A stretch of DNA of 53,400 nucleotides from Caulobacteraceae bacterium (GTDB taxonomy: Bacteria > Pseudomonadota > Alphaproteobacteria > Caulobacterales > Caulobacteraceae): the NCBI GenBank assembly GCA_027483845.1, contig JAIXTR010000608.1:1-53400 (forward strand), in the 5' to 3' direction. The notes beneath the pieces are model-generated. The model was not told the DNA's origin. It did no database searches and saw nothing but the letters and a program-made list of their open reading frames with translations. The number at the start of each line of letters is the position of its first letter. The first letter of the stretch is position 1. This document shows, in pieces, positions 1 to 53,400 of the stretch. The translations under genes and the position numbers were made by a program.

Positions 1-204
1 CTCAAGAGCGTCGGCGATCCTCGCGAGCATAGATGCGCTGACGCGGTTGGCGCCGCGTTCGTATTTTTGCACCTGCTGGAAGGTCACGCCGATGGCTTCC
101 GCCAGCGCTTGCTGGGAGAGCCGGCGCATCTTGCGGGTCAACCGAATGCGGGTCCCGACGGTGACATCCACGGGGTCTGCGACATGCTCGGAACTTAGGG
201 GCAT
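1..204 (-). CDS. XRE-family HTH transcriptional regulator (3' end runs off the window)
   Basis: Manual translation from ATG at 204: MPLSSEHVADPVDVTVGTRIRLTRKMRRLSQQALAEAIGVTFQQVQKYERGANRVSASMLARIADALE. GVTFQQVQKYERG-NR is the classic HTH_3 signature. Not in the ORF track. Confidence 0.88.
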   Translation of the reverse strand, partial: MPLSSEHVADPVDVTVGTRIRLTRKMRRLSQQALAEAIGVTFQQVQKYERGANRVSASMLARIADALE

Positions 205-368
205 AGGCTGGACCTAATCGCGAAATCCGAATTGGTCCATGGCAATGCGCTCAGGTTACAGCGCGTCGCGGCCGCCGCCGCCTTGCGGAGGCCGGCGCGC
301 TTCGCCAAGGCCTGGGTCGACGGCCCGCGCGCCGGGCAGCGTCCCTCGATGCGCTCGCGGTAGGCCCG

Positions 369-821
369 TCAGTCAGGGCCGCGGCGGCCCGCGGCGGCGC
401 GCAGCTGGGCGCGCCCTCGTTCCGCCAGCTGTTCGTAGAGCCCCATGTGGGAGTTGAGCAGGCTCAGTGGATCGACGGCGGCGATCGCGTCCAGGGCGTC
501 GTCGTCGCATTCGTCGATCGCCGCCGCCTGGATGAGCAGCGCCTTGTTGTGCGCGAACACCAGGGCGATACGCGGACGCCGCAGTTGAAACGCCGTGATG
601 ATCGCCTGGTGATCGAGCTCCAGAATATCGGCGAAGAGCAGCAGCCGGTCGAGACGCAGCCCGGTCCGGCCCTTCTCGAAGTCCTGGTAAGCACGGGTGG
701 ACATTCCCATCCGGGCGGCCAGCTTCGGCGGCGAGACGTCTCGCATCCTGCGGAGCGGCGGGAGGATCTGCGGCGCGAGGTCCGCGAGATCGCGGTCACC
801 GCGTGGAGGCTTTGCAACCAT
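369..821 (-). CDS. XRE-family HTH regulator with C-terminal helical domain
   Basis: LRRMRDVSPPKLAARMGMSTRAYQDFEKGRTGLRLDRLLLFADILE is HTH-like; ATG at 821 chosen; divergent from traG. Confidence 0.75.
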   Translation of the reverse strand: MVAKPPRGDRDLADLAPQILPPLRRMRDVSPPKLAARMGMSTRAYQDFEKGRTGLRLDRLLLFADILELDHQAIITAFQLRRPRIALVFAHNKALLIQAAAIDECDDDALDAIAAVDPLSLLNSHMGLYEQLAERGRAQLRAAAGRRGPD

Positions 822-1129
822 GGCAATTGTCCTGACACGAACGCGACTTTTCGTGGAGTAAGGGCCGTGTGGCGCGCGATCAAGCGCCACGGTCAAGCCG
901 TGCGGACGCAACGCAGATCATCCGCGCCGCCCCAGCGGGAAACCTGCCGATCACCACGGGCGGCCTCGAAGGCCACCGATCACCGATATGGATTTCGCCT
1001 GCAAACACCGCGCGCGCTGGATGTCGAGTCGTTTGTCGCGGCAGATTATCCGCCGACCGACAGATGAAAAATGTCATATTATTCAGAGTGTAAACGCGGG
1101 ATTGTGATTTGATCGATCGCTGGTGATCC

Positions 1130-3052
1130 GTGCATGACACCGTTCGCCACAGTCTTGCGTGGAGGCGGGCGATGGGTGTCGGGGTCCGATGGGCGGCGAT
1201 GGCGGGCGGGCTGCTTATTGGCCTTCAGGCCGCGACCCAGTTCGTCGGCTGGTCCTTCGCCGGCTCGCCCGTGCTGGGACCCAGTTTTCGGTGGGTCCCG
1301 GATCTACGCCTCTATCCGCCTTGGCGAATTCTCGTCTGGCGCACCGCCCACGCCGACGCCCACCCGCGAACCTTCGCCTCGGCCAACGCCATCCTGCTGC
1401 TTGGGCTTGCGTCCGGCATGGGCTTGGCGGTCGTCCTCGACGGTCCGGCGCCGGGTCGTCAAAGATCCCGCGGCTGGGGCGACCGGGGTGATGCGCGCCG
1501 AGCGGGGCTCCTGGCGTCGGCGGGCTGTGTCGTCGGAGACCTCGGCGGCCGCCTGCTGATCACGGCGGACCTTCGTCCCACCCTGGTCACCGGCGGAACG
1601 CGATCCGGCAAGGGCCGCGGTCACGTCGTGCCCAGCCTGCTCAGCTGGCCCGAGAGCGCCATGGTGCACGATCCCAAGGGGGAGCTCTGGACCCTTACCG
1701 CCGGCTGGCGGGCGACCTTTTCCCACGTCCTGCGCTTCGATCCCCGCAATCCATCGTCCGCCCGCTGGAATCCGCTGGCGGAGATCCGGCCTGGGCGAGG
1801 CGAGCTCGCCCAGGTCCAGCGCCTGGTCGCCATTCTCTCGGACCCCGGCGGGGTGCGGGAGGAGGAGGCGATCTGGGACAAGTCGGCGTCTGAGATCCTC
1901 GAGGCCGTGATCCTGCACGTGCTCTATGCGGCGGAGGATCGGGACAAGACCCTGCTGAAGGTCCGCGAACTGCTGGCGGATCTCGACGCCGCGGCCGACG
2001 TGATGCTGCGAACCCAACATCGGACCGGGGCGGACGGCAAGCCGGAGACCCACCCCTTCGTCAAGACCGCCGTCACCGGCTACTGCGCCATGCACGACCG
2101 GTTCCGCACCTCCGTGCAGGGAACGGCGCGGTCCTACCTCAAGTGGCTGGCGGGCGACGACCTTGAACGCGCGCTGTCCGCATCGGATTTCGCCGTCGGC
2201 GATCTGATGTGCGCGACCGCGCCCGTCACCCTCCATGTCCAGGTCGCGCCCGCCGACGCCGTCACCCTCAAGCCGCTGGTGCGCCTTCTGTTCTACGCCG
2301 CAGCGCAGGATCTGACCGCCCACGCGCGCGCCGACGCGGCGGGCCGCCCCAAGCGCCACAAGCTGCTGATGGCGATGGACGAGTTTCCGCTGCTGGGACG
2401 GGTCGCCTTCTTCGAGAAAAGCCTCCGCCTGCTCAGCGGCTACGGCATCAAGACGATGTTCGTGGCCCAGAGCCTGAACGACATTGCCGAAACCTACGGC
2501 GCGCAGAACGCCATCCTCGACAACTGTCACGTCTACACCGCCTTTGCGGCCCTCGATCCACTGACCCTGGACAAGGTCTCGCGCCTCTCAGGCTCGGTGG
2601 CCGAGGCGCGCACCAGCTGGAGCCGTGCCGTCGGGTTGGGGGCAGGGCGCGCCTCCCTCTCCACGTCCGACGTGGACCGGCCTCTTCTGGAGCCCGGGGA
2701 GGTCCGCGCCCTGGCCGACGACGAACAGGTCGTCTTCGTCGCCGGCCACCGGCCCCTGCGGACCCGCAAGGTCCGGTACGACCGGCGCGACCCCTTCCGT
2801 CGCCGCGCGCAGCTGGCCGCCCCCGGTCCCGGCGCCGGCGTCGATACCCCGGGGCGGCCACCGCATCCGTGGGCCGGACGTCGGGCTCTGGGGGAGGATC
2901 GCAACGCGACCTTGCCACTGTTCAAGGAGGCGACGGGCGCCATCGACGAAAAGCGCGCCGCCGCGCGGCTCGCCGAAACCTACCAGCGGCTGGCCGAGGA
3001 CATGACGGCCCAGGACGCCGTGCTGGATCATCTGCAGGGACGACGGTCATGA
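1130..3052 (+). CDS. traG: Type IV coupling protein TraG/VirD4
   Basis: N-terminal TM segments, Walker A GGTRSGKG, HDPKGE, WNPLAEIR, Walker B MDEFPLLG, QSLNDI..YG motifs. Start uncertain. Confidence 0.93.
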   Translation: MHDTVRHSLAWRRAMGVGVRWAAMAGGLLIGLQAATQFVGWSFAGSPVLGPSFRWVPDLRLYPPWRILVWRTAHADAHPRTFASANAILLLGLASGMGLAVVLDGPAPGRQRSRGWGDRGDARRAGLLASAGCVVGDLGGRLLITADLRPTLVTGGTRSGKGRGHVVPSLLSWPESAMVHDPKGELWTLTAGWRATFSHVLRFDPRNPSSARWNPLAEIRPGRGELAQVQRLVAILSDPGGVREEEAIWDKSASEILEAVILHVLYAAEDRDKTLLKVRELLADLDAAADVMLRTQHRTGADGKPETHPFVKTAVTGYCAMHDRFRTSVQGTARSYLKWLAGDDLERALSASDFAVGDLMCATAPVTLHVQVAPADAVTLKPLVRLLFYAAAQDLTAHARADAAGRPKRHKLLMAMDEFPLLGRVAFFEKSLRLLSGYGIKTMFVAQSLNDIAETYGAQNAILDNCHVYTAFAALDPLTLDKVSRLSGSVAEARTSWSRAVGLGAGRASLSTSDVDRPLLEPGEVRALADDEQVVFVAGHRPLRTRKVRYDRRDPFRRRAQLAAPGPGAGVDTPGRPPHPWAGRRALGEDRNATLPLFKEATGAIDEKRAAARLAETYQRLAEDMTAQDAVLDHLQGRRS

Positions 3053-3507
3053 CCCGACAGGACGCCCGCCCGACACCTCGGGTGCAGGTCTATTTCGAGA
3101 ACCCGAAGATCGAGCTGGCCTTGCGCCGGGAGGCGCGCGCGGGACGCCTCACGCTCAGCCGGGCGGCGGAACGGGCGATCGCCCGGGGCCTCCAGCGCCG
3201 ACCCAGCGCCGACCCGGAGGACCGGCTGCTCAATCTCGAGCGGGCGCTCCGCGATCACATGCGCGCCATGGCCCGGGACATGACCATCGTCCAGGAGCTG
3301 ATGGTGGAGTTCGCCCGCGCGTTCTTCTCGCGATTGCCCGACACCATGGCCGACCAGGATCCCCTGCTGCGCGCGGCGGTCGAGGCGCGGATCGAGCGCC
3401 TGCTTGACGCCGCCGCAGCCCGGATCATCGCGGGCGGCGCGCATGCCGCGGAGCTGATCCGCGATAACGGGGCCCGAACGGCCGGCGCCCCGCAGGCCGC
3501 CGAGTGA
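3049..3507 (+). CDS. CopG/ribbon-helix-helix-like conjugation accessory protein
   Basis: ATG overlaps the traG stop (ATGA); RVQVYFE..IELALRREA..LSRAAERAIA looks like RHH; usual position between traG and trbB. Confidence 0.72.
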   Translation: MTRQDARPTPRVQVYFENPKIELALRREARAGRLTLSRAAERAIARGLQRRPSADPEDRLLNLERALRDHMRAMARDMTIVQELMVEFARAFFSRLPDTMADQDPLLRAAVEARIERLLDAAAARIIAGGAHAAELIRDNGARTAGAPQAAE

Positions 3508-4487
3508 CCCCCGACGTCGAGGCCCTGGGCCGCAAGCGCGCCGCCCTCGATCACGCCCTGGGAGCGGACGTTCTGGCCGCTTTGGCGAACCCGTCGGTGA
3601 TCGAGGTGCTCGCCAACCCCGATGGCCGCCTGGTGCTGGACCGCCAGGGGGACGGACGGACGGATACGGGAGTCCGGCTGGACGCAGCGGCCCGTGAGCG
3701 GGTCATCCGCCTTGTGGCCGACTTCGTCGGAGAGCCGGTGACCCGGGAGGATCCGCGCCTGTCGGGCGTCCTCCCCAGCGGCGAGCGGTTCCAGGGCGTT
3801 CTGCCGCCTGTCTGCGCGCAGCCGGCCTTCTCGATCCGCAAGCGGCCCGCCCAGGTCTGGACGCTGGCGGAATACGTCGATCAGGAGGTGCTGACGCCTG
3901 CGGCGGCGCTCGCCCTTCAAGCCGCGGTGGCGGCGCGGCGGAACATCCTGGTGTCCGGCGGTGCGGGCTCGGGAAAGACCAGCCTCGTCAATGCGATCCT
4001 TGCCGAACCTCTCTTCGCGGACGACCGGGTGTTCCTCATCGAGGATACGCCGGAACTGCAGTGCGCGGCCTGGGACCTGGTCGCCGTGCTCACCCGCCGG
4101 CATCCGAAGCCGATCGGACTGGCTGACCTGGTGCGGGACGCCCTGCGCATGCGCCCCGATCGGATTGTGGTGGGCGAGATGCGCGACGGGGCGGCGGCCC
4201 TAGAAACCCTCAAGGCCTGGAATACCGGCCATCCCGGGGGCGTCTCCACGGTCCACGCGAATTCGGCCCCGGAAGCCCTGCAGCGCCTCGAGGACTTGAT
4301 CCTGGAGGTCGCCCCGCGCGCCCCGCGGCGCGCCATCGCCCAGGCGGTGGACCTGATCGTGCATATTCGGCGCGACCCGGGCGGCCGACGGGTCGAGGCG
4401 ATGGTCGCCGTGGACGGTGTCCATGGTGATGGCGCCTATGACCTGCGTCCGCTGATGGGCGAGGCTCCGGACACCAACGCGACTTAG
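3504..4487 (+). CDS. trbB: P-type conjugative ATPase TrbB (VirB11 family)
   Basis: GGAGSGKTS Walker A, IEDTPEL, LRMRPDRIVVGEMR, WNTGHPGG..TVHAN motifs. Confidence 0.95.
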   Translation: MTPDVEALGRKRAALDHALGADVLAALANPSVIEVLANPDGRLVLDRQGDGRTDTGVRLDAAARERVIRLVADFVGEPVTREDPRLSGVLPSGERFQGVLPPVCAQPAFSIRKRPAQVWTLAEYVDQEVLTPAAALALQAAVAARRNILVSGGAGSGKTSLVNAILAEPLFADDRVFLIEDTPELQCAAWDLVAVLTRRHPKPIGLADLVRDALRMRPDRIVVGEMRDGAAALETLKAWNTGHPGGVSTVHANSAPEALQRLEDLILEVAPRAPRRAIAQAVDLIVHIRRDPGGRRVEAMVAVDGVHGDGAYDLRPLMGEAPDTNAT

Positions 4488-4577
4488 TCCGCAGATCGTT
4501 GCGCGCCGACCGCCGGCCCGACCTCCGCGTCATCTTGCGGCGGCATGGGAAACGCGCGCTGCCGTGAAGCTGGGGAC

Positions 4578-4793
4578 CTACTGCAGGACGGCGCCGGCCG
4601 GGGCGCCGAACCGTTTGGCCAGGTCGTCGGCGATCTTCTCCATCTCGCGCTGGAGGGCCGCGAATTCGGCAGGGTCCGCGGTCTGGGCGCGGCCAACGAG
4701 ATTGAGGCACCTATCCACGATCCGCAGCGCCTCCGGCCGGCCCCGAACACGCAGGCGCAGGGCGAGCAGATAGGCGAGGGGGTCGTCGTCCAT
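4578..4793 (-). CDS. Small helical hypothetical protein (71 aa), antisense between trbB and trbC
   Basis: ATG ORF with natural amphipathic composition, lying in the 550-bp trbB-trbC gap. Confidence 0.55.
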   Translation of the reverse strand: MDDDPLAYLLALRLRVRGRPEALRIVDRCLNLVGRAQTADPAEFAALQREMEKIADDLAKRFGAPAGAVLQ

Positions 4794-4945
4794 GGAAGTT
4801 CCGCGTTGGTAGGATGGGCCTCAATACGCCGAACGGTGGTCTTGGAACACCTATGGCTGATCGGCGCATGGCCCCCATGCCGTGGGGCTATGGGAGGTCG
4901 CGCGCACGTCGTCCGCGACCTGCGTAAAAGTTGTTCGTAACACAC

Positions 4946-4985
4946 TGACAACATTGAATAAAATATGTTGACAATCAGCGTTGTC
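4946..4985 (+). promoter_or_regulatory. AT-rich putative promoter/operator upstream of trbC
   Basis: TTGACA at 4968-4973; inverted repeats CAACAT(4949-54)/ATGTTG(4965-70) and GACAA(4970-74)/TTGTC(4981-85). Confidence 0.5.
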
Positions 4986-5036
4986 GCGATTTGCATTGCA
5001 ACCCTGGCGGGATCGTCCTGCCGAGGGACTGCAACC

Positions 5037-5360
5037 ATGCAACGTGCGACGACACGCGGCCTGCGCGCCGCGCTGACCTTCTGCGGCCTGATCTTCGCCA
5101 CGCCGGCCCTCGCGGGCGGCGCGGGCATGCCCTGGGAGGGACCGTTACAGCAGATCGTGGAATCGGTGACCGGCCCCGTCGTCCAGGCGGCCGCCGTGAT
5201 CGCGGTGGTGATCTTCGGCGCCGGCATCGCCATGAGCGAAGGCGGGTCTGGCATGCGCCGCGGGCTGGGCCTCCTTTTCGGCCTGTCGATCGCCTTCGCG
5301 GCGTCCACGTTTTTCCTCGACTTCTTTGGCTTCGCTGGCGGGCTGGAGCTGCCGCGATGA
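5037..5360 (+). CDS. trbC: Pilin TrbC (VirB2)
   Basis: Signal peptide, MPWEGPLQQIVESVTGPV, two hydrophobic segments, FFGFAGG end. Confidence 0.92.
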   Translation: MQRATTRGLRAALTFCGLIFATPALAGGAGMPWEGPLQQIVESVTGPVVQAAAVIAVVIFGAGIAMSEGGSGMRRGLGLLFGLSIAFAASTFFLDFFGFAGGLELPR

Positions 5361-5626
5361 TCGACGCCACGCGTCCCGAAGGCTGGGACCTGCCGGTCGC
5401 CCAGGCCCTCGCCGAGCCGGTGCTCCTGGCCGGCATGCCGCGCGACTACGCCGTGGTCATGGGCACCGTCGCCCTGGTGCTGGGCCTGGCCCTGCGCATC
5501 TGGTGGCTGGGGCTCCTCTGGTGGGGCGTCGCCCACGCGCTCGGGCTCTACGTCGCACGAACGGACACGCGGTTCTTCGACGTCCTGCGCCGGCAGCTCC
5601 GCCGGCCGGGTCACCTGGACGCGTGA
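5357..5626 (+). CDS. trbD: TrbD (VirB3)
   Basis: PVAQALAEPVLLAGMPR motif, TM segments, DTRFFDV; overlaps the trbC stop. Confidence 0.9.
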   Translation: MIDATRPEGWDLPVAQALAEPVLLAGMPRDYAVVMGTVALVLGLALRIWWLGLLWWGVAHALGLYVARTDTRFFDVLRRQLRRPGHLDA

Positions 5627-5631
5627 CGACC

Positions 5632-8054
5632 ATGCGCTTCCTGGACGAGCACCGGCGCCGGCCCGCCATGCTAGCGGACCATCTGCCCTGGGCGGCCCTC
5701 GTGGCCCCCGGCGTGATCCTCAACAAGGACGGCGCCTTCCTGACCGCCGTCAGCTTCCGCGGCCCCGATCTGGAGTCCGCGACCGCCGACGAACTGATGG
5801 GCGTCCGCGCCCGCCTGAACAACGCGCTGCGCCGGCTGGGCCGGGGTTGGTGCCTGCATGTGGAGGCGCGGCGGCGGACCGCTGACCCCTATCCGACCTG
5901 CGACATCTCCGATCCCGCCGCCTTCTCGACGCCGAGCGCCAGGCGGCCTTCGACCAGGCCGATCCCGCCTTCGAGACCGACTACGGACTGGCGCTGACCT
6001 GGCTGCCGCCGGTCGAAGACACGCACCGGATGGAACGGCTGCTCTTTGATGGCCTGGCCCGGGCCAGCCACGATTGGCGCTCGGCGCTGGAGACGTTCCG
6101 CCGCGACGCCGACCGGGTCCTCGACCTGCTGGCCGACGCCCTGCCGGATGTGCGCCCCCTCTCGGACGCCGCGCTGTTGGGCTGGTTGCACGCCGCGGTG
6201 TCGCCGGCGCCCCATCCGATCGATCCGCGCCAGACCCCGGTCTTCCTGGACGCCGCTCTGGCCGATGCGCCCCTGAGCGGCGGCGTCGCGCCCCGGCTGG
6301 GATCGCAATGGCTGAAGGTGGTGTCGGTCCGGGGCCTCCCCGCAGCCACCCGACCGGGCTTGCTCGACGCGCTCTCGGCCTTGCCGTTTCCCTATCGCTG
6401 GACAGGGCGTTGGATCGGTCTCGACAAGGCGGACGCGGAACGGGAGATCGTCCGACTGCGCAAGCGCTGGTTCGCAAAGCGCAAGGGCCTGAGCGTCCTG
6501 CTTCGCGAAGCGATTACCAAGGAGGAGACGCCGCTCCTCGACACCGACGCCGCGGGCAAGACAGAGGAATGCGATGTCGCCCTGGCGGCCCTGGGCGCCG
6601 ACGCCTGCGCCTACGGCTATCTCACCCTGACGGTGACCCTGCTGGCGGCGGATCCCGAGCAGGCGGCCGAGCGCGCGCGGGCCGTGGAGGCCGCGCTCAA
6701 CAGCCAGGGTCTGATCGCGCGGGTCGAGGACCTGAACGCGGTGGAGGCCTGGCTCGGATCGCTGCCGGGCGAAGCCTATGCCGACGTCCGGCGCCCGATG
6801 GTGTCGACCCTGAACCTTGCCGATCTGCTGCCCGTCTCGGCCGTCTGGGCCGGGCCGCCGGGCGACCCCTGCCTGGACGGTCCGCCCTTGGCGGTGGCGC
6901 GAACGACGGGCGCCACGCCGTTCCGGCTCGTGCTTCATGTGGGCGACGTCGGCCACGCCATGGTCGTGGGGCCTACCGGGTCGGGCAAGAGCGTCCTGCT
7001 GTCCTTCCTGGCGCTGCAATGGTTTCGCTACCGGGGCGCGCGGGTGGTGTTCCTCGACAAGGGCCGGAGCGCCCGCGCTGCCACCCTGGCGGCGGGCGGG
7101 TGCTGGCGGTCCCTCGCACCGGGGGGCGGCGTCGCGCTCCAGCCCCTGGCCCGGGTAGACGATCCCGCCGAGCGCGCCTGGGCGGCCGAGTGGTTGCTCG
7201 ACGCCGGGGCGTCGGCCGGACTGCCGCCAACGCCGCGCAGCCGCGAGGAGGTCTGGTCGGCTCTTGCGACCCTGGGCGCCGCGCCGGCGGATCAGCGGTC
7301 CCTGACGGTCTTCCGCGCCCTCCTGCAGGATCGGGCGCTCGCCGCGGCCCTCGAACCGCTCACCCTGGCCGGACCTGGCGGGGACCTTCTCGATGGGGCG
7401 GCGGGCCTTGCGCCGGCGAGCGCCTTCGACACCTTCGAGCTCGAAACCCTCATGGCGACCCGCGCGGCGCTGGGTCCGACATTGTCGGCCCTGTTCCACC
7501 TGCTGGAGCGCGACTTCGACGGCCGGCCGACGCTACTAATCCTGGACGAGGCCTGGCTGTTCCTGGACGACACCGCCTTCGCCGGTCGCATTCGGGAATG
7601 GCTCAAGACCCTCCGCAAGCGGCGCGTCGCGGTGGTGTTCGCCACGCAATCGCTCGATGACATCGCGGGATCCTCGATCGCCGCCAGCCTGATCGAGTCC
7701 TGCCCGACCCAGGTCTTCCTGCCCAACCCCCGCGCCCTCGAACCCCGGTCGGCGGCGCTCTACGAGGGGTTCGGGCTCAACCGGCGCCAGCTGGAGCTGA
7801 TCGCGTTCGCGCCGCCGAAGCGCGCCTATTACTGGCGCCAGCCCCAAGGCCGTCGCCTGTTCGACCTCAAGCTCACCGGCGTCGCGCTCGCGCTCTGCGG
7901 CGCCTCGTCGCCTGAGGACCAGCGCCTCATCGACCAGGTCCTGGCGCGCAACGGTCCGGAGGACTTCGCTCGCACGTTTCTGAAAGCCAAGGGATTCAAG
8001 CATGTCGACGCCCTGTTTGACGCGCTGGCTGAGCCGCCGCTCGCGGTGGAATAG
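5632..8054 (+). pseudogene. trbE: TrbE (VirB4 ATPase), frameshifted near 5922
   Basis: Frame 1 gives LPWAALVAPGVILNKDG..FRGPDLES..YPTCDISDPAA. Homology continues in another frame from 5922 (LLDAERQAAFDQ..LALTWLPP) into ORF 6030-8054, which has GPTGSGKS and LDEAW. Confidence 0.87.
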
Positions 8055-8769
8055 CCTCCTCGCGCTCTGCGCCCCGCTGGCTTTCGCCGTCGGCGCCGCA
8101 CCCACGGGCGCGCACGCCCAGCTGGTCGTCTTCGACCCTAAGAACCACCTGGAGAACGCGCTGCAGGCGGCTCGCCAACTCGAAAGCCTCGCCAATGAGG
8201 CGCGGGCGCTCACCAACCAGGCCCGCGAGCTGGCGGCCTCGCCGTACAGCCATCTGGGCGCCGCCTCGGAGACCCTGCAGGAGATCGGCGACCTGGCCCA
8301 GAGCGTTCGCGGCCTGGCGGGCGACCTCCAGGGTCTGGAAGCGGACTTCAGCGAGCTCTATCCCGCGGTGATCGAGGGCCTCGATCCGGGTCGTGCGCTG
8401 GCGCAGTCCCGCGCCCGCAACGACCAGGCCCGCGAGACCGCGCAGGATCTCGCCCGCACCGCCGCGGAGCTCGATCGGCTCAGCCGGGGGCGGGCGGGCC
8501 GGCTGGCGGGCGCGTTAAGCGCCAGCCAGGACGCCCAGGGCCAGACGGCGGCCATCCAGTCGTCCACCCAGATGCTGGCCGTCCTTGCCGAGGATCTGGG
8601 CTCGATGCGCGCGCTGCTGATGGCCCAGTCGCGGGTGCTCGCCGCCGACAGCGCCCGGCGCGCCGCCGAGCGGGCGGCGGGGGCCGAAGCGCGGCGCCAG
8701 TTCTGGGGCGGCGCCGGCGCGGCGCCCGCCAACCCCGCCTTCGACCCGCTCCGTCATTCGCGGCGGTGA
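8002..8769 (+). CDS. trbJ: TrbJ (VirB5-like)
   Basis: Signal peptide ..AHAQ, VVFDPKN..N..QAARQLE, SQDAQGQTAAIQ motifs; position after trbE. Start uncertain. Confidence 0.88.
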   Translation: MSTPCLTRWLSRRSRWNSLLALCAPLAFAVGAAPTGAHAQLVVFDPKNHLENALQAARQLESLANEARALTNQARELAASPYSHLGAASETLQEIGDLAQSVRGLAGDLQGLEADFSELYPAVIEGLDPGRALAQSRARNDQARETAQDLARTAAELDRLSRGRAGRLAGALSASQDAQGQTAAIQSSTQMLAVLAEDLGSMRALLMAQSRVLAADSARRAAERAAGAEARRQFWGGAGAAPANPAFDPLRHSRR

Positions 8770-8778
8770 ACCCGGACC

Positions 8779-10131
8779 ATGGCGGCTACCCCCGACACCG
8801 CGAACGACCTGATGGTGGTGTTCTCCGACACCATCACCGCCGGCTTCGAGGCGCTCGCCGGCGCCGTGAACGGCGTGTTCGGCCTGATGATCGCCCTCGT
8901 GGTGGCGCTCACCGGCATCCAGTGGGCGTTGTCGTCCAATCGCGACATCCTCGCCGCCGGCTTCGGCAAGGTGCTGCTGATCGGGGCCTTCGCCTACCTG
9001 ATCAACGATTGGCAGGGCCTGTCGGAAACCGTCTGGGACGGCTTCATCGCGCTTGGGCTCACGGCGGGCGGCGGGACCCTGTCGCGGGCGGACTTCCTGA
9101 ACCCCGGCGCGATCCTGCAGCAGGGCTGGGACATCGTCCGCGCCCTGGGCGAGACCCCGGCGCCCATGGAGACCCCGCTGGATGTGGTGGGCAATCTGAC
9201 CGACGCCCTCATCCTGGGCCTGGCCATGATCGGCATCATCCTCGCCTTTGCGGTCCTGGCCCTGCAGATCATCGTCACCCTGCTGGAGTTCAAGATCGTC
9301 ACCCTCGGGGGCTTCGTCCTGCTGCCGTTCGGCATCTTGTCGAAGTCGGCCTTCCTGGCGGAACGCCCCCTGGGCTTCGTGGTCTCCTCCGGCCTCAAGG
9401 TCTTGGCCCTCGCCATCGTGGTCTCCGGCGCCCGCAGCATCTTCGATCAGCTGCAGCCCTCCGCGAACCCCGACCTCTACGAGGCCCTGGCCATCCTGGC
9501 GGCGTCGCTGCTCCTGGCCATGCTGGCGCTGTTCGTGCCGAGCCTGGCCGCCGCCCTGGTCACCGGCGGCCCAGCGCTCGGCGCCGGGGCCGCCGCCGCG
9601 GGCGGGCTCGCCGTGGCCGGAGCCGCGGCCCTGGGCGGGGGCGCTGTCGCGGGGTTGACGTCCACGTTGGCGCGCGCGGGCCCCATGCGCGCCGCGGCGG
9701 GTCTGGCCGACGGACGCCCGCCGCCGCGCACCGGCGGGTCAGGGGCTCCGCCACCGCCGAAGCCCAGCGCGCCCGTCGGTCCGCCGCCGGGGCGCGGCGG
9801 GGGCGGCGCCAGCGGCGCGGACGCTCCGAGCGCCGTCCCGGAGGCCGTCCGGGGGCCGGCGGCTGTGCGCGGCGCCTTCGTCGCGGGCGAGGGAAGCCCG
9901 GCCGCCGGCGCGGCCGGGGCGGCAGACCCCGCCATCGCGAGAGAGACCATGGCGGCCGAACGTGCCTTTCAGGCGGCCGTTCGGGCCCGGCCGCCGGCGA
10001 CGGTGTCGCGGGCGCAACGCCGCGGGTCGGCGCTGCAGGCCTTCTTCATCGCCAATGCGGGGCGCGGCCTGCTGCCCGGCAACGAAACCTCCGGCGCCCT
10101 GTCCCCGCATCTCCGCGACGAGGAGCCCTGA
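8779..10131 (+). CDS. trbL: TrbL (VirB6)
   Basis: Polytopic membrane protein with QIIVTLLEFKIVTLGGFVLLPFG..FLAER and a Gly/Ala/Pro-rich tail. Confidence 0.93.
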   Translation: MAATPDTANDLMVVFSDTITAGFEALAGAVNGVFGLMIALVVALTGIQWALSSNRDILAAGFGKVLLIGAFAYLINDWQGLSETVWDGFIALGLTAGGGTLSRADFLNPGAILQQGWDIVRALGETPAPMETPLDVVGNLTDALILGLAMIGIILAFAVLALQIIVTLLEFKIVTLGGFVLLPFGILSKSAFLAERPLGFVVSSGLKVLALAIVVSGARSIFDQLQPSANPDLYEALAILAASLLLAMLALFVPSLAAALVTGGPALGAGAAAAGGLAVAGAAALGGGAVAGLTSTLARAGPMRAAAGLADGRPPPRTGGSGAPPPPKPSAPVGPPPGRGGGGASGADAPSAVPEAVRGPAAVRGAFVAGEGSPAAGAAGAADPAIARETMAAERAFQAAVRARPPATVSRAQRRGSALQAFFIANAGRGLLPGNETSGALSPHLRDEEP

Positions 10132-10134
10132 CCC

Positions 10135-10818
10135 ATGCATCCGTACTTCCGGCCCCGGCCCACGCTGTCCGCCGCCCCAGAGACCACGCCCTACCAGCGG
10201 GCCGCCCAGGTCTGGGACGACCGCATGGGGCTCAGCCTCGCCCATGCGCGGAACTGGCGGCGGATGGCCTTTGCCAACCTGGCGATCGCCGCCTTCCTGG
10301 GGGCGGGGTGGTGGATGCAGAGCCGGGAGGCGCAGGTGAAGCCCTTCGTGGTCGAGGTCTCGGCCTGAGGCGAGACCCAGCGGATCACCGCCCTGGACGG
10401 TCGCTACGTCCCCACCGAGGCCCAGGTCGGCCACGCCTTGGCGGACTGGATTCGCAAGGTTCGGTCGAAGTCCATCGATCCCATCGTCATCCGGCAGAAC
10501 TGGCTGCAGGCGTACGACCTGGTGACCCCGCGGGGCGGGGCGGTCCTAAACGCCTGGGCCCAGGCGCACGACCCCTTCGCCGAACTCGGACGCGAGGCCG
10601 TGAACGTCGAGGTGCTCAACGTCGTGCGCCGGAGCTCGCGGACCTACGACCTGCAATGGCGCGAGACCCGCTTCGTCAATGGCCAGCAGTCCGGACAGGC
10701 GCGCTGGCGCGCCCTGATCACGGTGAAGATCCAAGCTCCCAGAACCGAGGCGGAGCTGATGAAGAACCCGCTCGGCATTCGCATCGAGGACGTGTCATGG
10801 ACCCCCGACGCCACCTGA
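10135..10818 (+). pseudogene. trbF: TrbF (VirB8-like), interrupted by an in-frame TGA at 10366-10368
   Basis: TPYQRAAQVWDDRMG..NWRRMAF..VKPFVVEVSA*GETQR..SIDPIVIRQNW..NPLGI reads in one frame. Confidence 0.9.
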
Positions 10819-11783
10819 CCCTCACGGCCTGCTGCCTCGCCCTGCAGAGTCCGCAAAAACTCGCCCGCGCCGAACCGGCCCTGGCGACGAATGCGGGTGA
10901 CGCGACCACGCCCGCGCCGCGCCCGGACCCGATGCCGGAGTCCGCGCCCCGGACCGTGTTCGTCGGCATGGCGCCGATCCCCAATCCGCCGCGGGCCGCC
11001 CAGGTCCCACCGGGACGGCCGGCCATCGCGGCGGCGAATGCGTCCGCCCGCGCCCGGTCCGTGGCGTCAGGGTTTCAGGACGGGGTGCAGGTCTTCGCCT
11101 ATGCGCCGGGCCGCATCTACGAGGTTTGGACGGCGCCCCTACGGGTCACCACCCTCACGCTGGCGCCGGAGGAGACGGTGATCTCCAAGGCCGCCGGCGA
11201 CACGGTTCGCTGGCAGATCGGCGAGACGACCTCCGGCGCCGGCCCGGACCAGAGGACGCATGTGATGCTCAAGCCGCTGCGCGAGGGCCTGGAGACCAAT
11301 CTGGTCCTGACAACAAACCAGCGTCTCTACCAACTGCACTTGCGGAGCGGCGCGCCGCCGGCGTTCAACGCCGCCATCGCCTGGAGCCTCGACGCGGCCG
11401 GTACGTCGCGAAAGCCGGCCGGCGTTGATGAACCGGTTGCCGAGCCGCCGCCATCAGCCCCAACGCCAACCCTCCTGCCTGAGGCTGCGGCCGGGCTGGA
11501 GGGCAGTTATCGCATCAAGGCGCCGGTGCGGCCGCCCGCCTGGACGCCGCGCGCCGTTCTGACGGACGGCGTGCGAACCTACCTGGTGTTCCCGCCGGGA
11601 CTGGCCGCCAGCGAGGCGCCGGCGCTCCTCGCCATCGGCGCTGGCGGTGAGCGCCAGCTCGTCAACTACCGGCAGCAAGGCGGGCTTTGGGTCGTGGATC
11701 GCGTGCTCGACCGGGCAGAACTGCGACTGGGCGACCGCCGGCCCCAGGTCGTGCGGATCCAGCGCCGGGAGGTGACGCCATGA
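10797..11783 (+). CDS. trbG: TrbG (VirB9)
   Basis: C-terminal 328 aa of the 1005-aa track ORF: AAGDTVRWQIG, LETNLVLTTNQRLY, EAPALL, LVNYR. Confidence 0.92.
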   Translation: MDPRRHLTLTACCLALQSPQKLARAEPALATNAGDATTPAPRPDPMPESAPRTVFVGMAPIPNPPRAAQVPPGRPAIAAANASARARSVASGFQDGVQVFAYAPGRIYEVWTAPLRVTTLTLAPEETVISKAAGDTVRWQIGETTSGAGPDQRTHVMLKPLREGLETNLVLTTNQRLYQLHLRSGAPPAFNAAIAWSLDAAGTSRKPAGVDEPVAEPPPSAPTPTLLPEAAAGLEGSYRIKAPVRPPAWTPRAVLTDGVRTYLVFPPGLAASEAPALLAIGAGGERQLVNYRQQGGLWVVDRVLDRAELRLGDRRPQVVRIQRREVTP

Positions 11784-12937
11784 CGACCGTTGAACCCAGC
11801 GGAGACGCGCCCCGGCCGAAGGCCCCCATGCCACCGCTGGACGCGCGCGCGCCCCGGCCCCCTGTCGTGCGCCTGCGGCGCAATGTGATCGCCGGTTTGG
11901 TTATGGGGGGCGCGAGTCTGGTGGCCGGGGCGCTCGCCTGGGCCTTCGTGGTGCAGCCCGAGCTGCGGACCCGCGCCCGGGACGCCGCGCCGGAGACGCC
12001 GGCGGCCGAAACGCAAGGGCGGGTGCGGCCCAGCGAACGGGTGACCGAGGCGCCGGCCACCTATGCGCAACTCGACCGTCTGCCGGAACCGCGGCGGCTC
12101 GGTCCGGACGCGCCGGTCCGGTCCGACACGCCGCCCGCGCCGCCCGTGTCGCCGCGACCCATCCCGGCGCGGCGGGGCGGGCCCGTCAACGATCCCGCCA
12201 CGGCGTCAAACCTGTTCTTCACGGCGGCGCCGCAGGTGTCGGCCACCAGAGCGCCCCCGTTGACGCCGGACGGCAACGCCGCGTCGCCCACAGAACCCAC
12301 CCGCCCGCGCCGGGGCGGCGACGCCGGCGCCGTCTACAACCCCAACACCTTGGCGGCGCCGATGAGTCCCTTCGAGGTGAAGGCCGGCGCGGTCATCCCG
12401 GCGGTCCTGCTCACGGCGATCGACACCGCGCGAAGCGGACCCGTCGTGGCGGCGGTCACAGAACCCGTCTTCGACACGGTGACCGGGCGCCACCTCGTCA
12501 TTCCGCAGGGAAGCCGTTTGATCGGGCGGCACGAGGGCGAGAGTCGGTATGGCGATCGGCGCGCTTTCATCGTCTGGGATCGCCTGCTGCTGCCGAACGG
12601 CAAGAGCCTGGTCCTGACCGGCGAGCCCGGTGTGGACTCACAAGGGGCCGTGGGGCTGGTCGGACAGGTCGATCGGCGACTTGGTTCGCTCACACTCGCC
12701 ACCCTGTTCGCCGGCGCGGTCACCGCGCTTGGGCAGGCCGCGCGGAACGACGACGGGCAGGGGGCCGGCGGTCTGCTGGGCGACGCCGGCGACGCGGCCG
12801 CCATCGAGGCCGTCCAGGTCGGCGGCCGGCTGATCGACCGCGAGCTTGAGGTCCGTCCTACGATCCGCTTGCGGGCGGGAGCCCGCGTCCGGGCGCTCGT
12901 CACCCGCGATCTCGTGCTGGAGCCCTTTCGCCCATGA
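11780..12937 (+). CDS. trbI: TrbI (VirB10)
   Basis: TM plus Pro-rich linker, SPFEVKAGAVIPAVLLTAI, DTVTGRHLVIPQGSRLIG, VTRDLVLEP. Confidence 0.93.
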   Translation: MTTVEPSGDAPRPKAPMPPLDARAPRPPVVRLRRNVIAGLVMGGASLVAGALAWAFVVQPELRTRARDAAPETPAAETQGRVRPSERVTEAPATYAQLDRLPEPRRLGPDAPVRSDTPPAPPVSPRPIPARRGGPVNDPATASNLFFTAAPQVSATRAPPLTPDGNAASPTEPTRPRRGGDAGAVYNPNTLAAPMSPFEVKAGAVIPAVLLTAIDTARSGPVVAAVTEPVFDTVTGRHLVIPQGSRLIGRHEGESRYGDRRAFIVWDRLLLPNGKSLVLTGEPGVDSQGAVGLVGQVDRRLGSLTLATLFAGAVTALGQAARNDDGQGAGGLLGDAGDAAAIEAVQVGGRLIDRELEVRPTIRLRAGARVRALVTRDLVLEPFRP

Positions 12938-13437
12938 AACGCCGAGTGGCCCTCCTGGCCCTGAGCCTCGGCGGCGCCGGCCTCGGGCTGGCGCTGGCCG
13001 GCCATACTCTGGGGCCGACACCGCGCCTGCTGGTGAACGAGAGTCACAGCCTCCCGCGCGGCCTCTACCGGTGGGTCGGCACGGTGCCGCACCGCGGCGA
13101 CGTCGTGGCGATCCGGCCGCCGGCGGTGGCGGCCGCCTACCTGGCCAGCCTCGGCGCGCCGTCGGACCTGCCGCTTCTGAAGCGGGTCGCAGCGATGGAC
13201 GGCGATCGACTGTGCCTGGATGCGGCGGGGCTGCGATGGCCGGGCGGCGCGACGGGGCCGGTGGCCGACCGCGATCGGACTGGCCGGGACCTCCCGAACT
13301 GGCGGGGCTGTCGACGACTGGGGCGCGACCACCTGCTGGTGATGGGCGACAGCCCGTCCAGCTTCGACAGCCGTTACTTCGGCCCCGTGGAGCGCGGGGC
13401 CGTGACCGGCGTCTACCGGGAGCTTGTACGATGGTGA
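12934..13437 (+). CDS. traF: S26-family pilin-maturation peptidase TraF
   Basis: NESHSLPRGLY (catalytic Ser), LLKRVAA (Lys), SFDSRYFGPV. Confidence 0.9.
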   Translation: MKRRVALLALSLGGAGLGLALAGHTLGPTPRLLVNESHSLPRGLYRWVGTVPHRGDVVAIRPPAVAAAYLASLGAPSDLPLLKRVAAMDGDRLCLDAAGLRWPGGATGPVADRDRTGRDLPNWRGCRRLGRDHLLVMGDSPSSFDSRYFGPVERGAVTGVYRELVRW

Positions 13438-14024
13438 GATTCAAGCCGATGATCTCGCTGGTGGCCGTGATGGTGGCTCCGCCAGCCCACACCGAAACCA
13501 CCTGGGGCCAGGCCGGGGGACGCCTGTTCGTCGAAGCACCGTCTGCAATCATGGAGGATCTGCGCGAGCTCCACCCGGTCCGACTCGAAGCCCCAGAGCA
13601 ACCGTTCAACGCGGCCGTGTCCGCGGCGGCTGAACGACACGGGCTCGACCCGAAACTTCTTCATGCGCTGATCATCGTGGAGAGCGGTTATCGAAGCCGC
13701 GCGGTGTCGCCTGCGGGCGCCCAGGGACTGACACAACTCATGCCCGCAACCGCGGCTGAGCTCGGGGTAAGAGACCCACTGGATGCGGCGACCAATCTCG
13801 CGGGCGGGACGGAATATCTCGTCCGCCAGATCGCCCGCTTCGGCGATCTAAGACTAGCGCTCGCGGCCTACAACGCCGGCCCCGAGCGGGTGGCCCGCCT
13901 CGGCCGCATCCCCGAAATCGCCGAGACCCAGGCCTACGTCGGGGCGGTGGTGGATTGCTATCTGGCCCTGTCGGCAGGCCGCATCGTCCGCCGCGCGGCC
14001 GATTGCCGGCCGGTCTCAAGATGA
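13431..14024 (+). CDS. Lytic transglycosylase (SLT, VirB1-like)
   Basis: ALIIVES, AVSPAGAQGLTQLMPATA, ALAAYNAG, ETQAYV motifs. Confidence 0.9.
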   Translation: MVRFKPMISLVAVMVAPPAHTETTWGQAGGRLFVEAPSAIMEDLRELHPVRLEAPEQPFNAAVSAAAERHGLDPKLLHALIIVESGYRSRAVSPAGAQGLTQLMPATAAELGVRDPLDAATNLAGGTEYLVRQIARFGDLRLALAAYNAGPERVARLGRIPEIAETQAYVGAVVDCYLALSAGRIVRRAADCRPVSR

Positions 14025-14308
14025 TTCCAGCCGATTCCACGCCGGGCGCGTCCCCTGCAGAACACGACGCAGATCTCCTCACGCGTCAGGAGGCCTCCGC
14101 CTATCTTGCGCGGTTCGGGATCGGGCTGAAGCCGCAGAGCCTGGCCCGGATGTGGTCCGTCGGCTGTGAGGGACCGCCTTGCCGACATATTCGCAGCAAG
14201 CCCTACTATCCGCGCGGCGAGTTGCGCGCCTGGGCGATGGGCCAGCGGTCCGACCTCAGGACGGCGCGGCCAGATGCGCGCCACCGCTGGAGTTCGTCCG
14301 CCCGATGA
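14021..14308 (+). CDS. Excisionase/HTH_17-like DNA-binding protein
   Basis: LLTRQEASAYL..LKPQSLARMWSVGCEGPP..PYYPRGELRAW winged-HTH pattern; ATGA overlap with slt. Confidence 0.7.
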   Translation: MIPADSTPGASPAEHDADLLTRQEASAYLARFGIGLKPQSLARMWSVGCEGPPCRHIRSKPYYPRGELRAWAMGQRSDLRTARPDARHRWSSSAR

Positions 14309-14715
14309 CGCACTGGCGTGAGCACCTGGATCCCGATCGATCGGGCGAGCGGTTCCTCTCCTGGAAAGAGGTGGCCCGGGCGACGGGCTTGAGCCGCACC
14401 ACGGCCTGGCGACTCCAGAAGCGTGACGACTTCCCAGCCGCCTACACTCTCTCCCCGGGTCGGGTCGCCTTTCGAGCGGACGAGGTCGAGGCCTGGCGCG
14501 CCTCGAGGAACCGCAATGTTCCGCGGGGACACAGCGGCCGTCCCCCGCCCAGTGAAGTGATCTCGCGTCCGGACGGCGGGGGCGGAGCTGCCGCCTCGCC
14601 TCAGCGGTCTTGGGATGCGAGAACACCCGCGGGCGTCTCCCTTGGGAAACCCAGACGGCGACGCCGGTCCGATAAGCCTGCCGTGATCGCGCAGCAGATC
14701 ATGTTCGACTTCTAG
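14305..14715 (+). CDS. AlpA-family regulator / recombination directionality factor with extended C-terminal tail
   Basis: FLSWKEVARATGLSRTTAWRLQKRDDFP..LSPGRVAFRADEVEAW is an AlpA signature. Confidence 0.85.
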   Translation: MTHWREHLDPDRSGERFLSWKEVARATGLSRTTAWRLQKRDDFPAAYTLSPGRVAFRADEVEAWRASRNRNVPRGHSGRPPPSEVISRPDGGGGAAASPQRSWDARTPAGVSLGKPRRRRRSDKPAVIAQQIMFDF

Positions 14716-14719
14716 ACGC

Positions 14720-14745
14720 GGCCGCCTCACGTCAATGTGGCGGCC
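14720..14745. terminator. Hairpin between convergent alpA and cytochrome c genes
   Basis: GGCCGCC (14720-26) pairs with GGCGGCC (14739-45); no clear U-tract. Confidence 0.4.
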
Positions 14746-14785
14746 CTGGGCGCTGCGCTAGCAGTCATTTCGGCGCCAGAGCGCG

Positions 14786-15568
14786 TCAGTCGCCGCGAGC
14801 CTTCGCCCAGGCGGTCAGATAGGCGTGAAGGGCGTCTACATCCGCCATAGGAAGGCGGGCGAAGCGCTTTCGCGCGGCTTCGCCCATCTCTCCCACCGAG
14901 CGCCCGCGCGGACCTTCACCTTTGGATAAAAGTGTTCTGAAGTCGGCCCGGGAATAGCCGGCGGTGATGGCCAGGTCGGGAGGATCGCCCGCTTGCGAGG
15001 GCGTGAATCCCCGGAGGCTAGGCGCATGACATCCGGCGCAATAGATCCGCGCGAGGTAGCGTCCGCGCTCATCAACTGGCGCCGTCGCCGCCGGAGGGTT
15101 GGCCAGGTCGTACGCCAGGGTCGCCGACTCAGGTTTCGCGACGCCCTTCCGCACCAGGTCGTCGAACCTTGGCGTCGTGCGAATGCGCGGATGAGGCTCG
15201 CCGGTCGGATTGAGCGTCCGCAAATAGGCCAGGAGGTCGCCCAGGTCGCTGTCCGAAAGCGCGGCGTAAGGTGCGGCGTCCATGTACCAGAGGCGCGAAC
15301 CATCCGGTCGAACACCGGTGGTGAGGACGGTCTTGAACGCCGCGTCGGAATAATGCGGCAGAGCGCGGGTCAGATTGCTGGCGTAGAGCACGACCACGCT
15401 GTCGTCGTGGGAGACCTTCTGGCCCGTAAGGTCGCCGCCGTGGCAATCGCGACATCCGAGGGCCTCCGCGAGCAGGGCTCCGCGAGCGCTCTGCTCAGGG
15501 GCGCATCCAGACAGGCCTAGCGCAATGCCCAGAACCGCCGCGGCCATTTGCCTGAACGATCGCCCCAT
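14786..15568 (-). CDS. Di-heme c-type cytochrome lipoprotein
   Basis: Lipobox LSGC; two CxxCH motifs (CRDCH, CAGCH); ASNLT and GVRPDG motifs. Confidence 0.88.
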   Translation of the reverse strand: MGRSFRQMAAAVLGIALGLSGCAPEQSARGALLAEALGCRDCHGGDLTGQKVSHDDSVVVLYASNLTRALPHYSDAAFKTVLTTGVRPDGSRLWYMDAAPYAALSDSDLGDLLAYLRTLNPTGEPHPRIRTTPRFDDLVRKGVAKPESATLAYDLANPPAATAPVDERGRYLARIYCAGCHAPSLRGFTPSQAGDPPDLAITAGYSRADFRTLLSKGEGPRGRSVGEMGEAARKRFARLPMADVDALHAYLTAWAKARGD

Positions 15569-15696
15569 GGCCCCCCCGATCAGGAACGGTGGCAGCGCGT
15601 CCGCATCTGCGCAAGGCTTAGAAGCGCCGCGCTAACCCCGGGGTGTTCGCAGGCGCCGTAGATCGAGATCTGACGCGTCAACGGCTCGCGTTTCCA

Positions 15697-15936
15697 TCAA
15701 ACCCGGCGCTGAAATCGCGCCGAGGTGGCGCGCTGGCGATCGCTGGGCTGATAGCCGATGAGGGCGTAAGCGGCCACGAGGCTCCCGAAGCGCCGGATGT
15801 AGGTGTTGGGCGCGCGCGTAATCTTTGACGCCTCAATCAGGCTGGAGGTTAGCTTGCCTCGCGCCGCAAGTAGCCGTCGCAACTCGTCCAGCAAGTGCTC
15901 GTCGGTCGGCGTGCTCGGTCTTCGGTCGACGCTCAT
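15697..15936 (-). CDS. Stand-alone fragment resembling the C-terminal region of alphaproteobacterial large serine recombinases
   Basis: TDEHLLDELRRLLAARGKLTSSLI..PNTYIRRFGSLVAAYALIGY resembles, from memory, recombinase C-termini; no catalytic domain upstream. Confidence 0.5.
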   Translation of the reverse strand: MSVDRRPSTPTDEHLLDELRRLLAARGKLTSSLIEASKITRAPNTYIRRFGSLVAAYALIGYQPSDRQRATSARFQRRV

Positions 15937-16270
15937 CTGGGTATCAATCGGGTCCCTGCGCCAATTGGCGACTTCGCGCCGCACGGTTTGGATTGTTCAG
16001 AGTACCCCCAAGGCTGATGAACTGCCTCGGTGTGACGGAGGAGAGAGGATACGAACACCTCCATTGGGGCGAAGTGGAAAACCGCAGCGCTTTGGCAGCG
16101 AGATGACGTGCCAAAACGGCCGCTGGGCTCCGGCTCCCATTGAAGACTCCGAGCATCTTGACCAACGTCGGGCAACGATGAAGCTGGCACCGATGGCAGA
16201 TTACGTGAAGAAATTCGCCAATAGCAGCTGCTGAGCGCAGCTCGCGCGCTTCACACCGGGGTAGCCGTCG

Positions 16271-16347
16271 CGGCGCCCGCAAGCGGACGTTCGACCCACC
16301 GGGTAAAAGCGGACATACCTAAGATGAGTGATGGGTGGAAAGGTGAC
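16271..16347. repeat. Cluster of degenerate GTCCGC..AAGCGGAC-type REP-like repeats
   Basis: CGGCGCCCGCAAGCGGACGT (16271-90), GGGTAAAAGCGGACAT (16301-16), ATGAGTGATGGGTGGAAAGGTGAC (16324-47). Confidence 0.5.
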
Positions 16348-16366
16348 TCTGCTGCCCGCGATGCTG

Positions 16367-17368
16367 TCACTGCTCCAGAGGTTGTTGTTCGCCTCGGCAG
16401 AATGGGCGCCGAGCGGCCGCTGCCGCGGAGGCACCGCCGATTTGCGTCGCCACCGCACACATTCGGGTCGGAGGAAGCTCGATGATCCCAAATGGTGGGG
16501 CAAGCGATTGCACCTTCCGATCCAGCAGTTGGACCAGTGGACCCGCATAGGGCTCGGCGGCGGGGCCGGCCATACCCAACGCGAAGGCCAACTCATAAAG
16601 TCGATTGCGGCCCAAGAGCGGTATCGGCTTGTCCGGCGGGGTTTGCGCCAGGAGATCAGTCATCAACTGCCGGACGCGCTCTAAAGCCCCTGGATGGCCT
16701 GCCGCCACGGCCACTTGCGCCGCGCCCGTGCCCATGCTGTCCAGCGCCGAGATCTGGGCGAAAGCCTGCCGGCCAAAGGGCCGCGCCGCTGGACCGAACT
16801 CCGCGAGAACCAGGCGCGCATAGGGGCGCAGATCGGTTCGCAGGCCATCGGACGGAATGGGGTCGGCGGCAAAAGCGGTCCTGGCGATGGATTGGACGAT
16901 CTGCGGATGCGTTGGACCAATTTGCTGGGCGAGCGCGATAGGCGGCTCAAAGAGCCATGGCGAGTCGAACACGCCTCCGCGCACGGCGGCTTCCGCAACG
17001 GCTTGCTGCAACTCGGCCTCTAGACAGGGTCTTGGCGCATGCCGATCTAAAAGATCGCTACGGGCGCGGCGCCAGGGCTGAGCGAAATGTTCGACCGCGC
17101 CCCAACCGAGCAACCCAACAGGGCGGCCGCGGAAATTCCGCAGGACTTCCAGTGCGGTTCGGTCTTGAGCGCGCTCCTCGACCGTCGGGGCGCGGCAGGG
17201 CGTCGTCTGGGCCCACAGTGGCGTGCGGGCTCCGCCTGGATCCAGTAGCCGGCGGTTTCCCGCCGCTTCGGCCGCAAGATGCCTGCTCACCGCATCGTCA
17301 GCGATCCAGCCGCCCGCGAACGCCAGCATAACCAGGAACGCGATCAGGACTTTGGGCATGCGCTCCAC
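16367..17368 (-). CDS. Exported or membrane-anchored helical hypothetical protein (333 aa)
   Basis: Long ORF with an N-terminal hydrophobic segment (VLIAFLVMLAFAGGW); no recognised domain. Confidence 0.7.
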   Translation of the reverse strand: MERMPKVLIAFLVMLAFAGGWIADDAVSRHLAAEAAGNRRLLDPGGARTPLWAQTTPCRAPTVEERAQDRTALEVLRNFRGRPVGLLGWGAVEHFAQPWRRARSDLLDRHAPRPCLEAELQQAVAEAAVRGGVFDSPWLFEPPIALAQQIGPTHPQIVQSIARTAFAADPIPSDGLRTDLRPYARLVLAEFGPAARPFGRQAFAQISALDSMGTGAAQVAVAAGHPGALERVRQLMTDLLAQTPPDKPIPLLGRNRLYELAFALGMAGPAAEPYAGPLVQLLDRKVQSLAPPFGIIELPPTRMCAVATQIGGASAAAAARRPFCRGEQQPLEQ

Positions 17369-17435
17369 TCGCGGTGAGTCGACAGGTCGCGACCGGCCGT
17401 TGGCTTTCGAGACTCTGAAGCGGCGAGTGTTGAGG

Positions 17436-17521
17436 GTCCGCTAAGGGTCGATTGCTGCCATAGCCGGCGAGGGCGCCTGACCGTCTGCTTCCGGCGCCGA
17501 TCCCAGTGTCAGCTTCTGACT
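17436..17521. repeat. Second cluster of the same degenerate palindromic repeats, interrupted by IS1182
   Basis: GTCCGCTAAGGGTCGATTGCTGCC (17436-59), GTCTGCTTCCGGCGCCG (17483-99), GTCAGCT (17508-14) whose partner AGCTGAC lies beyond the IS at 19349-55. Confidence 0.55.
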
Positions 17522-17545
17522 GAGGCTGTGTAAAAACGTGAGGCG

Positions 17546-17773
17546 CTACGGCTGCCGTGACATCAGCAGGAGGTCAGACTCCGGTTCGGTGTAGTGGATC
17601 AGGCCGAAGTCGGGGAAGTCGATCATCACGCCGGCTTCGAGGCATGCCCACTGCGGCGCTGGGTGATCAGGGGTGTAGACCCCGTCGTCGATAGAACACA
17701 CCACGACGCCGGGGCGACCGCCAAGGGTCACCCGGTCGCCAACTCTGACGGGCTCTCCGCTGCAGTAGTTCAT
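17546..17773 (-). CDS. Small hypothetical protein (75 aa) carried inside the IS left end
   Basis: MNYCSGEPVRVGDRVTLGGRPGVVVCSIDDGVY..GVMIDFPDFGLIHY..; globular, beta-rich composition. Confidence 0.7.
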   Translation of the reverse strand: MNYCSGEPVRVGDRVTLGGRPGVVVCSIDDGVYTPDHPAPQWACLEAGVMIDFPDFGLIHYTEPESDLLLMSRQP

Positions 17774-17845
17774 AGCCGCTCCCGGCGCTACTTGGGTCGG
17801 GCGAAGCAGCCCAGACTCATGATGCACGATATCCGAGGCGCGAGG

Positions 17846-19282
17846 ATGAGCCGCTTCGTCGAGGGGGAAGATCGCAGGCAACCAGCGTTGCTGCCGAGCT
17901 GCCTGAAAGATTACGTCAGCGAGGACAACTCGGCGCGGGTGATCGACGTCTTCATCGACGAACTCGACCTCGGCGGCTTGGGCTTCGTGGTGGTGTCAGC
18001 GGTGACGGGGCGGCCTTCGTACCATTCGGCCACGCTGCTAAAGCTCTACATCTGCGGCTACCTGAACCGGGTGCAGTCGAGCCGACGGCTGGAGCGCGAG
18101 GCGCAGCGCAACGTCGAGCTGATGTGGCTGACGGGCAAGCTCGTGCCGGATCACAAGACCATCGCCAACTTCCGGAAGGACAATGGTCCGGCGATGCACG
18201 CGACCTGCGCCCACTTCATCGTCCTCTGCCGCCAGATCGGGCTCTTCACCCAGGCCGTGGCGGCGGTGGACGGCAGCAAGTTCAAGGCGGGGAACACGCG
18301 CGAGAAGAACTTCACGGTGACCAAGCTGAAGAGGCGGGTCGAATAGGTCGCCGCCTACATCGCCGGCTACCTGCAGGACCTCGACACTGCCGATCGCCAC
18401 GAGGGCGACGCCGTCGAAGCACGCGCTGCAAAGCTGAGGGACAAGATCGAGACCCTGCGCACACAGATGTAGATGCTGAGGGCAATGGAGACGCAGCTGG
18501 CCGCCTCGCCCGACGGCCAGGTCTCGCTGACGGATCCTGACTCCCGGGCCATGGCCACCAGCGGCCGTGGCAGCGGGATCGTCGGCTATAACGTCCAGAG
18601 CGCCGTCGACGCCGAGCATCACCTGATCGTCGCCCACGACGTAGTCATGGCGCCGACAGACCGTAACCAGCTCAGCTCAATCAGCGCTCTGGCCAAGGAC
18701 GCCATGGGCGTGGAGCGGCTTGATGTGCTGGCGGACCGCGGCTACTTCGCCGGCGAGGAGATCCTGGCGTGCGAGGCCATCGGCGTTACGCCCTATGTCC
18801 CGAAGCCGCTGACCGGAAACGCCAGGCTGGAAGGCCGCTTCGGCAAGCAGGACTTTACCTACGTCGCCGAGCAGGACGTCTACCGCCGCCCGGCCGGCAA
18901 CCTGCTCCCGTACCACATGACGACGGTGGAGAAGGGCGTCACGCTCCACCGATACTGGGACCTGGAGAGCTGCCGCGCGTGTGCGATCAAGCCTCAGTGC
19001 ACAACCAGCCTCAACCGGCGGATCATGCGCTGGGAGCGCGAGGAGATCATCGAGGCCATGCAGCGCCGGATGGACCTGGCGCCCTACGCCATGCGCGCTC
19101 GACGGCGGATCGTCGAACACCCCTTCGGCACGATCAAAAGCTGGATGGGCAACCCGCACCTGCTGATGAAGCGGCTGAAGAACGTGAAGACAGAGATCGG
19201 CCTCCACGTGCTGGCCTACAACATGAAGCGCGTGATGCAGATCCTCGGGACCAGCCCACTGATGGCGGCGATGAGGATCTGA
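17846..19282 (+). pseudogene. IS1182 DDE transposase with two in-frame TAG stops (18344-46, 18470-72)
   Basis: MSRFVEGEDRRQ..SSRRLEREAQRNVELMWL..PDHKTIA..AVDGSKFKA..SLTDPD..GYNVQ..LADRGY..VEHPFGTIK all in one frame. Confidence 0.92.
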
Positions 19283-19500
19283 GCCTCGCCGCGCTCACGC
19301 TCGGCCTCGTCAGCGCCGACGCGGAGTGTTTACACGTCCTCGACTCTGAGCTGACGTCCGACCTGGGCGGTGGCTGAATATCCGTGATGTGTGGATTGCA
19401 GGCGTTGCGCCGTCCCATGACCCAATTGCCGATGTAACTGGTCTGATTTCAGCCAGGTTCGGCACGTAAACACATTGTGGCAGGACCATCTAAGGTGCCG

Positions 19501-19513
19501 TAAATTATTGAAA
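19501..19513. promoter_or_regulatory. IHF-like binding site adjoining the att core
   Basis: TAAATTATTGAAA matches YAANNNNTTGATW with one mismatch, 9 bp before the tRNA fragment. Confidence 0.45.
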
Positions 19514-19522
19514 ATAGAGAGT

Positions 19523-19567
19523 TTGTGGATCTAGAGGTCCTCGGTTCGAACCCGAGAGGTGGTACCA
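19523..19567 (+). repeat. att site: displaced 3' half of tRNA-His(GTG)
   Basis: Anticodon loop TTGTGGA, stem arm TCTAG, T-arm CTCGG-TTCGAAC-CCGAG, acceptor strand AGGTGGT-A-CCA. No 5' half or D-arm upstream. Confidence 0.88.
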
Positions 19568-19573
19568 TCGCTT

Positions 19574-19600
19574 CCCGTTGAAATGGCGGGCGTTTCTTTT
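19574..19600 (+). terminator. Putative intrinsic terminator of the original tRNA-His locus
   Basis: CCCGTT-GAAAT-GGCGGG stem with two G-U pairs, followed by CGTTTCTTTT. Confidence 0.5.
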
Positions 19601-19696
19601 CGATCGGTGCGTGCCGCACGGTCTGATTGGACACTTTTAGACGTTTCGAGAGACGGCTGGGCCGCTGAGCTAACTCGCCCGAGCAGCGTCAGCATA

Positions 19697-19721
19697 GGAA
19701 CCCCGGCGGTGGCCCCGCGCT
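19697..19721 (+). promoter_or_regulatory. EcfG/sigmaT-like promoter
   Basis: GGAAC-N16-CGCT upstream of the SDR; consensus is GGAAC-N16/17-CGTT. Confidence 0.5.
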
Positions 19722-19746
19722 CATGATGCGCAGGAGGCAGACCACT

Positions 19747-20736
19747 ATGAGCACGTCGCAGGATCAGTTCGAACACGATGCCAAGCGGGTCGCTGCCGAA
19801 GGGCGAGCGATCCAGGATGAGGTGGAGACGCGCGAGGCACGGTCGTTCCAGTCGGGAGACGACGCGCCGCCGCCGCAGACGGGGGCGCGCCGCTATCCCG
19901 TCCCGCCCTTCGACCAGGCGCCGCTGGCGAAGCCGGGCGTTGAGGCTGAGCTGGACCTGCAGCCGATGTGGAACGCCCCGTTCTACAAGGGCTCGGGCAA
20001 GCTGGAGGGCAAGGTGGCCTTGGTGACCGGCGCGGACTCGGGGATTGGGCGCTCGGTGGCGGTGCTGTTCGCCCGCGAAGGGGCCGATGTGGCGATCGCC
20101 TATCTGGAGGAGGGAGAGGACGCCCAAGCGACCCGTGCGGCTGTGGAGGCAGAGGGGCGACGCGCGATCCTCATTCCGGGCGACATCGCCGATCCCGCCT
20201 ACGCGAAGGCCGCCGTGGCGCAAACGGTCAAGGAACTTGGCGGGCTGGACGTGCTGGTGAACAACGCCGCCTTCCAGGAACATGCTGAAGCCATTGAGGA
20301 CCTGACCGAGGAGCACCTCGATCGGACGCTGAAGACCAATCTCTACGGACTCTTTCATATGTCCAAGGCAGCGATCCCGCACATGAAGCCCGGGTCGGCG
20401 ATCATCAACACGGGCTCGGTGACCGGGTTGGATGGCGCCAAGGCGCTATTGGATTATTCACTAACCAAGGGCGGGATCCACGCCTTCACGCGATCGCTGG
20501 CGAGCTCGGTGCTGAAGAGGGGTATTCGGGTGAACGCGGTGGCGCCGGGGCCGGTCTGGACCCCGTTAAACCCGGCCGACAAGCGCGGCAAGGCGCTGGC
20601 GGAGTTCGGAGCCGACACTCCGATGGGACGGCCCGCGCAGCCGGAGGAGATCGCGCCAGCTTTCGTGTTTCTCGCCTCGCCACAGACATCCAGCTACATA
20701 ACGGGCGAGATCCTGCCGATCATCGGGGGCTACTGA
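19747..20736 (+). CDS. General-stress SDR oxidoreductase (YghA/YdaD-like)
   Basis: YKGSGKLEGKVALVTGADSGIG, NNAAFQ, YSLTK, VAPGPVWTPL, GRPAQPEE; GGAGG RBS. Confidence 0.92.
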   Translation: MSTSQDQFEHDAKRVAAEGRAIQDEVETREARSFQSGDDAPPPQTGARRYPVPPFDQAPLAKPGVEAELDLQPMWNAPFYKGSGKLEGKVALVTGADSGIGRSVAVLFAREGADVAIAYLEEGEDAQATRAAVEAEGRRAILIPGDIADPAYAKAAVAQTVKELGGLDVLVNNAAFQEHAEAIEDLTEEHLDRTLKTNLYGLFHMSKAAIPHMKPGSAIINTGSVTGLDGAKALLDYSLTKGGIHAFTRSLASSVLKRGIRVNAVAPGPVWTPLNPADKRGKALAEFGADTPMGRPAQPEEIAPAFVFLASPQTSSYITGEILPIIGGY

Positions 20737-20905
20737 GGGGCGGTGGCGCCGTAGGTTGCTGAGGCCAAGCCTGGCGGCCGGTCAAACTGCTTGTCTTTTG
20801 ATCCGCTCCGGACCCGCTGCCCTCCCCACCGGTTCTGTCTCCATGCCAAGCTGGCCCCGATCCGCAGACCCATCGACTCGAGACCCCTCGCGGCCTACGT
20901 CGGCC

Positions 20906-21526
20906 ATGGCGGACCGTGATGCCGACGCTGCGCGGATCCGGGCCTGCGCCCCGGGCGGCGTCGCTCTTCTGATCATCGACATGATCAACGGTCTCGACTT
21001 CGACGGCGGCGACGTCCTGCAGCCGAAGGCCGAGGCCGCGGCGGACGTCGTGCTCGGCCTTCGGCGAGACGCCGACCGGCTGGGGGTGCCGACGGTGTAT
21101 GTGAACGACAACTTCGGCGCGTGGCACTCGGAGCGCTCTAGGATCGTCGCCGCCTGCGGATCGGCCGAAAAGCCCGGGCGGGAGCTGGTGGCGAAAATGG
21201 CGCCGCGCGACGGCGACTACTTTGTCATCAAGCCGCAGTTCTCGGGATTCTACGCGACCAACCTTCCCGTGCTGCTCCCCAAGCTTGGCGCGACTCGGCT
21301 GGTGTTGACCGGCCTTGCGGCCGACATCTGCGTGCTTTTCACGGCTGCAGACGCGCACATGCGCGCCTATGAGCTCTGGACTCCCCGCGACGCCGTGGCG
21401 AGCGAAGACGACAGGCGCGCGGACTGGGCCCTGTCGATCATGGCGCAGAGCCTGGGCGCAGACTGCCGCGGGACTACCGAGGTCACCCTGGCCGATTGGG
21501 TCGGCACGGGAGACCGGGCGCCCTAG
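20906..21526 (+). CDS. Isochorismatase-family cysteine hydrolase
   Basis: ALLIIDMIN, YVNDNFG, KPQFSGFYAT, LTGLAADICVLFTA (Asp-Lys-Cys triad). Start uncertain. Confidence 0.9.
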   Translation: MADRDADAARIRACAPGGVALLIIDMINGLDFDGGDVLQPKAEAAADVVLGLRRDADRLGVPTVYVNDNFGAWHSERSRIVAACGSAEKPGRELVAKMAPRDGDYFVIKPQFSGFYATNLPVLLPKLGATRLVLTGLAADICVLFTAADAHMRAYELWTPRDAVASEDDRRADWALSIMAQSLGADCRGTTEVTLADWVGTGDRAP

Positions 21527-21611
21527 GGCCGGGGCCTGCCGACGACGACGCCGCCTGGGAGTCTGAGTCAGGTTCCAGCGCCGGGTTTAGGACTGCCGTT
21601 TGTTGTGTTTT

Positions 21612-21636
21612 GCAACGCTTATCCACGGTTCCAGTT
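21612..21636 (+). promoter_or_regulatory. EcfG/sigmaT-like promoter
   Basis: GCAAC-N17-GTT ending 28 bp upstream of the hemerythrin ATG. Confidence 0.5.
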
Positions 21637-21664
21637 GCGTCCACGCCATCAACGGAGATCTTCA

Positions 21665-22270
21665 ATGTCAATCATCGACAAGGCGATCGCCGCTATCACA
21701 CCGCCGGAAAGCGACGAGGCGCGCGCCGAGGCGACGCGCAAGGCGCGGGCCGCAACGCAGGGCCGGGACTGGTTGGCTCTGGCGCTCGACCACCATGATC
21801 AGATCCGCATTGAGTTCGAGGCCTGTCGTGCGGCGACGGCCGCCCAGGATCGCCTCGCGGCGATGAAGCGCCTGGCGCTTGTCCTCAACGGCCACGCGCT
21901 GGCGGAAGAGGTGGTGCTGTATCCGGCCCTGGCGAAGTCCGGCGAAAAGGGCCATGCGGGTCTAGCCTATACCGAACAGACCACGGCCAAGATGCAAATG
22001 GCGGAGCTGGAGCGGATCGATCCGGCGAGCGATAGCTGGGTCGACAAACTCGAGCACATCCGCGGCGCCGTGATTCATCACATCTTCGAGGAGGAGGGCG
22101 CTTGGTTCCTGGAGCTGAAGCGCGACTATGACGATCAGGCGTTTCTAACCCGCAGGTTCCGCGAGGAATATGAGCGCTACGCCGGCGACGCGCGGGCAGG
22201 GTCGGGTGACGTGAGGTCCTTCGCGCCGACGTCTGAGGTTGACCCGTCAGAGGCGCGTCCGGCGTCCTGA
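21665..22270 (+). CDS. Hemerythrin/HHE domain protein
   Basis: DHH..I, HALAEEVVLYPAL, HHIFEEE motifs; GGAG RBS. Confidence 0.85.
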   Translation: MSIIDKAIAAITPPESDEARAEATRKARAATQGRDWLALALDHHDQIRIEFEACRAATAAQDRLAAMKRLALVLNGHALAEEVVLYPALAKSGEKGHAGLAYTEQTTAKMQMAELERIDPASDSWVDKLEHIRGAVIHHIFEEEGAWFLELKRDYDDQAFLTRRFREEYERYAGDARAGSGDVRSFAPTSEVDPSEARPAS

Positions 22271-22308
22271 TGACACCGCAGCAAAGGCGAGGATCCTTGG
22301 AGCATCCC

Positions 22309-22506
22309 ATGGCCTACCGGTTTCTCATGGCGCTAGCGGCCGCGGCCGTCCTGGTGGGCTGCCAGGCCGGCAGTGGTGACGGCAAGGCCTCGGAACGCGC
22401 CGAGCAGGCGTCGGGCTCTACGGCCACGCCGGCGCCGGCGCCATCAGCGAAACCGTCGCCGCCGCCCGTGTCGCCTGCGCAATCCACCCCATCCCAGGCG
22501 AAATAG
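22309..22506 (+). CDS. Small Pro/Ser/Ala-rich lipoprotein
   Basis: MAYRFLMALAAAAVLVGC lipobox followed by a low-complexity tail. Confidence 0.65.
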   Translation: MAYRFLMALAAAAVLVGCQAGSGDGKASERAEQASGSTATPAPAPSAKPSPPPVSPAQSTPSQAK

Positions 22507-22544
22507 CACCAAGTCGCCCGATCTCTTGAACAGGAGCGCTTCTA

Positions 22545-22730
22545 ATGCCCGCGAAGTCCGCCGCTCAGCAGAAGGCCGCCGGGGCCGCGCTTGCCGCTAA
22601 GCGCGGTGACGCCCCTAAGAGCAAGCTCAAAGGCGCATCCAAGCAGATGGAAAGCTCCATGACGGAGAAACAACTCGAGGACTTCGCGCACACCACGCGC
22701 AAGGGTAAGCCCGACCACGTCAAGCGGTAG
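22545..22730 (+). CDS. DUF3008-family stress protein
   Basis: MPAKSAAQQKAAGAALAAKRG..LKGASKQM..SMTEKQLEDFA; AGGAG RBS. Confidence 0.88.
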   Translation: MPAKSAAQQKAAGAALAAKRGDAPKSKLKGASKQMESSMTEKQLEDFAHTTRKGKPDHVKR

Positions 22731-22960
22731 TGCTCGGGCGCGGGGTGCGGCGGCTCAATCGGGGGGCGCAGGCGCCGGCGATATGTGCAGGCGCGCGAGG
22801 TCCTCAGGACCCAACGCCTTTGGATCTCGGACCAGACCAGACCGCGGGCGCGACGGCGCTGTAGCGGCGACCCATGCGCTCGAATGAGGTCCAGCGGAAG
22901 CCCGACCTCGGTCCCCGATGTGCCCTCGAGCTTGGCCAGGGGTTTCCTTTGCGGCGTCGT

Positions 22961-22985
22961 GGAACCCGCCGCGAAATACGACGCT
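22961..22985 (+). promoter_or_regulatory. EcfG/sigmaT-like promoter
   Basis: GGAAC-N16-CGCT upstream of the 59-aa ORF. Confidence 0.5.
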
Positions 22986-23011
22986 ATCGCGTGACATTTA
23001 GGGAAACCGTC

Positions 23012-23191
23012 ATGAGCAAGCGCGAGCTGATCGATACGGGCGACAATAAGCGTTACGTCCGCCGCGATAAGAACGGCCAATTCACCAGCGACCAGACCGC
23101 CGTCGGAAAGTCGTCAGCGGCCGACCAACGGCAGCATGCAAAAACCACCGCAAGCAAAGGCCAAGGCGATCGGGGCGATCGAAAGTCCTGA
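23012..23191 (+). CDS. Small hydrophilic putative stress protein (59 aa)
   Basis: MSKRELIDTGDNKRYVRRDKNGQF..VGKSSAADQRQHAK..GQGDRGD; hydrophilin-like composition. Confidence 0.75.
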   Translation: MSKRELIDTGDNKRYVRRDKNGQFTSDQTAVGKSSAADQRQHAKTTASKGQGDRGDRKS

Positions 23192-23325
23192 ACGGGGGGG
23201 CGGTTCCGGCCTGATCGGCGCATCGTGATCACGGCCGACGACGGGAAGGGGGCGTCCCGTTGACCATCGGCGCGGTCGGCGCCGCCCATGACCGCACGCT
23301 CGGGAACCCCGGTTTGACTGGTCCC

Positions 23326-23350
23326 GGAACGTCTTCGCGAGCCGGCTGTT
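23326..23350 (+). promoter_or_regulatory. EcfG/sigmaT-like promoter
   Basis: GGAAC-N17-GTT ending 31 bp upstream of the SDR ATG. Confidence 0.65.
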
Positions 23351-23381
23351 GACGGCGCCATAGCTGAAAAGGACTGGGTTC

Positions 23382-24194
23382 ATGTCTGAAGCGCTTCGTC
23401 CACTCTCGATCGTCACCGGCGCCTCCAGCGGCATCGGCTACGAACTGGCCAAACTCTGCGCCGGGGATGGCTTTGATCTGATAATCGCCGCTGACCGACC
23501 CGAACTGATGGAAGCGGCCCAGGCGCTTCGCGCGCTGGGTGTCAACGTCGAACCGCTGCTGGTGGATCTCTCGACTGTGCAAGGCGTCGATCGCCTGATG
23601 GAAATGGTGGCCGGGCGTCCGGTGGATCATCTGATGGCCAATGCGGGTCACGGCCTGGGACACGCGTTTCTGGATCAGACAATTCAGGATTGGCGCCATG
23701 TGATCGACACCAATGTCACCGGCACGCTGTACCTGGTGCAACGCGTGGCCGCCGGCATGGTCGAGCGCGGCCAGGGCAAGATCCTGTTCACAGGGTCGAT
23801 TGCGGGGCTGATGCCCGGTTCGTTCCAAGCCGTCTACAATGGCACCAAGGCCTTCATCGACAGCTTCGCGTGGGCGCTCCGCAATGAGCTGAAGGATACT
23901 GGCGTCAGCGTCACCAACCTGCTGCCCGGCGCCACGGACACGGCGTTCTTCGAGCGCGCGGGCATGGAAGACACCAAGGTGGCGCAGGGCAAGAAGGACG
24001 ATCCCGCCGACGTGGCAAAGACCGGATACCAGGCGATGGTCCGCGGCGAGGGCGACGTCGTTCACGGTCTGCGGAACAAGCTACAGGCGGCGATTGGCGC
24101 CGTGACCCCCGAGAGCGTCAAGGCCGAGCAGCATCGAAAGATGGCCGAGCCCGGCTCGGGCGACGGGCAAATCTACCAGAAGCCCCTCGGCTGA
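23382..24194 (+). CDS. SDR-family oxidoreductase
   Basis: TGASSGIG, ANAG, YNGTK, PGATDT. Confidence 0.92.
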   Translation: MSEALRPLSIVTGASSGIGYELAKLCAGDGFDLIIAADRPELMEAAQALRALGVNVEPLLVDLSTVQGVDRLMEMVAGRPVDHLMANAGHGLGHAFLDQTIQDWRHVIDTNVTGTLYLVQRVAAGMVERGQGKILFTGSIAGLMPGSFQAVYNGTKAFIDSFAWALRNELKDTGVSVTNLLPGATDTAFFERAGMEDTKVAQGKKDDPADVAKTGYQAMVRGEGDVVHGLRNKLQAAIGAVTPESVKAEQHRKMAEPGSGDGQIYQKPLG

Positions 24195-24662
24195 TCTGAG
24201 ACCGTGCGCCCGGGATGGACAGGGTGGCTCCGCAAGTGCGCGTCGAGACATCCAGCTGGTTTTACGATGGACGGCGGGGCGGATCTATCCTGCGGATGTG
24301 CCACAGCGTCTCTGGTTCAGACCTATGCCGTCCGGTTTGAAACGGCCGGAATCTGGGCGAGCGCTGGTCATCAGCCTACGCCTATTTCGCTAACGACACC
24401 GGCTGCGCCGTGTCGAGCCACGCGTTGCGCTGGCGCCCAGTTGGGCGAGGCCTGACTGAGCCTACGGATCGCCAACGCTGGAAAGGACAGCCCGTCTCGG
24501 CCGGAACGCAGCCATGAGGAGCCCATCGCGGTCCGGCGCGACAGCGGCAGCCGTGTGCGCGTCTGCGCTATCGAGCCGGCGACGACTTGCTCATTCGCGC
24601 GTTGCAGGTTGTGTCGGGCGACCACCGCGCGCCGATGCGGCTTTCGGGCCAGAAAGGTCAAC

Positions 24663-25400
24663 ATGGTTCAAGAACGCGGTGTCGACGACTGGATCCGCAC
24701 GATCCGCCACCGGGACAGCACCCTTAGTCCTGAAGAGGAGGCCGACCTTCGTGGCGCACTGAGCGTGGTCGTCGAGGAGCCGGCCGACCGCGATGTCGTG
24801 CGCGAACACGACCGTCAGACCCGCTCGCATCTGCTGCTGGAGGGGTGGGCAGGGCGCTACATCACCTTGTCCGACGGCCGACGCCAGATCGTGGCGATCC
24901 ACGTTCCCGGCGACTTCGTGGATCTGCACAGCTTTCCGCTTCAGATCATGGACCATTCGGTGGTCACCTTCACGCCATGTCGCATCGCCCATGCGCCGCA
25001 TGAGCGGCTGCGCGAAGTCACCGTGCGCCATCCTCACGTTGCCCGGCTGATGTGGCTCAGCACGCTCATCGACGCGGCCGTCCTTCGGCAATGGCTGGTG
25101 GGCAGCGGCAAGCGCTCGGCGCTGGAACAGACGGCGCACCTGTTCTGCGAGCTCTTCGTCCGGCTCGAGCTGACCGGACGAACGGATGGCCGCACCTTCA
25201 TCTTTCCCCTGTCGCAGGCCGAGCTCGCGGACTGCCTGGGGGTGTCTGCGGTGCACGCCAACCGCGTGCTGCAGGATCTTCGCGGGACCCGGATGCTTGC
25301 GTGGCGGGGACGCCGTGTCGAAATCCGCGAGTGGGACGCCTTGGCCGCGCTCGCCGGGTTTGACCCCGTCTACCTCAACCTCGCCGACCTGCCGCGCTAG
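24663..25400 (+). CDS. Crp/Fnr-family transcriptional regulator
   Basis: DGRRQIVAIHVPGDFVDL, AHLFCEL, PLSQAELADCLGVSAVHANRVLQDL HTH. Confidence 0.92.
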   Translation: MVQERGVDDWIRTIRHRDSTLSPEEEADLRGALSVVVEEPADRDVVREHDRQTRSHLLLEGWAGRYITLSDGRRQIVAIHVPGDFVDLHSFPLQIMDHSVVTFTPCRIAHAPHERLREVTVRHPHVARLMWLSTLIDAAVLRQWLVGSGKRSALEQTAHLFCELFVRLELTGRTDGRTFIFPLSQAELADCLGVSAVHANRVLQDLRGTRMLAWRGRRVEIREWDALAALAGFDPVYLNLADLPR

Positions 25401-25405
25401 GCGCA

Positions 25406-25430
25406 GGAACTCTAACATTTGTGGAGGATT
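25406..25430 (+). promoter_or_regulatory. Weak EcfG/sigmaT-like promoter
   Basis: GGAAC-N16-GATT upstream of the second Crp/Fnr gene. Confidence 0.4.
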
Positions 25431-25475
25431 GCGGCGTCGACGGACGGTTAACGTCCGGTTCGACGGGAGATCGAT

Positions 25476-26258
25476 GTGATCAGCATTCTTAAGCACGGCG
25501 TGATGGCCGCTGAGCTGCTCGGACGCAAGTTCGCCGCGACACGGACCCGCGTGGATCCGACCTGCCTGCAAGACCTCGGACTCGACTCGCCGCGGTCCAC
25601 CTTCGAGCCCGGCGTCGAAATCCGCGAAGCCGAAGGGCGCGCGAGGTCGCTGCAGCTGCTCACGGAAGGCGTCGCCGCCGAGGTTCGCTGCCTTGTCGAC
25701 GGGCGCCGACAGATCTTGTTTTTGCGCTTTCCGGGCGATGTCCTCGCGCCGTGTGACAGTGAAACCTTGATCGCCCTGACCCGCGTGCGGACGTCCGACG
25801 GTGCGCGGTTGCTTGCGCGCCTGAGCGACGCTTCGCCGGCCTACCAGCCCCTTCGTCGTGCGTGGGTCGCGGCCGGCCGCGTCGATCAAGCGCTCCTGCG
25901 CGATCAGGTGGTGCGGTTGGGACGTATGTCGGCGGTTGAACGGGTGGCGCACATGTTGCTTGAAGTCCATGAGCGGCTGGGACAGGTCGGTCTCGTCACA
26001 GAGACGACGTTCCACCTGCCATTGACCCAAGAGATGGTCAGCGACGTTGCCGGGTTAAGTGTCGTCCATCTGAACCGGACGCTGCAGAACCTGCGCCGGG
26101 ACGGGCTGGTGGGGCTGCGCCAGGGCTATGTCACGCTCAGGGACCGGGCTCGGCTGGTGCAGCTGGCGTCCTACGCCAGCGTCTATCCCGCCGCCTGGAA
26201 CCCTTCCCAGAGGCTGACCCGGCCGGCGCCCTCGCCCTACCTGGTCATGGCGTCCTAA
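25476..26258 (+). CDS. Crp/Fnr-family transcriptional regulator
   Basis: DGRRQILFLRFPGD, LGRMSAVERVAHMLLE, PLTQEMVSDVAGLSVVHLNRTLQNL. Confidence 0.9.
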   Translation: MISILKHGVMAAELLGRKFAATRTRVDPTCLQDLGLDSPRSTFEPGVEIREAEGRARSLQLLTEGVAAEVRCLVDGRRQILFLRFPGDVLAPCDSETLIALTRVRTSDGARLLARLSDASPAYQPLRRAWVAAGRVDQALLRDQVVRLGRMSAVERVAHMLLEVHERLGQVGLVTETTFHLPLTQEMVSDVAGLSVVHLNRTLQNLRRDGLVGLRQGYVTLRDRARLVQLASYASVYPAAWNPSQRLTRPAPSPYLVMAS

Positions 26259-26491
26259 TCGGCCTGCGATGGGCCGGTCGAACGACTTGCAGCCGGGCGG
26301 TCTCGCCAGGAGCGGGTCGTCTGACACGAGCTGTAGATCGATCGCGTCAAGGCAAGGTTGGGGATGGTCCCTGGCCGAACCTATACTGAAGCTATATCGA
26401 TGAAGCGTAGTGACAATTGTTAGATCCGGGCACAATACGTGTCAGAGGTGAGTTTCTGACGTAGCCCCTTCCGGGTTCCGGAGCTCATTTC

Positions 26492-27439
26492 ATGTTTATG
26501 CATAACAAGCGTCTGCAATATACTGTGCGCGTTTCCGAACCAAATCCTGCGCTGGCGTCGCTTCTTCTCGAACAGTTCGGTGGACCCGACGGCGAACTCG
26601 CCGCCGCGATGCGCTACTTCACCCAGGGCCTCGGCGAGGTCGACCCTGGCCGGAAGGACCTGCTGCTCGATATCGCCACCGAGGAGCTCAGCCACCTTGA
26701 GGTTATCGGCTCGATCGTCGCGATGCTGAACAAGGGCGTGAAGGCGCAGCTGTCGGAAGCCGCGATGGAAGAGGCGGAATTGTATCTGGCCATTAACGCC
26801 GGTGGCGACAGCCACACCCAGTCGCTGCTCTACGGCGGCGGGCCGGCCCTCACCAATTCGTCCGGCGTGCCGTGGACCGCGGCCTACGTGGACAGTCGGG
26901 GTGACCCGACCTGCGACCTCCGCTCCAACATCGCCGCCGAGAGCCGCGCCAAGATCGTCTACGAGCGGCTGATCAACATCACCGACGACCCGGGCATCAA
27001 GGACGCTCTCGGCTTTCTGATGACCCGGGAGATCGCCCATCAGAAGTCGTTCGAGAAGGCTCTCTATTCCATCGAGGACAATTTCCCGCCGGGCAAGCTC
27101 CCGGGCATCGCCCGCTACGCCAACATGTACGTGAACACCTCGCAGGGGGACGGTGACATGGAGGGGCCTTGGAACAGCGGGCCGCAGTGGGAGCGGGTGG
27201 ACGACCTCAACGACGTCCTCCCGGCTGACGAGGGTGACGGTGTCGCCGCCGTGAAGCTTAGCAAGGCCGACGAGAGTCTGGTGGCCAAGCTGGCCGCCCG
27301 CACTCTGTCGGATCCAGACCTCGATCCCGACACGGGTGTGGACCTGGGCGCCGGACCGGGCGCGGGAAAGATCACCGACGAGGACAAGGGCGGCGCTGAG
27401 GACATCGAAGACGCCGCCGCTCAAGCCAAGGCGCGGTAA
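26492..27439 (+). CDS. Manganese catalase family protein (KatN/YdbD-like)
   Basis: EQFGGPDGELAAAMRY, DIATEELSHLE, NIAAESRAK, REIAHQ metal ligands; acidic C-terminal extension. Confidence 0.95.
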   Translation: MFMHNKRLQYTVRVSEPNPALASLLLEQFGGPDGELAAAMRYFTQGLGEVDPGRKDLLLDIATEELSHLEVIGSIVAMLNKGVKAQLSEAAMEEAELYLAINAGGDSHTQSLLYGGGPALTNSSGVPWTAAYVDSRGDPTCDLRSNIAAESRAKIVYERLINITDDPGIKDALGFLMTREIAHQKSFEKALYSIEDNFPPGKLPGIARYANMYVNTSQGDGDMEGPWNSGPQWERVDDLNDVLPADEGDGVAAVKLSKADESLVAKLAARTLSDPDLDPDTGVDLGAGPGAGKITDEDKGGAEDIEDAAAQAKAR

Positions 27440-27444
27440 GGGGC

Positions 27445-27475
27445 GCGGCGGGCCCCGCCCCGCGGGGCCCGCTGC
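27445..27475 (+). terminator. GC-rich hairpin just after the catalase stop
   Basis: GCGGCGGGCCCCGC-CCC-GCGGGGCCCGCTGC, 14-bp stem with one G-U pair; no U-tract. Confidence 0.55.
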
Positions 27476-27981
27476 AGCTCTGAAAACCCGACAGCCCATG
27501 CCGCCACCGCCCCCCGTGGCCGACCTCGCCTCAGGGGCTGAGAACGCCCAATCCCCCAATCACGCAGGATCGGCCACGGCGGGGTTCTGGCGTCGCTTTG
27601 CGGCCTTCGCCGGCCTACGGCTATCAGTTGCTCTGCGTCACCGTCATCGCGAACCTGCTCATCGGGCTGAACGTGGCCCGGCTGATCGGCCCAGTCGGCG
27701 GGGTTTAGGCGTAAAGGCGGCATTCGACTCGTGGCGCGTGGTCCGCGAGCGCGAGCCAGCCCGATCCAGCTCTCCGTGGATGGGGAAGGCGGGTCTCCAG
27801 GCGGCGCAGTCGTCGCGCAGCAAGGCGACAGTCTCGTCAATGACCCCGGCATTGTCCCAAAGCCGCGCGTCCACGAAACCGGCTATTTCGTCATCGTTTA
27901 TGCCGCGTCATGGCCAGCACCTTCGTTGGTGGAACGCTTGTCAACGGAGGCTTATTTCAAACTGCGACACCAGCTTGCGGA

Positions 27982-28006
27982 CGAACCAATCGTCGCAATT
28001 CGCGTT
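27982..28006 (+). promoter_or_regulatory. EcfG/sigmaT-like promoter, probably giving a leaderless mRNA
   Basis: CGAAC-N16-CGTT ending 8 nt before ATG 28015; no SD sequence. Confidence 0.65.
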
Positions 28007-28014
28007 TCCGCCCC

Positions 28015-28779
28015 ATGAGATCGCGCTGGCCCGAACGGCTCTGGATTGTCCGTCACGGGGAGAGCGCTGGCAACGTCGCGCGCGACCAGGCCCATGCCGC
28101 GGGGCGGGCGCGGATCGAGATCGAGGACCGGGATGTGGACGTGGCGCTGAGCGCGCTGGGGGAGGCCCAGTCGCTGGCGCTCGGCGGCTGGTTCTCGGCG
28201 ATGCCCCCCGCCGCCCGCCCCGACGTCGTGCTCGCCTCGCCTTACGCCCGTGCCCGGGCAACGGCGCGCCTGATCGGCGAGGCGCACGGTTTTGCCCCTG
28301 ACGCGGTTCAGCCCACAGCGGACGAGCGGTTGCGCGAACGGGAGTTCGGCATCCTGGATCGCCTGACCAGCGCCGGGATTCGGGAGCTGCATCCGGACCA
28401 GGCGGCGTTCCGTCAGCAGCTGGGCAAGTTCTACCACCGGCCGCCGGGCGGTGAGAGTTGGGCCGATGTGATCCTGCGTCTCCGGAGCGCCCTCGACACG
28501 ATCAGCCTGCACTACGCCGGCAGGCGGGTTCTTATCGTTGGCCACCAGGTGGTCGTCCTGTGCCTGCGTTACCTGCTCGAGGACCTGACCGAAGGTCGCC
28601 TGATGGAAATCGACGCCGAGGGCGACGTGGTCAACTGCGGTGTCACCGAATATCGGTTCGACGCGACAATCCCGCCGGATGGGGCGCTGCGCCTCGTACG
28701 ATACAATTTCACAGCGCCGCTGGAGGAGGCGGGCGCAGCCGTCACGTCCGAGCCCGACGCGCCGGTGGCCGCCCGATGA
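28015..28779 (+). CDS. Histidine phosphatase (phosphoglycerate mutase superfamily)
   Basis: WIVRHGES, SPYARARATA, LREREFG, GGES, LIVGH. Confidence 0.93.
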   Translation: MRSRWPERLWIVRHGESAGNVARDQAHAAGRARIEIEDRDVDVALSALGEAQSLALGGWFSAMPPAARPDVVLASPYARARATARLIGEAHGFAPDAVQPTADERLREREFGILDRLTSAGIRELHPDQAAFRQQLGKFYHRPPGGESWADVILRLRSALDTISLHYAGRRVLIVGHQVVVLCLRYLLEDLTEGRLMEIDAEGDVVNCGVTEYRFDATIPPDGALRLVRYNFTAPLEEAGAAVTSEPDAPVAAR

Positions 28780-29678
28780 GCGCACCGCAAGACATCTCGC
28801 TCGAGACGGTCGACGCCTTCCCGCTCCCAGAGCTTAGGGGGGCGGTCGACAAATCGGCGCGGGGACAGGTTCTGGTGCTGGGCGGGGGCGGCGTCGTACC
28901 CGGCGCAGCCCTGCTCACAGGTCTCGCGGCCCTGCGCGTCGGCGCCGGCAAGCTGCAACTCGCGGCGACGGCCGCCACGGCGGCGCCCCTCGGTGTCGCC
29001 GTCCCGGAGGCGGCGATCCTGACCGTCAGCGCAACGCCTGACGGTGAGCTCGCGCCGCAGGCGGCCACGGATTTGTCGCCACGATTGAAGAGCGCTGACG
29101 CGGTCGTGGTCGGCCCCGGCATGATGGACGCCGAGACCGCCGGTCAACTGGCTCTCGGCCTGATGGCCGCCGAGACGACCGCAGCTTTCGTGCTCGACGC
29201 GGCGGCCATGACCGGCGTCGACTACGGCGACCCGCGCGTGAAGCGCCTAGCCGGCCGGCTGGTCATCACGCCCCATGCGGGAGAGATGGCCACGTTGATC
29301 GGTGTCGGGCGCGACGCGGTCGAAGAGGACCCGTTGGGAATGGCGCGGCGCGCCGCCAGCGCCGCCAGCGCCGTCGTCGTTATGAAAGGCGCGGAAACCT
29401 TCATCGTTTCGCCGGACGGACGCGCGTGGCGTCATCAGGACGGCGTCGTGGGCCTCGCCACGTCGGGATCCGGAGACGTGCTGGCGGGGATCATCGGCGG
29501 GCTCCTGGCGCGAGGCGCCTCGCCGCTTGTGGCGTCGGTCTGGGGCGTGTGCATCCATGGGGGCGCGGGCGCCCGCCTGGCTCACACAGTCGGCCCGCTG
29601 GGCTTCCTCGCCCGTGAGCTTCTCGATGAGATTCCGCGTGTGTTGGCGGCTGCCGCCCGAAGCCCTGTTAGGCCATAG
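28776..29678 (+). CDS. nnrD: NAD(P)H-hydrate dehydratase-like protein (YjeF_C)
   Basis: K..RG.VLVLGG, GAGK, VVGPG, VLDA, ITPHAGE, MKG, ATSGSGDVLAG; overlaps the phosphatase stop. Confidence 0.88.
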   Translation: MSAPQDISLETVDAFPLPELRGAVDKSARGQVLVLGGGGVVPGAALLTGLAALRVGAGKLQLAATAATAAPLGVAVPEAAILTVSATPDGELAPQAATDLSPRLKSADAVVVGPGMMDAETAGQLALGLMAAETTAAFVLDAAAMTGVDYGDPRVKRLAGRLVITPHAGEMATLIGVGRDAVEEDPLGMARRAASAASAVVVMKGAETFIVSPDGRAWRHQDGVVGLATSGSGDVLAGIIGGLLARGASPLVASVWGVCIHGGAGARLAHTVGPLGFLARELLDEIPRVLAAAARSPVRP

Positions 29679-29739
29679 CTCGCTATCAACTTTCGGAGCT
29701 CCCTCACGGAGCCTCTAGTCGCTGTCAGATTTCGTTTTT

Positions 29740-29767
29740 CAAGCGGCGCCCCGCGGGGCGCCGCTTG
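29740..29767. terminator. Perfect 28-bp palindrome between convergent nnrD and GT-glf
   Basis: CAAGCGGCGCCCCGCGGGGCGCCGCTTG is its own reverse complement. Confidence 0.65.
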
Positions 29768-29812
29768 TCCTTCGTTAGAGCGTAGGACCGCCAGTCCGTT
29801 TGGACGGCGGCG

Positions 29813-32206
29813 TCAGCTCGACGCCAGGGCGTCGGACGCGGACAGGACGGGCGCGGCCAGTCGACCCTCGCGTTCGGCAATGCGCCTGAAGGTCGCGAGC
29901 GCCTGCCCGACAACTTGATCCATGTTGTAGTACCGATACGTCGCCAGCCTGCCGACGAACGAGACATTGGGGGTCTCAAGCGCGAGCGCCTCATAGCGCT
30001 TGAACAGGGCCTGGTTCTCCGGCCGCGGCACAGGATAGTAGGGATCGCCGTCGGCGCGCGGGATCTCGTAGGTGATCGTGGTTCGTGGCGACACCTGTCC
30101 GGTCAGGTGCTTGTACTCGCTGATACGCGTGTAGGGCGTCGCCTCGTCGGGGTAGTTCACCGTTCCCACCGATTGGAACTGCTCCATGTCCAGGGTCTCG
30201 TGACGGAACTCAAGACTGCGGTAGGGCAGCTTCCCGAAACGGTTGTCGAAGTACTCGTCGATCGGCCCGGTGAAGATCAGGTGGTCGAAGCTCACGTCCT
30301 CACGCACCTCGTCGAACTCGACGCCCGTCTGGATAGTGATCCCAGGCTGGTCAAGCATCGTCTCGAACATCGCCGTGTAGCCGGCCGCGGGCATCGCCTG
30401 GAAGCGGTCCGTAAAGTAACGGTCGTCCAGGTTGGTGCGGGTCGGCACGCGCGCGGTGACCGATTTGTCCAGTTCCGACGGGTCCATGCCCCACTGCTTG
30501 CGCGTGTAGCCCCGGAAGAACGTTTCATAGAGTTCGCGGCCGACTTGCGAGACCACGACGTCCTCGGAGGTCTGGATGCGCTGGACGGGCTCTGCCCGGC
30601 TCTTGAGATAGGCCGCCGCCTCATCGTCCGATCGCAGGTCGAGGCTGTAAAGCGCGTTCAGTGTCGTGCGGTTGATCGGGATTGGCACCAACAGGCCGTC
30701 CTTCACGCTGGCCAGCACCCGATGCTCGTAGGGGCGCCATGCTGTGAACTGCGAGAGGTGGGCGAAGATCTCCTCGGAGTTCGTGTGGAAAATGTGCGGG
30801 CCGTAGCGGTGCATGAGGACGCCGCCAGCGTCCTTCTCGTCGAAGGCGTTCCCCCCCACATGCGGGCGGCGATCAACGAGGAGGACCCGCTTGCCCAGCT
30901 GGGTGGTCAGCCGCTCGGCCAGGACGGAGCCGGCGAAGCCGGCGCCCACGATCAGATAGTCGAAGGCCTTGCGTCGGCCCGCCGGGCGCACGACGGGCGC
31001 GAACAGGAGCCGGCCGGCGGCGGCGCGGGATAGCTGCACCTTGGCGATCTGTTGCTGCATGCGCTCGAACGTCTGGTCCCACGACATTGAGGCCAGCACC
31101 GCGTCGGCTTCTTGCAGCCACGCGCCACGCAGGCTGCTCAATTTGAGCGCAGCCGCGCACGCCTCGACAAACGCCGCAGGCGTGCTCGCGACCTTCACGC
31201 CCTCGAGGTCGCCATAGTGACGAATTACGTCACAGATCGGTGTCGACACCACGGGCCGCCCACCGGCCAGGTACTCCGGGGTTTTGGTCGGACTGATGAA
31301 GCGGGTCGCCTCATTGATCGCGAACGGCATGAGCGCCACGTCCCATCCACGGAGGTAGGCGGGGAGTTGCTCGTAGGTCTTGCCGCCCAGGTAGTGGAGG
31401 TTGGGCCGCCGCGGAAGGTCGGCCGGGTCGATCTTCACGACCGGGCCGACGATCACGAGGCTCCAGTCAGGCCTGGCGTCTGCGATCGCAGCGAGCAGGT
31501 TCAGATCCATGCGCTCGTCCACCACGCCATAGAATCCGAGACGGGGTCCGGGTATCGCGGCCTGGTCTGCGGGAGGAGGCTGCTGGGTCCGGGCCGTGGC
31601 GAAATGGCTGCGATCGACGCTGGACGGAAACGGGTGGATGTTGGCGTGCTTGTCGCGCTTGGCTTCCCACAGACTGTACCCGCCCGTGAACACCACGTCG
31701 GATACCGCAAGGAGTTCGACCTCTAGCCCCACCAGCTCGGCCGGCGCGAACTTGAAATTCGCGAGCTCGTCCATGCAGTCATAGACCGTGCAGGTCGCGT
31801 TCAAATGCCGCGAAAACGGCAGCATCATGGGCGTGTAGTACCAGCGGACAAGGTGGCCCTGCGCCGTTCCGAGGATCCGATCGAGCATGCCGCGCAGGAC
31901 CGAGTCGCGGGCGCCTCCCAGGTCCTCCGGCGTGAGCCGGGGCGTCGCGATGACAACCCCTGAGTCCTGACAGATGCGGATCAGCAATTCGGAAGCCTCG
32001 CCCGCCGCGGCGGGCACAGGTTCCTCCCAGTAGATCACCCGGCGGTCCCGGGCGAAGCGCGACATCAAGTGCTGCGGCCGCTGGAAGACGAAATCCCAGC
32101 GCAGGTGCGAGAAGCAGATCAACGTGGCCCGCTGTCGAGGGACACCCCCGTTCGTCAGGGGGGAGCCGAGCGCTTTCGCTATCTTGGGCGTGAACTGTCT
32201 ATTCAA
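29813..32206 (-). CDS. glf: Fusion: GT-B glycosyltransferase plus UDP-galactopyranose mutase
   Basis: N-half: CFSHLRWDFVFQRPQHLM, YDCMDEL, ISPTKTPEYLAGGRPVVST. C-half: GAGFAG, HRYGPHIFH, YTRKQWG, PYYP, GRLATYRYYNMDQ. Confidence 0.93.
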   Translation of the reverse strand: MNRQFTPKIAKALGSPLTNGGVPRQRATLICFSHLRWDFVFQRPQHLMSRFARDRRVIYWEEPVPAAAGEASELLIRICQDSGVVIATPRLTPEDLGGARDSVLRGMLDRILGTAQGHLVRWYYTPMMLPFSRHLNATCTVYDCMDELANFKFAPAELVGLEVELLAVSDVVFTGGYSLWEAKRDKHANIHPFPSSVDRSHFATARTQQPPPADQAAIPGPRLGFYGVVDERMDLNLLAAIADARPDWSLVIVGPVVKIDPADLPRRPNLHYLGGKTYEQLPAYLRGWDVALMPFAINEATRFISPTKTPEYLAGGRPVVSTPICDVIRHYGDLEGVKVASTPAAFVEACAAALKLSSLRGAWLQEADAVLASMSWDQTFERMQQQIAKVQLSRAAAGRLLFAPVVRPAGRRKAFDYLIVGAGFAGSVLAERLTTQLGKRVLLVDRRPHVGGNAFDEKDAGGVLMHRYGPHIFHTNSEEIFAHLSQFTAWRPYEHRVLASVKDGLLVPIPINRTTLNALYSLDLRSDDEAAAYLKSRAEPVQRIQTSEDVVVSQVGRELYETFFRGYTRKQWGMDPSELDKSVTARVPTRTNLDDRYFTDRFQAMPAAGYTAMFETMLDQPGITIQTGVEFDEVREDVSFDHLIFTGPIDEYFDNRFGKLPYRSLEFRHETLDMEQFQSVGTVNYPDEATPYTRISEYKHLTGQVSPRTTITYEIPRADGDPYYPVPRPENQALFKRYEALALETPNVSFVGRLATYRYYNMDQVVGQALATFRRIAEREGRLAAPVLSASDALASS

Positions 32207-32321
32207 GTGAGGTCCCTCGAGCTGGGCTTGGTGAAGTCGCGGATCTGCGTCGGCGAAGAGGGATGAGACACCGTAGGGTGCGGTCTGAGATCTTTCGCGG
32301 GCGGGGCATGCCGGGCGTTCC

Positions 32322-33392
32322 CTAAGCTGCGAATTGCGAACGGAGTTCCGGCTGCCGCTGGCGGCGCCCGGCGCCGTAGGCCGGCTGCGATTCCCAGCGC
32401 ACGGCGTCGGTGACGATGCGGTCGAGCGCCGAGCATGTCGCCCGCCAGCCGAGCAGGGTCTGAGCCCGGGCCGGGTTCGCCACCAGGCTGGCCGGATCTC
32501 CTGTCCGTCGCGGCCCCTGAACAGTCGGGACGGGCGAGCCGACGGCCGCGCCGACCGTCCTGATCACGTCTCGTACGGAGCAGCCAAACCCGGTGCCGAC
32601 ATTGATGGCCTCGAAGGCGCCGGGCGCCAGCGCCGCGCGGACGGCGGCCACATGCGCAGCGGCCAGATCGGTCACATGGATGTAGTCGCGCAAGCAGGTG
32701 CCGTCGGGCGTGTCGAAGTCATCGCCGAAAATTGTCAGCGCGGGGCCGTCGCCCATGGCCGCGGCGATCGCGAGGGGAAGTAGGTGCGTCTCCGGTTCAT
32801 GGGCTTCGCCGATAAGGCCGCTCGGATCCGCTCCGGCGGCGTTGAAGTAGCGAAGCACCACCGCGCTCAGGCCGTAGGCGCGGCAATGAGCCTGGATCAA
32901 CCGCTCCCCCGCCAACTTGGTGTCCCCATAGGGGCTGGCGGGATCCTTCGCCGCGGTCTCAGGAATCGTCTCGAGGGCCGTGCGCCCCGCGCTTCCGTAG
33001 ACAGCGGCGCTGGATGAGAACACCAAGCGCGGCACGCGCCGCGCGGCTAGCGCCGACAGCAGTCGGCCCGTGCCGGTCACGTTGACGTCCCAGAAGAGGT
33101 CGGGGCGGGTCACGGACCGCCCGACCTCGATCAGACCGGCGAAATGTACGACCGCGGCCACAGGGTAGGCGTCCAGGGCGGCGGCCACGGCGTCGGCATC
33201 GCGAATGTCGCCGTGGCAGAACGGCCCCCAACGCACGGCTTCCCGGAACCCGGAACTGAGGTTGTCGAATACGACGGGAAGAAAATTGGCTTCGGCGAGG
33301 GCCTTGGCGGTGTGAGCGCCGATGTAGCCCGCACCACCAGTTACCAATACGACGGGTCTGCCGGAATCCATGAACGTGACAAGGCGGTCCAA
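32322..33392 (-). CDS. galE: UDP-glucose 4-epimerase
   Basis: TGGAGYIG, HFAG, FSSSAAVYG, YGDTK, LRYFNAAG, DGTCLRDYIHV. Start may be the ATG at 33371. Confidence 0.92.
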   Translation of the reverse strand: MDRLVTFMDSGRPVVLVTGGAGYIGAHTAKALAEANFLPVVFDNLSSGFREAVRWGPFCHGDIRDADAVAAALDAYPVAAVVHFAGLIEVGRSVTRPDLFWDVNVTGTGRLLSALAARRVPRLVFSSSAAVYGSAGRTALETIPETAAKDPASPYGDTKLAGERLIQAHCRAYGLSAVVLRYFNAAGADPSGLIGEAHEPETHLLPLAIAAAMGDGPALTIFGDDFDTPDGTCLRDYIHVTDLAAAHVAAVRAALAPGAFEAINVGTGFGCSVRDVIRTVGAAVGSPVPTVQGPRRTGDPASLVANPARAQTLLGWRATCSALDRIVTDAVRWESQPAYGAGRRQRQPELRSQFAA

Positions 33393-33484
33393 GCCTCTCC
33401 GTTCCAGCTCCTAACAATGGATAGGCCGTGGAACGCGAACCGCTTTCCGGTTCTTGCTTGCCCAGTTTACGGGAAGGCTATGCC

Positions 33485-35731
33485 ATGACGGAGCTGGAGC
33501 TCTGGGGCGGTCACGAGTGTACCGTGAACCGGGTCGGCGATCGGTTCTACGATCAGACCGTGGCGTCAGGCCATGCACATCGGATCGACGACCTGGACCG
33601 CTTCGCGAAGCTTGGCCTAAAGACGCTTCGATACCCGGTGCTGTGGGAACGAGTCGCGCCCGAGACGCCGGAAACATGCGATTGGCGTTGGACAGATGTC
33701 CGGCTTGCGCGCCTGCGCGAGCTACAGGTACGCCCGATCGCCGGCCTCCTGCATCACGGAAGCGGCCCCCGTTACACCAGCCTGTCCGACGAGGGATTTG
33801 CGCCGGCTTTCGCCCGCTTTGCGCGTGCTGCGGCGGAGCGTTATCCCTGGATCACGGACTGGACCCCGATCAACGAGCCTTTGACCACGGCGCGCTTTTC
33901 CGCGCTCTACGGGCACTGGTATCCGCACAGACGAGACGAGCGCGCTTTCTGGGCCGCCGTGCTGAACCAGATTGAGGCCGTGGGATTGGCAATGCGCGAG
34001 ATCCGTGCGGTCAATCCCGAGGCCCAACTCATCCAAACCGAAGACCTGGGTCGCACCTACGCCACGCGCGCGATGGCGCACCAGGCTGACTTCGACAACG
34101 CCCGACGCTGGATGACCTGGGACCTGCTCTGCGGACGGGTGACGGCGGATCACCCGCTTTGGAGTCGCCTCGACGGGTTCGGTTTCGGAGACCGGCTTCG
34201 TCGCCTGCACGAGGCCCCCTGTCCGCCTAACGTCATTGGTGTGAACCACTACCTCACCAGTGATCGCTTCCTTGACCACCGCGCCGCAGCCTACCCCCCG
34301 GAACGGCAGGGCGGGAACGGCTTCATGGCGTTCGCCGACGTGGAAGCGATCCGCGTCACCGCGCCCGCGCCCGCCGGCCTAGAGGGTGTCCTGGATGAAG
34401 CCTGGCGACGCTACGGGCGACCGCTGGCGGTGACCGAAGCTCACAACGGCTGCACCCGGGAAGAGCAGGTGCGTTGGTTGCGGGAAGCGTGGGACGTGGC
34501 GGAGCGCTTGCGGGCTCGGGGCGCCGACGTCCGCGCGGTGACCGCCTGGGCGCTGCTGGGGTCCCACAACTGGAATGGCCTCCTGACCCGCGAGGGCGGA
34601 CACTATGAGCCCGGGGCGTTCGACGTCACCGGACCCACACCCCGGGCCACGGCCTTGGCCGGCGAGATTAAGCGGCTCGCAACGGGTCGAGGATCCCGAC
34701 ATCCCGCCACCGAGGGCCCTGGATGGTGGCGCCGGGACGTTCGGTTCGAGTTCAAGCCGGTGTTCCGCTGGCCGGTCACGCCCGAGGCGCGACCGTCGTG
34801 GCGGAACACCCCGAGCGGCGAGCGGCCACTGCTCATCACCGGCGCCACCGGTACGCTTGGCCGGGCGATCGCCCGCGCCTGCGAGTGGCGTGGCATCGCC
34901 TATAAGTTGACGACCAGGGCCGAACTCTCGCTCGACGACGCCGGGTCAATCGCGCGCGCCCTCGACGACAGCCGCGCGTGGGGCGTCGTCAATGCGGCGG
35001 GCTGGGTGCGCGTCGATGAAGCGCAATCCCAGCCGGCGGCGTGCTTTGCAGCGAACCACCTTGGCGCGGTTCGGCTCGCGCGCGCGTGTGCCGAGCGCCG
35101 TCTTCCCTTCGTCGGATTCTCCTCGGATCTGGTCTTCAACGGCGCGAAGGGCAGCCCCTATGTCGAGCGCGACGCGCCCACGCCGCTCAACGTCTATGGC
35201 ACGAGCAAAATGCGCGCGGAGCGCGAGATCCTTGCAGGCGGCGGATCTCCCCTGATAATCCGCACGGCCGCGTTCTTTTCACCCTACGATCCGCACAATT
35301 TCGCGGCCCATGTGCAGCGGACGCTCGGTGAGGGGCGGCGTCTCGATGCGCCGGACGTTACGATTACCCCGACCTATGTGCCGGACCTTGTGGACCGCAC
35401 GCTCGATCTCCTGATCGATGGCTGCCAGGGCCTTCGCCATGTGGTCAATGACGGAGTCGTGTCTTGGGCGGAGTTCGCTCGCCGCCTGGCGCGCGCCATG
35501 GACCTCGATGCCGATTTGGTGGACGAGCGCCCGGCCGCATATTTCGACTGGCCGGCCGTCCGGCCCCCGAACGCCGCCATGACGAGCGAGCTCCAGGGTC
35601 CGCTTCCTTCCCTCGATGATGCTATCGCCCGGTTCGCGGCGTTGGCGCATGTGGAGGACCTTACCCCCGATACGCTCCCGCCTCCGGCCGTGGCGACGAC
35701 CGCACCCTTCCAACGGGTGCGACGACGCTGA
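33485..35731 (+). CDS. Fusion: GH1-like glycoside hydrolase plus RmlD-like NDP-sugar reductase
   Basis: GH1-like part: WGGHE, LRYPVLWE, TPINEP (acid/base), VTEAH (nucleophile). RmlD-like part: ITGATGTLG, SSDLVF, YGTSK. Confidence 0.88.
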   Translation: MTELELWGGHECTVNRVGDRFYDQTVASGHAHRIDDLDRFAKLGLKTLRYPVLWERVAPETPETCDWRWTDVRLARLRELQVRPIAGLLHHGSGPRYTSLSDEGFAPAFARFARAAAERYPWITDWTPINEPLTTARFSALYGHWYPHRRDERAFWAAVLNQIEAVGLAMREIRAVNPEAQLIQTEDLGRTYATRAMAHQADFDNARRWMTWDLLCGRVTADHPLWSRLDGFGFGDRLRRLHEAPCPPNVIGVNHYLTSDRFLDHRAAAYPPERQGGNGFMAFADVEAIRVTAPAPAGLEGVLDEAWRRYGRPLAVTEAHNGCTREEQVRWLREAWDVAERLRARGADVRAVTAWALLGSHNWNGLLTREGGHYEPGAFDVTGPTPRATALAGEIKRLATGRGSRHPATEGPGWWRRDVRFEFKPVFRWPVTPEARPSWRNTPSGERPLLITGATGTLGRAIARACEWRGIAYKLTTRAELSLDDAGSIARALDDSRAWGVVNAAGWVRVDEAQSQPAACFAANHLGAVRLARACAERRLPFVGFSSDLVFNGAKGSPYVERDAPTPLNVYGTSKMRAEREILAGGGSPLIIRTAAFFSPYDPHNFAAHVQRTLGEGRRLDAPDVTITPTYVPDLVDRTLDLLIDGCQGLRHVVNDGVVSWAEFARRLARAMDLDADLVDERPAAYFDWPAVRPPNAAMTSELQGPLPSLDDAIARFAALAHVEDLTPDTLPPPAVATTAPFQRVRRR

Positions 35732-35738
35732 GGGCCGA

Positions 35739-36362
35739 TCAGGGTAGCGCGCGCGCCGCCGCAACCGCCCGAGCGGCCTTTGCAGCGGTGTCCTCCGGGG
35801 TCTGTCCCGGGCGGTAGAGTTCGCCGCCCAGGCCGAAGGCGCGCGCGCCTGCCGCCCACCAGTCGGCTAAACTGTCCGGACCGACGCCCCCGACAGCCCA
35901 TATGGTCGCCTCCGGCGGAAGAACCGCGGTCAGCTGTCGCAGATGGCTGGCCCCGTAGGTGCTCGCGGGGAACAGCTTCAGATGGCGCGCGCCGGCCTCG
36001 CAGGCGGCGAAGGCTTCGGTCGCGGTGGCGAAGCCCGGGGCCGGGTCAAGCCTCAGCTGGACCGCGCGGCTGATCACGTCCGCACTTGTGTTCGGCGAGA
36101 CGATGATGCGACCGCCAGCGGCGGCGACGGCCTCGACCTGTCGCGGTGTGAGCACCGTGCCCGCCCCGACGGCCATGCGGGTCCCGAAGACGTCCGCGAT
36201 GCGGCGTATGCTCTCCAGGGGGTTTGGCGAGTTGAGGGGCACCTCAACGCCGCGCACGCCCGCGTCATAGAGCGCCTCGACGTGCGGCACGGTCTCCTCC
36301 AGGCCGATGCCGCGCAGGATGGCGACCAGCGGACATTCGGCGAGGGCGGCTTCGAGCTTCAT
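35739..36362 (-). CDS. dgoA: 2-dehydro-3-deoxy-6-phosphogalactonate aldolase
   Basis: LVAILRG, EVPLNSP, GAGTV, IVSPN, LKLFPA, AVGGV; adjacent to dgoK. Confidence 0.92.
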   Translation of the reverse strand: MKLEAALAECPLVAILRGIGLEETVPHVEALYDAGVRGVEVPLNSPNPLESIRRIADVFGTRMAVGAGTVLTPRQVEAVAAAGGRIIVSPNTSADVISRAVQLRLDPAPGFATATEAFAACEAGARHLKLFPASTYGASHLRQLTAVLPPEATIWAVGGVGPDSLADWWAAGARAFGLGGELYRPGQTPEDTAAKAARAVAAARALP

Positions 36363-37279
36363 CGCAGGCTCCGGGCGCGGTGCAAGGCGCTGAGACCAGC
36401 CACCGCGGCGGCTTCGCCGTCAAAGATCTCCGAGTCCACGCCCTGCAACTCCAGGGCGCGCGCGTAGAGGCCGCAGAGCCGGGGGTCGCCCAGCAAGGCG
36501 ACCGTCGCGCCAGAGGTCTCGCCGAGCAGGCGGGGCGTCGCCGCCACGTCCGCGCCCACGAGCAGTCCGGACAGATAGCTCGCTGTCGTTGCGGCAGGGC
36601 GACCCAGCCCGACCACACGCGACCGCGCCGTGAACAGACGCGCGGCAAGCGCATCGCCCCGACCGGCCGCGGCCACGCCTTCGTCGAACGCGACCGGATC
36701 GTCCGGCGGCGTCGAGGTGCGCAGCACACCGTGCTGGCGCAGCAGCGCGAAGAGCTCGCCTGTCATCGCGGTGACGAACCCGGTCAGTCGGCCGTCCTCC
36801 ACCTGCATCCACTTCGCATGGGTCCCCGGATGGCAGACCAGGCGGCGGCCCACCGCCCGGTCGGGCGCCCCGGCCAGCCAGCCGAACAACTGGGTCTCCT
36901 CGCCGCGCATGACGTCACCTTGGCCGTTGAAGCCAGGGGCGCAAACGCCGGGAACGATGCGGACCAAGCCGTCGGTGTCGTCGACCGTCGCCAATTGGGC
37001 CGCGAGGTCGTCGAGGCCTGCCGGCAACTCGACGTAGGGCGCGGCCGTCCAGCCGAGCGTGGATCCGATCATGCCGCAGAGCAGGGCAGGCGTGCGGGCT
37101 CCCCCAAGCGCCGGTAGGACGTCCTCACGGAAGCGGCGGGGCGCTTCCCCCGCCTTGAGCCGCCCCACGCCGAAGGGGAACACCCGCGCCGTCAGGATTC
37201 TTCCGGCGTCATCAAGCGCCCAAGCCCGCAGATTGGTGGTGCCCCAGTCGCAGGCGATGAGCGACGCGGCGGCTGTCAC
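36359..37279 (-). CDS. dgoK: 2-dehydro-3-deoxygalactonokinase
   Basis: CDWGTTNLRAW, GMIGS..GW, DVMRGEETQ, PGTHAKW, MTGELF. Confidence 0.93.
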   Translation of the reverse strand: MTAAASLIACDWGTTNLRAWALDDAGRILTARVFPFGVGRLKAGEAPRRFREDVLPALGGARTPALLCGMIGSTLGWTAAPYVELPAGLDDLAAQLATVDDTDGLVRIVPGVCAPGFNGQGDVMRGEETQLFGWLAGAPDRAVGRRLVCHPGTHAKWMQVEDGRLTGFVTAMTGELFALLRQHGVLRTSTPPDDPVAFDEGVAAAGRGDALAARLFTARSRVVGLGRPAATTASYLSGLLVGADVAATPRLLGETSGATVALLGDPRLCGLYARALELQGVDSEIFDGEAAAVAGLSALHRARSLR

Positions 37280-38028
37280 GTTCGCCCCGCATCGACCACT
37301 AGGTTCTGCCCAGTGATCATCCGAGCGTCATCGGAGGCGAGGAAGAGCGCGGCGCGCGCGATATCATCGGGCGTCAACCGACCCGGCAGGGCGACCTTGC
37401 TGGCCCAATCGGCTTCGGCCTCCGGCGTCAGCCAGAGAGCGAGCTGCCGTTCGGTGACGACCCACCCTGGAGACAGGGCGTTGACACGGATCCGGTCGGG
37501 TCCCCATTCGCGAGCCAAGCCCTTGGACAGTGCATTGATCGCGCCCTTGGCCGCGACGTAGGTGGCGAGGTGGGCTGGTCCCAGCAGGGCGTTGATCGAG
37601 CTGACGTTGATGATCGCGCCGCCCCCCGCGGCCTGCATCATCGGGTAGACGGCGACGGCTGCGACAAAGGCCGGGTCGAGGTTGACAGCCAGGCCGGTTC
37701 GCCACGCTTCCACGCTGGTGTCGACAGCATCACGGCGGGTGTCGTCGGCGACGTTGTTGATCAGAACGGAGATGGGTCCCAGCGCCGCGGCGGCGGCGGC
37801 CACCTGATGCTCGAGGTCATGCGCGTTCGTCACGTCGCAACGCCCGAACCAGCTGCCGGCCAGCTCGCGGGTCAACGCCTGGCCCGCGTCTGCCTGACGG
37901 TCCACGAAGGCGACCCGAGAGCCCTGGGCATGAAACTGCCGGACAAAGCTGGCGCCGATGCCGGTGGCGCCGCCCGTAACGAACACCACTCGATCCTTCA
38001 GGCTGGGGTGCGCTGCAAACGTCATCAA
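37276..38028 (-). CDS. SDR aldose 1-dehydrogenase, probably D-galactose dehydrogenase
   Basis: PSLKDRVVFVTGGATGIG, NNVADDTR, YVAAK, PGWVVTERQ..LW (XylB-type SDR); substrate inferred from dgoK/dgoA context. Confidence 0.8.
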   Translation of the reverse strand: MMTFAAHPSLKDRVVFVTGGATGIGASFVRQFHAQGSRVAFVDRQADAGQALTRELAGSWFGRCDVTNAHDLEHQVAAAAAALGPISVLINNVADDTRRDAVDTSVEAWRTGLAVNLDPAFVAAVAVYPMMQAAGGGAIINVSSINALLGPAHLATYVAAKGAINALSKGLAREWGPDRIRVNALSPGWVVTERQLALWLTPEAEADWASKVALPGRLTPDDIARAALFLASDDARMITGQNLVVDAGRT

Positions 38029-39749
38029 TGAGATTCACGCGTGACGTCGGAGGTGGACTTGCCCACCAGGAAGTCGAGGTCGGCCCCGCGGTCGGCTTGC
38101 AGCACCGTGTCGATGTAGAGCCGGTACCAGCCGCGCGTGAACGCCGTGGGTTGGCGGACGGCCTCCCGGGCTTGGCGGCGAAGCGCCAATTCCGCATCGT
38201 CCACGAGAAGGTCGAGCGTCCGCCCCGGGCCGTCCAGCACGATCTCGTCGCCATCCAGAACCAGACCAAGGACGCCTCCAGCCTCGGCCTCGGGCGAGAC
38301 GTGTAGGATCACCGTCCCATAGGCGGTGCCGCTCATGCGGGCGTCCGAGATGCGGACCATGTCGCGCACGCCTTGCTGTAGCAGCTTGGGTGGCAGGGCC
38401 ATATTGCCGACCTCGGGCATGCCAGGATAACCCTTTGGGCCGCAGCCCTTGAGCACCAGGATGGAGGTCTCGTCGACTATTAGGTCAGGATCGTCGATGC
38501 GGGCGTGATAGTCCTCGATGGTCTCGAAGACGACCGCGCGGCCGCGATGGGTGAGGAGGTCCGACGTCGCCGCGCTCGGCTTGAGGATCGCACCGTCCGG
38601 GCACAGGTTGCCGCGCAGGACCCAGACGCCAGACGACGGTCCGAAGGGCGCCTGACGCGTGGCGATGACGTCGCGGTTCCAGACCTCAGCGCTCGCAGCG
38701 ATCTCGCCCTGAGTGTGGCCACTGACCGTCACCGCTTGGCGTCGGAAAACCGCGCCCAGCTCCTTCATCACGGCGGGGCAACCACCCGCGTAGCAGAAGT
38801 CCTCCATCAGGTACTTGCCGGACGGCATCAGATTGACCAGCAGGGGGCTCTCGCGGCCGATACGGTCGAAATCCTCTAGGACCAGGTCCACGCCGACGCG
38901 CCCCGCCAGCGCCAGCAAATGCACCACGGCGTTCGTGGAGCCGCCGATCGCGGCGTGCATGAGGATGGCGTTCTCGAACGCCTCCCGGGTCAGGATGTCC
39001 GAGGGTTTAATGTCGTCCTTCACCAACTGGACGATCCGGGCGCCCGTCAGATGCGCCAGCACCTTGCGCCGCGAGTCCACGCCCGGCAGTGCGGCGTTGT
39101 TGGGCAGGCTCATGCCCAGAGCCTCGACCAGGCTGGCCATGGTCGAGGCCGTGCCCATGGTATTGCAGACCCCCGCGCTGCGGCTCATGCCAGACTCCGC
39201 CGACATGAAGTCTCTGAGGGTCATCTCCCCAGCTCGCACAGCTTCGGAAAAGCGCCACACGTCGGTCCCTGACCCGATGTCTCGGCCCTGGAACTTCCCG
39301 TTCAGCATCGGACCGGAGGACACCACCATGGCCGGCAGGTCTGCGCTTGCGGCTCCCATCAGCTGCCCTGGTGTGGTCTTGTCGCACCCGCCCAGCAGAA
39401 CCACGCCGTCGATGGGATTGGCGCGGATCGACTCCTCCACCTCCATGGCCAGAAGGTTGCGGAACAGCATTGCGGTCGGCCGCATCTGCGTTTCCGGCAG
39501 CGACATGGCTGGGAACTCGATCGGCACCCCGCCCGCCTCCCAGACGCCTCGCTTCACGTACTCGGCGAGATCACGCAGGTGGACTTGGCAGGTGACCAGT
39601 TCCGACCATGTGTTGCAGATTCCGATGATCGGCCGGCCGTCGAAGACATGGTCAGGAAGGCCCGTTCCCTTGATCCAGCTGCGGTGGATGAAACCGTCGC
39701 GGTCGAGCTTGCCGTAGCTCTTCCAGCTGCGCGGCGTGCTGTCGGCCAT
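38025..39749 (-). CDS. IlvD/Edd-family sugar-acid dehydratase (L-arabinonate/D-galactonate type)
   Basis: DRDGFIHRSW, GICNTWSEL, GCDKT, CNTMGTASTM, GGSTN, DARMSGTAYG, RESH terminus. Confidence 0.92.
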   Translation of the reverse strand: MADSTPRSWKSYGKLDRDGFIHRSWIKGTGLPDHVFDGRPIIGICNTWSELVTCQVHLRDLAEYVKRGVWEAGGVPIEFPAMSLPETQMRPTAMLFRNLLAMEVEESIRANPIDGVVLLGGCDKTTPGQLMGAASADLPAMVVSSGPMLNGKFQGRDIGSGTDVWRFSEAVRAGEMTLRDFMSAESGMSRSAGVCNTMGTASTMASLVEALGMSLPNNAALPGVDSRRKVLAHLTGARIVQLVKDDIKPSDILTREAFENAILMHAAIGGSTNAVVHLLALAGRVGVDLVLEDFDRIGRESPLLVNLMPSGKYLMEDFCYAGGCPAVMKELGAVFRRQAVTVSGHTQGEIAASAEVWNRDVIATRQAPFGPSSGVWVLRGNLCPDGAILKPSAATSDLLTHRGRAVVFETIEDYHARIDDPDLIVDETSILVLKGCGPKGYPGMPEVGNMALPPKLLQQGVRDMVRISDARMSGTAYGTVILHVSPEAEAGGVLGLVLDGDEIVLDGPGRTLDLLVDDAELALRRQAREAVRQPTAFTRGWYRLYIDTVLQADRGADLDFLVGKSTSDVTRESH

Positions 39750-39803
39750 GCGCCAACCTCTGGTTCTCAACTCCCGCGCTAAACCCGCCAGCCGGCCGAT
39801 GGT

Positions 39804-40652
39804 TCATCCCGCAAACAATGGTATGTGCAGGCCGGGAATTCCGGGTTCGAAGGCGAACAGGGCGCCCGCGAGGGGTTGACGCGTTCGGGCGACGTCCGTC
39901 AGGCCCTGCCAGGCGCTGGTGATATAGAGGGTCGCCAGGTCCGGACCTCCGAACGCGCAGGCTGTCGGCTGTTCGACCGGAAGATGGATCAATCGGTCCA
40001 AGGTCCCGTCAGGTCTATAGCGCACCAGCCGGCCGCCACCCCATTCCGCATTCCAAAGCCCGCCTTCGCGATCCGTCGCGGCGCCATCGGGCTCGGCGGC
40101 GCCTTGGGTTCGGGCGAAGATCCTACGGCGGGTCAAGTCCGCCGTGTCGTAGGCGAACAGCGTCTGCTGCTTGGAATCCGCCAGGTACAGCGTCCCGCCA
40201 TCGGGACTGAAGGCCGTGGCGTTGGCGATGTGGATGCCGCCTAGAGTCTCAACCGTCTCTAGGTCCGGCCCGGTGACATGAACCGAACCCGGCTGGCGTC
40301 CGCCGTTGTCGTCCATCGTGCTCCACCAGAATCGGCCGCGCTGATCGGTCTTGCCGTCGTTGGTGCGAAACCCCGGTGGGAAGGTCATCGGGCGGACCAG
40401 ATCGACAGCCTTGGAGGCCGGGTCGTAGGTCGCCAATCCCGCGTCGGTGGCCATCAGCAAGCCGCCCCTGGCTCTGGCGGCCGCCGCACTGGCGCGGAAG
40501 GGCAGGGCCTGTTCGCTGCAGGTCCCGTCGTGGTCCAGCCAGTGGAGCCGACGACCCTGGATGTCGAACCAATAGAGGCGATCTTCGGCGGCGTTCCAGC
40601 AAGGGCCCTCGCCGAGCCGGTCCTGGGCCTCCACCACAAGTCGCACCGGCAT
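39804..40652 (-). CDS. SMP-30/gluconolactonase-family sugar lactonase
   Basis: LGEGPCW, RTNDG, IANATAFSPDG, PDG..D.EG.LWNA, CAFGG. Confidence 0.92.
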   Translation of the reverse strand: MPVRLVVEAQDRLGEGPCWNAAEDRLYWFDIQGRRLHWLDHDGTCSEQALPFRASAAAARARGGLLMATDAGLATYDPASKAVDLVRPMTFPPGFRTNDGKTDQRGRFWWSTMDDNGGRQPGSVHVTGPDLETVETLGGIHIANATAFSPDGGTLYLADSKQQTLFAYDTADLTRRRIFARTQGAAEPDGAATDREGGLWNAEWGGGRLVRYRPDGTLDRLIHLPVEQPTACAFGGPDLATLYITSAWQGLTDVARTRQPLAGALFAFEPGIPGLHIPLFAG

Positions 40653-40694
40653 CGAAAGGTCCCTTGCGACAATATGCCAGCGCGAGGGTGCGAC

Positions 40695-40720
40695 AACTCG
40701 CCAGCCAATGTTTTAGTTCC
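40695..40720 (-). promoter_or_regulatory. EcfG/sigmaT-like promoter for the lactonase-dehydratase-SDR-dgoKA operon
   Basis: Minus strand GGAAC-N17-AGTT. Confidence 0.55.
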
Positions 40721-40771
40721 GTTCAGGATCCCCGCGGCAATACTCTTCGCGAAGATTCGGGAGGGGTCCCA

Positions 40772-41005
40772 ATGCTGTCGAGCTATTCTGATGTGTTCGC
40801 CATCGAGCACGATCGTCAACACCACGAGATTATCGAGCCCGGCGACCTAGTACGGACAGGCGTCAACCTCTTTCCGCATTTTCGCGTAGTCGCGGTGCAC
40901 GGCGACAAGGCCTGGGTGCGAAACGTCGCCAACGGCGCCGACAGCCTCGCGCTCGTGTCACGCTGTCGAAAAGTCAGCGACCAAGCCCTGATGGCCGCGG
41001 AGTAA
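40772..41005 (+). CDS. Small hypothetical protein (77 aa), SH3/KOW-like
   Basis: GGAGG RBS; IEPGDLVRTG..FRVVAVHGDKAWVRN beta-strand pattern. Confidence 0.65.
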   Translation: MLSSYSDVFAIEHDRQHHEIIEPGDLVRTGVNLFPHFRVVAVHGDKAWVRNVANGADSLALVSRCRKVSDQALMAAE

Positions 41006-41022
41006 AGATCGCGCGTCGCGAC

Positions 41023-41047
41023 TGAACCGGTCGCTGGGTCCAGAGTT
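41023..41047 (+). promoter_or_regulatory. EcfG/sigmaT-like promoter
   Basis: TGAAC-N17-GTT upstream of the GH1 gene. Confidence 0.5.
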
Positions 41048-41103
41048 CTATCCCGATATCCGTCGTAGGCGGCGGAGCGGGAGGACGCGCCATTTCAGCC
41101 TTC

Positions 41104-42396
41104 ATGTTCGCCACGGGAATCGAGAACTCGATACCTCGTATCCAGAACGGCCGGATCCGCGTGGACCAGATGGAGGCCTGCGGCCACTATCGTCAGTGGT
41201 CTCGAGACTTCGACCTGGTGGAGGACCTGGGGCTCGGGTACCTCCGGTACGGCCCGCCGCTCCACACCACCCTATTGGGCCCAGGTCGCTACGATTGGGA
41301 ATTCGCGGATGTGACGTTCGCGGATCTCAAGCGGCGCAACATCATCCCCATCGTCGATCTCTGCCATTTCGGCGTGCCGGACTGGCTGGGCGACTTCCAG
41401 AATCCCGACTTTCCGGAGCAGTTTCGGCGCTACGCCGGGGCGTTCGCCCGGCGGTTTCCCTGGGTGCAGCTCTACACGCCGGTCAACGAGATGTTCATCT
41501 GCGCCCAATTCTCGGCGAAGTATGGCTGGTGGAACGAGCAAGGCTCCACGGATCGCACCTTCGTCACCGCGCTCAAGCACATCGTGAAGGCGAACGTTCT
41601 GGCGATGCAGGAGATTCTTGCCGCTCGGCCGGACGCCATCTTCATTCAGAGCGAGTCCTCGGAGTATTTCCATGCCGAGAACCCCGCCGCGATAAAGCCG
41701 GCCGAGGTCGAAAACTCGAAGCGGTTCCTGTCGCTGGACCTGAACTATGGCCACAGAGTCGATTCGGAGATGTACGAGTACCTGCTCGACAACGGCATGA
41801 CGCAGGCGGAGTACCACTTCTTCCTGGGTAACTCGCTTCGTCACCACTGCATCCTCGGCAACGACTACTACTGGACCAACGAGCATCGGGTGGCGGCCGA
41901 CGGCGGCACCCGGGCCTCTGGCGAGATCTTCGGCTATTCGGAGATCACCCGGCAGTATTACGCCCGCTACCGTCTCCCGGTGATGCACACCGAAACCAAC
42001 AGTGCGGAGGGGCCCAATGGGGACGAGGCGGTCAACTGGCTCTGGAAGGAATGGGCCAACGTCCTTCGGGTGCGCAATGACGGCGTCCCCACGGTCGGGT
42101 TCACCTGGTACTCGCTGACCGATCAGGTGGACTGGGACGTCGGCTTGCGGGAGCAGAACAATCGCATCCATCCCGTGGGCCTCTACGACATGAACCGCGA
42201 GATCCGGCCCGTGGGCCGCTCGTACAAGCAACTGATCCGCGACTGGGGCGAGGTGCTGCCGACGCAGAGCATCTGCCTCTCCGTCCCCGTGGTCCCGCCC
42301 GCCGAGTTCGACGAGCGATCGTCCGCAAGGCGCCGAGACGACGCCCGCCGGCTGAGGTCGGTGGAACTGAGCAACGGCGCGGAACAGATCGACTGA
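41104..42396 (+). CDS. GH1-like glycoside hydrolase, cytoplasmic
   Basis: FATGIENS, LRYG, LCHFG, YTPVNE (acid/base), MHTETN (nucleophile), FTWYSLTDQVDW; no signal peptide. Confidence 0.9.
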   Translation: MFATGIENSIPRIQNGRIRVDQMEACGHYRQWSRDFDLVEDLGLGYLRYGPPLHTTLLGPGRYDWEFADVTFADLKRRNIIPIVDLCHFGVPDWLGDFQNPDFPEQFRRYAGAFARRFPWVQLYTPVNEMFICAQFSAKYGWWNEQGSTDRTFVTALKHIVKANVLAMQEILAARPDAIFIQSESSEYFHAENPAAIKPAEVENSKRFLSLDLNYGHRVDSEMYEYLLDNGMTQAEYHFFLGNSLRHHCILGNDYYWTNEHRVAADGGTRASGEIFGYSEITRQYYARYRLPVMHTETNSAEGPNGDEAVNWLWKEWANVLRVRNDGVPTVGFTWYSLTDQVDWDVGLREQNNRIHPVGLYDMNREIRPVGRSYKQLIRDWGEVLPTQSICLSVPVVPPAEFDERSSARRRDDARRLRSVELSNGAEQID

Positions 42397-42398
42397 GA

Positions 42399-43478
42399 AT
42401 GGTCGAGCCGATCCGCATCGGCGGCTCCCCCCTGGTGGTCTTGCGGGCCCCCGCCCGCGCCGATCGCCCCGCGTTCATTGAAGCCACTGTCGCGCCGGGC
42501 CGTGGCTTCATGCTTCTGCAGGCAAAGCTTGCGCTGCCTTCGGGCCACGTTGTCGATGTCCTTGAGGCGCCCGCTCCCAATGAGGCCGCAGAGGCGCTGA
42601 ACGGTGGCGAGGCGGACTTCGCCGGCAACGCGGCCTTCGCCTTCGGGGGCGCCCTGCTCGCGCCCTTCGCCAACCGCATTCGCGGACGGCCGCTGGCGTC
42701 GTCGCGGGAGATCGAGACCCTGATCGACGGGATGCCGGCTCGCCTTCCGCGCAACTGGGGAGGTCGCGCCCCGGGCGCGGAAACCTACGCCATGCACGGC
42801 CTTATCCTGATGGCGCCGGTGACCTTCATCCAGACGACGCCAGGTTCGGTGGTTGGCCGGCTCTCCGCCGACAGCTTCGCGGGGCGCTGGCCGGGGCGGG
42901 CGGATATGTCTTTCGCCTGGAGCCTTGCCGGGGGCGCATTGAGGCTGCGGGTCGACGCGATCAGTCGAGGCCCGGATGACCTACCAATAGGCCTGGGCTG
43001 GCACCCTTACTTCCGGATCCCGAGCGGACAGCGCGGCCAGGCGCGGCTTCGCGTGCCGGCGGCGCGACGGGTGGCGGTCAACAACTACGACGAGGTCCTG
43101 CCGACCGGCGAGTTGCTCGACCTCACGGACACGCCTCATGACTTCCGGAGCCGCGGAGGGAAGGCGCTCGGCGACATCTACCTCGATGATTGCTTCACGG
43201 ATCTGAAGGCTGTGCGAGGCGTGGCGACGGCGGAACTGTTTGACCCCGAAGCGGGCCTGGTCCTCGGCGTCGCCGCTCGGGCGCCGCCGGTCCGGGCGAT
43301 TCAGATCTACGCGCCTCCAGACAAGGCCTTTGTCGTGATCGAGCCTCAGTTCAATCTCGCGGATCCCTACGGCGCCCAGTGGCCGCCAGGGCAGGAGACT
43401 GGGATGTTGCGCCTGCCGCCGGGAAGCTCGGCTCGGTACGACGTCCGCGTGACCGCACGACGTCTCGAACAGCAATAG
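42399..43478 (+). CDS. Aldose 1-epimerase (mutarotase) family
   Basis: PFANRI, MHG, GWHPYF, LPTG, LDDCF, IEPQ. Confidence 0.87.
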   Translation: MVEPIRIGGSPLVVLRAPARADRPAFIEATVAPGRGFMLLQAKLALPSGHVVDVLEAPAPNEAAEALNGGEADFAGNAAFAFGGALLAPFANRIRGRPLASSREIETLIDGMPARLPRNWGGRAPGAETYAMHGLILMAPVTFIQTTPGSVVGRLSADSFAGRWPGRADMSFAWSLAGGALRLRVDAISRGPDDLPIGLGWHPYFRIPSGQRGQARLRVPAARRVAVNNYDEVLPTGELLDLTDTPHDFRSRGGKALGDIYLDDCFTDLKAVRGVATAELFDPEAGLVLGVAARAPPVRAIQIYAPPDKAFVVIEPQFNLADPYGAQWPPGQETGMLRLPPGSSARYDVRVTARRLEQQ

Positions 43479-43526
43479 CTATATCGCCAAACAAGGGGAG
43501 CGCGCGGGACGTCGTGGCGCCAATCG

Positions 43527-43736
43527 TCAATCTGCGCTTCCGCGTTGCGCCGGCCCCCTGACCTTCGAGACGCCGCACAGCGCCGCATCGGTCAAGACCC
43601 GTATGACGCAGGCCGCCGCGATCGCGCGCGTGGGGGCCTCGCCCCTGCGGCTCGACCCCTTGGACGTGACGGCGCGCCATGTCCAACCCTCGGGCCCAGG
43701 ACGAATGTCGAACGAAAACGCGTGGATATCGGACAC
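43527..43736 (-). CDS. Small hypothetical protein (69 aa)
   Basis: GTG start; a perfect EcfG promoter lies upstream; WTWR..GEAPTRAIAAACVIR. Confidence 0.6.
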   Translation of the reverse strand: MSDIHAFSFDIRPGPEGWTWRAVTSKGSSRRGEAPTRAIAAACVIRVLTDAALCGVSKVRGPAQRGSAD

Positions 43737-43763
43737 TGGACCAACCTTCGTATGGCCGCAGCT

Positions 43764-43788
43764 AACGAACGCCGCCCGCGGGCGTTCC
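43764..43788 (-). promoter_or_regulatory. EcfG/sigmaT promoter, perfect consensus
   Basis: Minus strand GGAAC-GCCCGCGGGCGGCGTT-CGTT (N16). Confidence 0.75.
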
Positions 43789-43853
43789 TCGCCGCCTCAA
43801 TTGACCGTGCGGGGGCTGGGTTGCGGCGAGCACCTTCACATAAGACAGCCCCG

Positions 43854-43878
43854 CGAACCGCGCGCCCAGCCCATCGTT
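43854..43878 (+). promoter_or_regulatory. EcfG/sigmaT-like promoter of the cyanophycin operon
   Basis: CGAAC-N16-CGTT ending 28 bp before ATG 43907, which has a GGAG RBS. Confidence 0.65.
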
Positions 43879-43906
43879 GAGCCCCCGTCGAACTCGGGAG
43901 CGGGTC

Positions 43907-46672
43907 ATGGATCGGGATATGGACCTAAAGGGATGCGAGGGGCTCCAGAGCTGGTCCGCGCCCCGGACGGAGGAGCCCCGCGGGCGTCCGATGCGGCTGT
44001 TGGCGGTGAACGCCTATCGCGGACCGCATCTCTACAGCGCGACCCCGATGATCCGGCTGCAGCTGGATCTGGCGGACCTGGAATCGTTTCCGACCGATCG
44101 GTTGCCGGGTTTCGTCCACCGGCTGGGTTCGCTGCTGCCCGGCCTCCTCCATCACGGGTGCGGCAATCGAGACGCAGGCGGGTTCGCACGTCGGCTGACG
44201 GACGGCACCTGGCTCGGCCATGTCACGGAACATGTGGCGCTGGAGCTGCAGACCCTGGCCGGCCACCCCGTGGCGCGCGGCAAGACTCGGGCCCAGAAGG
44301 ATCGCCCCGGGGTCTACAATGTGATGTTCGCCTACCAGGATGAGGCGGTGGGGCGGCTAGCCGGCGAAATGGCGCTCCGCCTGGTGGACAGCCTGCTTCC
44401 AGCGGGCTTGCGGGGGGTCACGGGTCTCCCTCCAGCGGCCGGGCCCTTCATACTGGAGGCGGCGCAAGCCACGCTTGCCGCCGCTGTCCGCCGCGCCGCG
44501 CTGGGACCGACGACGGCCGCCCTGGTGGAGGCTGCCCGGCGGCGGGGAATTCCGGTCGCACGCTTGAACGAACAAAGCCTCGTGCGGTTGGGCTGGGGCT
44601 CGCGGCAGCAACTTATCCGCGCCTCGGTGACGGGGGGCACGTCCCTGATGGCGGCGGAAGCCGCGGGGGACAAGGCTTTTGCCAAGCGCCTGCTCGCCGA
44701 GGCCGGTATCCCGGTTCCCCGCGGCGAGGTCGTGCGTACGGCTGACGCGGCCGCCGCCGCGGCGGCGCGGATCGACGGGCCCGTGGTCACCAAGCCGCTG
44801 GACGGCAACCATGGGCGGGGCGTGAACCTCAATCTGCGCGATCCCGATGCCGTCGCCTGGGGTTTCCAACAGGCCGCCCAGCACGGTCGCCGGGTGATCG
44901 TCGAAGAGCAGTATGAGGGGCGCGATTACAGAATTCTCGTGGTCGACCGAAAGGTCGTCGCCGTGGCCGAGAGGCGGCCAGCCGCCGTCGTGGGCGATGG
45001 CCGCCAGACGATCGCCGAGCTGGTGGAGACGGTGAACCGCGATCCTCGACGCGGCCAGGGTCACGAGGCGGTGATGACGCGCATCACCCTCGACGACCAT
45101 GCCCGCGCCCATCTCGCCGGCCAAGGCCTGACGGTCGACACCGTGCCAGCGCAGGGCGCCGAGGTGATCCTGCGCACCACGGCCAACCTGTCGACCGGCG
45201 GCCTCGCGATAGATCGGACCGATGAGATCCATCCCGACAACGCCGCCATCGCCCGGCGCGCCGCCGCGATCATCGGTCTCGACGTTGCCGGCATCGACTT
45301 CCTGGCGCCGGACATTGCGCGCTCGGTCCGGGAGACAGGCGGCGGCATCGTTGAGGTCAATGCGGCGCCGGGTTTCCGGATGCATCTGGCGCCGTCGATC
45401 GGCGCGGGCCGCGACGTCGCGGGCCCCGTCATAGACATGCTCTTCCCGAAAGGGCGTCCCGCCCGAATTCCGGTGGTGGCCATCACCGGCACCAACGGAA
45501 AGTCGACCACCGTGCGGATGGTCGAGCAGATCCTCGCACGTCGAGGCTCCACGGTCGGCTTCACCACCACCTCAGGTGTCTATATCGGCGCCGAGCGGAT
45601 TCTGAAGGCCGACGCCAGCGGTCCAGTAAGCGCCCGGATGGTCCTGGCCGACCCGACCGTCGAGGTGGCTGTGCTTGAGACGGCGCGGGGCGGCATCCTG
45701 CGCGAAGGCCTTGGGTTCGACCGCTGCGACGTGGGGTGCGTGCTCAACATCAGCGACGACCACTTGGGCCTGAAAGGCGTGGTCACTCTGGAAGACCTCG
45801 CGGCCGTAAAGTCGGTGGTGACGGAGTCCGTGTCGCGACGCGGGGTCAGCGTTCTCAACGCCGACGATCCGCTCACCCGCCGCATGGCGCGTCACGCGGG
45901 CGGACGGATCGGCTACTTCTCGATGCAGGATGACGCGGAATGTCGGGCTTTCGTCGCGGCGCATGTGGCGCAAGGCGGGCTGGCGGCCGTTCTGGAGCGC
46001 ACATCAGCTGGTGAGCAGTTGGTGCTTCTGGACGGCCCCCGGCAGATGCGCGTGGCGCTGGTGTGCGCTGTGCCCTCGACGTTGGCAGGGCAGGCGCGCT
46101 TCAACATCGCCAATGCGCTGGCGGCGATCCTCATCGCTTACGGACTGGGAACTCCAGTGGATACCATCGCTGCGGGGCTGGGGGCCTTCCAATCGTCGTT
46201 CGCCGACAATCCAGGCCGACTGAACGTCCACGACGCCCACGGCTTCCGCGTCATCGTCGACTACGCCCATAATCCGGCCGGCATCGCTGCGCTCGGGAAG
46301 CTGGTGCGCAGCCTGCGGCCCAGCCATGGACGCGCCATCGGCTGCGTCAGTATTCCCGGTGACCGGAGGGACGGCGACATCTTGGCCATGGGCGCGGCGG
46401 CCGCGGAGCTCTTTGACGACATCGTCTTCCGCGAAAAGCCGGATGGTCGCGGGCGCAGACCGGGGGAGGTCATCGGGCTGCTGCGGCAAGGCGCGCTGGA
46501 GGCCGGTTGTTCCCCCGCGCGCATCCAGGGGCTGCCTCTGGAAACCGACGCCATCGCCGCCTGTCTCGAGCGTGCGCGTGCCGGTGACCTCGTGGTGCTG
46601 CTGCCCACCGACGTCGAGGCTGCGTGGGCGCAGGTGCTCGCCTTCCAGTCGGGAGTGCGTTCGGATGCGTGA
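43907..46672 (+). CDS. cphA: Cyanophycin synthetase CphA1
   Basis: N domain with Cx19HxxEH, ATP-grasp (KPLDGNHGRGV, NLSTGG, EVNAAPG), Mur-ligase domain (ITGTNGKSTT, ETARGG, DYAHN). Confidence 0.96.
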   Translation: MDRDMDLKGCEGLQSWSAPRTEEPRGRPMRLLAVNAYRGPHLYSATPMIRLQLDLADLESFPTDRLPGFVHRLGSLLPGLLHHGCGNRDAGGFARRLTDGTWLGHVTEHVALELQTLAGHPVARGKTRAQKDRPGVYNVMFAYQDEAVGRLAGEMALRLVDSLLPAGLRGVTGLPPAAGPFILEAAQATLAAAVRRAALGPTTAALVEAARRRGIPVARLNEQSLVRLGWGSRQQLIRASVTGGTSLMAAEAAGDKAFAKRLLAEAGIPVPRGEVVRTADAAAAAAARIDGPVVTKPLDGNHGRGVNLNLRDPDAVAWGFQQAAQHGRRVIVEEQYEGRDYRILVVDRKVVAVAERRPAAVVGDGRQTIAELVETVNRDPRRGQGHEAVMTRITLDDHARAHLAGQGLTVDTVPAQGAEVILRTTANLSTGGLAIDRTDEIHPDNAAIARRAAAIIGLDVAGIDFLAPDIARSVRETGGGIVEVNAAPGFRMHLAPSIGAGRDVAGPVIDMLFPKGRPARIPVVAITGTNGKSTTVRMVEQILARRGSTVGFTTTSGVYIGAERILKADASGPVSARMVLADPTVEVAVLETARGGILREGLGFDRCDVGCVLNISDDHLGLKGVVTLEDLAAVKSVVTESVSRRGVSVLNADDPLTRRMARHAGGRIGYFSMQDDAECRAFVAAHVAQGGLAAVLERTSAGEQLVLLDGPRQMRVALVCAVPSTLAGQARFNIANALAAILIAYGLGTPVDTIAAGLGAFQSSFADNPGRLNVHDAHGFRVIVDYAHNPAGIAALGKLVRSLRPSHGRAIGCVSIPGDRRDGDILAMGAAAAELFDDIVFREKPDGRGRRPGEVIGLLRQGALEAGCSPARIQGLPLETDAIAACLERARAGDLVVLLPTDVEAAWAQVLAFQSGVRSDA

Positions 46673-47519
46673 GCGCTGGACGATCATGGTGCACGGGGGC
46701 GCGCGAACGATTCCGCCGGCGGCGGAGGCGGCCCATCGAGCCGGCTGTCTCGCGGCGGTGGAAGCCGGCGCCGCGGTGCTGGAGGCCGGCGGCAGCGCCA
46801 TCGCCGCGGTCGTCGCCGCGATCCGGGAGATGGAGGACGATCCCACCTTCAACGCTGGGCGCGGTGCAGTTCGCAATCGCGATGGCGATGTCGAGCTGGA
46901 CGCCGCCATTATGGATGGGCGTACGCTGGACGTCGGCGCGGTCGCGGGCCTGCGCGGCTACGCCAACCCCATCGACGTAGCGGCCGCTCTTTTGCGGGAT
47001 AACGCCGTCTTGTTGGTCGGGGCGGGAGCCGACGCGTTCGCCGCCGAGATCGGCGCGGTTCGTTCCGGGCCACCACTCGCGGCGCCCGCCGGGGCAGTGG
47101 GTTGCGACACCGTGGGATGCGTCGCGTACGACCAACATGGGGGCTTGGCGTCCGGGCTCTCTACTGGCGGCCTGGAGGGCGTCCGTCCGGGCCGGGTCGG
47201 TGACACGCCGATTGCAGGAGCCGGCTTTTATGCCGAGGCCGCCGTCGGCGCGGCGGCGTTCTCCGGCGACGGGGAGGCGATCGCGCGGCTGGCCTTGGCT
47301 GGGCGCCTGATGCACCGTTTGCCGCAGCTGGGCGCCGCGCGCGCCGCCGCGCTGGCGATCGGCCAGATGGGCCGGGTGGGCGGCGAAGCAGGCTGCATCG
47401 TGCTGGACGCAAGCGGCACGCCCAGCTTCGCCCACAACAGCGACCATTTCGCCGTAGGCAGCGCTCGCCAAGGTGAGGGGCCGCGCGCCTTCCTCCATCA
47501 GAACGAATTCCACCAATGA
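46665..47519 (+). CDS. iaaA: Isoaspartyl peptidase/L-asparaginase (Ntn hydrolase)
   Basis: VHGGA, EDDPTFNAGRG, ELDAAIMDG, D/TVG autoprocessing Thr, STGG..GRVGD. Confidence 0.92.
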   Translation: MRERWTIMVHGGARTIPPAAEAAHRAGCLAAVEAGAAVLEAGGSAIAAVVAAIREMEDDPTFNAGRGAVRNRDGDVELDAAIMDGRTLDVGAVAGLRGYANPIDVAAALLRDNAVLLVGAGADAFAAEIGAVRSGPPLAAPAGAVGCDTVGCVAYDQHGGLASGLSTGGLEGVRPGRVGDTPIAGAGFYAEAAVGAAAFSGDGEAIARLALAGRLMHRLPQLGAARAAALAIGQMGRVGGEAGCIVLDASGTPSFAHNSDHFAVGSARQGEGPRAFLHQNEFHQ

Positions 47520-48355
47520 ACGACGCGACACCTGGGCCGCTGATAATCATCGGCGGTCACGAGGACAAAACCGGCGACCGGCTGATCTTGCGCGCGGTGG
47601 CCGAGCGCCTGCGGGGCGGGCGGCTGGTGCTCGCAACCATCGCGTCGCATCAACCGGACGGCTACCTCGAGAGCTACCGCGACGCCTTTGCGGGCCTGGA
47701 GGTCAGCGATCTCGTGGAGCTCTACGTCGACGAGCGCGGCGAGACACACGACAAAGAAAAACTCTCGCTGCTCGAGGGGGCGGCGGGCGTCTTCTTTTCC
47801 GGCGGCGACCAACTACGGATCGCCAGTCAGATCGGCGACACACCAATCGAGCAACGCATACGCGCCATACATCTTGCGGGCGGCGTCGTGGCTGGCACCT
47901 CGGCGGGCGCCTCAGCGATGAGCGAAACCATGCTGGTGGGCGGGGCCAGCAGCGAGAGCCATCGCATCGGGGATCTACGCATGGCCCCTGGCCTGGGCTT
48001 GATGCCCAACGCCATCATCGATCAACACTTTGCCGAACGCGGCCGCATCGGCCGGCTCCTCGGTGCGGTCGCGCACAACCCTCGAATCCTCGGCGTCGGC
48101 ATCGACGAGGACACGGCGATCCTGGTCGAAGGCGATCGGTTCTCGGTGCTTGGGTCCGGCGCGGTCTATGTGGTCGACGCGGAGGACGTAACCCAGTCCA
48201 ATATCGCCGAGGCCAAGTCCGCCAGCGCCCTGTCGCTGCACGATGTGCGCCTGCACGTCCTGGCGGCTGGAGACGGCTTCGACCTGGCGCAGCGTGCGCC
48301 GCTGGGAGCGAACCGCGCGGAAGCCCGTGCTCCTTTTCCTAAGGTCGACGCGTGA
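47516..48355 (+). CDS. cphB: Cyanophycinase (peptidase S51)
   Basis: IIGGHEDK, FSGGDQ, GTSAG (catalytic Ser), IDQHF..RGR.GRL, GIDEDT. Confidence 0.94.
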   Translation: MNDATPGPLIIIGGHEDKTGDRLILRAVAERLRGGRLVLATIASHQPDGYLESYRDAFAGLEVSDLVELYVDERGETHDKEKLSLLEGAAGVFFSGGDQLRIASQIGDTPIEQRIRAIHLAGGVVAGTSAGASAMSETMLVGGASSESHRIGDLRMAPGLGLMPNAIIDQHFAERGRIGRLLGAVAHNPRILGVGIDEDTAILVEGDRFSVLGSGAVYVVDAEDVTQSNIAEAKSASALSLHDVRLHVLAAGDGFDLAQRAPLGANRAEARAPFPKVDA

Positions 48356-49291
48356 CGACCGCCCCGACAGCGGCAATACGCTCGACGTCCCCATAGGCCT
48401 TGCTCGCGAGCTGGCCCCCGAAGATGTCCGGGTCGAGCTCGGCGTAGTCCAGGTTGAAGCGTTCCATATCCAGCTGGACTTCCAACGCCTCGCGAAGCGG
48501 ATCGCGGCCGTCGACAATGGCGCTGCCGGTGTAAAGCACCATGCGGCCCGACGGCGCGAGGATGCGCGCGCCCGCTAGCGTCCACTGCAGCGACAGACGC
48601 GCGCCGTGCATGTCGCCCCCATCGCGATAGGTCCGCTCGCCATCGCCCGCGATGAATGGCGGGTTCGCCACCACGAGGTCGGCCGGCCCCTCGACGCCTT
48701 CCATGCCATCGGTGAGCATCAGCTCGGCGGTCACCCCCCGGCGGCGAGATTGATCTCGGCCAGGCGTAGGGCGGCCGGGTTCACATCGGCGCCGACAAGC
48801 CGTCGTGGCCGGTAGTGGCGGCCGATCACCGCGGCCCCAGCGCCGGAGCCGACGCCGACATCCACGGCGAGGCCGATCTCTCGACCATCGCAGGCCGCCT
48901 TCAGGAAGCGGGCGAAACGATAGGTGTCCGGCCCGAAGAACACAGCGTCCGCGTCTTTTGGCGGGAAGGCGGAATGCAAGAAGAGCTGGTCGTCTAGGCT
49001 CGACACCCGGACTTTGGCGCGCAGGCCGTCTTCGGTGTTGGCGACGGCGTCGGCGGTCCGAAGGGCGGCGAGCAGGTCAGGGTGTAGGAGATCTGGGTCG
49101 AAGGGTAGACTCCAGCCGAACACGTCCCGCAGATTCCGCGCGCGGGATTTATTCACGCGGCCAACCACACGGCGATGGGTGGCGGGTGTCGGGGTGACGA
49201 ACGCGTAGCCCACGCTGCGCAAATGGGCGAGTACGGCGTGCAAGCCGGCTGCCCCGGCTGCGACGGGATTGGGATCAGCGTCGAGGATCAT
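48339..49291 (-). pseudogene. Class I SAM-dependent methyltransferase, frameshifted at a G6 run (48734-48739)
   Basis: GYAFVTPTPATH..VFFGPDTYRFA..DVGVGSG..DVNPAAL..NLAAGG* continues in another frame as VTAE..VVANPPF..YRDGG..LYTGSAI..DPDIFG. Confidence 0.85.
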
Positions 49292-49299
49292 CGAGCGGC

Positions 49300-49324
49300 A
49301 ACGCTCAGCCAGGCCGTTCGTTCG
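49300..49324 (-). promoter_or_regulatory. EcfG/sigmaT-like promoter, probably leaderless
   Basis: Minus strand CGAAC-N16-CGTT ending 8 nt before ATG 49291. Confidence 0.6.
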
Positions 49325-49468
49325 CCCGCCACACCGTTCCTCCCGGTTAATGTTCGCCGGGTTCGCGGAAGCGCCTCCCAAACCCGCGCGACTGCCGGCG
49401 TCACAGCCAGGGCGATCACGGCCGTGTTCTGCGGCCCGCCGTGGCGCGGCCACGGGCGATCCCGGGGC

Positions 49469-50254
49469 TCACTCCCGTGGCGCTAGGCGCGCCGCGTCGC
49501 CTCCGTCAACGAGGCTCGGTCCGGTCGGGCTTTCGTCCTTCAACGCAACGCCGGTCATGCGCCCCTTGAGGGCCTGCCGCAGGAGCCAGGCGATCTTCGC
49601 GGCGGCGTCAGCGGGAGGGAGCCCGGCGGGCCGGATGTTGGAGACGCAGTTGCGTTCGGCGTCCGTCCGGCCGGGTCGCGGCGCATAGGTGATGTAGGCT
49701 CCCAGGCTGTCGGGGGAGGAGAGGCCTGGCCGTTCGCCCACCAGCAGCAGCGTCAGGCGCGCATCCAGCAACAGCCCGACCTCGTCGCCCAGGGCGACCC
49801 GCGCCTGCTGTGCGATGACGACAGGCGCCAGACTCCAGCCGTCGGTCGCCAGGTCCGGAAGCAGGGCGTCAAGCAGGGCTGGCGCGTAGTCCAGCGCGCG
49901 GCTCGACAGACCGTCGGCGATCACCACCGCCAGGTCGACGGTCGCCCGCGGCCGGGCGCGCGCCAGGAGATTGCGGCTGGGCTCGGCCAACTGGCGGCCG
50001 AGATCCGGGCGGGCGAGATACGTCAATCGGTCTGTCGCCGCGCTCTCCACCCGCAAGGTGGCCAATCGCCGATCGCGCAACGCACCCTCCAGGCCGTCGA
50101 CGTCCGCGGGGCGATGAACGGCGTCCCGCGCCCGGGCGTGGTCCAGGGCGAAGGCCAGGGCTGCGGTGGTCGGCAGGCTGGCGCCGCTCCGGCCCAGCGC
50201 CACACGGGCCGCGGTGAGGTCGGTCAGGCGCACAGGTCGAGTCCGCGCGGTCAT
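49469..50254 (-). CDS. eutC: Ethanolamine ammonia-lyase small subunit
   Basis: T.ARVALGRSG, HARARDAV, YLARPDLGR, ADGLS, GERPGLSSPDSLGAY, DAERNCVSNI. Confidence 0.95.
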   Translation of the reverse strand: MTARTRPVRLTDLTAARVALGRSGASLPTTAALAFALDHARARDAVHRPADVDGLEGALRDRRLATLRVESAATDRLTYLARPDLGRQLAEPSRNLLARARPRATVDLAVVIADGLSSRALDYAPALLDALLPDLATDGWSLAPVVIAQQARVALGDEVGLLLDARLTLLLVGERPGLSSPDSLGAYITYAPRPGRTDAERNCVSNIRPAGLPPADAAAKIAWLLRQALKGRMTGVALKDESPTGPSLVDGGDAARLAPRE

Positions 50255-51603
50255 GACAGCATCTGCAGCAGAGGATGCCGGCCGGCGTCGATGGCGAGAC
50301 GCCCCGCCGTGTCGGTCAGCCCGACGTCGCATAGCCACGCCTCGAACTCCGGGGCCCGGCGCAGGCCCAGCAGCTCGCGCACGTACAGGGCGTCATGGAA
50401 CGAGGTGGACTGGTAGTTGAGCATGATGTCGTCGGCGCCCGGGACCCCCATGATGAAGGTGACGCCCGCCGTGGCCAGCAGGGTCAGGAGGGTATCCATG
50501 TCGTCCTGATCGGCCTGGGCATGGTTGGTGTAACAGACGTCACAGCCCAGGGGCAGGCCCAGGAGCTTGCCGCAGAAGTGGTCCTCAAGGCCGGCGCGGA
50601 TGATCTGCTTGCCGTCGTAGAGATACTCGGGGCCGATGAAGCCGACGACGGTGTTGACCAAAAAGGGGTCGAAGGCGCGAGCCACCCCATACGCCCGGGC
50701 CTCCAGCGTCTGCTGGTCCACCCCGTGGTGCGCGCCGGCGGAGAGGGCCGAGCCCTGGCCGGTCTCGAAGTACATGACATTGTCGCCCACCGTGCCGCGC
50801 TTCAGGCTACGGCCGGCGTCGCGCCCCTCGGCGAGGATCGAGAGATCGATCCCGAAGGACGCATTGGCCGCCTGGGTCCCGGCGATCGACTGGAAGACCA
50901 GATCGATGGGGGCCCCCCGCTCGATGAGAGCGATGGAGGACGTCACATGGGTCAGGACGCAGGACTGGGTGGGGATCTGGAACCGATGGATCGTATCATC
51001 CAACAGCCGCACCAGATCGCCCAGGGCGGCGAGATTGTCCGAGGCTGGATTGACCCCGATCACCGCATCGCCGGAGCCCAGCAGCAGGCCGTCCAGCATT
51101 GAGGCGGCGACGCCTTTGGGATCATCGGTGGGATGGTTCGGCTGCAGGCGGGTGGCCATGCGTCCGGGCAAGCCGATTGTGTTGCGGAAGCGGGTGGTCA
51201 CCTGGACCTTGCTGGCGACCAGGATGAGGTCCTGGTTCCGCATCAGCTTGCTGACGGCGGCGACCATCTCGGGGGTCAGGCCAGGGGCCAACCGCGCGAG
51301 CGCCGCGGTGTCGGCGGCGGGCGACAGAAGCCAGTCCCGGAACCCGCCCACGGTCAGGTGGGACACCGGGGCGAAGGCGAAAGCGTCGTGGCCGTCGATG
51401 ATCAGCTGCGTGACCTCGTCGTCCTCGTAGGGGACGAGAGGCTCCGACAGGAAGCGCTTCAGCGGGACATCGGCCAGTTGGATCTTGGCCAGGATGTTCT
51501 CTTCGGCGGTCTCAGCCGCCAGACCGGCCAGCACGTCGCCCGACCGCGGGGGCGAGGCCTTGGCCATCAGCGTCTTCAGGTCGGGATAGGTCCACCGATG
51601 CAC
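50251..51603 (-). CDS. eutB: Ethanolamine ammonia-lyase large subunit
   Basis: RSGDVLAG, RLQPNHPTDD, YFETGQGS, NTVVGFIGPEYL, DVCYTNH; GTG start with GGAG RBS. Confidence 0.96.
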   Translation of the reverse strand: MHRWTYPDLKTLMAKASPPRSGDVLAGLAAETAEENILAKIQLADVPLKRFLSEPLVPYEDDEVTQLIIDGHDAFAFAPVSHLTVGGFRDWLLSPAADTAALARLAPGLTPEMVAAVSKLMRNQDLILVASKVQVTTRFRNTIGLPGRMATRLQPNHPTDDPKGVAASMLDGLLLGSGDAVIGVNPASDNLAALGDLVRLLDDTIHRFQIPTQSCVLTHVTSSIALIERGAPIDLVFQSIAGTQAANASFGIDLSILAEGRDAGRSLKRGTVGDNVMYFETGQGSALSAGAHHGVDQQTLEARAYGVARAFDPFLVNTVVGFIGPEYLYDGKQIIRAGLEDHFCGKLLGLPLGCDVCYTNHAQADQDDMDTLLTLLATAGVTFIMGVPGADDIMLNYQSTSFHDALYVRELLGLRRAPEFEAWLCDVGLTDTAGRLAIDAGRHPLLQMLS

Positions 51604-51668
51604 GTCAGCGCTCCGCCGCGGGACATGCCACCCGGCCGGGCGGGTGACATGCCGTCAAGCCTGGGCGA

Positions 51669-51696
51669 CGCGGGCCGGAAGGGGATCCGGCCCGCG
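51669..51696. repeat. 11-bp-stem hairpin between the TonB-dependent receptor and eutB
   Basis: CGCGGGCCGGA-AGGGGA-TCCGGCCCGCG; no U-tract. Confidence 0.55.
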
Positions 51697-51701
51697 CGCG
51701 C

Positions 51702-53400
51702 TCAATAGGTCCAGGTCACTTCCAGGCCGTAGGTCCGCGGCGTGCCGTAGCGTCCGAAGAGGGTGGTGAAGGCGTCCGGCGCGGTCCCGAGCTGGTACTT
51801 CTCGTTCAACAGGTTGTCAGCATAGACGGCGACTTGCCAGGCCTCGCCGGGCGGCAGCCAGGCCACGCGGCCGTTGACCAGGGTGTAGGCCTTCTGGCGG
51901 AACACCGCGGCGTTGGACGTGTCGGAGAATTGGGCGCCGCGATGGGCCACGGTCACCCGGCCGGTCATCGCCCCCAGATCCCCGGGCAGGTCGCGGGTGT
52001 AGTCGAGGGTGGCCGAGGCTGTGACTTTGGGCGCGTATTCCAAACGGTTGCCCGAGTAGTCCACGCCGACCCCGCCGCCGTCCTTAAACTCCTTATACTC
52101 GGCGTGCAGCCAGGCGCCCTGGAGATTGAGCGTCAGGCCGGGAGCCAGGACCGCATCGATTGAGACCTCAGGGCCGTAAGTCTCCACCTCGCCGGCGTTG
52201 GTGAGCGCCAACTCGATCCGCGGCGGGGTGCTGTTGGGCACCACGCGGAACTGGCTGACCTGATAGTCGGAATAGCGGGCGTAGAAGACGTCGGCGTTGA
52301 CCCGCAGGCGGCGGTCGAAGGCCGTGAACTTGGCGCCGAGCTCGAAGCTGTCGACGGTCTCCTTGCCGAGCCGAAGGGTGCCGCCCAGGGCCTGGGTGGT
52401 CAGGTAGTCGGCGTTGAAGCCACCCGACTTCACCCCGCGCGCGTACTTGGCGTAGTAGGTCTGGTCGGCGGTCGGCTGGAAGGTCACGCCCACCATCGGC
52501 GACACCGAGCTCTCGGTCAGGCTGTCCTCAAAGCCCAGCACATTGGCGATGTTGCTGATCGGCGGACCCACATCGCTGCTCTGGTTCAGGCTGAGCGTCT
52601 TCTTCTCGTGATTGAAGCGAAGACCGCTGTTGAGGATGAGGGTCGAAGTGAGCTGGTAGTCCACGGCGGCGAAAGCCGCATAGGTGGCGTTCTTCACGCT
52701 GGGATTGGTGCGGATCATGGAACCGCCCGGGACGCCGAACAGGACGCCGAGGGAGTCGTAGGTGAGCCGGCGGTCGTTTTCCCCGTCGGTCCGCAGGAAG
52801 AAGGCGCCGACGATGTAGCGCAGCCGGGCGTCCTTATTGTTGGAGGACAGCCGCACCTCCTGGCTCAGCGTCTGGTAGCTGTCGTCGTAGTTGAAGTGCG
52901 CGAGGTCCAGGGCAGAGTGGTCGAGGTCGACGTTCCACGTCCGCGCTGAGTCCCGGTAGCCAGAGATCGACGACAGGGTGACGGGTCCGAGATCGTAGGC
53001 GAGGGTGATCGCTCCACCCACATTCCGATTGTAGTCCCGCTCCGGATAGTTGTCGTCGATCACGAAGGGCCGGTCGGCGGGGGCTGCGGGCGGTCCGCTA
53101 TTGAAAGTGTTGCTTAGGGCCTCGCCGTTGACCTTGTGCGAGAGCTGGCGTGAGTAGTCGAAGGACAGATCGGCTGTGAAGTCCTCGGTGGGCTTCAGCC
53201 GCACCTGCAGGCGCAGCGAGCGGCTGTTGATGTCGTCCACCGGGCCGCCCAGGGTGACGTTGCGAATGAAGCCGTCGCGGTGCTCATAAGCTGCGCCCAG
53301 GCGAACCAGCACCTTTCCATCGGCGAGCGGCATATTGACCATACCGTCCAGGCGCTGCTGGTCCTTGTTGCCATAGGCGGCGGTAAGCCGGCCCTCCACC
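51702..53400 (-). CDS. TonB-dependent receptor (5' part outside the window)
   Basis: Beta-barrel pattern, SQEVRL, GVKSGGFN, DNLLNEKY, C-terminal PRTYGLEVTWTY aromatic signature. Confidence 0.93.
   Translation of the reverse strand, partial: VEGRLTAAYGNKDQQRLDGMVNMPLADGKVLVRLGAAYEHRDGFIRNVTLGGPVDDINSRSLRLQVRLKPTEDFTADLSFDYSRQLSHKVNGEALSNTFNSGPPAAPADRPFVIDDNYPERDYNRNVGGAITLAYDLGPVTLSSISGYRDSARTWNVDLDHSALDLAHFNYDDSYQTLSQEVRLSSNNKDARLRYIVGAFFLRTDGENDRRLTYDSLGVLFGVPGGSMIRTNPSVKNATYAAFAAVDYQLTSTLILNSGLRFNHEKKTLSLNQSSDVGPPISNIANVLGFEDSLTESSVSPMVGVTFQPTADQTYYAKYARGVKSGGFNADYLTTQALGGTLRLGKETVDSFELGAKFTAFDRRLRVNADVFYARYSDYQVSQFRVVPNSTPPRIELALTNAGEVETYGPEVSIDAVLAPGLTLNLQGAWLHAEYKEFKDGGGVGVDYSGNRLEYAPKVTASATLDYTRDLPGDLGAMTGRVTVAHRGAQFSDTSNAAVFRQKAYTLVNGRVAWLPPGEAWQVAVYADNLLNEKYQLGTAPDAFTTLFGRYGTPRTYGLEVTWTY

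Follow-up and report, generated by a model that had tools for sequence, protein, structure and literature searches.

Stress-solute synthesis and turnover are known for trehalose (OtsAB/TreF) and sucrose (SPS/SPP/invertase). The locus analysed here resembles both systems in pairing a GT-B synthase with a hydrolase of the cytoplasm, both probably controlled by a sigma factor of the general stress response, and sucrose-phosphate synthase (SPS) is the top fold match of its glycosyltransferase (GT). On the other hand, its donor would be a furanose nucleotide delivered by a fused mutase, and its core lacks a conserved phosphatase and includes a glycosidase-reductase fusion. It also differs from Wzx/Wzy- or ABC-dependent glycan clusters, whose priming transferase, flippase/exporter and polymerase were not found in the locus. 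Wieneke and colleagues reportedly described, in 2007, protective effects of galactofuranosyl oligomers from Nostoc commune. Their title (PMID 17935705), as given in reference lists (PMC3826126, PMC2705711), names β-(1->6)-galactofuranosyl oligomers ending in 1,4-anhydrogalactitol, and a passage of PMC2705711 places this compound among oligosaccharides hypothesized to aid stress tolerance. These galactofuranose (Galf) oligomers are a candidate product in print for a kind of locus for which the original prediction knew of no characterised one; in the literature searched, which left aside subscription journals and bioRxiv supplements, we found no description of the cassette or of the genes for the N. 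commune oligomer.

We analysed a window of 53,400 nucleotides from a Phenylobacterium-type alphaproteobacterium. As judged from its genes, we hold it slightly more probable than the contrary that the window encodes an EcfG-induced cytoplasmic system which builds an N. commune-type β-Galf oligosaccharide, and in which a GH1-like enzyme (GH1b) and a dgo operon recycle the galactose. GalE and the mutase Glf are predicted to supply UDP-galactofuranose, from which the GT likely assembles an oligosaccharide of the N. commune kind, with a putative β linkage. A fusion of a second GH1-like barrel to an RmlD-like reductase (GH1a-RmlD), in the build arm, would form or modify the end of the chain, and GH1b, in its proposed role, and the dgo operon likely return the oligomer to pyruvate and glyceraldehyde-3-phosphate. 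If this is true, an orphan stress sugar of bacteria would gain its genes, and galactofuranose, mainly known from cell surfaces, would also serve as a protectant inside the cells of different phyla. Transferase and glycosidase subfamilies that are new would be defined as well, perhaps along with a new lyase-reductase chemistry. The original prediction had likewise proposed a cytoplasmic Galf product under stress control that is later recycled. Gene content, promoter enrichment, the co-occurrence of GT-Glf with GH1a and GH1b, and the lack of conserved transport support its outline, but the 13.7-kb block as a unit and the assignment of GH1-RmlD to the breakdown arm did not hold, and the timing is not written in the promoters.

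All the genes it had named were recovered in place by profile scans of the window ORFs. The conserved unit, however, is smaller than the 13.7-kb block and consists of GT, Glf and the GH1-like/RmlD fusion. The GT-B glycosyltransferase (TuaH-like clade, residues ~20-395) and Glf form one protein (29813..32206, minus strand), assigned from TIGR00031, 3HDQ and a structure model, and GH1a (E131, E318) and the RmlD-like reductase form another (33485..35731, plus strand), assigned from profiles, motifs and a model. UDP-glucose 4-epimerase GalE (32322..33371, minus strand; TIGR01179 360 bits, cut-off 262) is encoded between them and has no further match above 30% identity in the window's genome. This core recurs in at least five phyla, among them in Deinococcus, Gloeothece, Azospirillum, Caballeronia, Sphingobium and Ensifer plasmids; pSymA of S. 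meliloti 1021 has no GT-Glf match. Across 80 GTDB loci of GH1a, the flanking DNA examined contained a GT in 61 and Glf in 62. The predicted pairing of synthetic and catabolic halves extends to GH1b, which accompanies the GT, but not to the dgo genes: DgoK adjoins the core in only 7/80 loci and is absent from the closest relative (L026). The block is syntenic in further Phenylobacterium genomes.

In 120 Caulobacteraceae genomes, which as relatives are non-independent samples, GH1a occurred in 24 of the 28 that have the GT and in none of the 92 that lack it; for GH1b, mostly unlinked on the chromosome from GT-Glf, the counts were 24/28 and 1/92. Two alphaproteobacterial genomes without GH1a carry a third GH1-like paralogue downstream of GT-glf. 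In an even draw of 300 Alphaproteobacteria, 2 genomes had the GT and none had GH1a; the system is therefore patchy, not general.

N. commune NIES-4072 encodes both fusions under accession numbers two apart, although the chemically analysed strain may differ. Identities to the window's GT, Glf, GH1a and RmlD domains are 52, 61, 55 and 47%, with motifs intact. Since the core is present in N. commune, the block may contain the missing genes for its stress sugar. A soluble product made solely of Galf requires Glf and a Galf transferase, and N. commune encodes this core, but the link is one of co-occurrence, and the window comes from an alphaproteobacterium. Within Nostocaceae, GH1a was found in 25 of 101 genomes, in all 25 no more than 2.5 kb from a GT-Glf fusion; GH1-RmlD thus sits in the GT-glf cassette and not in the breakdown arm. 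Some glf occurs in 60/101 of these genomes, and the cassette copy is the sole glf in 8/25. It is also the sole glf found in the genome of L103, a close relative whose proteins fall in the same 90% clusters as those of N. commune. One Nostoc bin (G458) has GH1a-RmlD and no glf match.

The Glf domain passes the curated threshold for UDP-galactopyranose mutase (TIGR00031, 378.8 bits; cut-off 303.75). Its nearest solved structure is 3HDQ (E 2e-160, 537 bits vs 288 for the next), which we take to be the Deinococcus radiodurans mutase DR_A0367, and Deinococcus plasmids bear a matching GT-glf-GH1a core. In E. coli O52, a reductase and a mutase (Fcf1/Fcf2) together give dTDP-D-fucofuranose. The pairing of an RmlD-like domain, its motifs intact in the window, with Glf could by the same logic make a 6-deoxy furanose donor and a fucofuranose-containing product. 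We consider this highly improbable: Glf is far closer to 3HDQ than to other structures, the recurring neighbours are GalE, GalK/GalT and DgoK/DgoA with no recurring RmlA or RmlB, and DgoK requires the 6-OH of its substrate. We found no description of the physiological product of the 3HDQ mutase in the literature searched, and the sole mention found, a passage of PMC7022480, reports its lower expression in a dsr11 mutant.

The GT sequence has no significant match among solved structures. Its predicted model (pLDDT 94) has a GT-B fold, with retaining GT4s leading the structural neighbours (6KIH Z 31.2, rmsd 3.3, 355 aligned; 6N1X Z 28.3). A retaining GT would give α-Galf, in mismatch with the β product of N. 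commune. Retaining GT4 enzymes are marked by the EX7E motif; the corresponding segment here reads FISPTKTPEY, with the second Glu alone present (E291, 80/80 sequences), and D123 and D126 are invariant. GumK, presumably an inverting enzyme, reaches Z 26.8, level with several GT4s (near Z 26-27) and below SPS (31.2). The β-1,6-Galf transferase WbbI of E. coli gave a non-significant match (E 0.051, probability 1%).

The small-molecule GTs among the top fold matches, SPS and BshA, would also suit another soluble galactofuranoside, with one or two Galf units on a polyol, sucrose or trehalose, GH1a and GH1b acting as hydrolases and RmlD being regulatory or vestigial. We regard this as unlikely. Two or three extra GT4 domains in rhizobial core versions speak for it and mean that products must vary, and the RmlD domain often decays: it is intact in 58/66 close loci but in 25/81 diverse representatives, and undetected in 16/80 loci. 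Moreover, its fold matches include MAT2B, a regulatory subunit of RmlD fold. Against it, N. commune has the core and a reported homo-Galf series, and in cyanobacterial and acidobacterial loci GH1a and GT-glf point the same way, which would create a futile cycle if GH1a plainly hydrolysed the product. A rhizobial GFO domain, considered as an anhydrofructose reductase, is not specifically one (best match DgpA, E 2e-15).

The best family match of the GT is the teichuronic-acid enzyme TuaH (NF047676), found for 80/80 members, although the window's protein reaches 71.8 bits against a cut-off of 550. This match would fit a GT that adds Galf to a lipid or envelope glycan, with the hydrolases remodelling it and genes elsewhere providing any export. 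About 6 loci also have an MFS transporter close to the core, and 3 have an ABC exporter, which would suit this reading too. Such a role seems quite improbable to us. With a median pI of 5.3 over 80 sequences, the GT is an acidic protein, and it has no membrane helix; the core is kept across the very different envelopes of Deinococcus, cyanobacteria, Chloroflexota and proteobacteria. Furthermore, the window and its flanks lack a priming transferase, flippase and polymerase: as predicted, the scans of 46 and 39 window ORFs turned up neither Wzx/Wzy nor an exporter or a priming transferase. Flanking genes vary between genomes, and no exporter or flippase is conserved around the core. We excluded from the system a histidine phosphatase/NnrD pair, whose genes recur in 1 and 2 of 80 loci.

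Both GH1-like domains score above the PF00232 cut-off of 22.6 bits (39.4 and 50.3), match (β/α)8 folds and retain the TIM-barrel catalytic motifs NEP/NE and TE, with the glutamate pairs E131/E318 in GH1a (86/88 and 87/88 sequences) and E129/E297 in GH1b. Neither has a hydrophobic N-terminus by hydropathy, in agreement with the predicted lack of signal peptides. They are, however, divergent: 29% identical to each other and 15-23% to solved GH1s, at 54 and 53 bits on the β-glucosidase equivalog TIGR03356 (cut-off 478.5), and with an altered NFEW sugar-binding motif (Asp for Glu, xDW in place of FEW). One of the paralogues is, moreover, fused to the RmlD-like domain. DogH of D. radiodurans was rejected as an unrelated, secreted GHL10 protein. 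The two-domain model of GH1a-RmlD is confident (pLDDT 93.8, pTM 0.93), and the RmlD-like domain has an RmlD fold with intact GxxGxxG and YxxxK motifs; its score on the RmlD equivalog TIGR01214 is 169.7 bits vs a cut-off of 224, and no rmlABC context appears among the recurring neighbour genes. A second, separate RmlD-like gene lies on another contig (C273) of the window's genome.

In the anhydrofructose pathway, a GH31 α-glucan lyase works with an anhydrofructose reductase. By analogy, a lyase of glycosidase fold acting ahead of a ketoreductase could provide the chemistry that 1,4-anhydrogalactitol needs, although fold clan, sugar and reductase family all differ from those of GH1a-RmlD. In its boldest version, our model would have GH1a cleave by elimination and RmlD reduce the keto product to a 1,4-anhydrogalactitol unit. 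Extended to the whole core, this would be the pathway of anhydrogalactitol-capped β-1,6-galactofurans, a stress-protective solute common to many phyla, with GH1a as the first GH1-fold lyase, RmlD reducing the keto-anhydro product to prime or cap the chain, and GH1b, throttled by an ATT start, feeding the dgo operon. We know of no GH1-like lyase, and we see this extended version as possible, if rather doubtful.

The catabolic genes correspond to the De Ley-Doudoroff route. On the minus strand lie DgoA, the 2-dehydro-3-deoxy-6-phosphogalactonate aldolase (35739..36362; PRK09140 262 bits, cut-off 207), the 2-keto-3-deoxygalactonokinase DgoK (36359..37279; PF05035 289 bits), an SDR of the XylB-like clade, a putative aldose 1-dehydrogenase (37276..38028; NF053674 242.7 bits, under the cut-off of 400; nearest PDB entries 4LVU, 9GWU and 7WWX), an IlvD/Edd-family sugar-acid dehydratase (38025..39749) and an SMP-30/gluconolactonase-family lactonase (39804..40652; PF08450 224 bits), undetected in the blocks of G015 and G020. 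The plus strand encodes GH1b (41092..42396) and an aldose 1-epimerase (mutarotase) family protein (42399..43478; PF01263 67 bits). Dehydrogenase, lactonase and dehydratase would act on galactose; PDB matches place the dehydratase in the L-arabinonate clade (8EJ0, E 1e-241; 5J83/9EVV, E 1e-225; galactonate dehydratase 7M3K, E 3e-140). Unlike the classical pathway, the window has an IlvD-type instead of an enolase-type dehydratase, the latter being used in sphingomonad loci, and it combines EcfG-like promoters with the lack of an importer or repressor.

The dgo operon is an optional accessory to the core; in cyanobacteria, galK/galT and a GH2 take its place. Galactose-salvage or GH2 genes adjoin the core in 25/80 loci (De Ley-Doudoroff-type 10, Leloir 9, GH2 9). 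The cyanobacterial GH2 matches solved β-D-galactofuranosidases at E 2e-77, and its best PDB match, 7XYR (E 7e-99), is labelled a β-glucuronidase. DgoK is missing from 7/28 GT-positive Caulobacteraceae and present in 39/92 GT-negative ones. This, the arabinonate clade of the dehydratase and the separation of a GalM-GH1b-lactonase-dehydratase-dgoKA module from GT-glf in G103, G089 and G058 would suit an operon of the usual scavenging kind, for galactosides or arabinofuranosides from outside the cell, that only shares the stress island. In the published regulon supplement, Sphingomonas melonis dgoK likewise shows no EcfG dependence (log2 0.14). We nevertheless judge this reading very unlikely: GH1b is nearly confined to GT-positive genomes, the 35 flanking ORFs include no conserved sugar importer or LacI-type regulator, G088 joins both arms in a second, different gene order, and an EcfG-like motif precedes the dehydratase in most loci.

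The EcfG consensus is GGAAC-N16/17-xGTT (PMC3892343, PMC6599016), and the window's genome has consensus-type motifs and encodes PhyR/EcfG-type domains. The EcfG-like promoters claimed for the catabolic operon and GH1b do exist as motifs, but were not equally conserved. The one 5' of GH1b (TGAAC-N16-AGTT, 41023..41047, plus strand) is kept in 10/18 alphaproteobacterial loci vs 0.21 expected, with the strict GGAAC pattern in 2/18, whereas that 5' of the lactonase (GGAAC-N17-AGTT, 40695..40720, minus strand) is kept in only 2/8. A further motif immediately 5' of the dehydratase (TGAAC-N16-GGTT, 39782..39806, minus strand) recurs in 7/9 loci vs 0.09 expected, a count that depends on the TGAAC variant. 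With 0.053 occurrences of the pattern per kb in the window's genome, single sites prove little.

The strict motif lies 5' of the GT in 17/40 alphaproteobacterial loci, compared with 21/2208 upstream windows (about 1%) in the window's genome, and was absent before the internal genes Glf (0/39) and DgoK (0/11). The window's own build-arm motifs are degenerate: that 5' of galE reads GGAAC-N16-CCTT (33381..33405, minus strand), and the orthologous position matches the pattern in 5/10 alphaproteobacterial loci, not in the window itself. Because build and breakdown arms share the sigma-factor motif, the promoters do not encode the later recycling that had been proposed. No 'galactopyranose' entry appears in the EcfG regulon supplements of S. 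melonis, M. extorquens and S. granuli. M. extorquens META1_1057 is EcfG-dependent, but its neighbours include no GT or glf, and it was therefore set aside.

Three features had escaped the original prediction: the motif 5' of the dehydratase, the probable ATT start of GH1b at 41092 (E129 and E297 are numbered from the ATG at 41104; locus L005, with wrong coordinates, was left out of the start-codon count) and an ORF for a 77-aa conserved protein (40772..41005, plus strand; homologue alignment). The latter has no known family in a Pfam search and 370 homologues, shows 30 invariant columns across 40 aligned sequences, and is located upstream of GH1b in every locus where it was found.

We conclude that the block at 29813-43478 is a real but as yet uncharacterised system of wide though patchy distribution, for which there is a concrete candidate product. 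All ten enzymes listed in the original prediction were found in the window, and both catalytic glutamates are retained by both GH1-like domains, those of GH1a and GH1b, which are 29% identical to each other. Based on gene counts over loci and on L026, the closest relative (Glf 97% identical), which lacks the dgo operon, the conserved core is the GT-B glycosyltransferase (GT), the UDP-galactopyranose mutase (Glf) and GH1a, with or without its RmlD-like domain, and the catabolic operon is accessory. A GTDB scan with a GH1a alignment gave at least 589 confirmed relatives among 601 stretches. In the best 80 of these, a set skewed to close relatives and with many loci ending at contig edges, we found GT in 61, Glf in 62 and the RmlD domain in 64, as against GH1b in 12, GalE in 11 and the dehydratase in 5. 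The 13.7-kb block is syntenic throughout in genomes G015, G018 (on a 3.5-Mb contig) and G020, with the lactonase undetected in two of the three, but it is not the conserved unit: DgoK occurs in 7 of the best 80 of at least 589 loci. L027-L029, L041 and L049 likewise show full or almost full synteny of the block, and GH1b was present in 4/24 same-genus genomes.

The three-part core is present in Pseudomonadota, Cyanobacteriota, Acidobacteriota, Chloroflexota and Deinococcota, plus one Binatia bin. Loci from Verrucomicrobiota and Bacteroidota carry GT and GH1a with no glf within the stretch retrieved, and one Deinococcus locus lacks any GH1-like gene within 8 kb of its GT and glf. In Deinococcus aetherius, a TPR/BTAD (SARP-type) regulator lies between glf and GH1a-RmlD (L018:5404-7281); the split module of L112 also holds a BTAD protein.

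Across 120 Caulobacteraceae genomes, kin that do not count as independent, GT was found in 28. GH1a was detected in 24/28 GT-positive vs 0/92 GT-negative genomes, GH1b in 24/28 vs 1/92, and DgoK in 21/28 vs 39/92. Of the catabolic half, GH1b tracks GT, and DgoK is also frequent without it. Physical linkage does not explain this pattern, because most of the genes are unlinked. The GalM-GH1b-small protein/lactonase-dehydratase-dgoKA module is free-standing in G103, G089 and G058, and in G088 it is attached to the build arm, with another gene order. Moreover, two alphaproteobacterial genomes with GT-Glf and without GH1a encode a third GH1-like paralogue immediately after glf, and in rhizobia this paralogue is fused to a GT4. 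The Rhizobium/Sinorhizobium plasmid variant (L131:7733-16836, L129:7727-16845) consists of a GT4, GT-Glf and this GT4 fusion; L131 has an additional GT4-GFO-zinc dehydrogenase triple fusion after GT-Glf.

Galactofuranose (Galf) oligomers of Nostoc commune reportedly protect enzymes and dried cells and are not known from other cyanobacteria. The title of Wieneke et al. 2007, as cited in PMC3826126 and PMC2705711, names them as beta-(1->6)-galactofuranosyl oligomers with a 1,4-anhydrogalactitol terminus. We found that N. commune NIES-4072 encodes both fusions, GT-Glf and GH1a-RmlD, whose accession numbers differ by two, at 47-61% identity to the window domains and with every motif intact; N. flagelliforme also has the fusion. 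In Nostocaceae, GH1a was present in 25/101 genomes, in 25/25 cases within 2.5 kb of a GT-Glf fusion. In a genome with proteins in the same 90% clusters as those of N. commune (L103), the cassette glf is the sole glf found. These findings make the core a strong lead to the N. commune oligomers, rather than proof, because other glf genes are common across Nostocaceae.

In the mechanism we propose, GalE would convert UDP-Glc to UDP-Galp and Glf (closest solved structure 3HDQ) UDP-Galp to UDP-Galf, from which GT would add Galf. GT is an acidic, soluble GT-B enzyme in which the first Glu of the GT4 motif is missing and D123/D126 are invariant. Its fold neighbours gave no clear call on linkage stereochemistry in structure comparison, and the likeness between its YDCMDEL segment and HDIDEL of WbbI is no more than suggestive (WbbI E 0.051, control WbbK E 0.18). 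By hydropathy, no block protein has a clear membrane helix. Reduction of a free sugar gives an open-chain alditol and cannot yield an anhydro-alditol end; the known biological route to the latter is a lyase plus a ketoreductase. The glycosidase-reductase fusion GH1a-RmlD (33485-35731, +) would fit this route. Its structural model is confident (pLDDT 93.8, pTM 0.93) and combines a GH1-type barrel with an RmlD-type domain. The RmlD domain is often decayed among homologues, which argues that it is dispensable or regulatory in some lineages. In breakdown, GH1b would free galactose, to be processed by the mutarotase, dehydrogenase, lactonase, dehydratase, DgoK and DgoA in turn.

Galactose salvage has been recruited repeatedly and in different forms: Caulobacterales use IlvD-type De Ley-Doudoroff genes, sphingomonads an enolase-type dehydratase and/or dgoKA, and cyanobacteria galK/galT. 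Salvage genes or a 619-aa GH2 adjoin the core in 25 of the best 80 of at least 589 loci. This GH2, whose top structure match is labelled beta-glucuronidase, scored E 2e-77 against two beta-D-galactofuranosidase structures and no better than 7e-27 against the other glucuronidases and LacZ. Cyanobacterial cassettes (L103:726-6014, L073:13143-22214) are extended by GH2, galT, galK, GH43, a PhyH-type dioxygenase and a small unassigned protein. The genes flanking the core vary between genomes, and no recurring sugar importer or LacI-type regulator was found among 35 flanking ORFs (from 49 called; 13 loci); therefore, an internal substrate is favoured. One TonB receptor adjoins glf in L029.

The general-stress sigma factor EcfG has published motifs, given in PMC3892343 as GGAAC-N16-CGTT and in PMC6599016 as GGAAC-N17-20-GTT. 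Scoring sites within 250 bases of a gene, we found a strict pattern near these motifs before GT in 17/40 alphaproteobacterial loci and 1/31 from other groups, with a background of 21/2208 upstream windows in the window's own assembly, which encodes PhyR/EcfG-type domains. A looser pattern, set after inspecting the window and three relatives and allowing TGAAC and a GATT/CATT-type -10, was found in alphaproteobacterial loci before GT (19/40), GH1b (10/18), the dehydratase (7/9), galE (5/10) and GH1a (6/52), and was absent before the internal genes glf (0/39), dgoK (0/11), SDR (0/8) and galM (0/7). The strict pattern reduces GH1b to 2/18 and the dehydratase to 1/9. An overlooked EcfG-like motif, the third in the block, precedes the dehydratase. 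The predicted EcfG-like motifs are present, and both arms look stress-controlled; since they share the motif, the later recycling also proposed is not written into the promoters, and breakdown could be delayed only after transcription.

One candidate for such a delay is a weak GH1b start codon. The probable start is a non-canonical ATT at 41092 (region 41080-41106, +), four codons before the annotated ATG and about six to seven bases downstream of GGAGG (GGAGGA). At this codon, 12/17 loci have AT[T/C], 2 loci have ATG, and 11/120 database homologues have ATG; in four loci, in-frame stop codons close upstream leave no room for a longer N-terminal extension. The ATT start may lower hydrolase output. 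A conserved 77-aa protein without a Pfam family (40772-41005, +), overlooked before, is a putative hydrolase regulator; it has 370 homologues and, in Caulobacterales loci, is encoded immediately before GH1b. Additional GH1b-like paralogues (L038:5962-7173, L043:835-2037) have an altered acid/base or adjacent motif (NA or ST for NE) and are possibly inactive or binding-only.

We found no published description of the GT-Glf/GH1a-RmlD cassette in the literature searched. The block would work like stress-solute synthesis/turnover systems, and the window and flanks scanned hold no priming transferase, flippase or polymerase of a surface-glycan cluster. By score against the curated cut-offs, its GH1-like proteins fall outside GH1 beta-glucosidase, its GT outside TuaH, and its RmlD-like domain outside RmlD dTDP-4-dehydrorhamnose reductase.

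The window is an entire contig, the largest among 682 in an assembly that is 84% complete, in which no close paralogue of any block gene was found elsewhere when each was checked. Named homologues of its proteins belong to Phenylobacterium. The block sits in a stress-type gene run adjoining a Trb/VirD4 conjugation region (1130-14024: TraG, TrbB-like ATPase, TrbE, TrbJ, TrbG, TrbI and a lytic transglycosylase). Here, the match of a 1005-aa ORF (8766-11783) to TrbG is confined to the last quarter of the ORF, which may be a fusion or result from a wrongly called frame. An IS1182-family transposase split over two ORFs (17594-19282, +) and the stress-type island (19723-29678) follow, the latter encoding a PRK06701 SDR, isochorismatase, hemerythrin, two Crp-like regulators, Mn catalase, histidine phosphatase and NnrD. 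Other loci, too, repeatedly have Mn catalase, DUF892, DUF4142 and Crp genes close to the core. Cyanophycin synthetase, an asparaginase-type peptidase and cyanophycinase (43877-48355, +) form a second storage-polymer build-and-break set, and L026, L045 and L047 likewise have cphA close to the core. A strict EcfG-type motif at 43788 (-) faces away from cphA toward no annotated gene and possibly serves a small RNA or ORF. Finally, ethanolamine ammonia-lyase genes eutBC (49469-51603, -) lie downstream of a TonB receptor.
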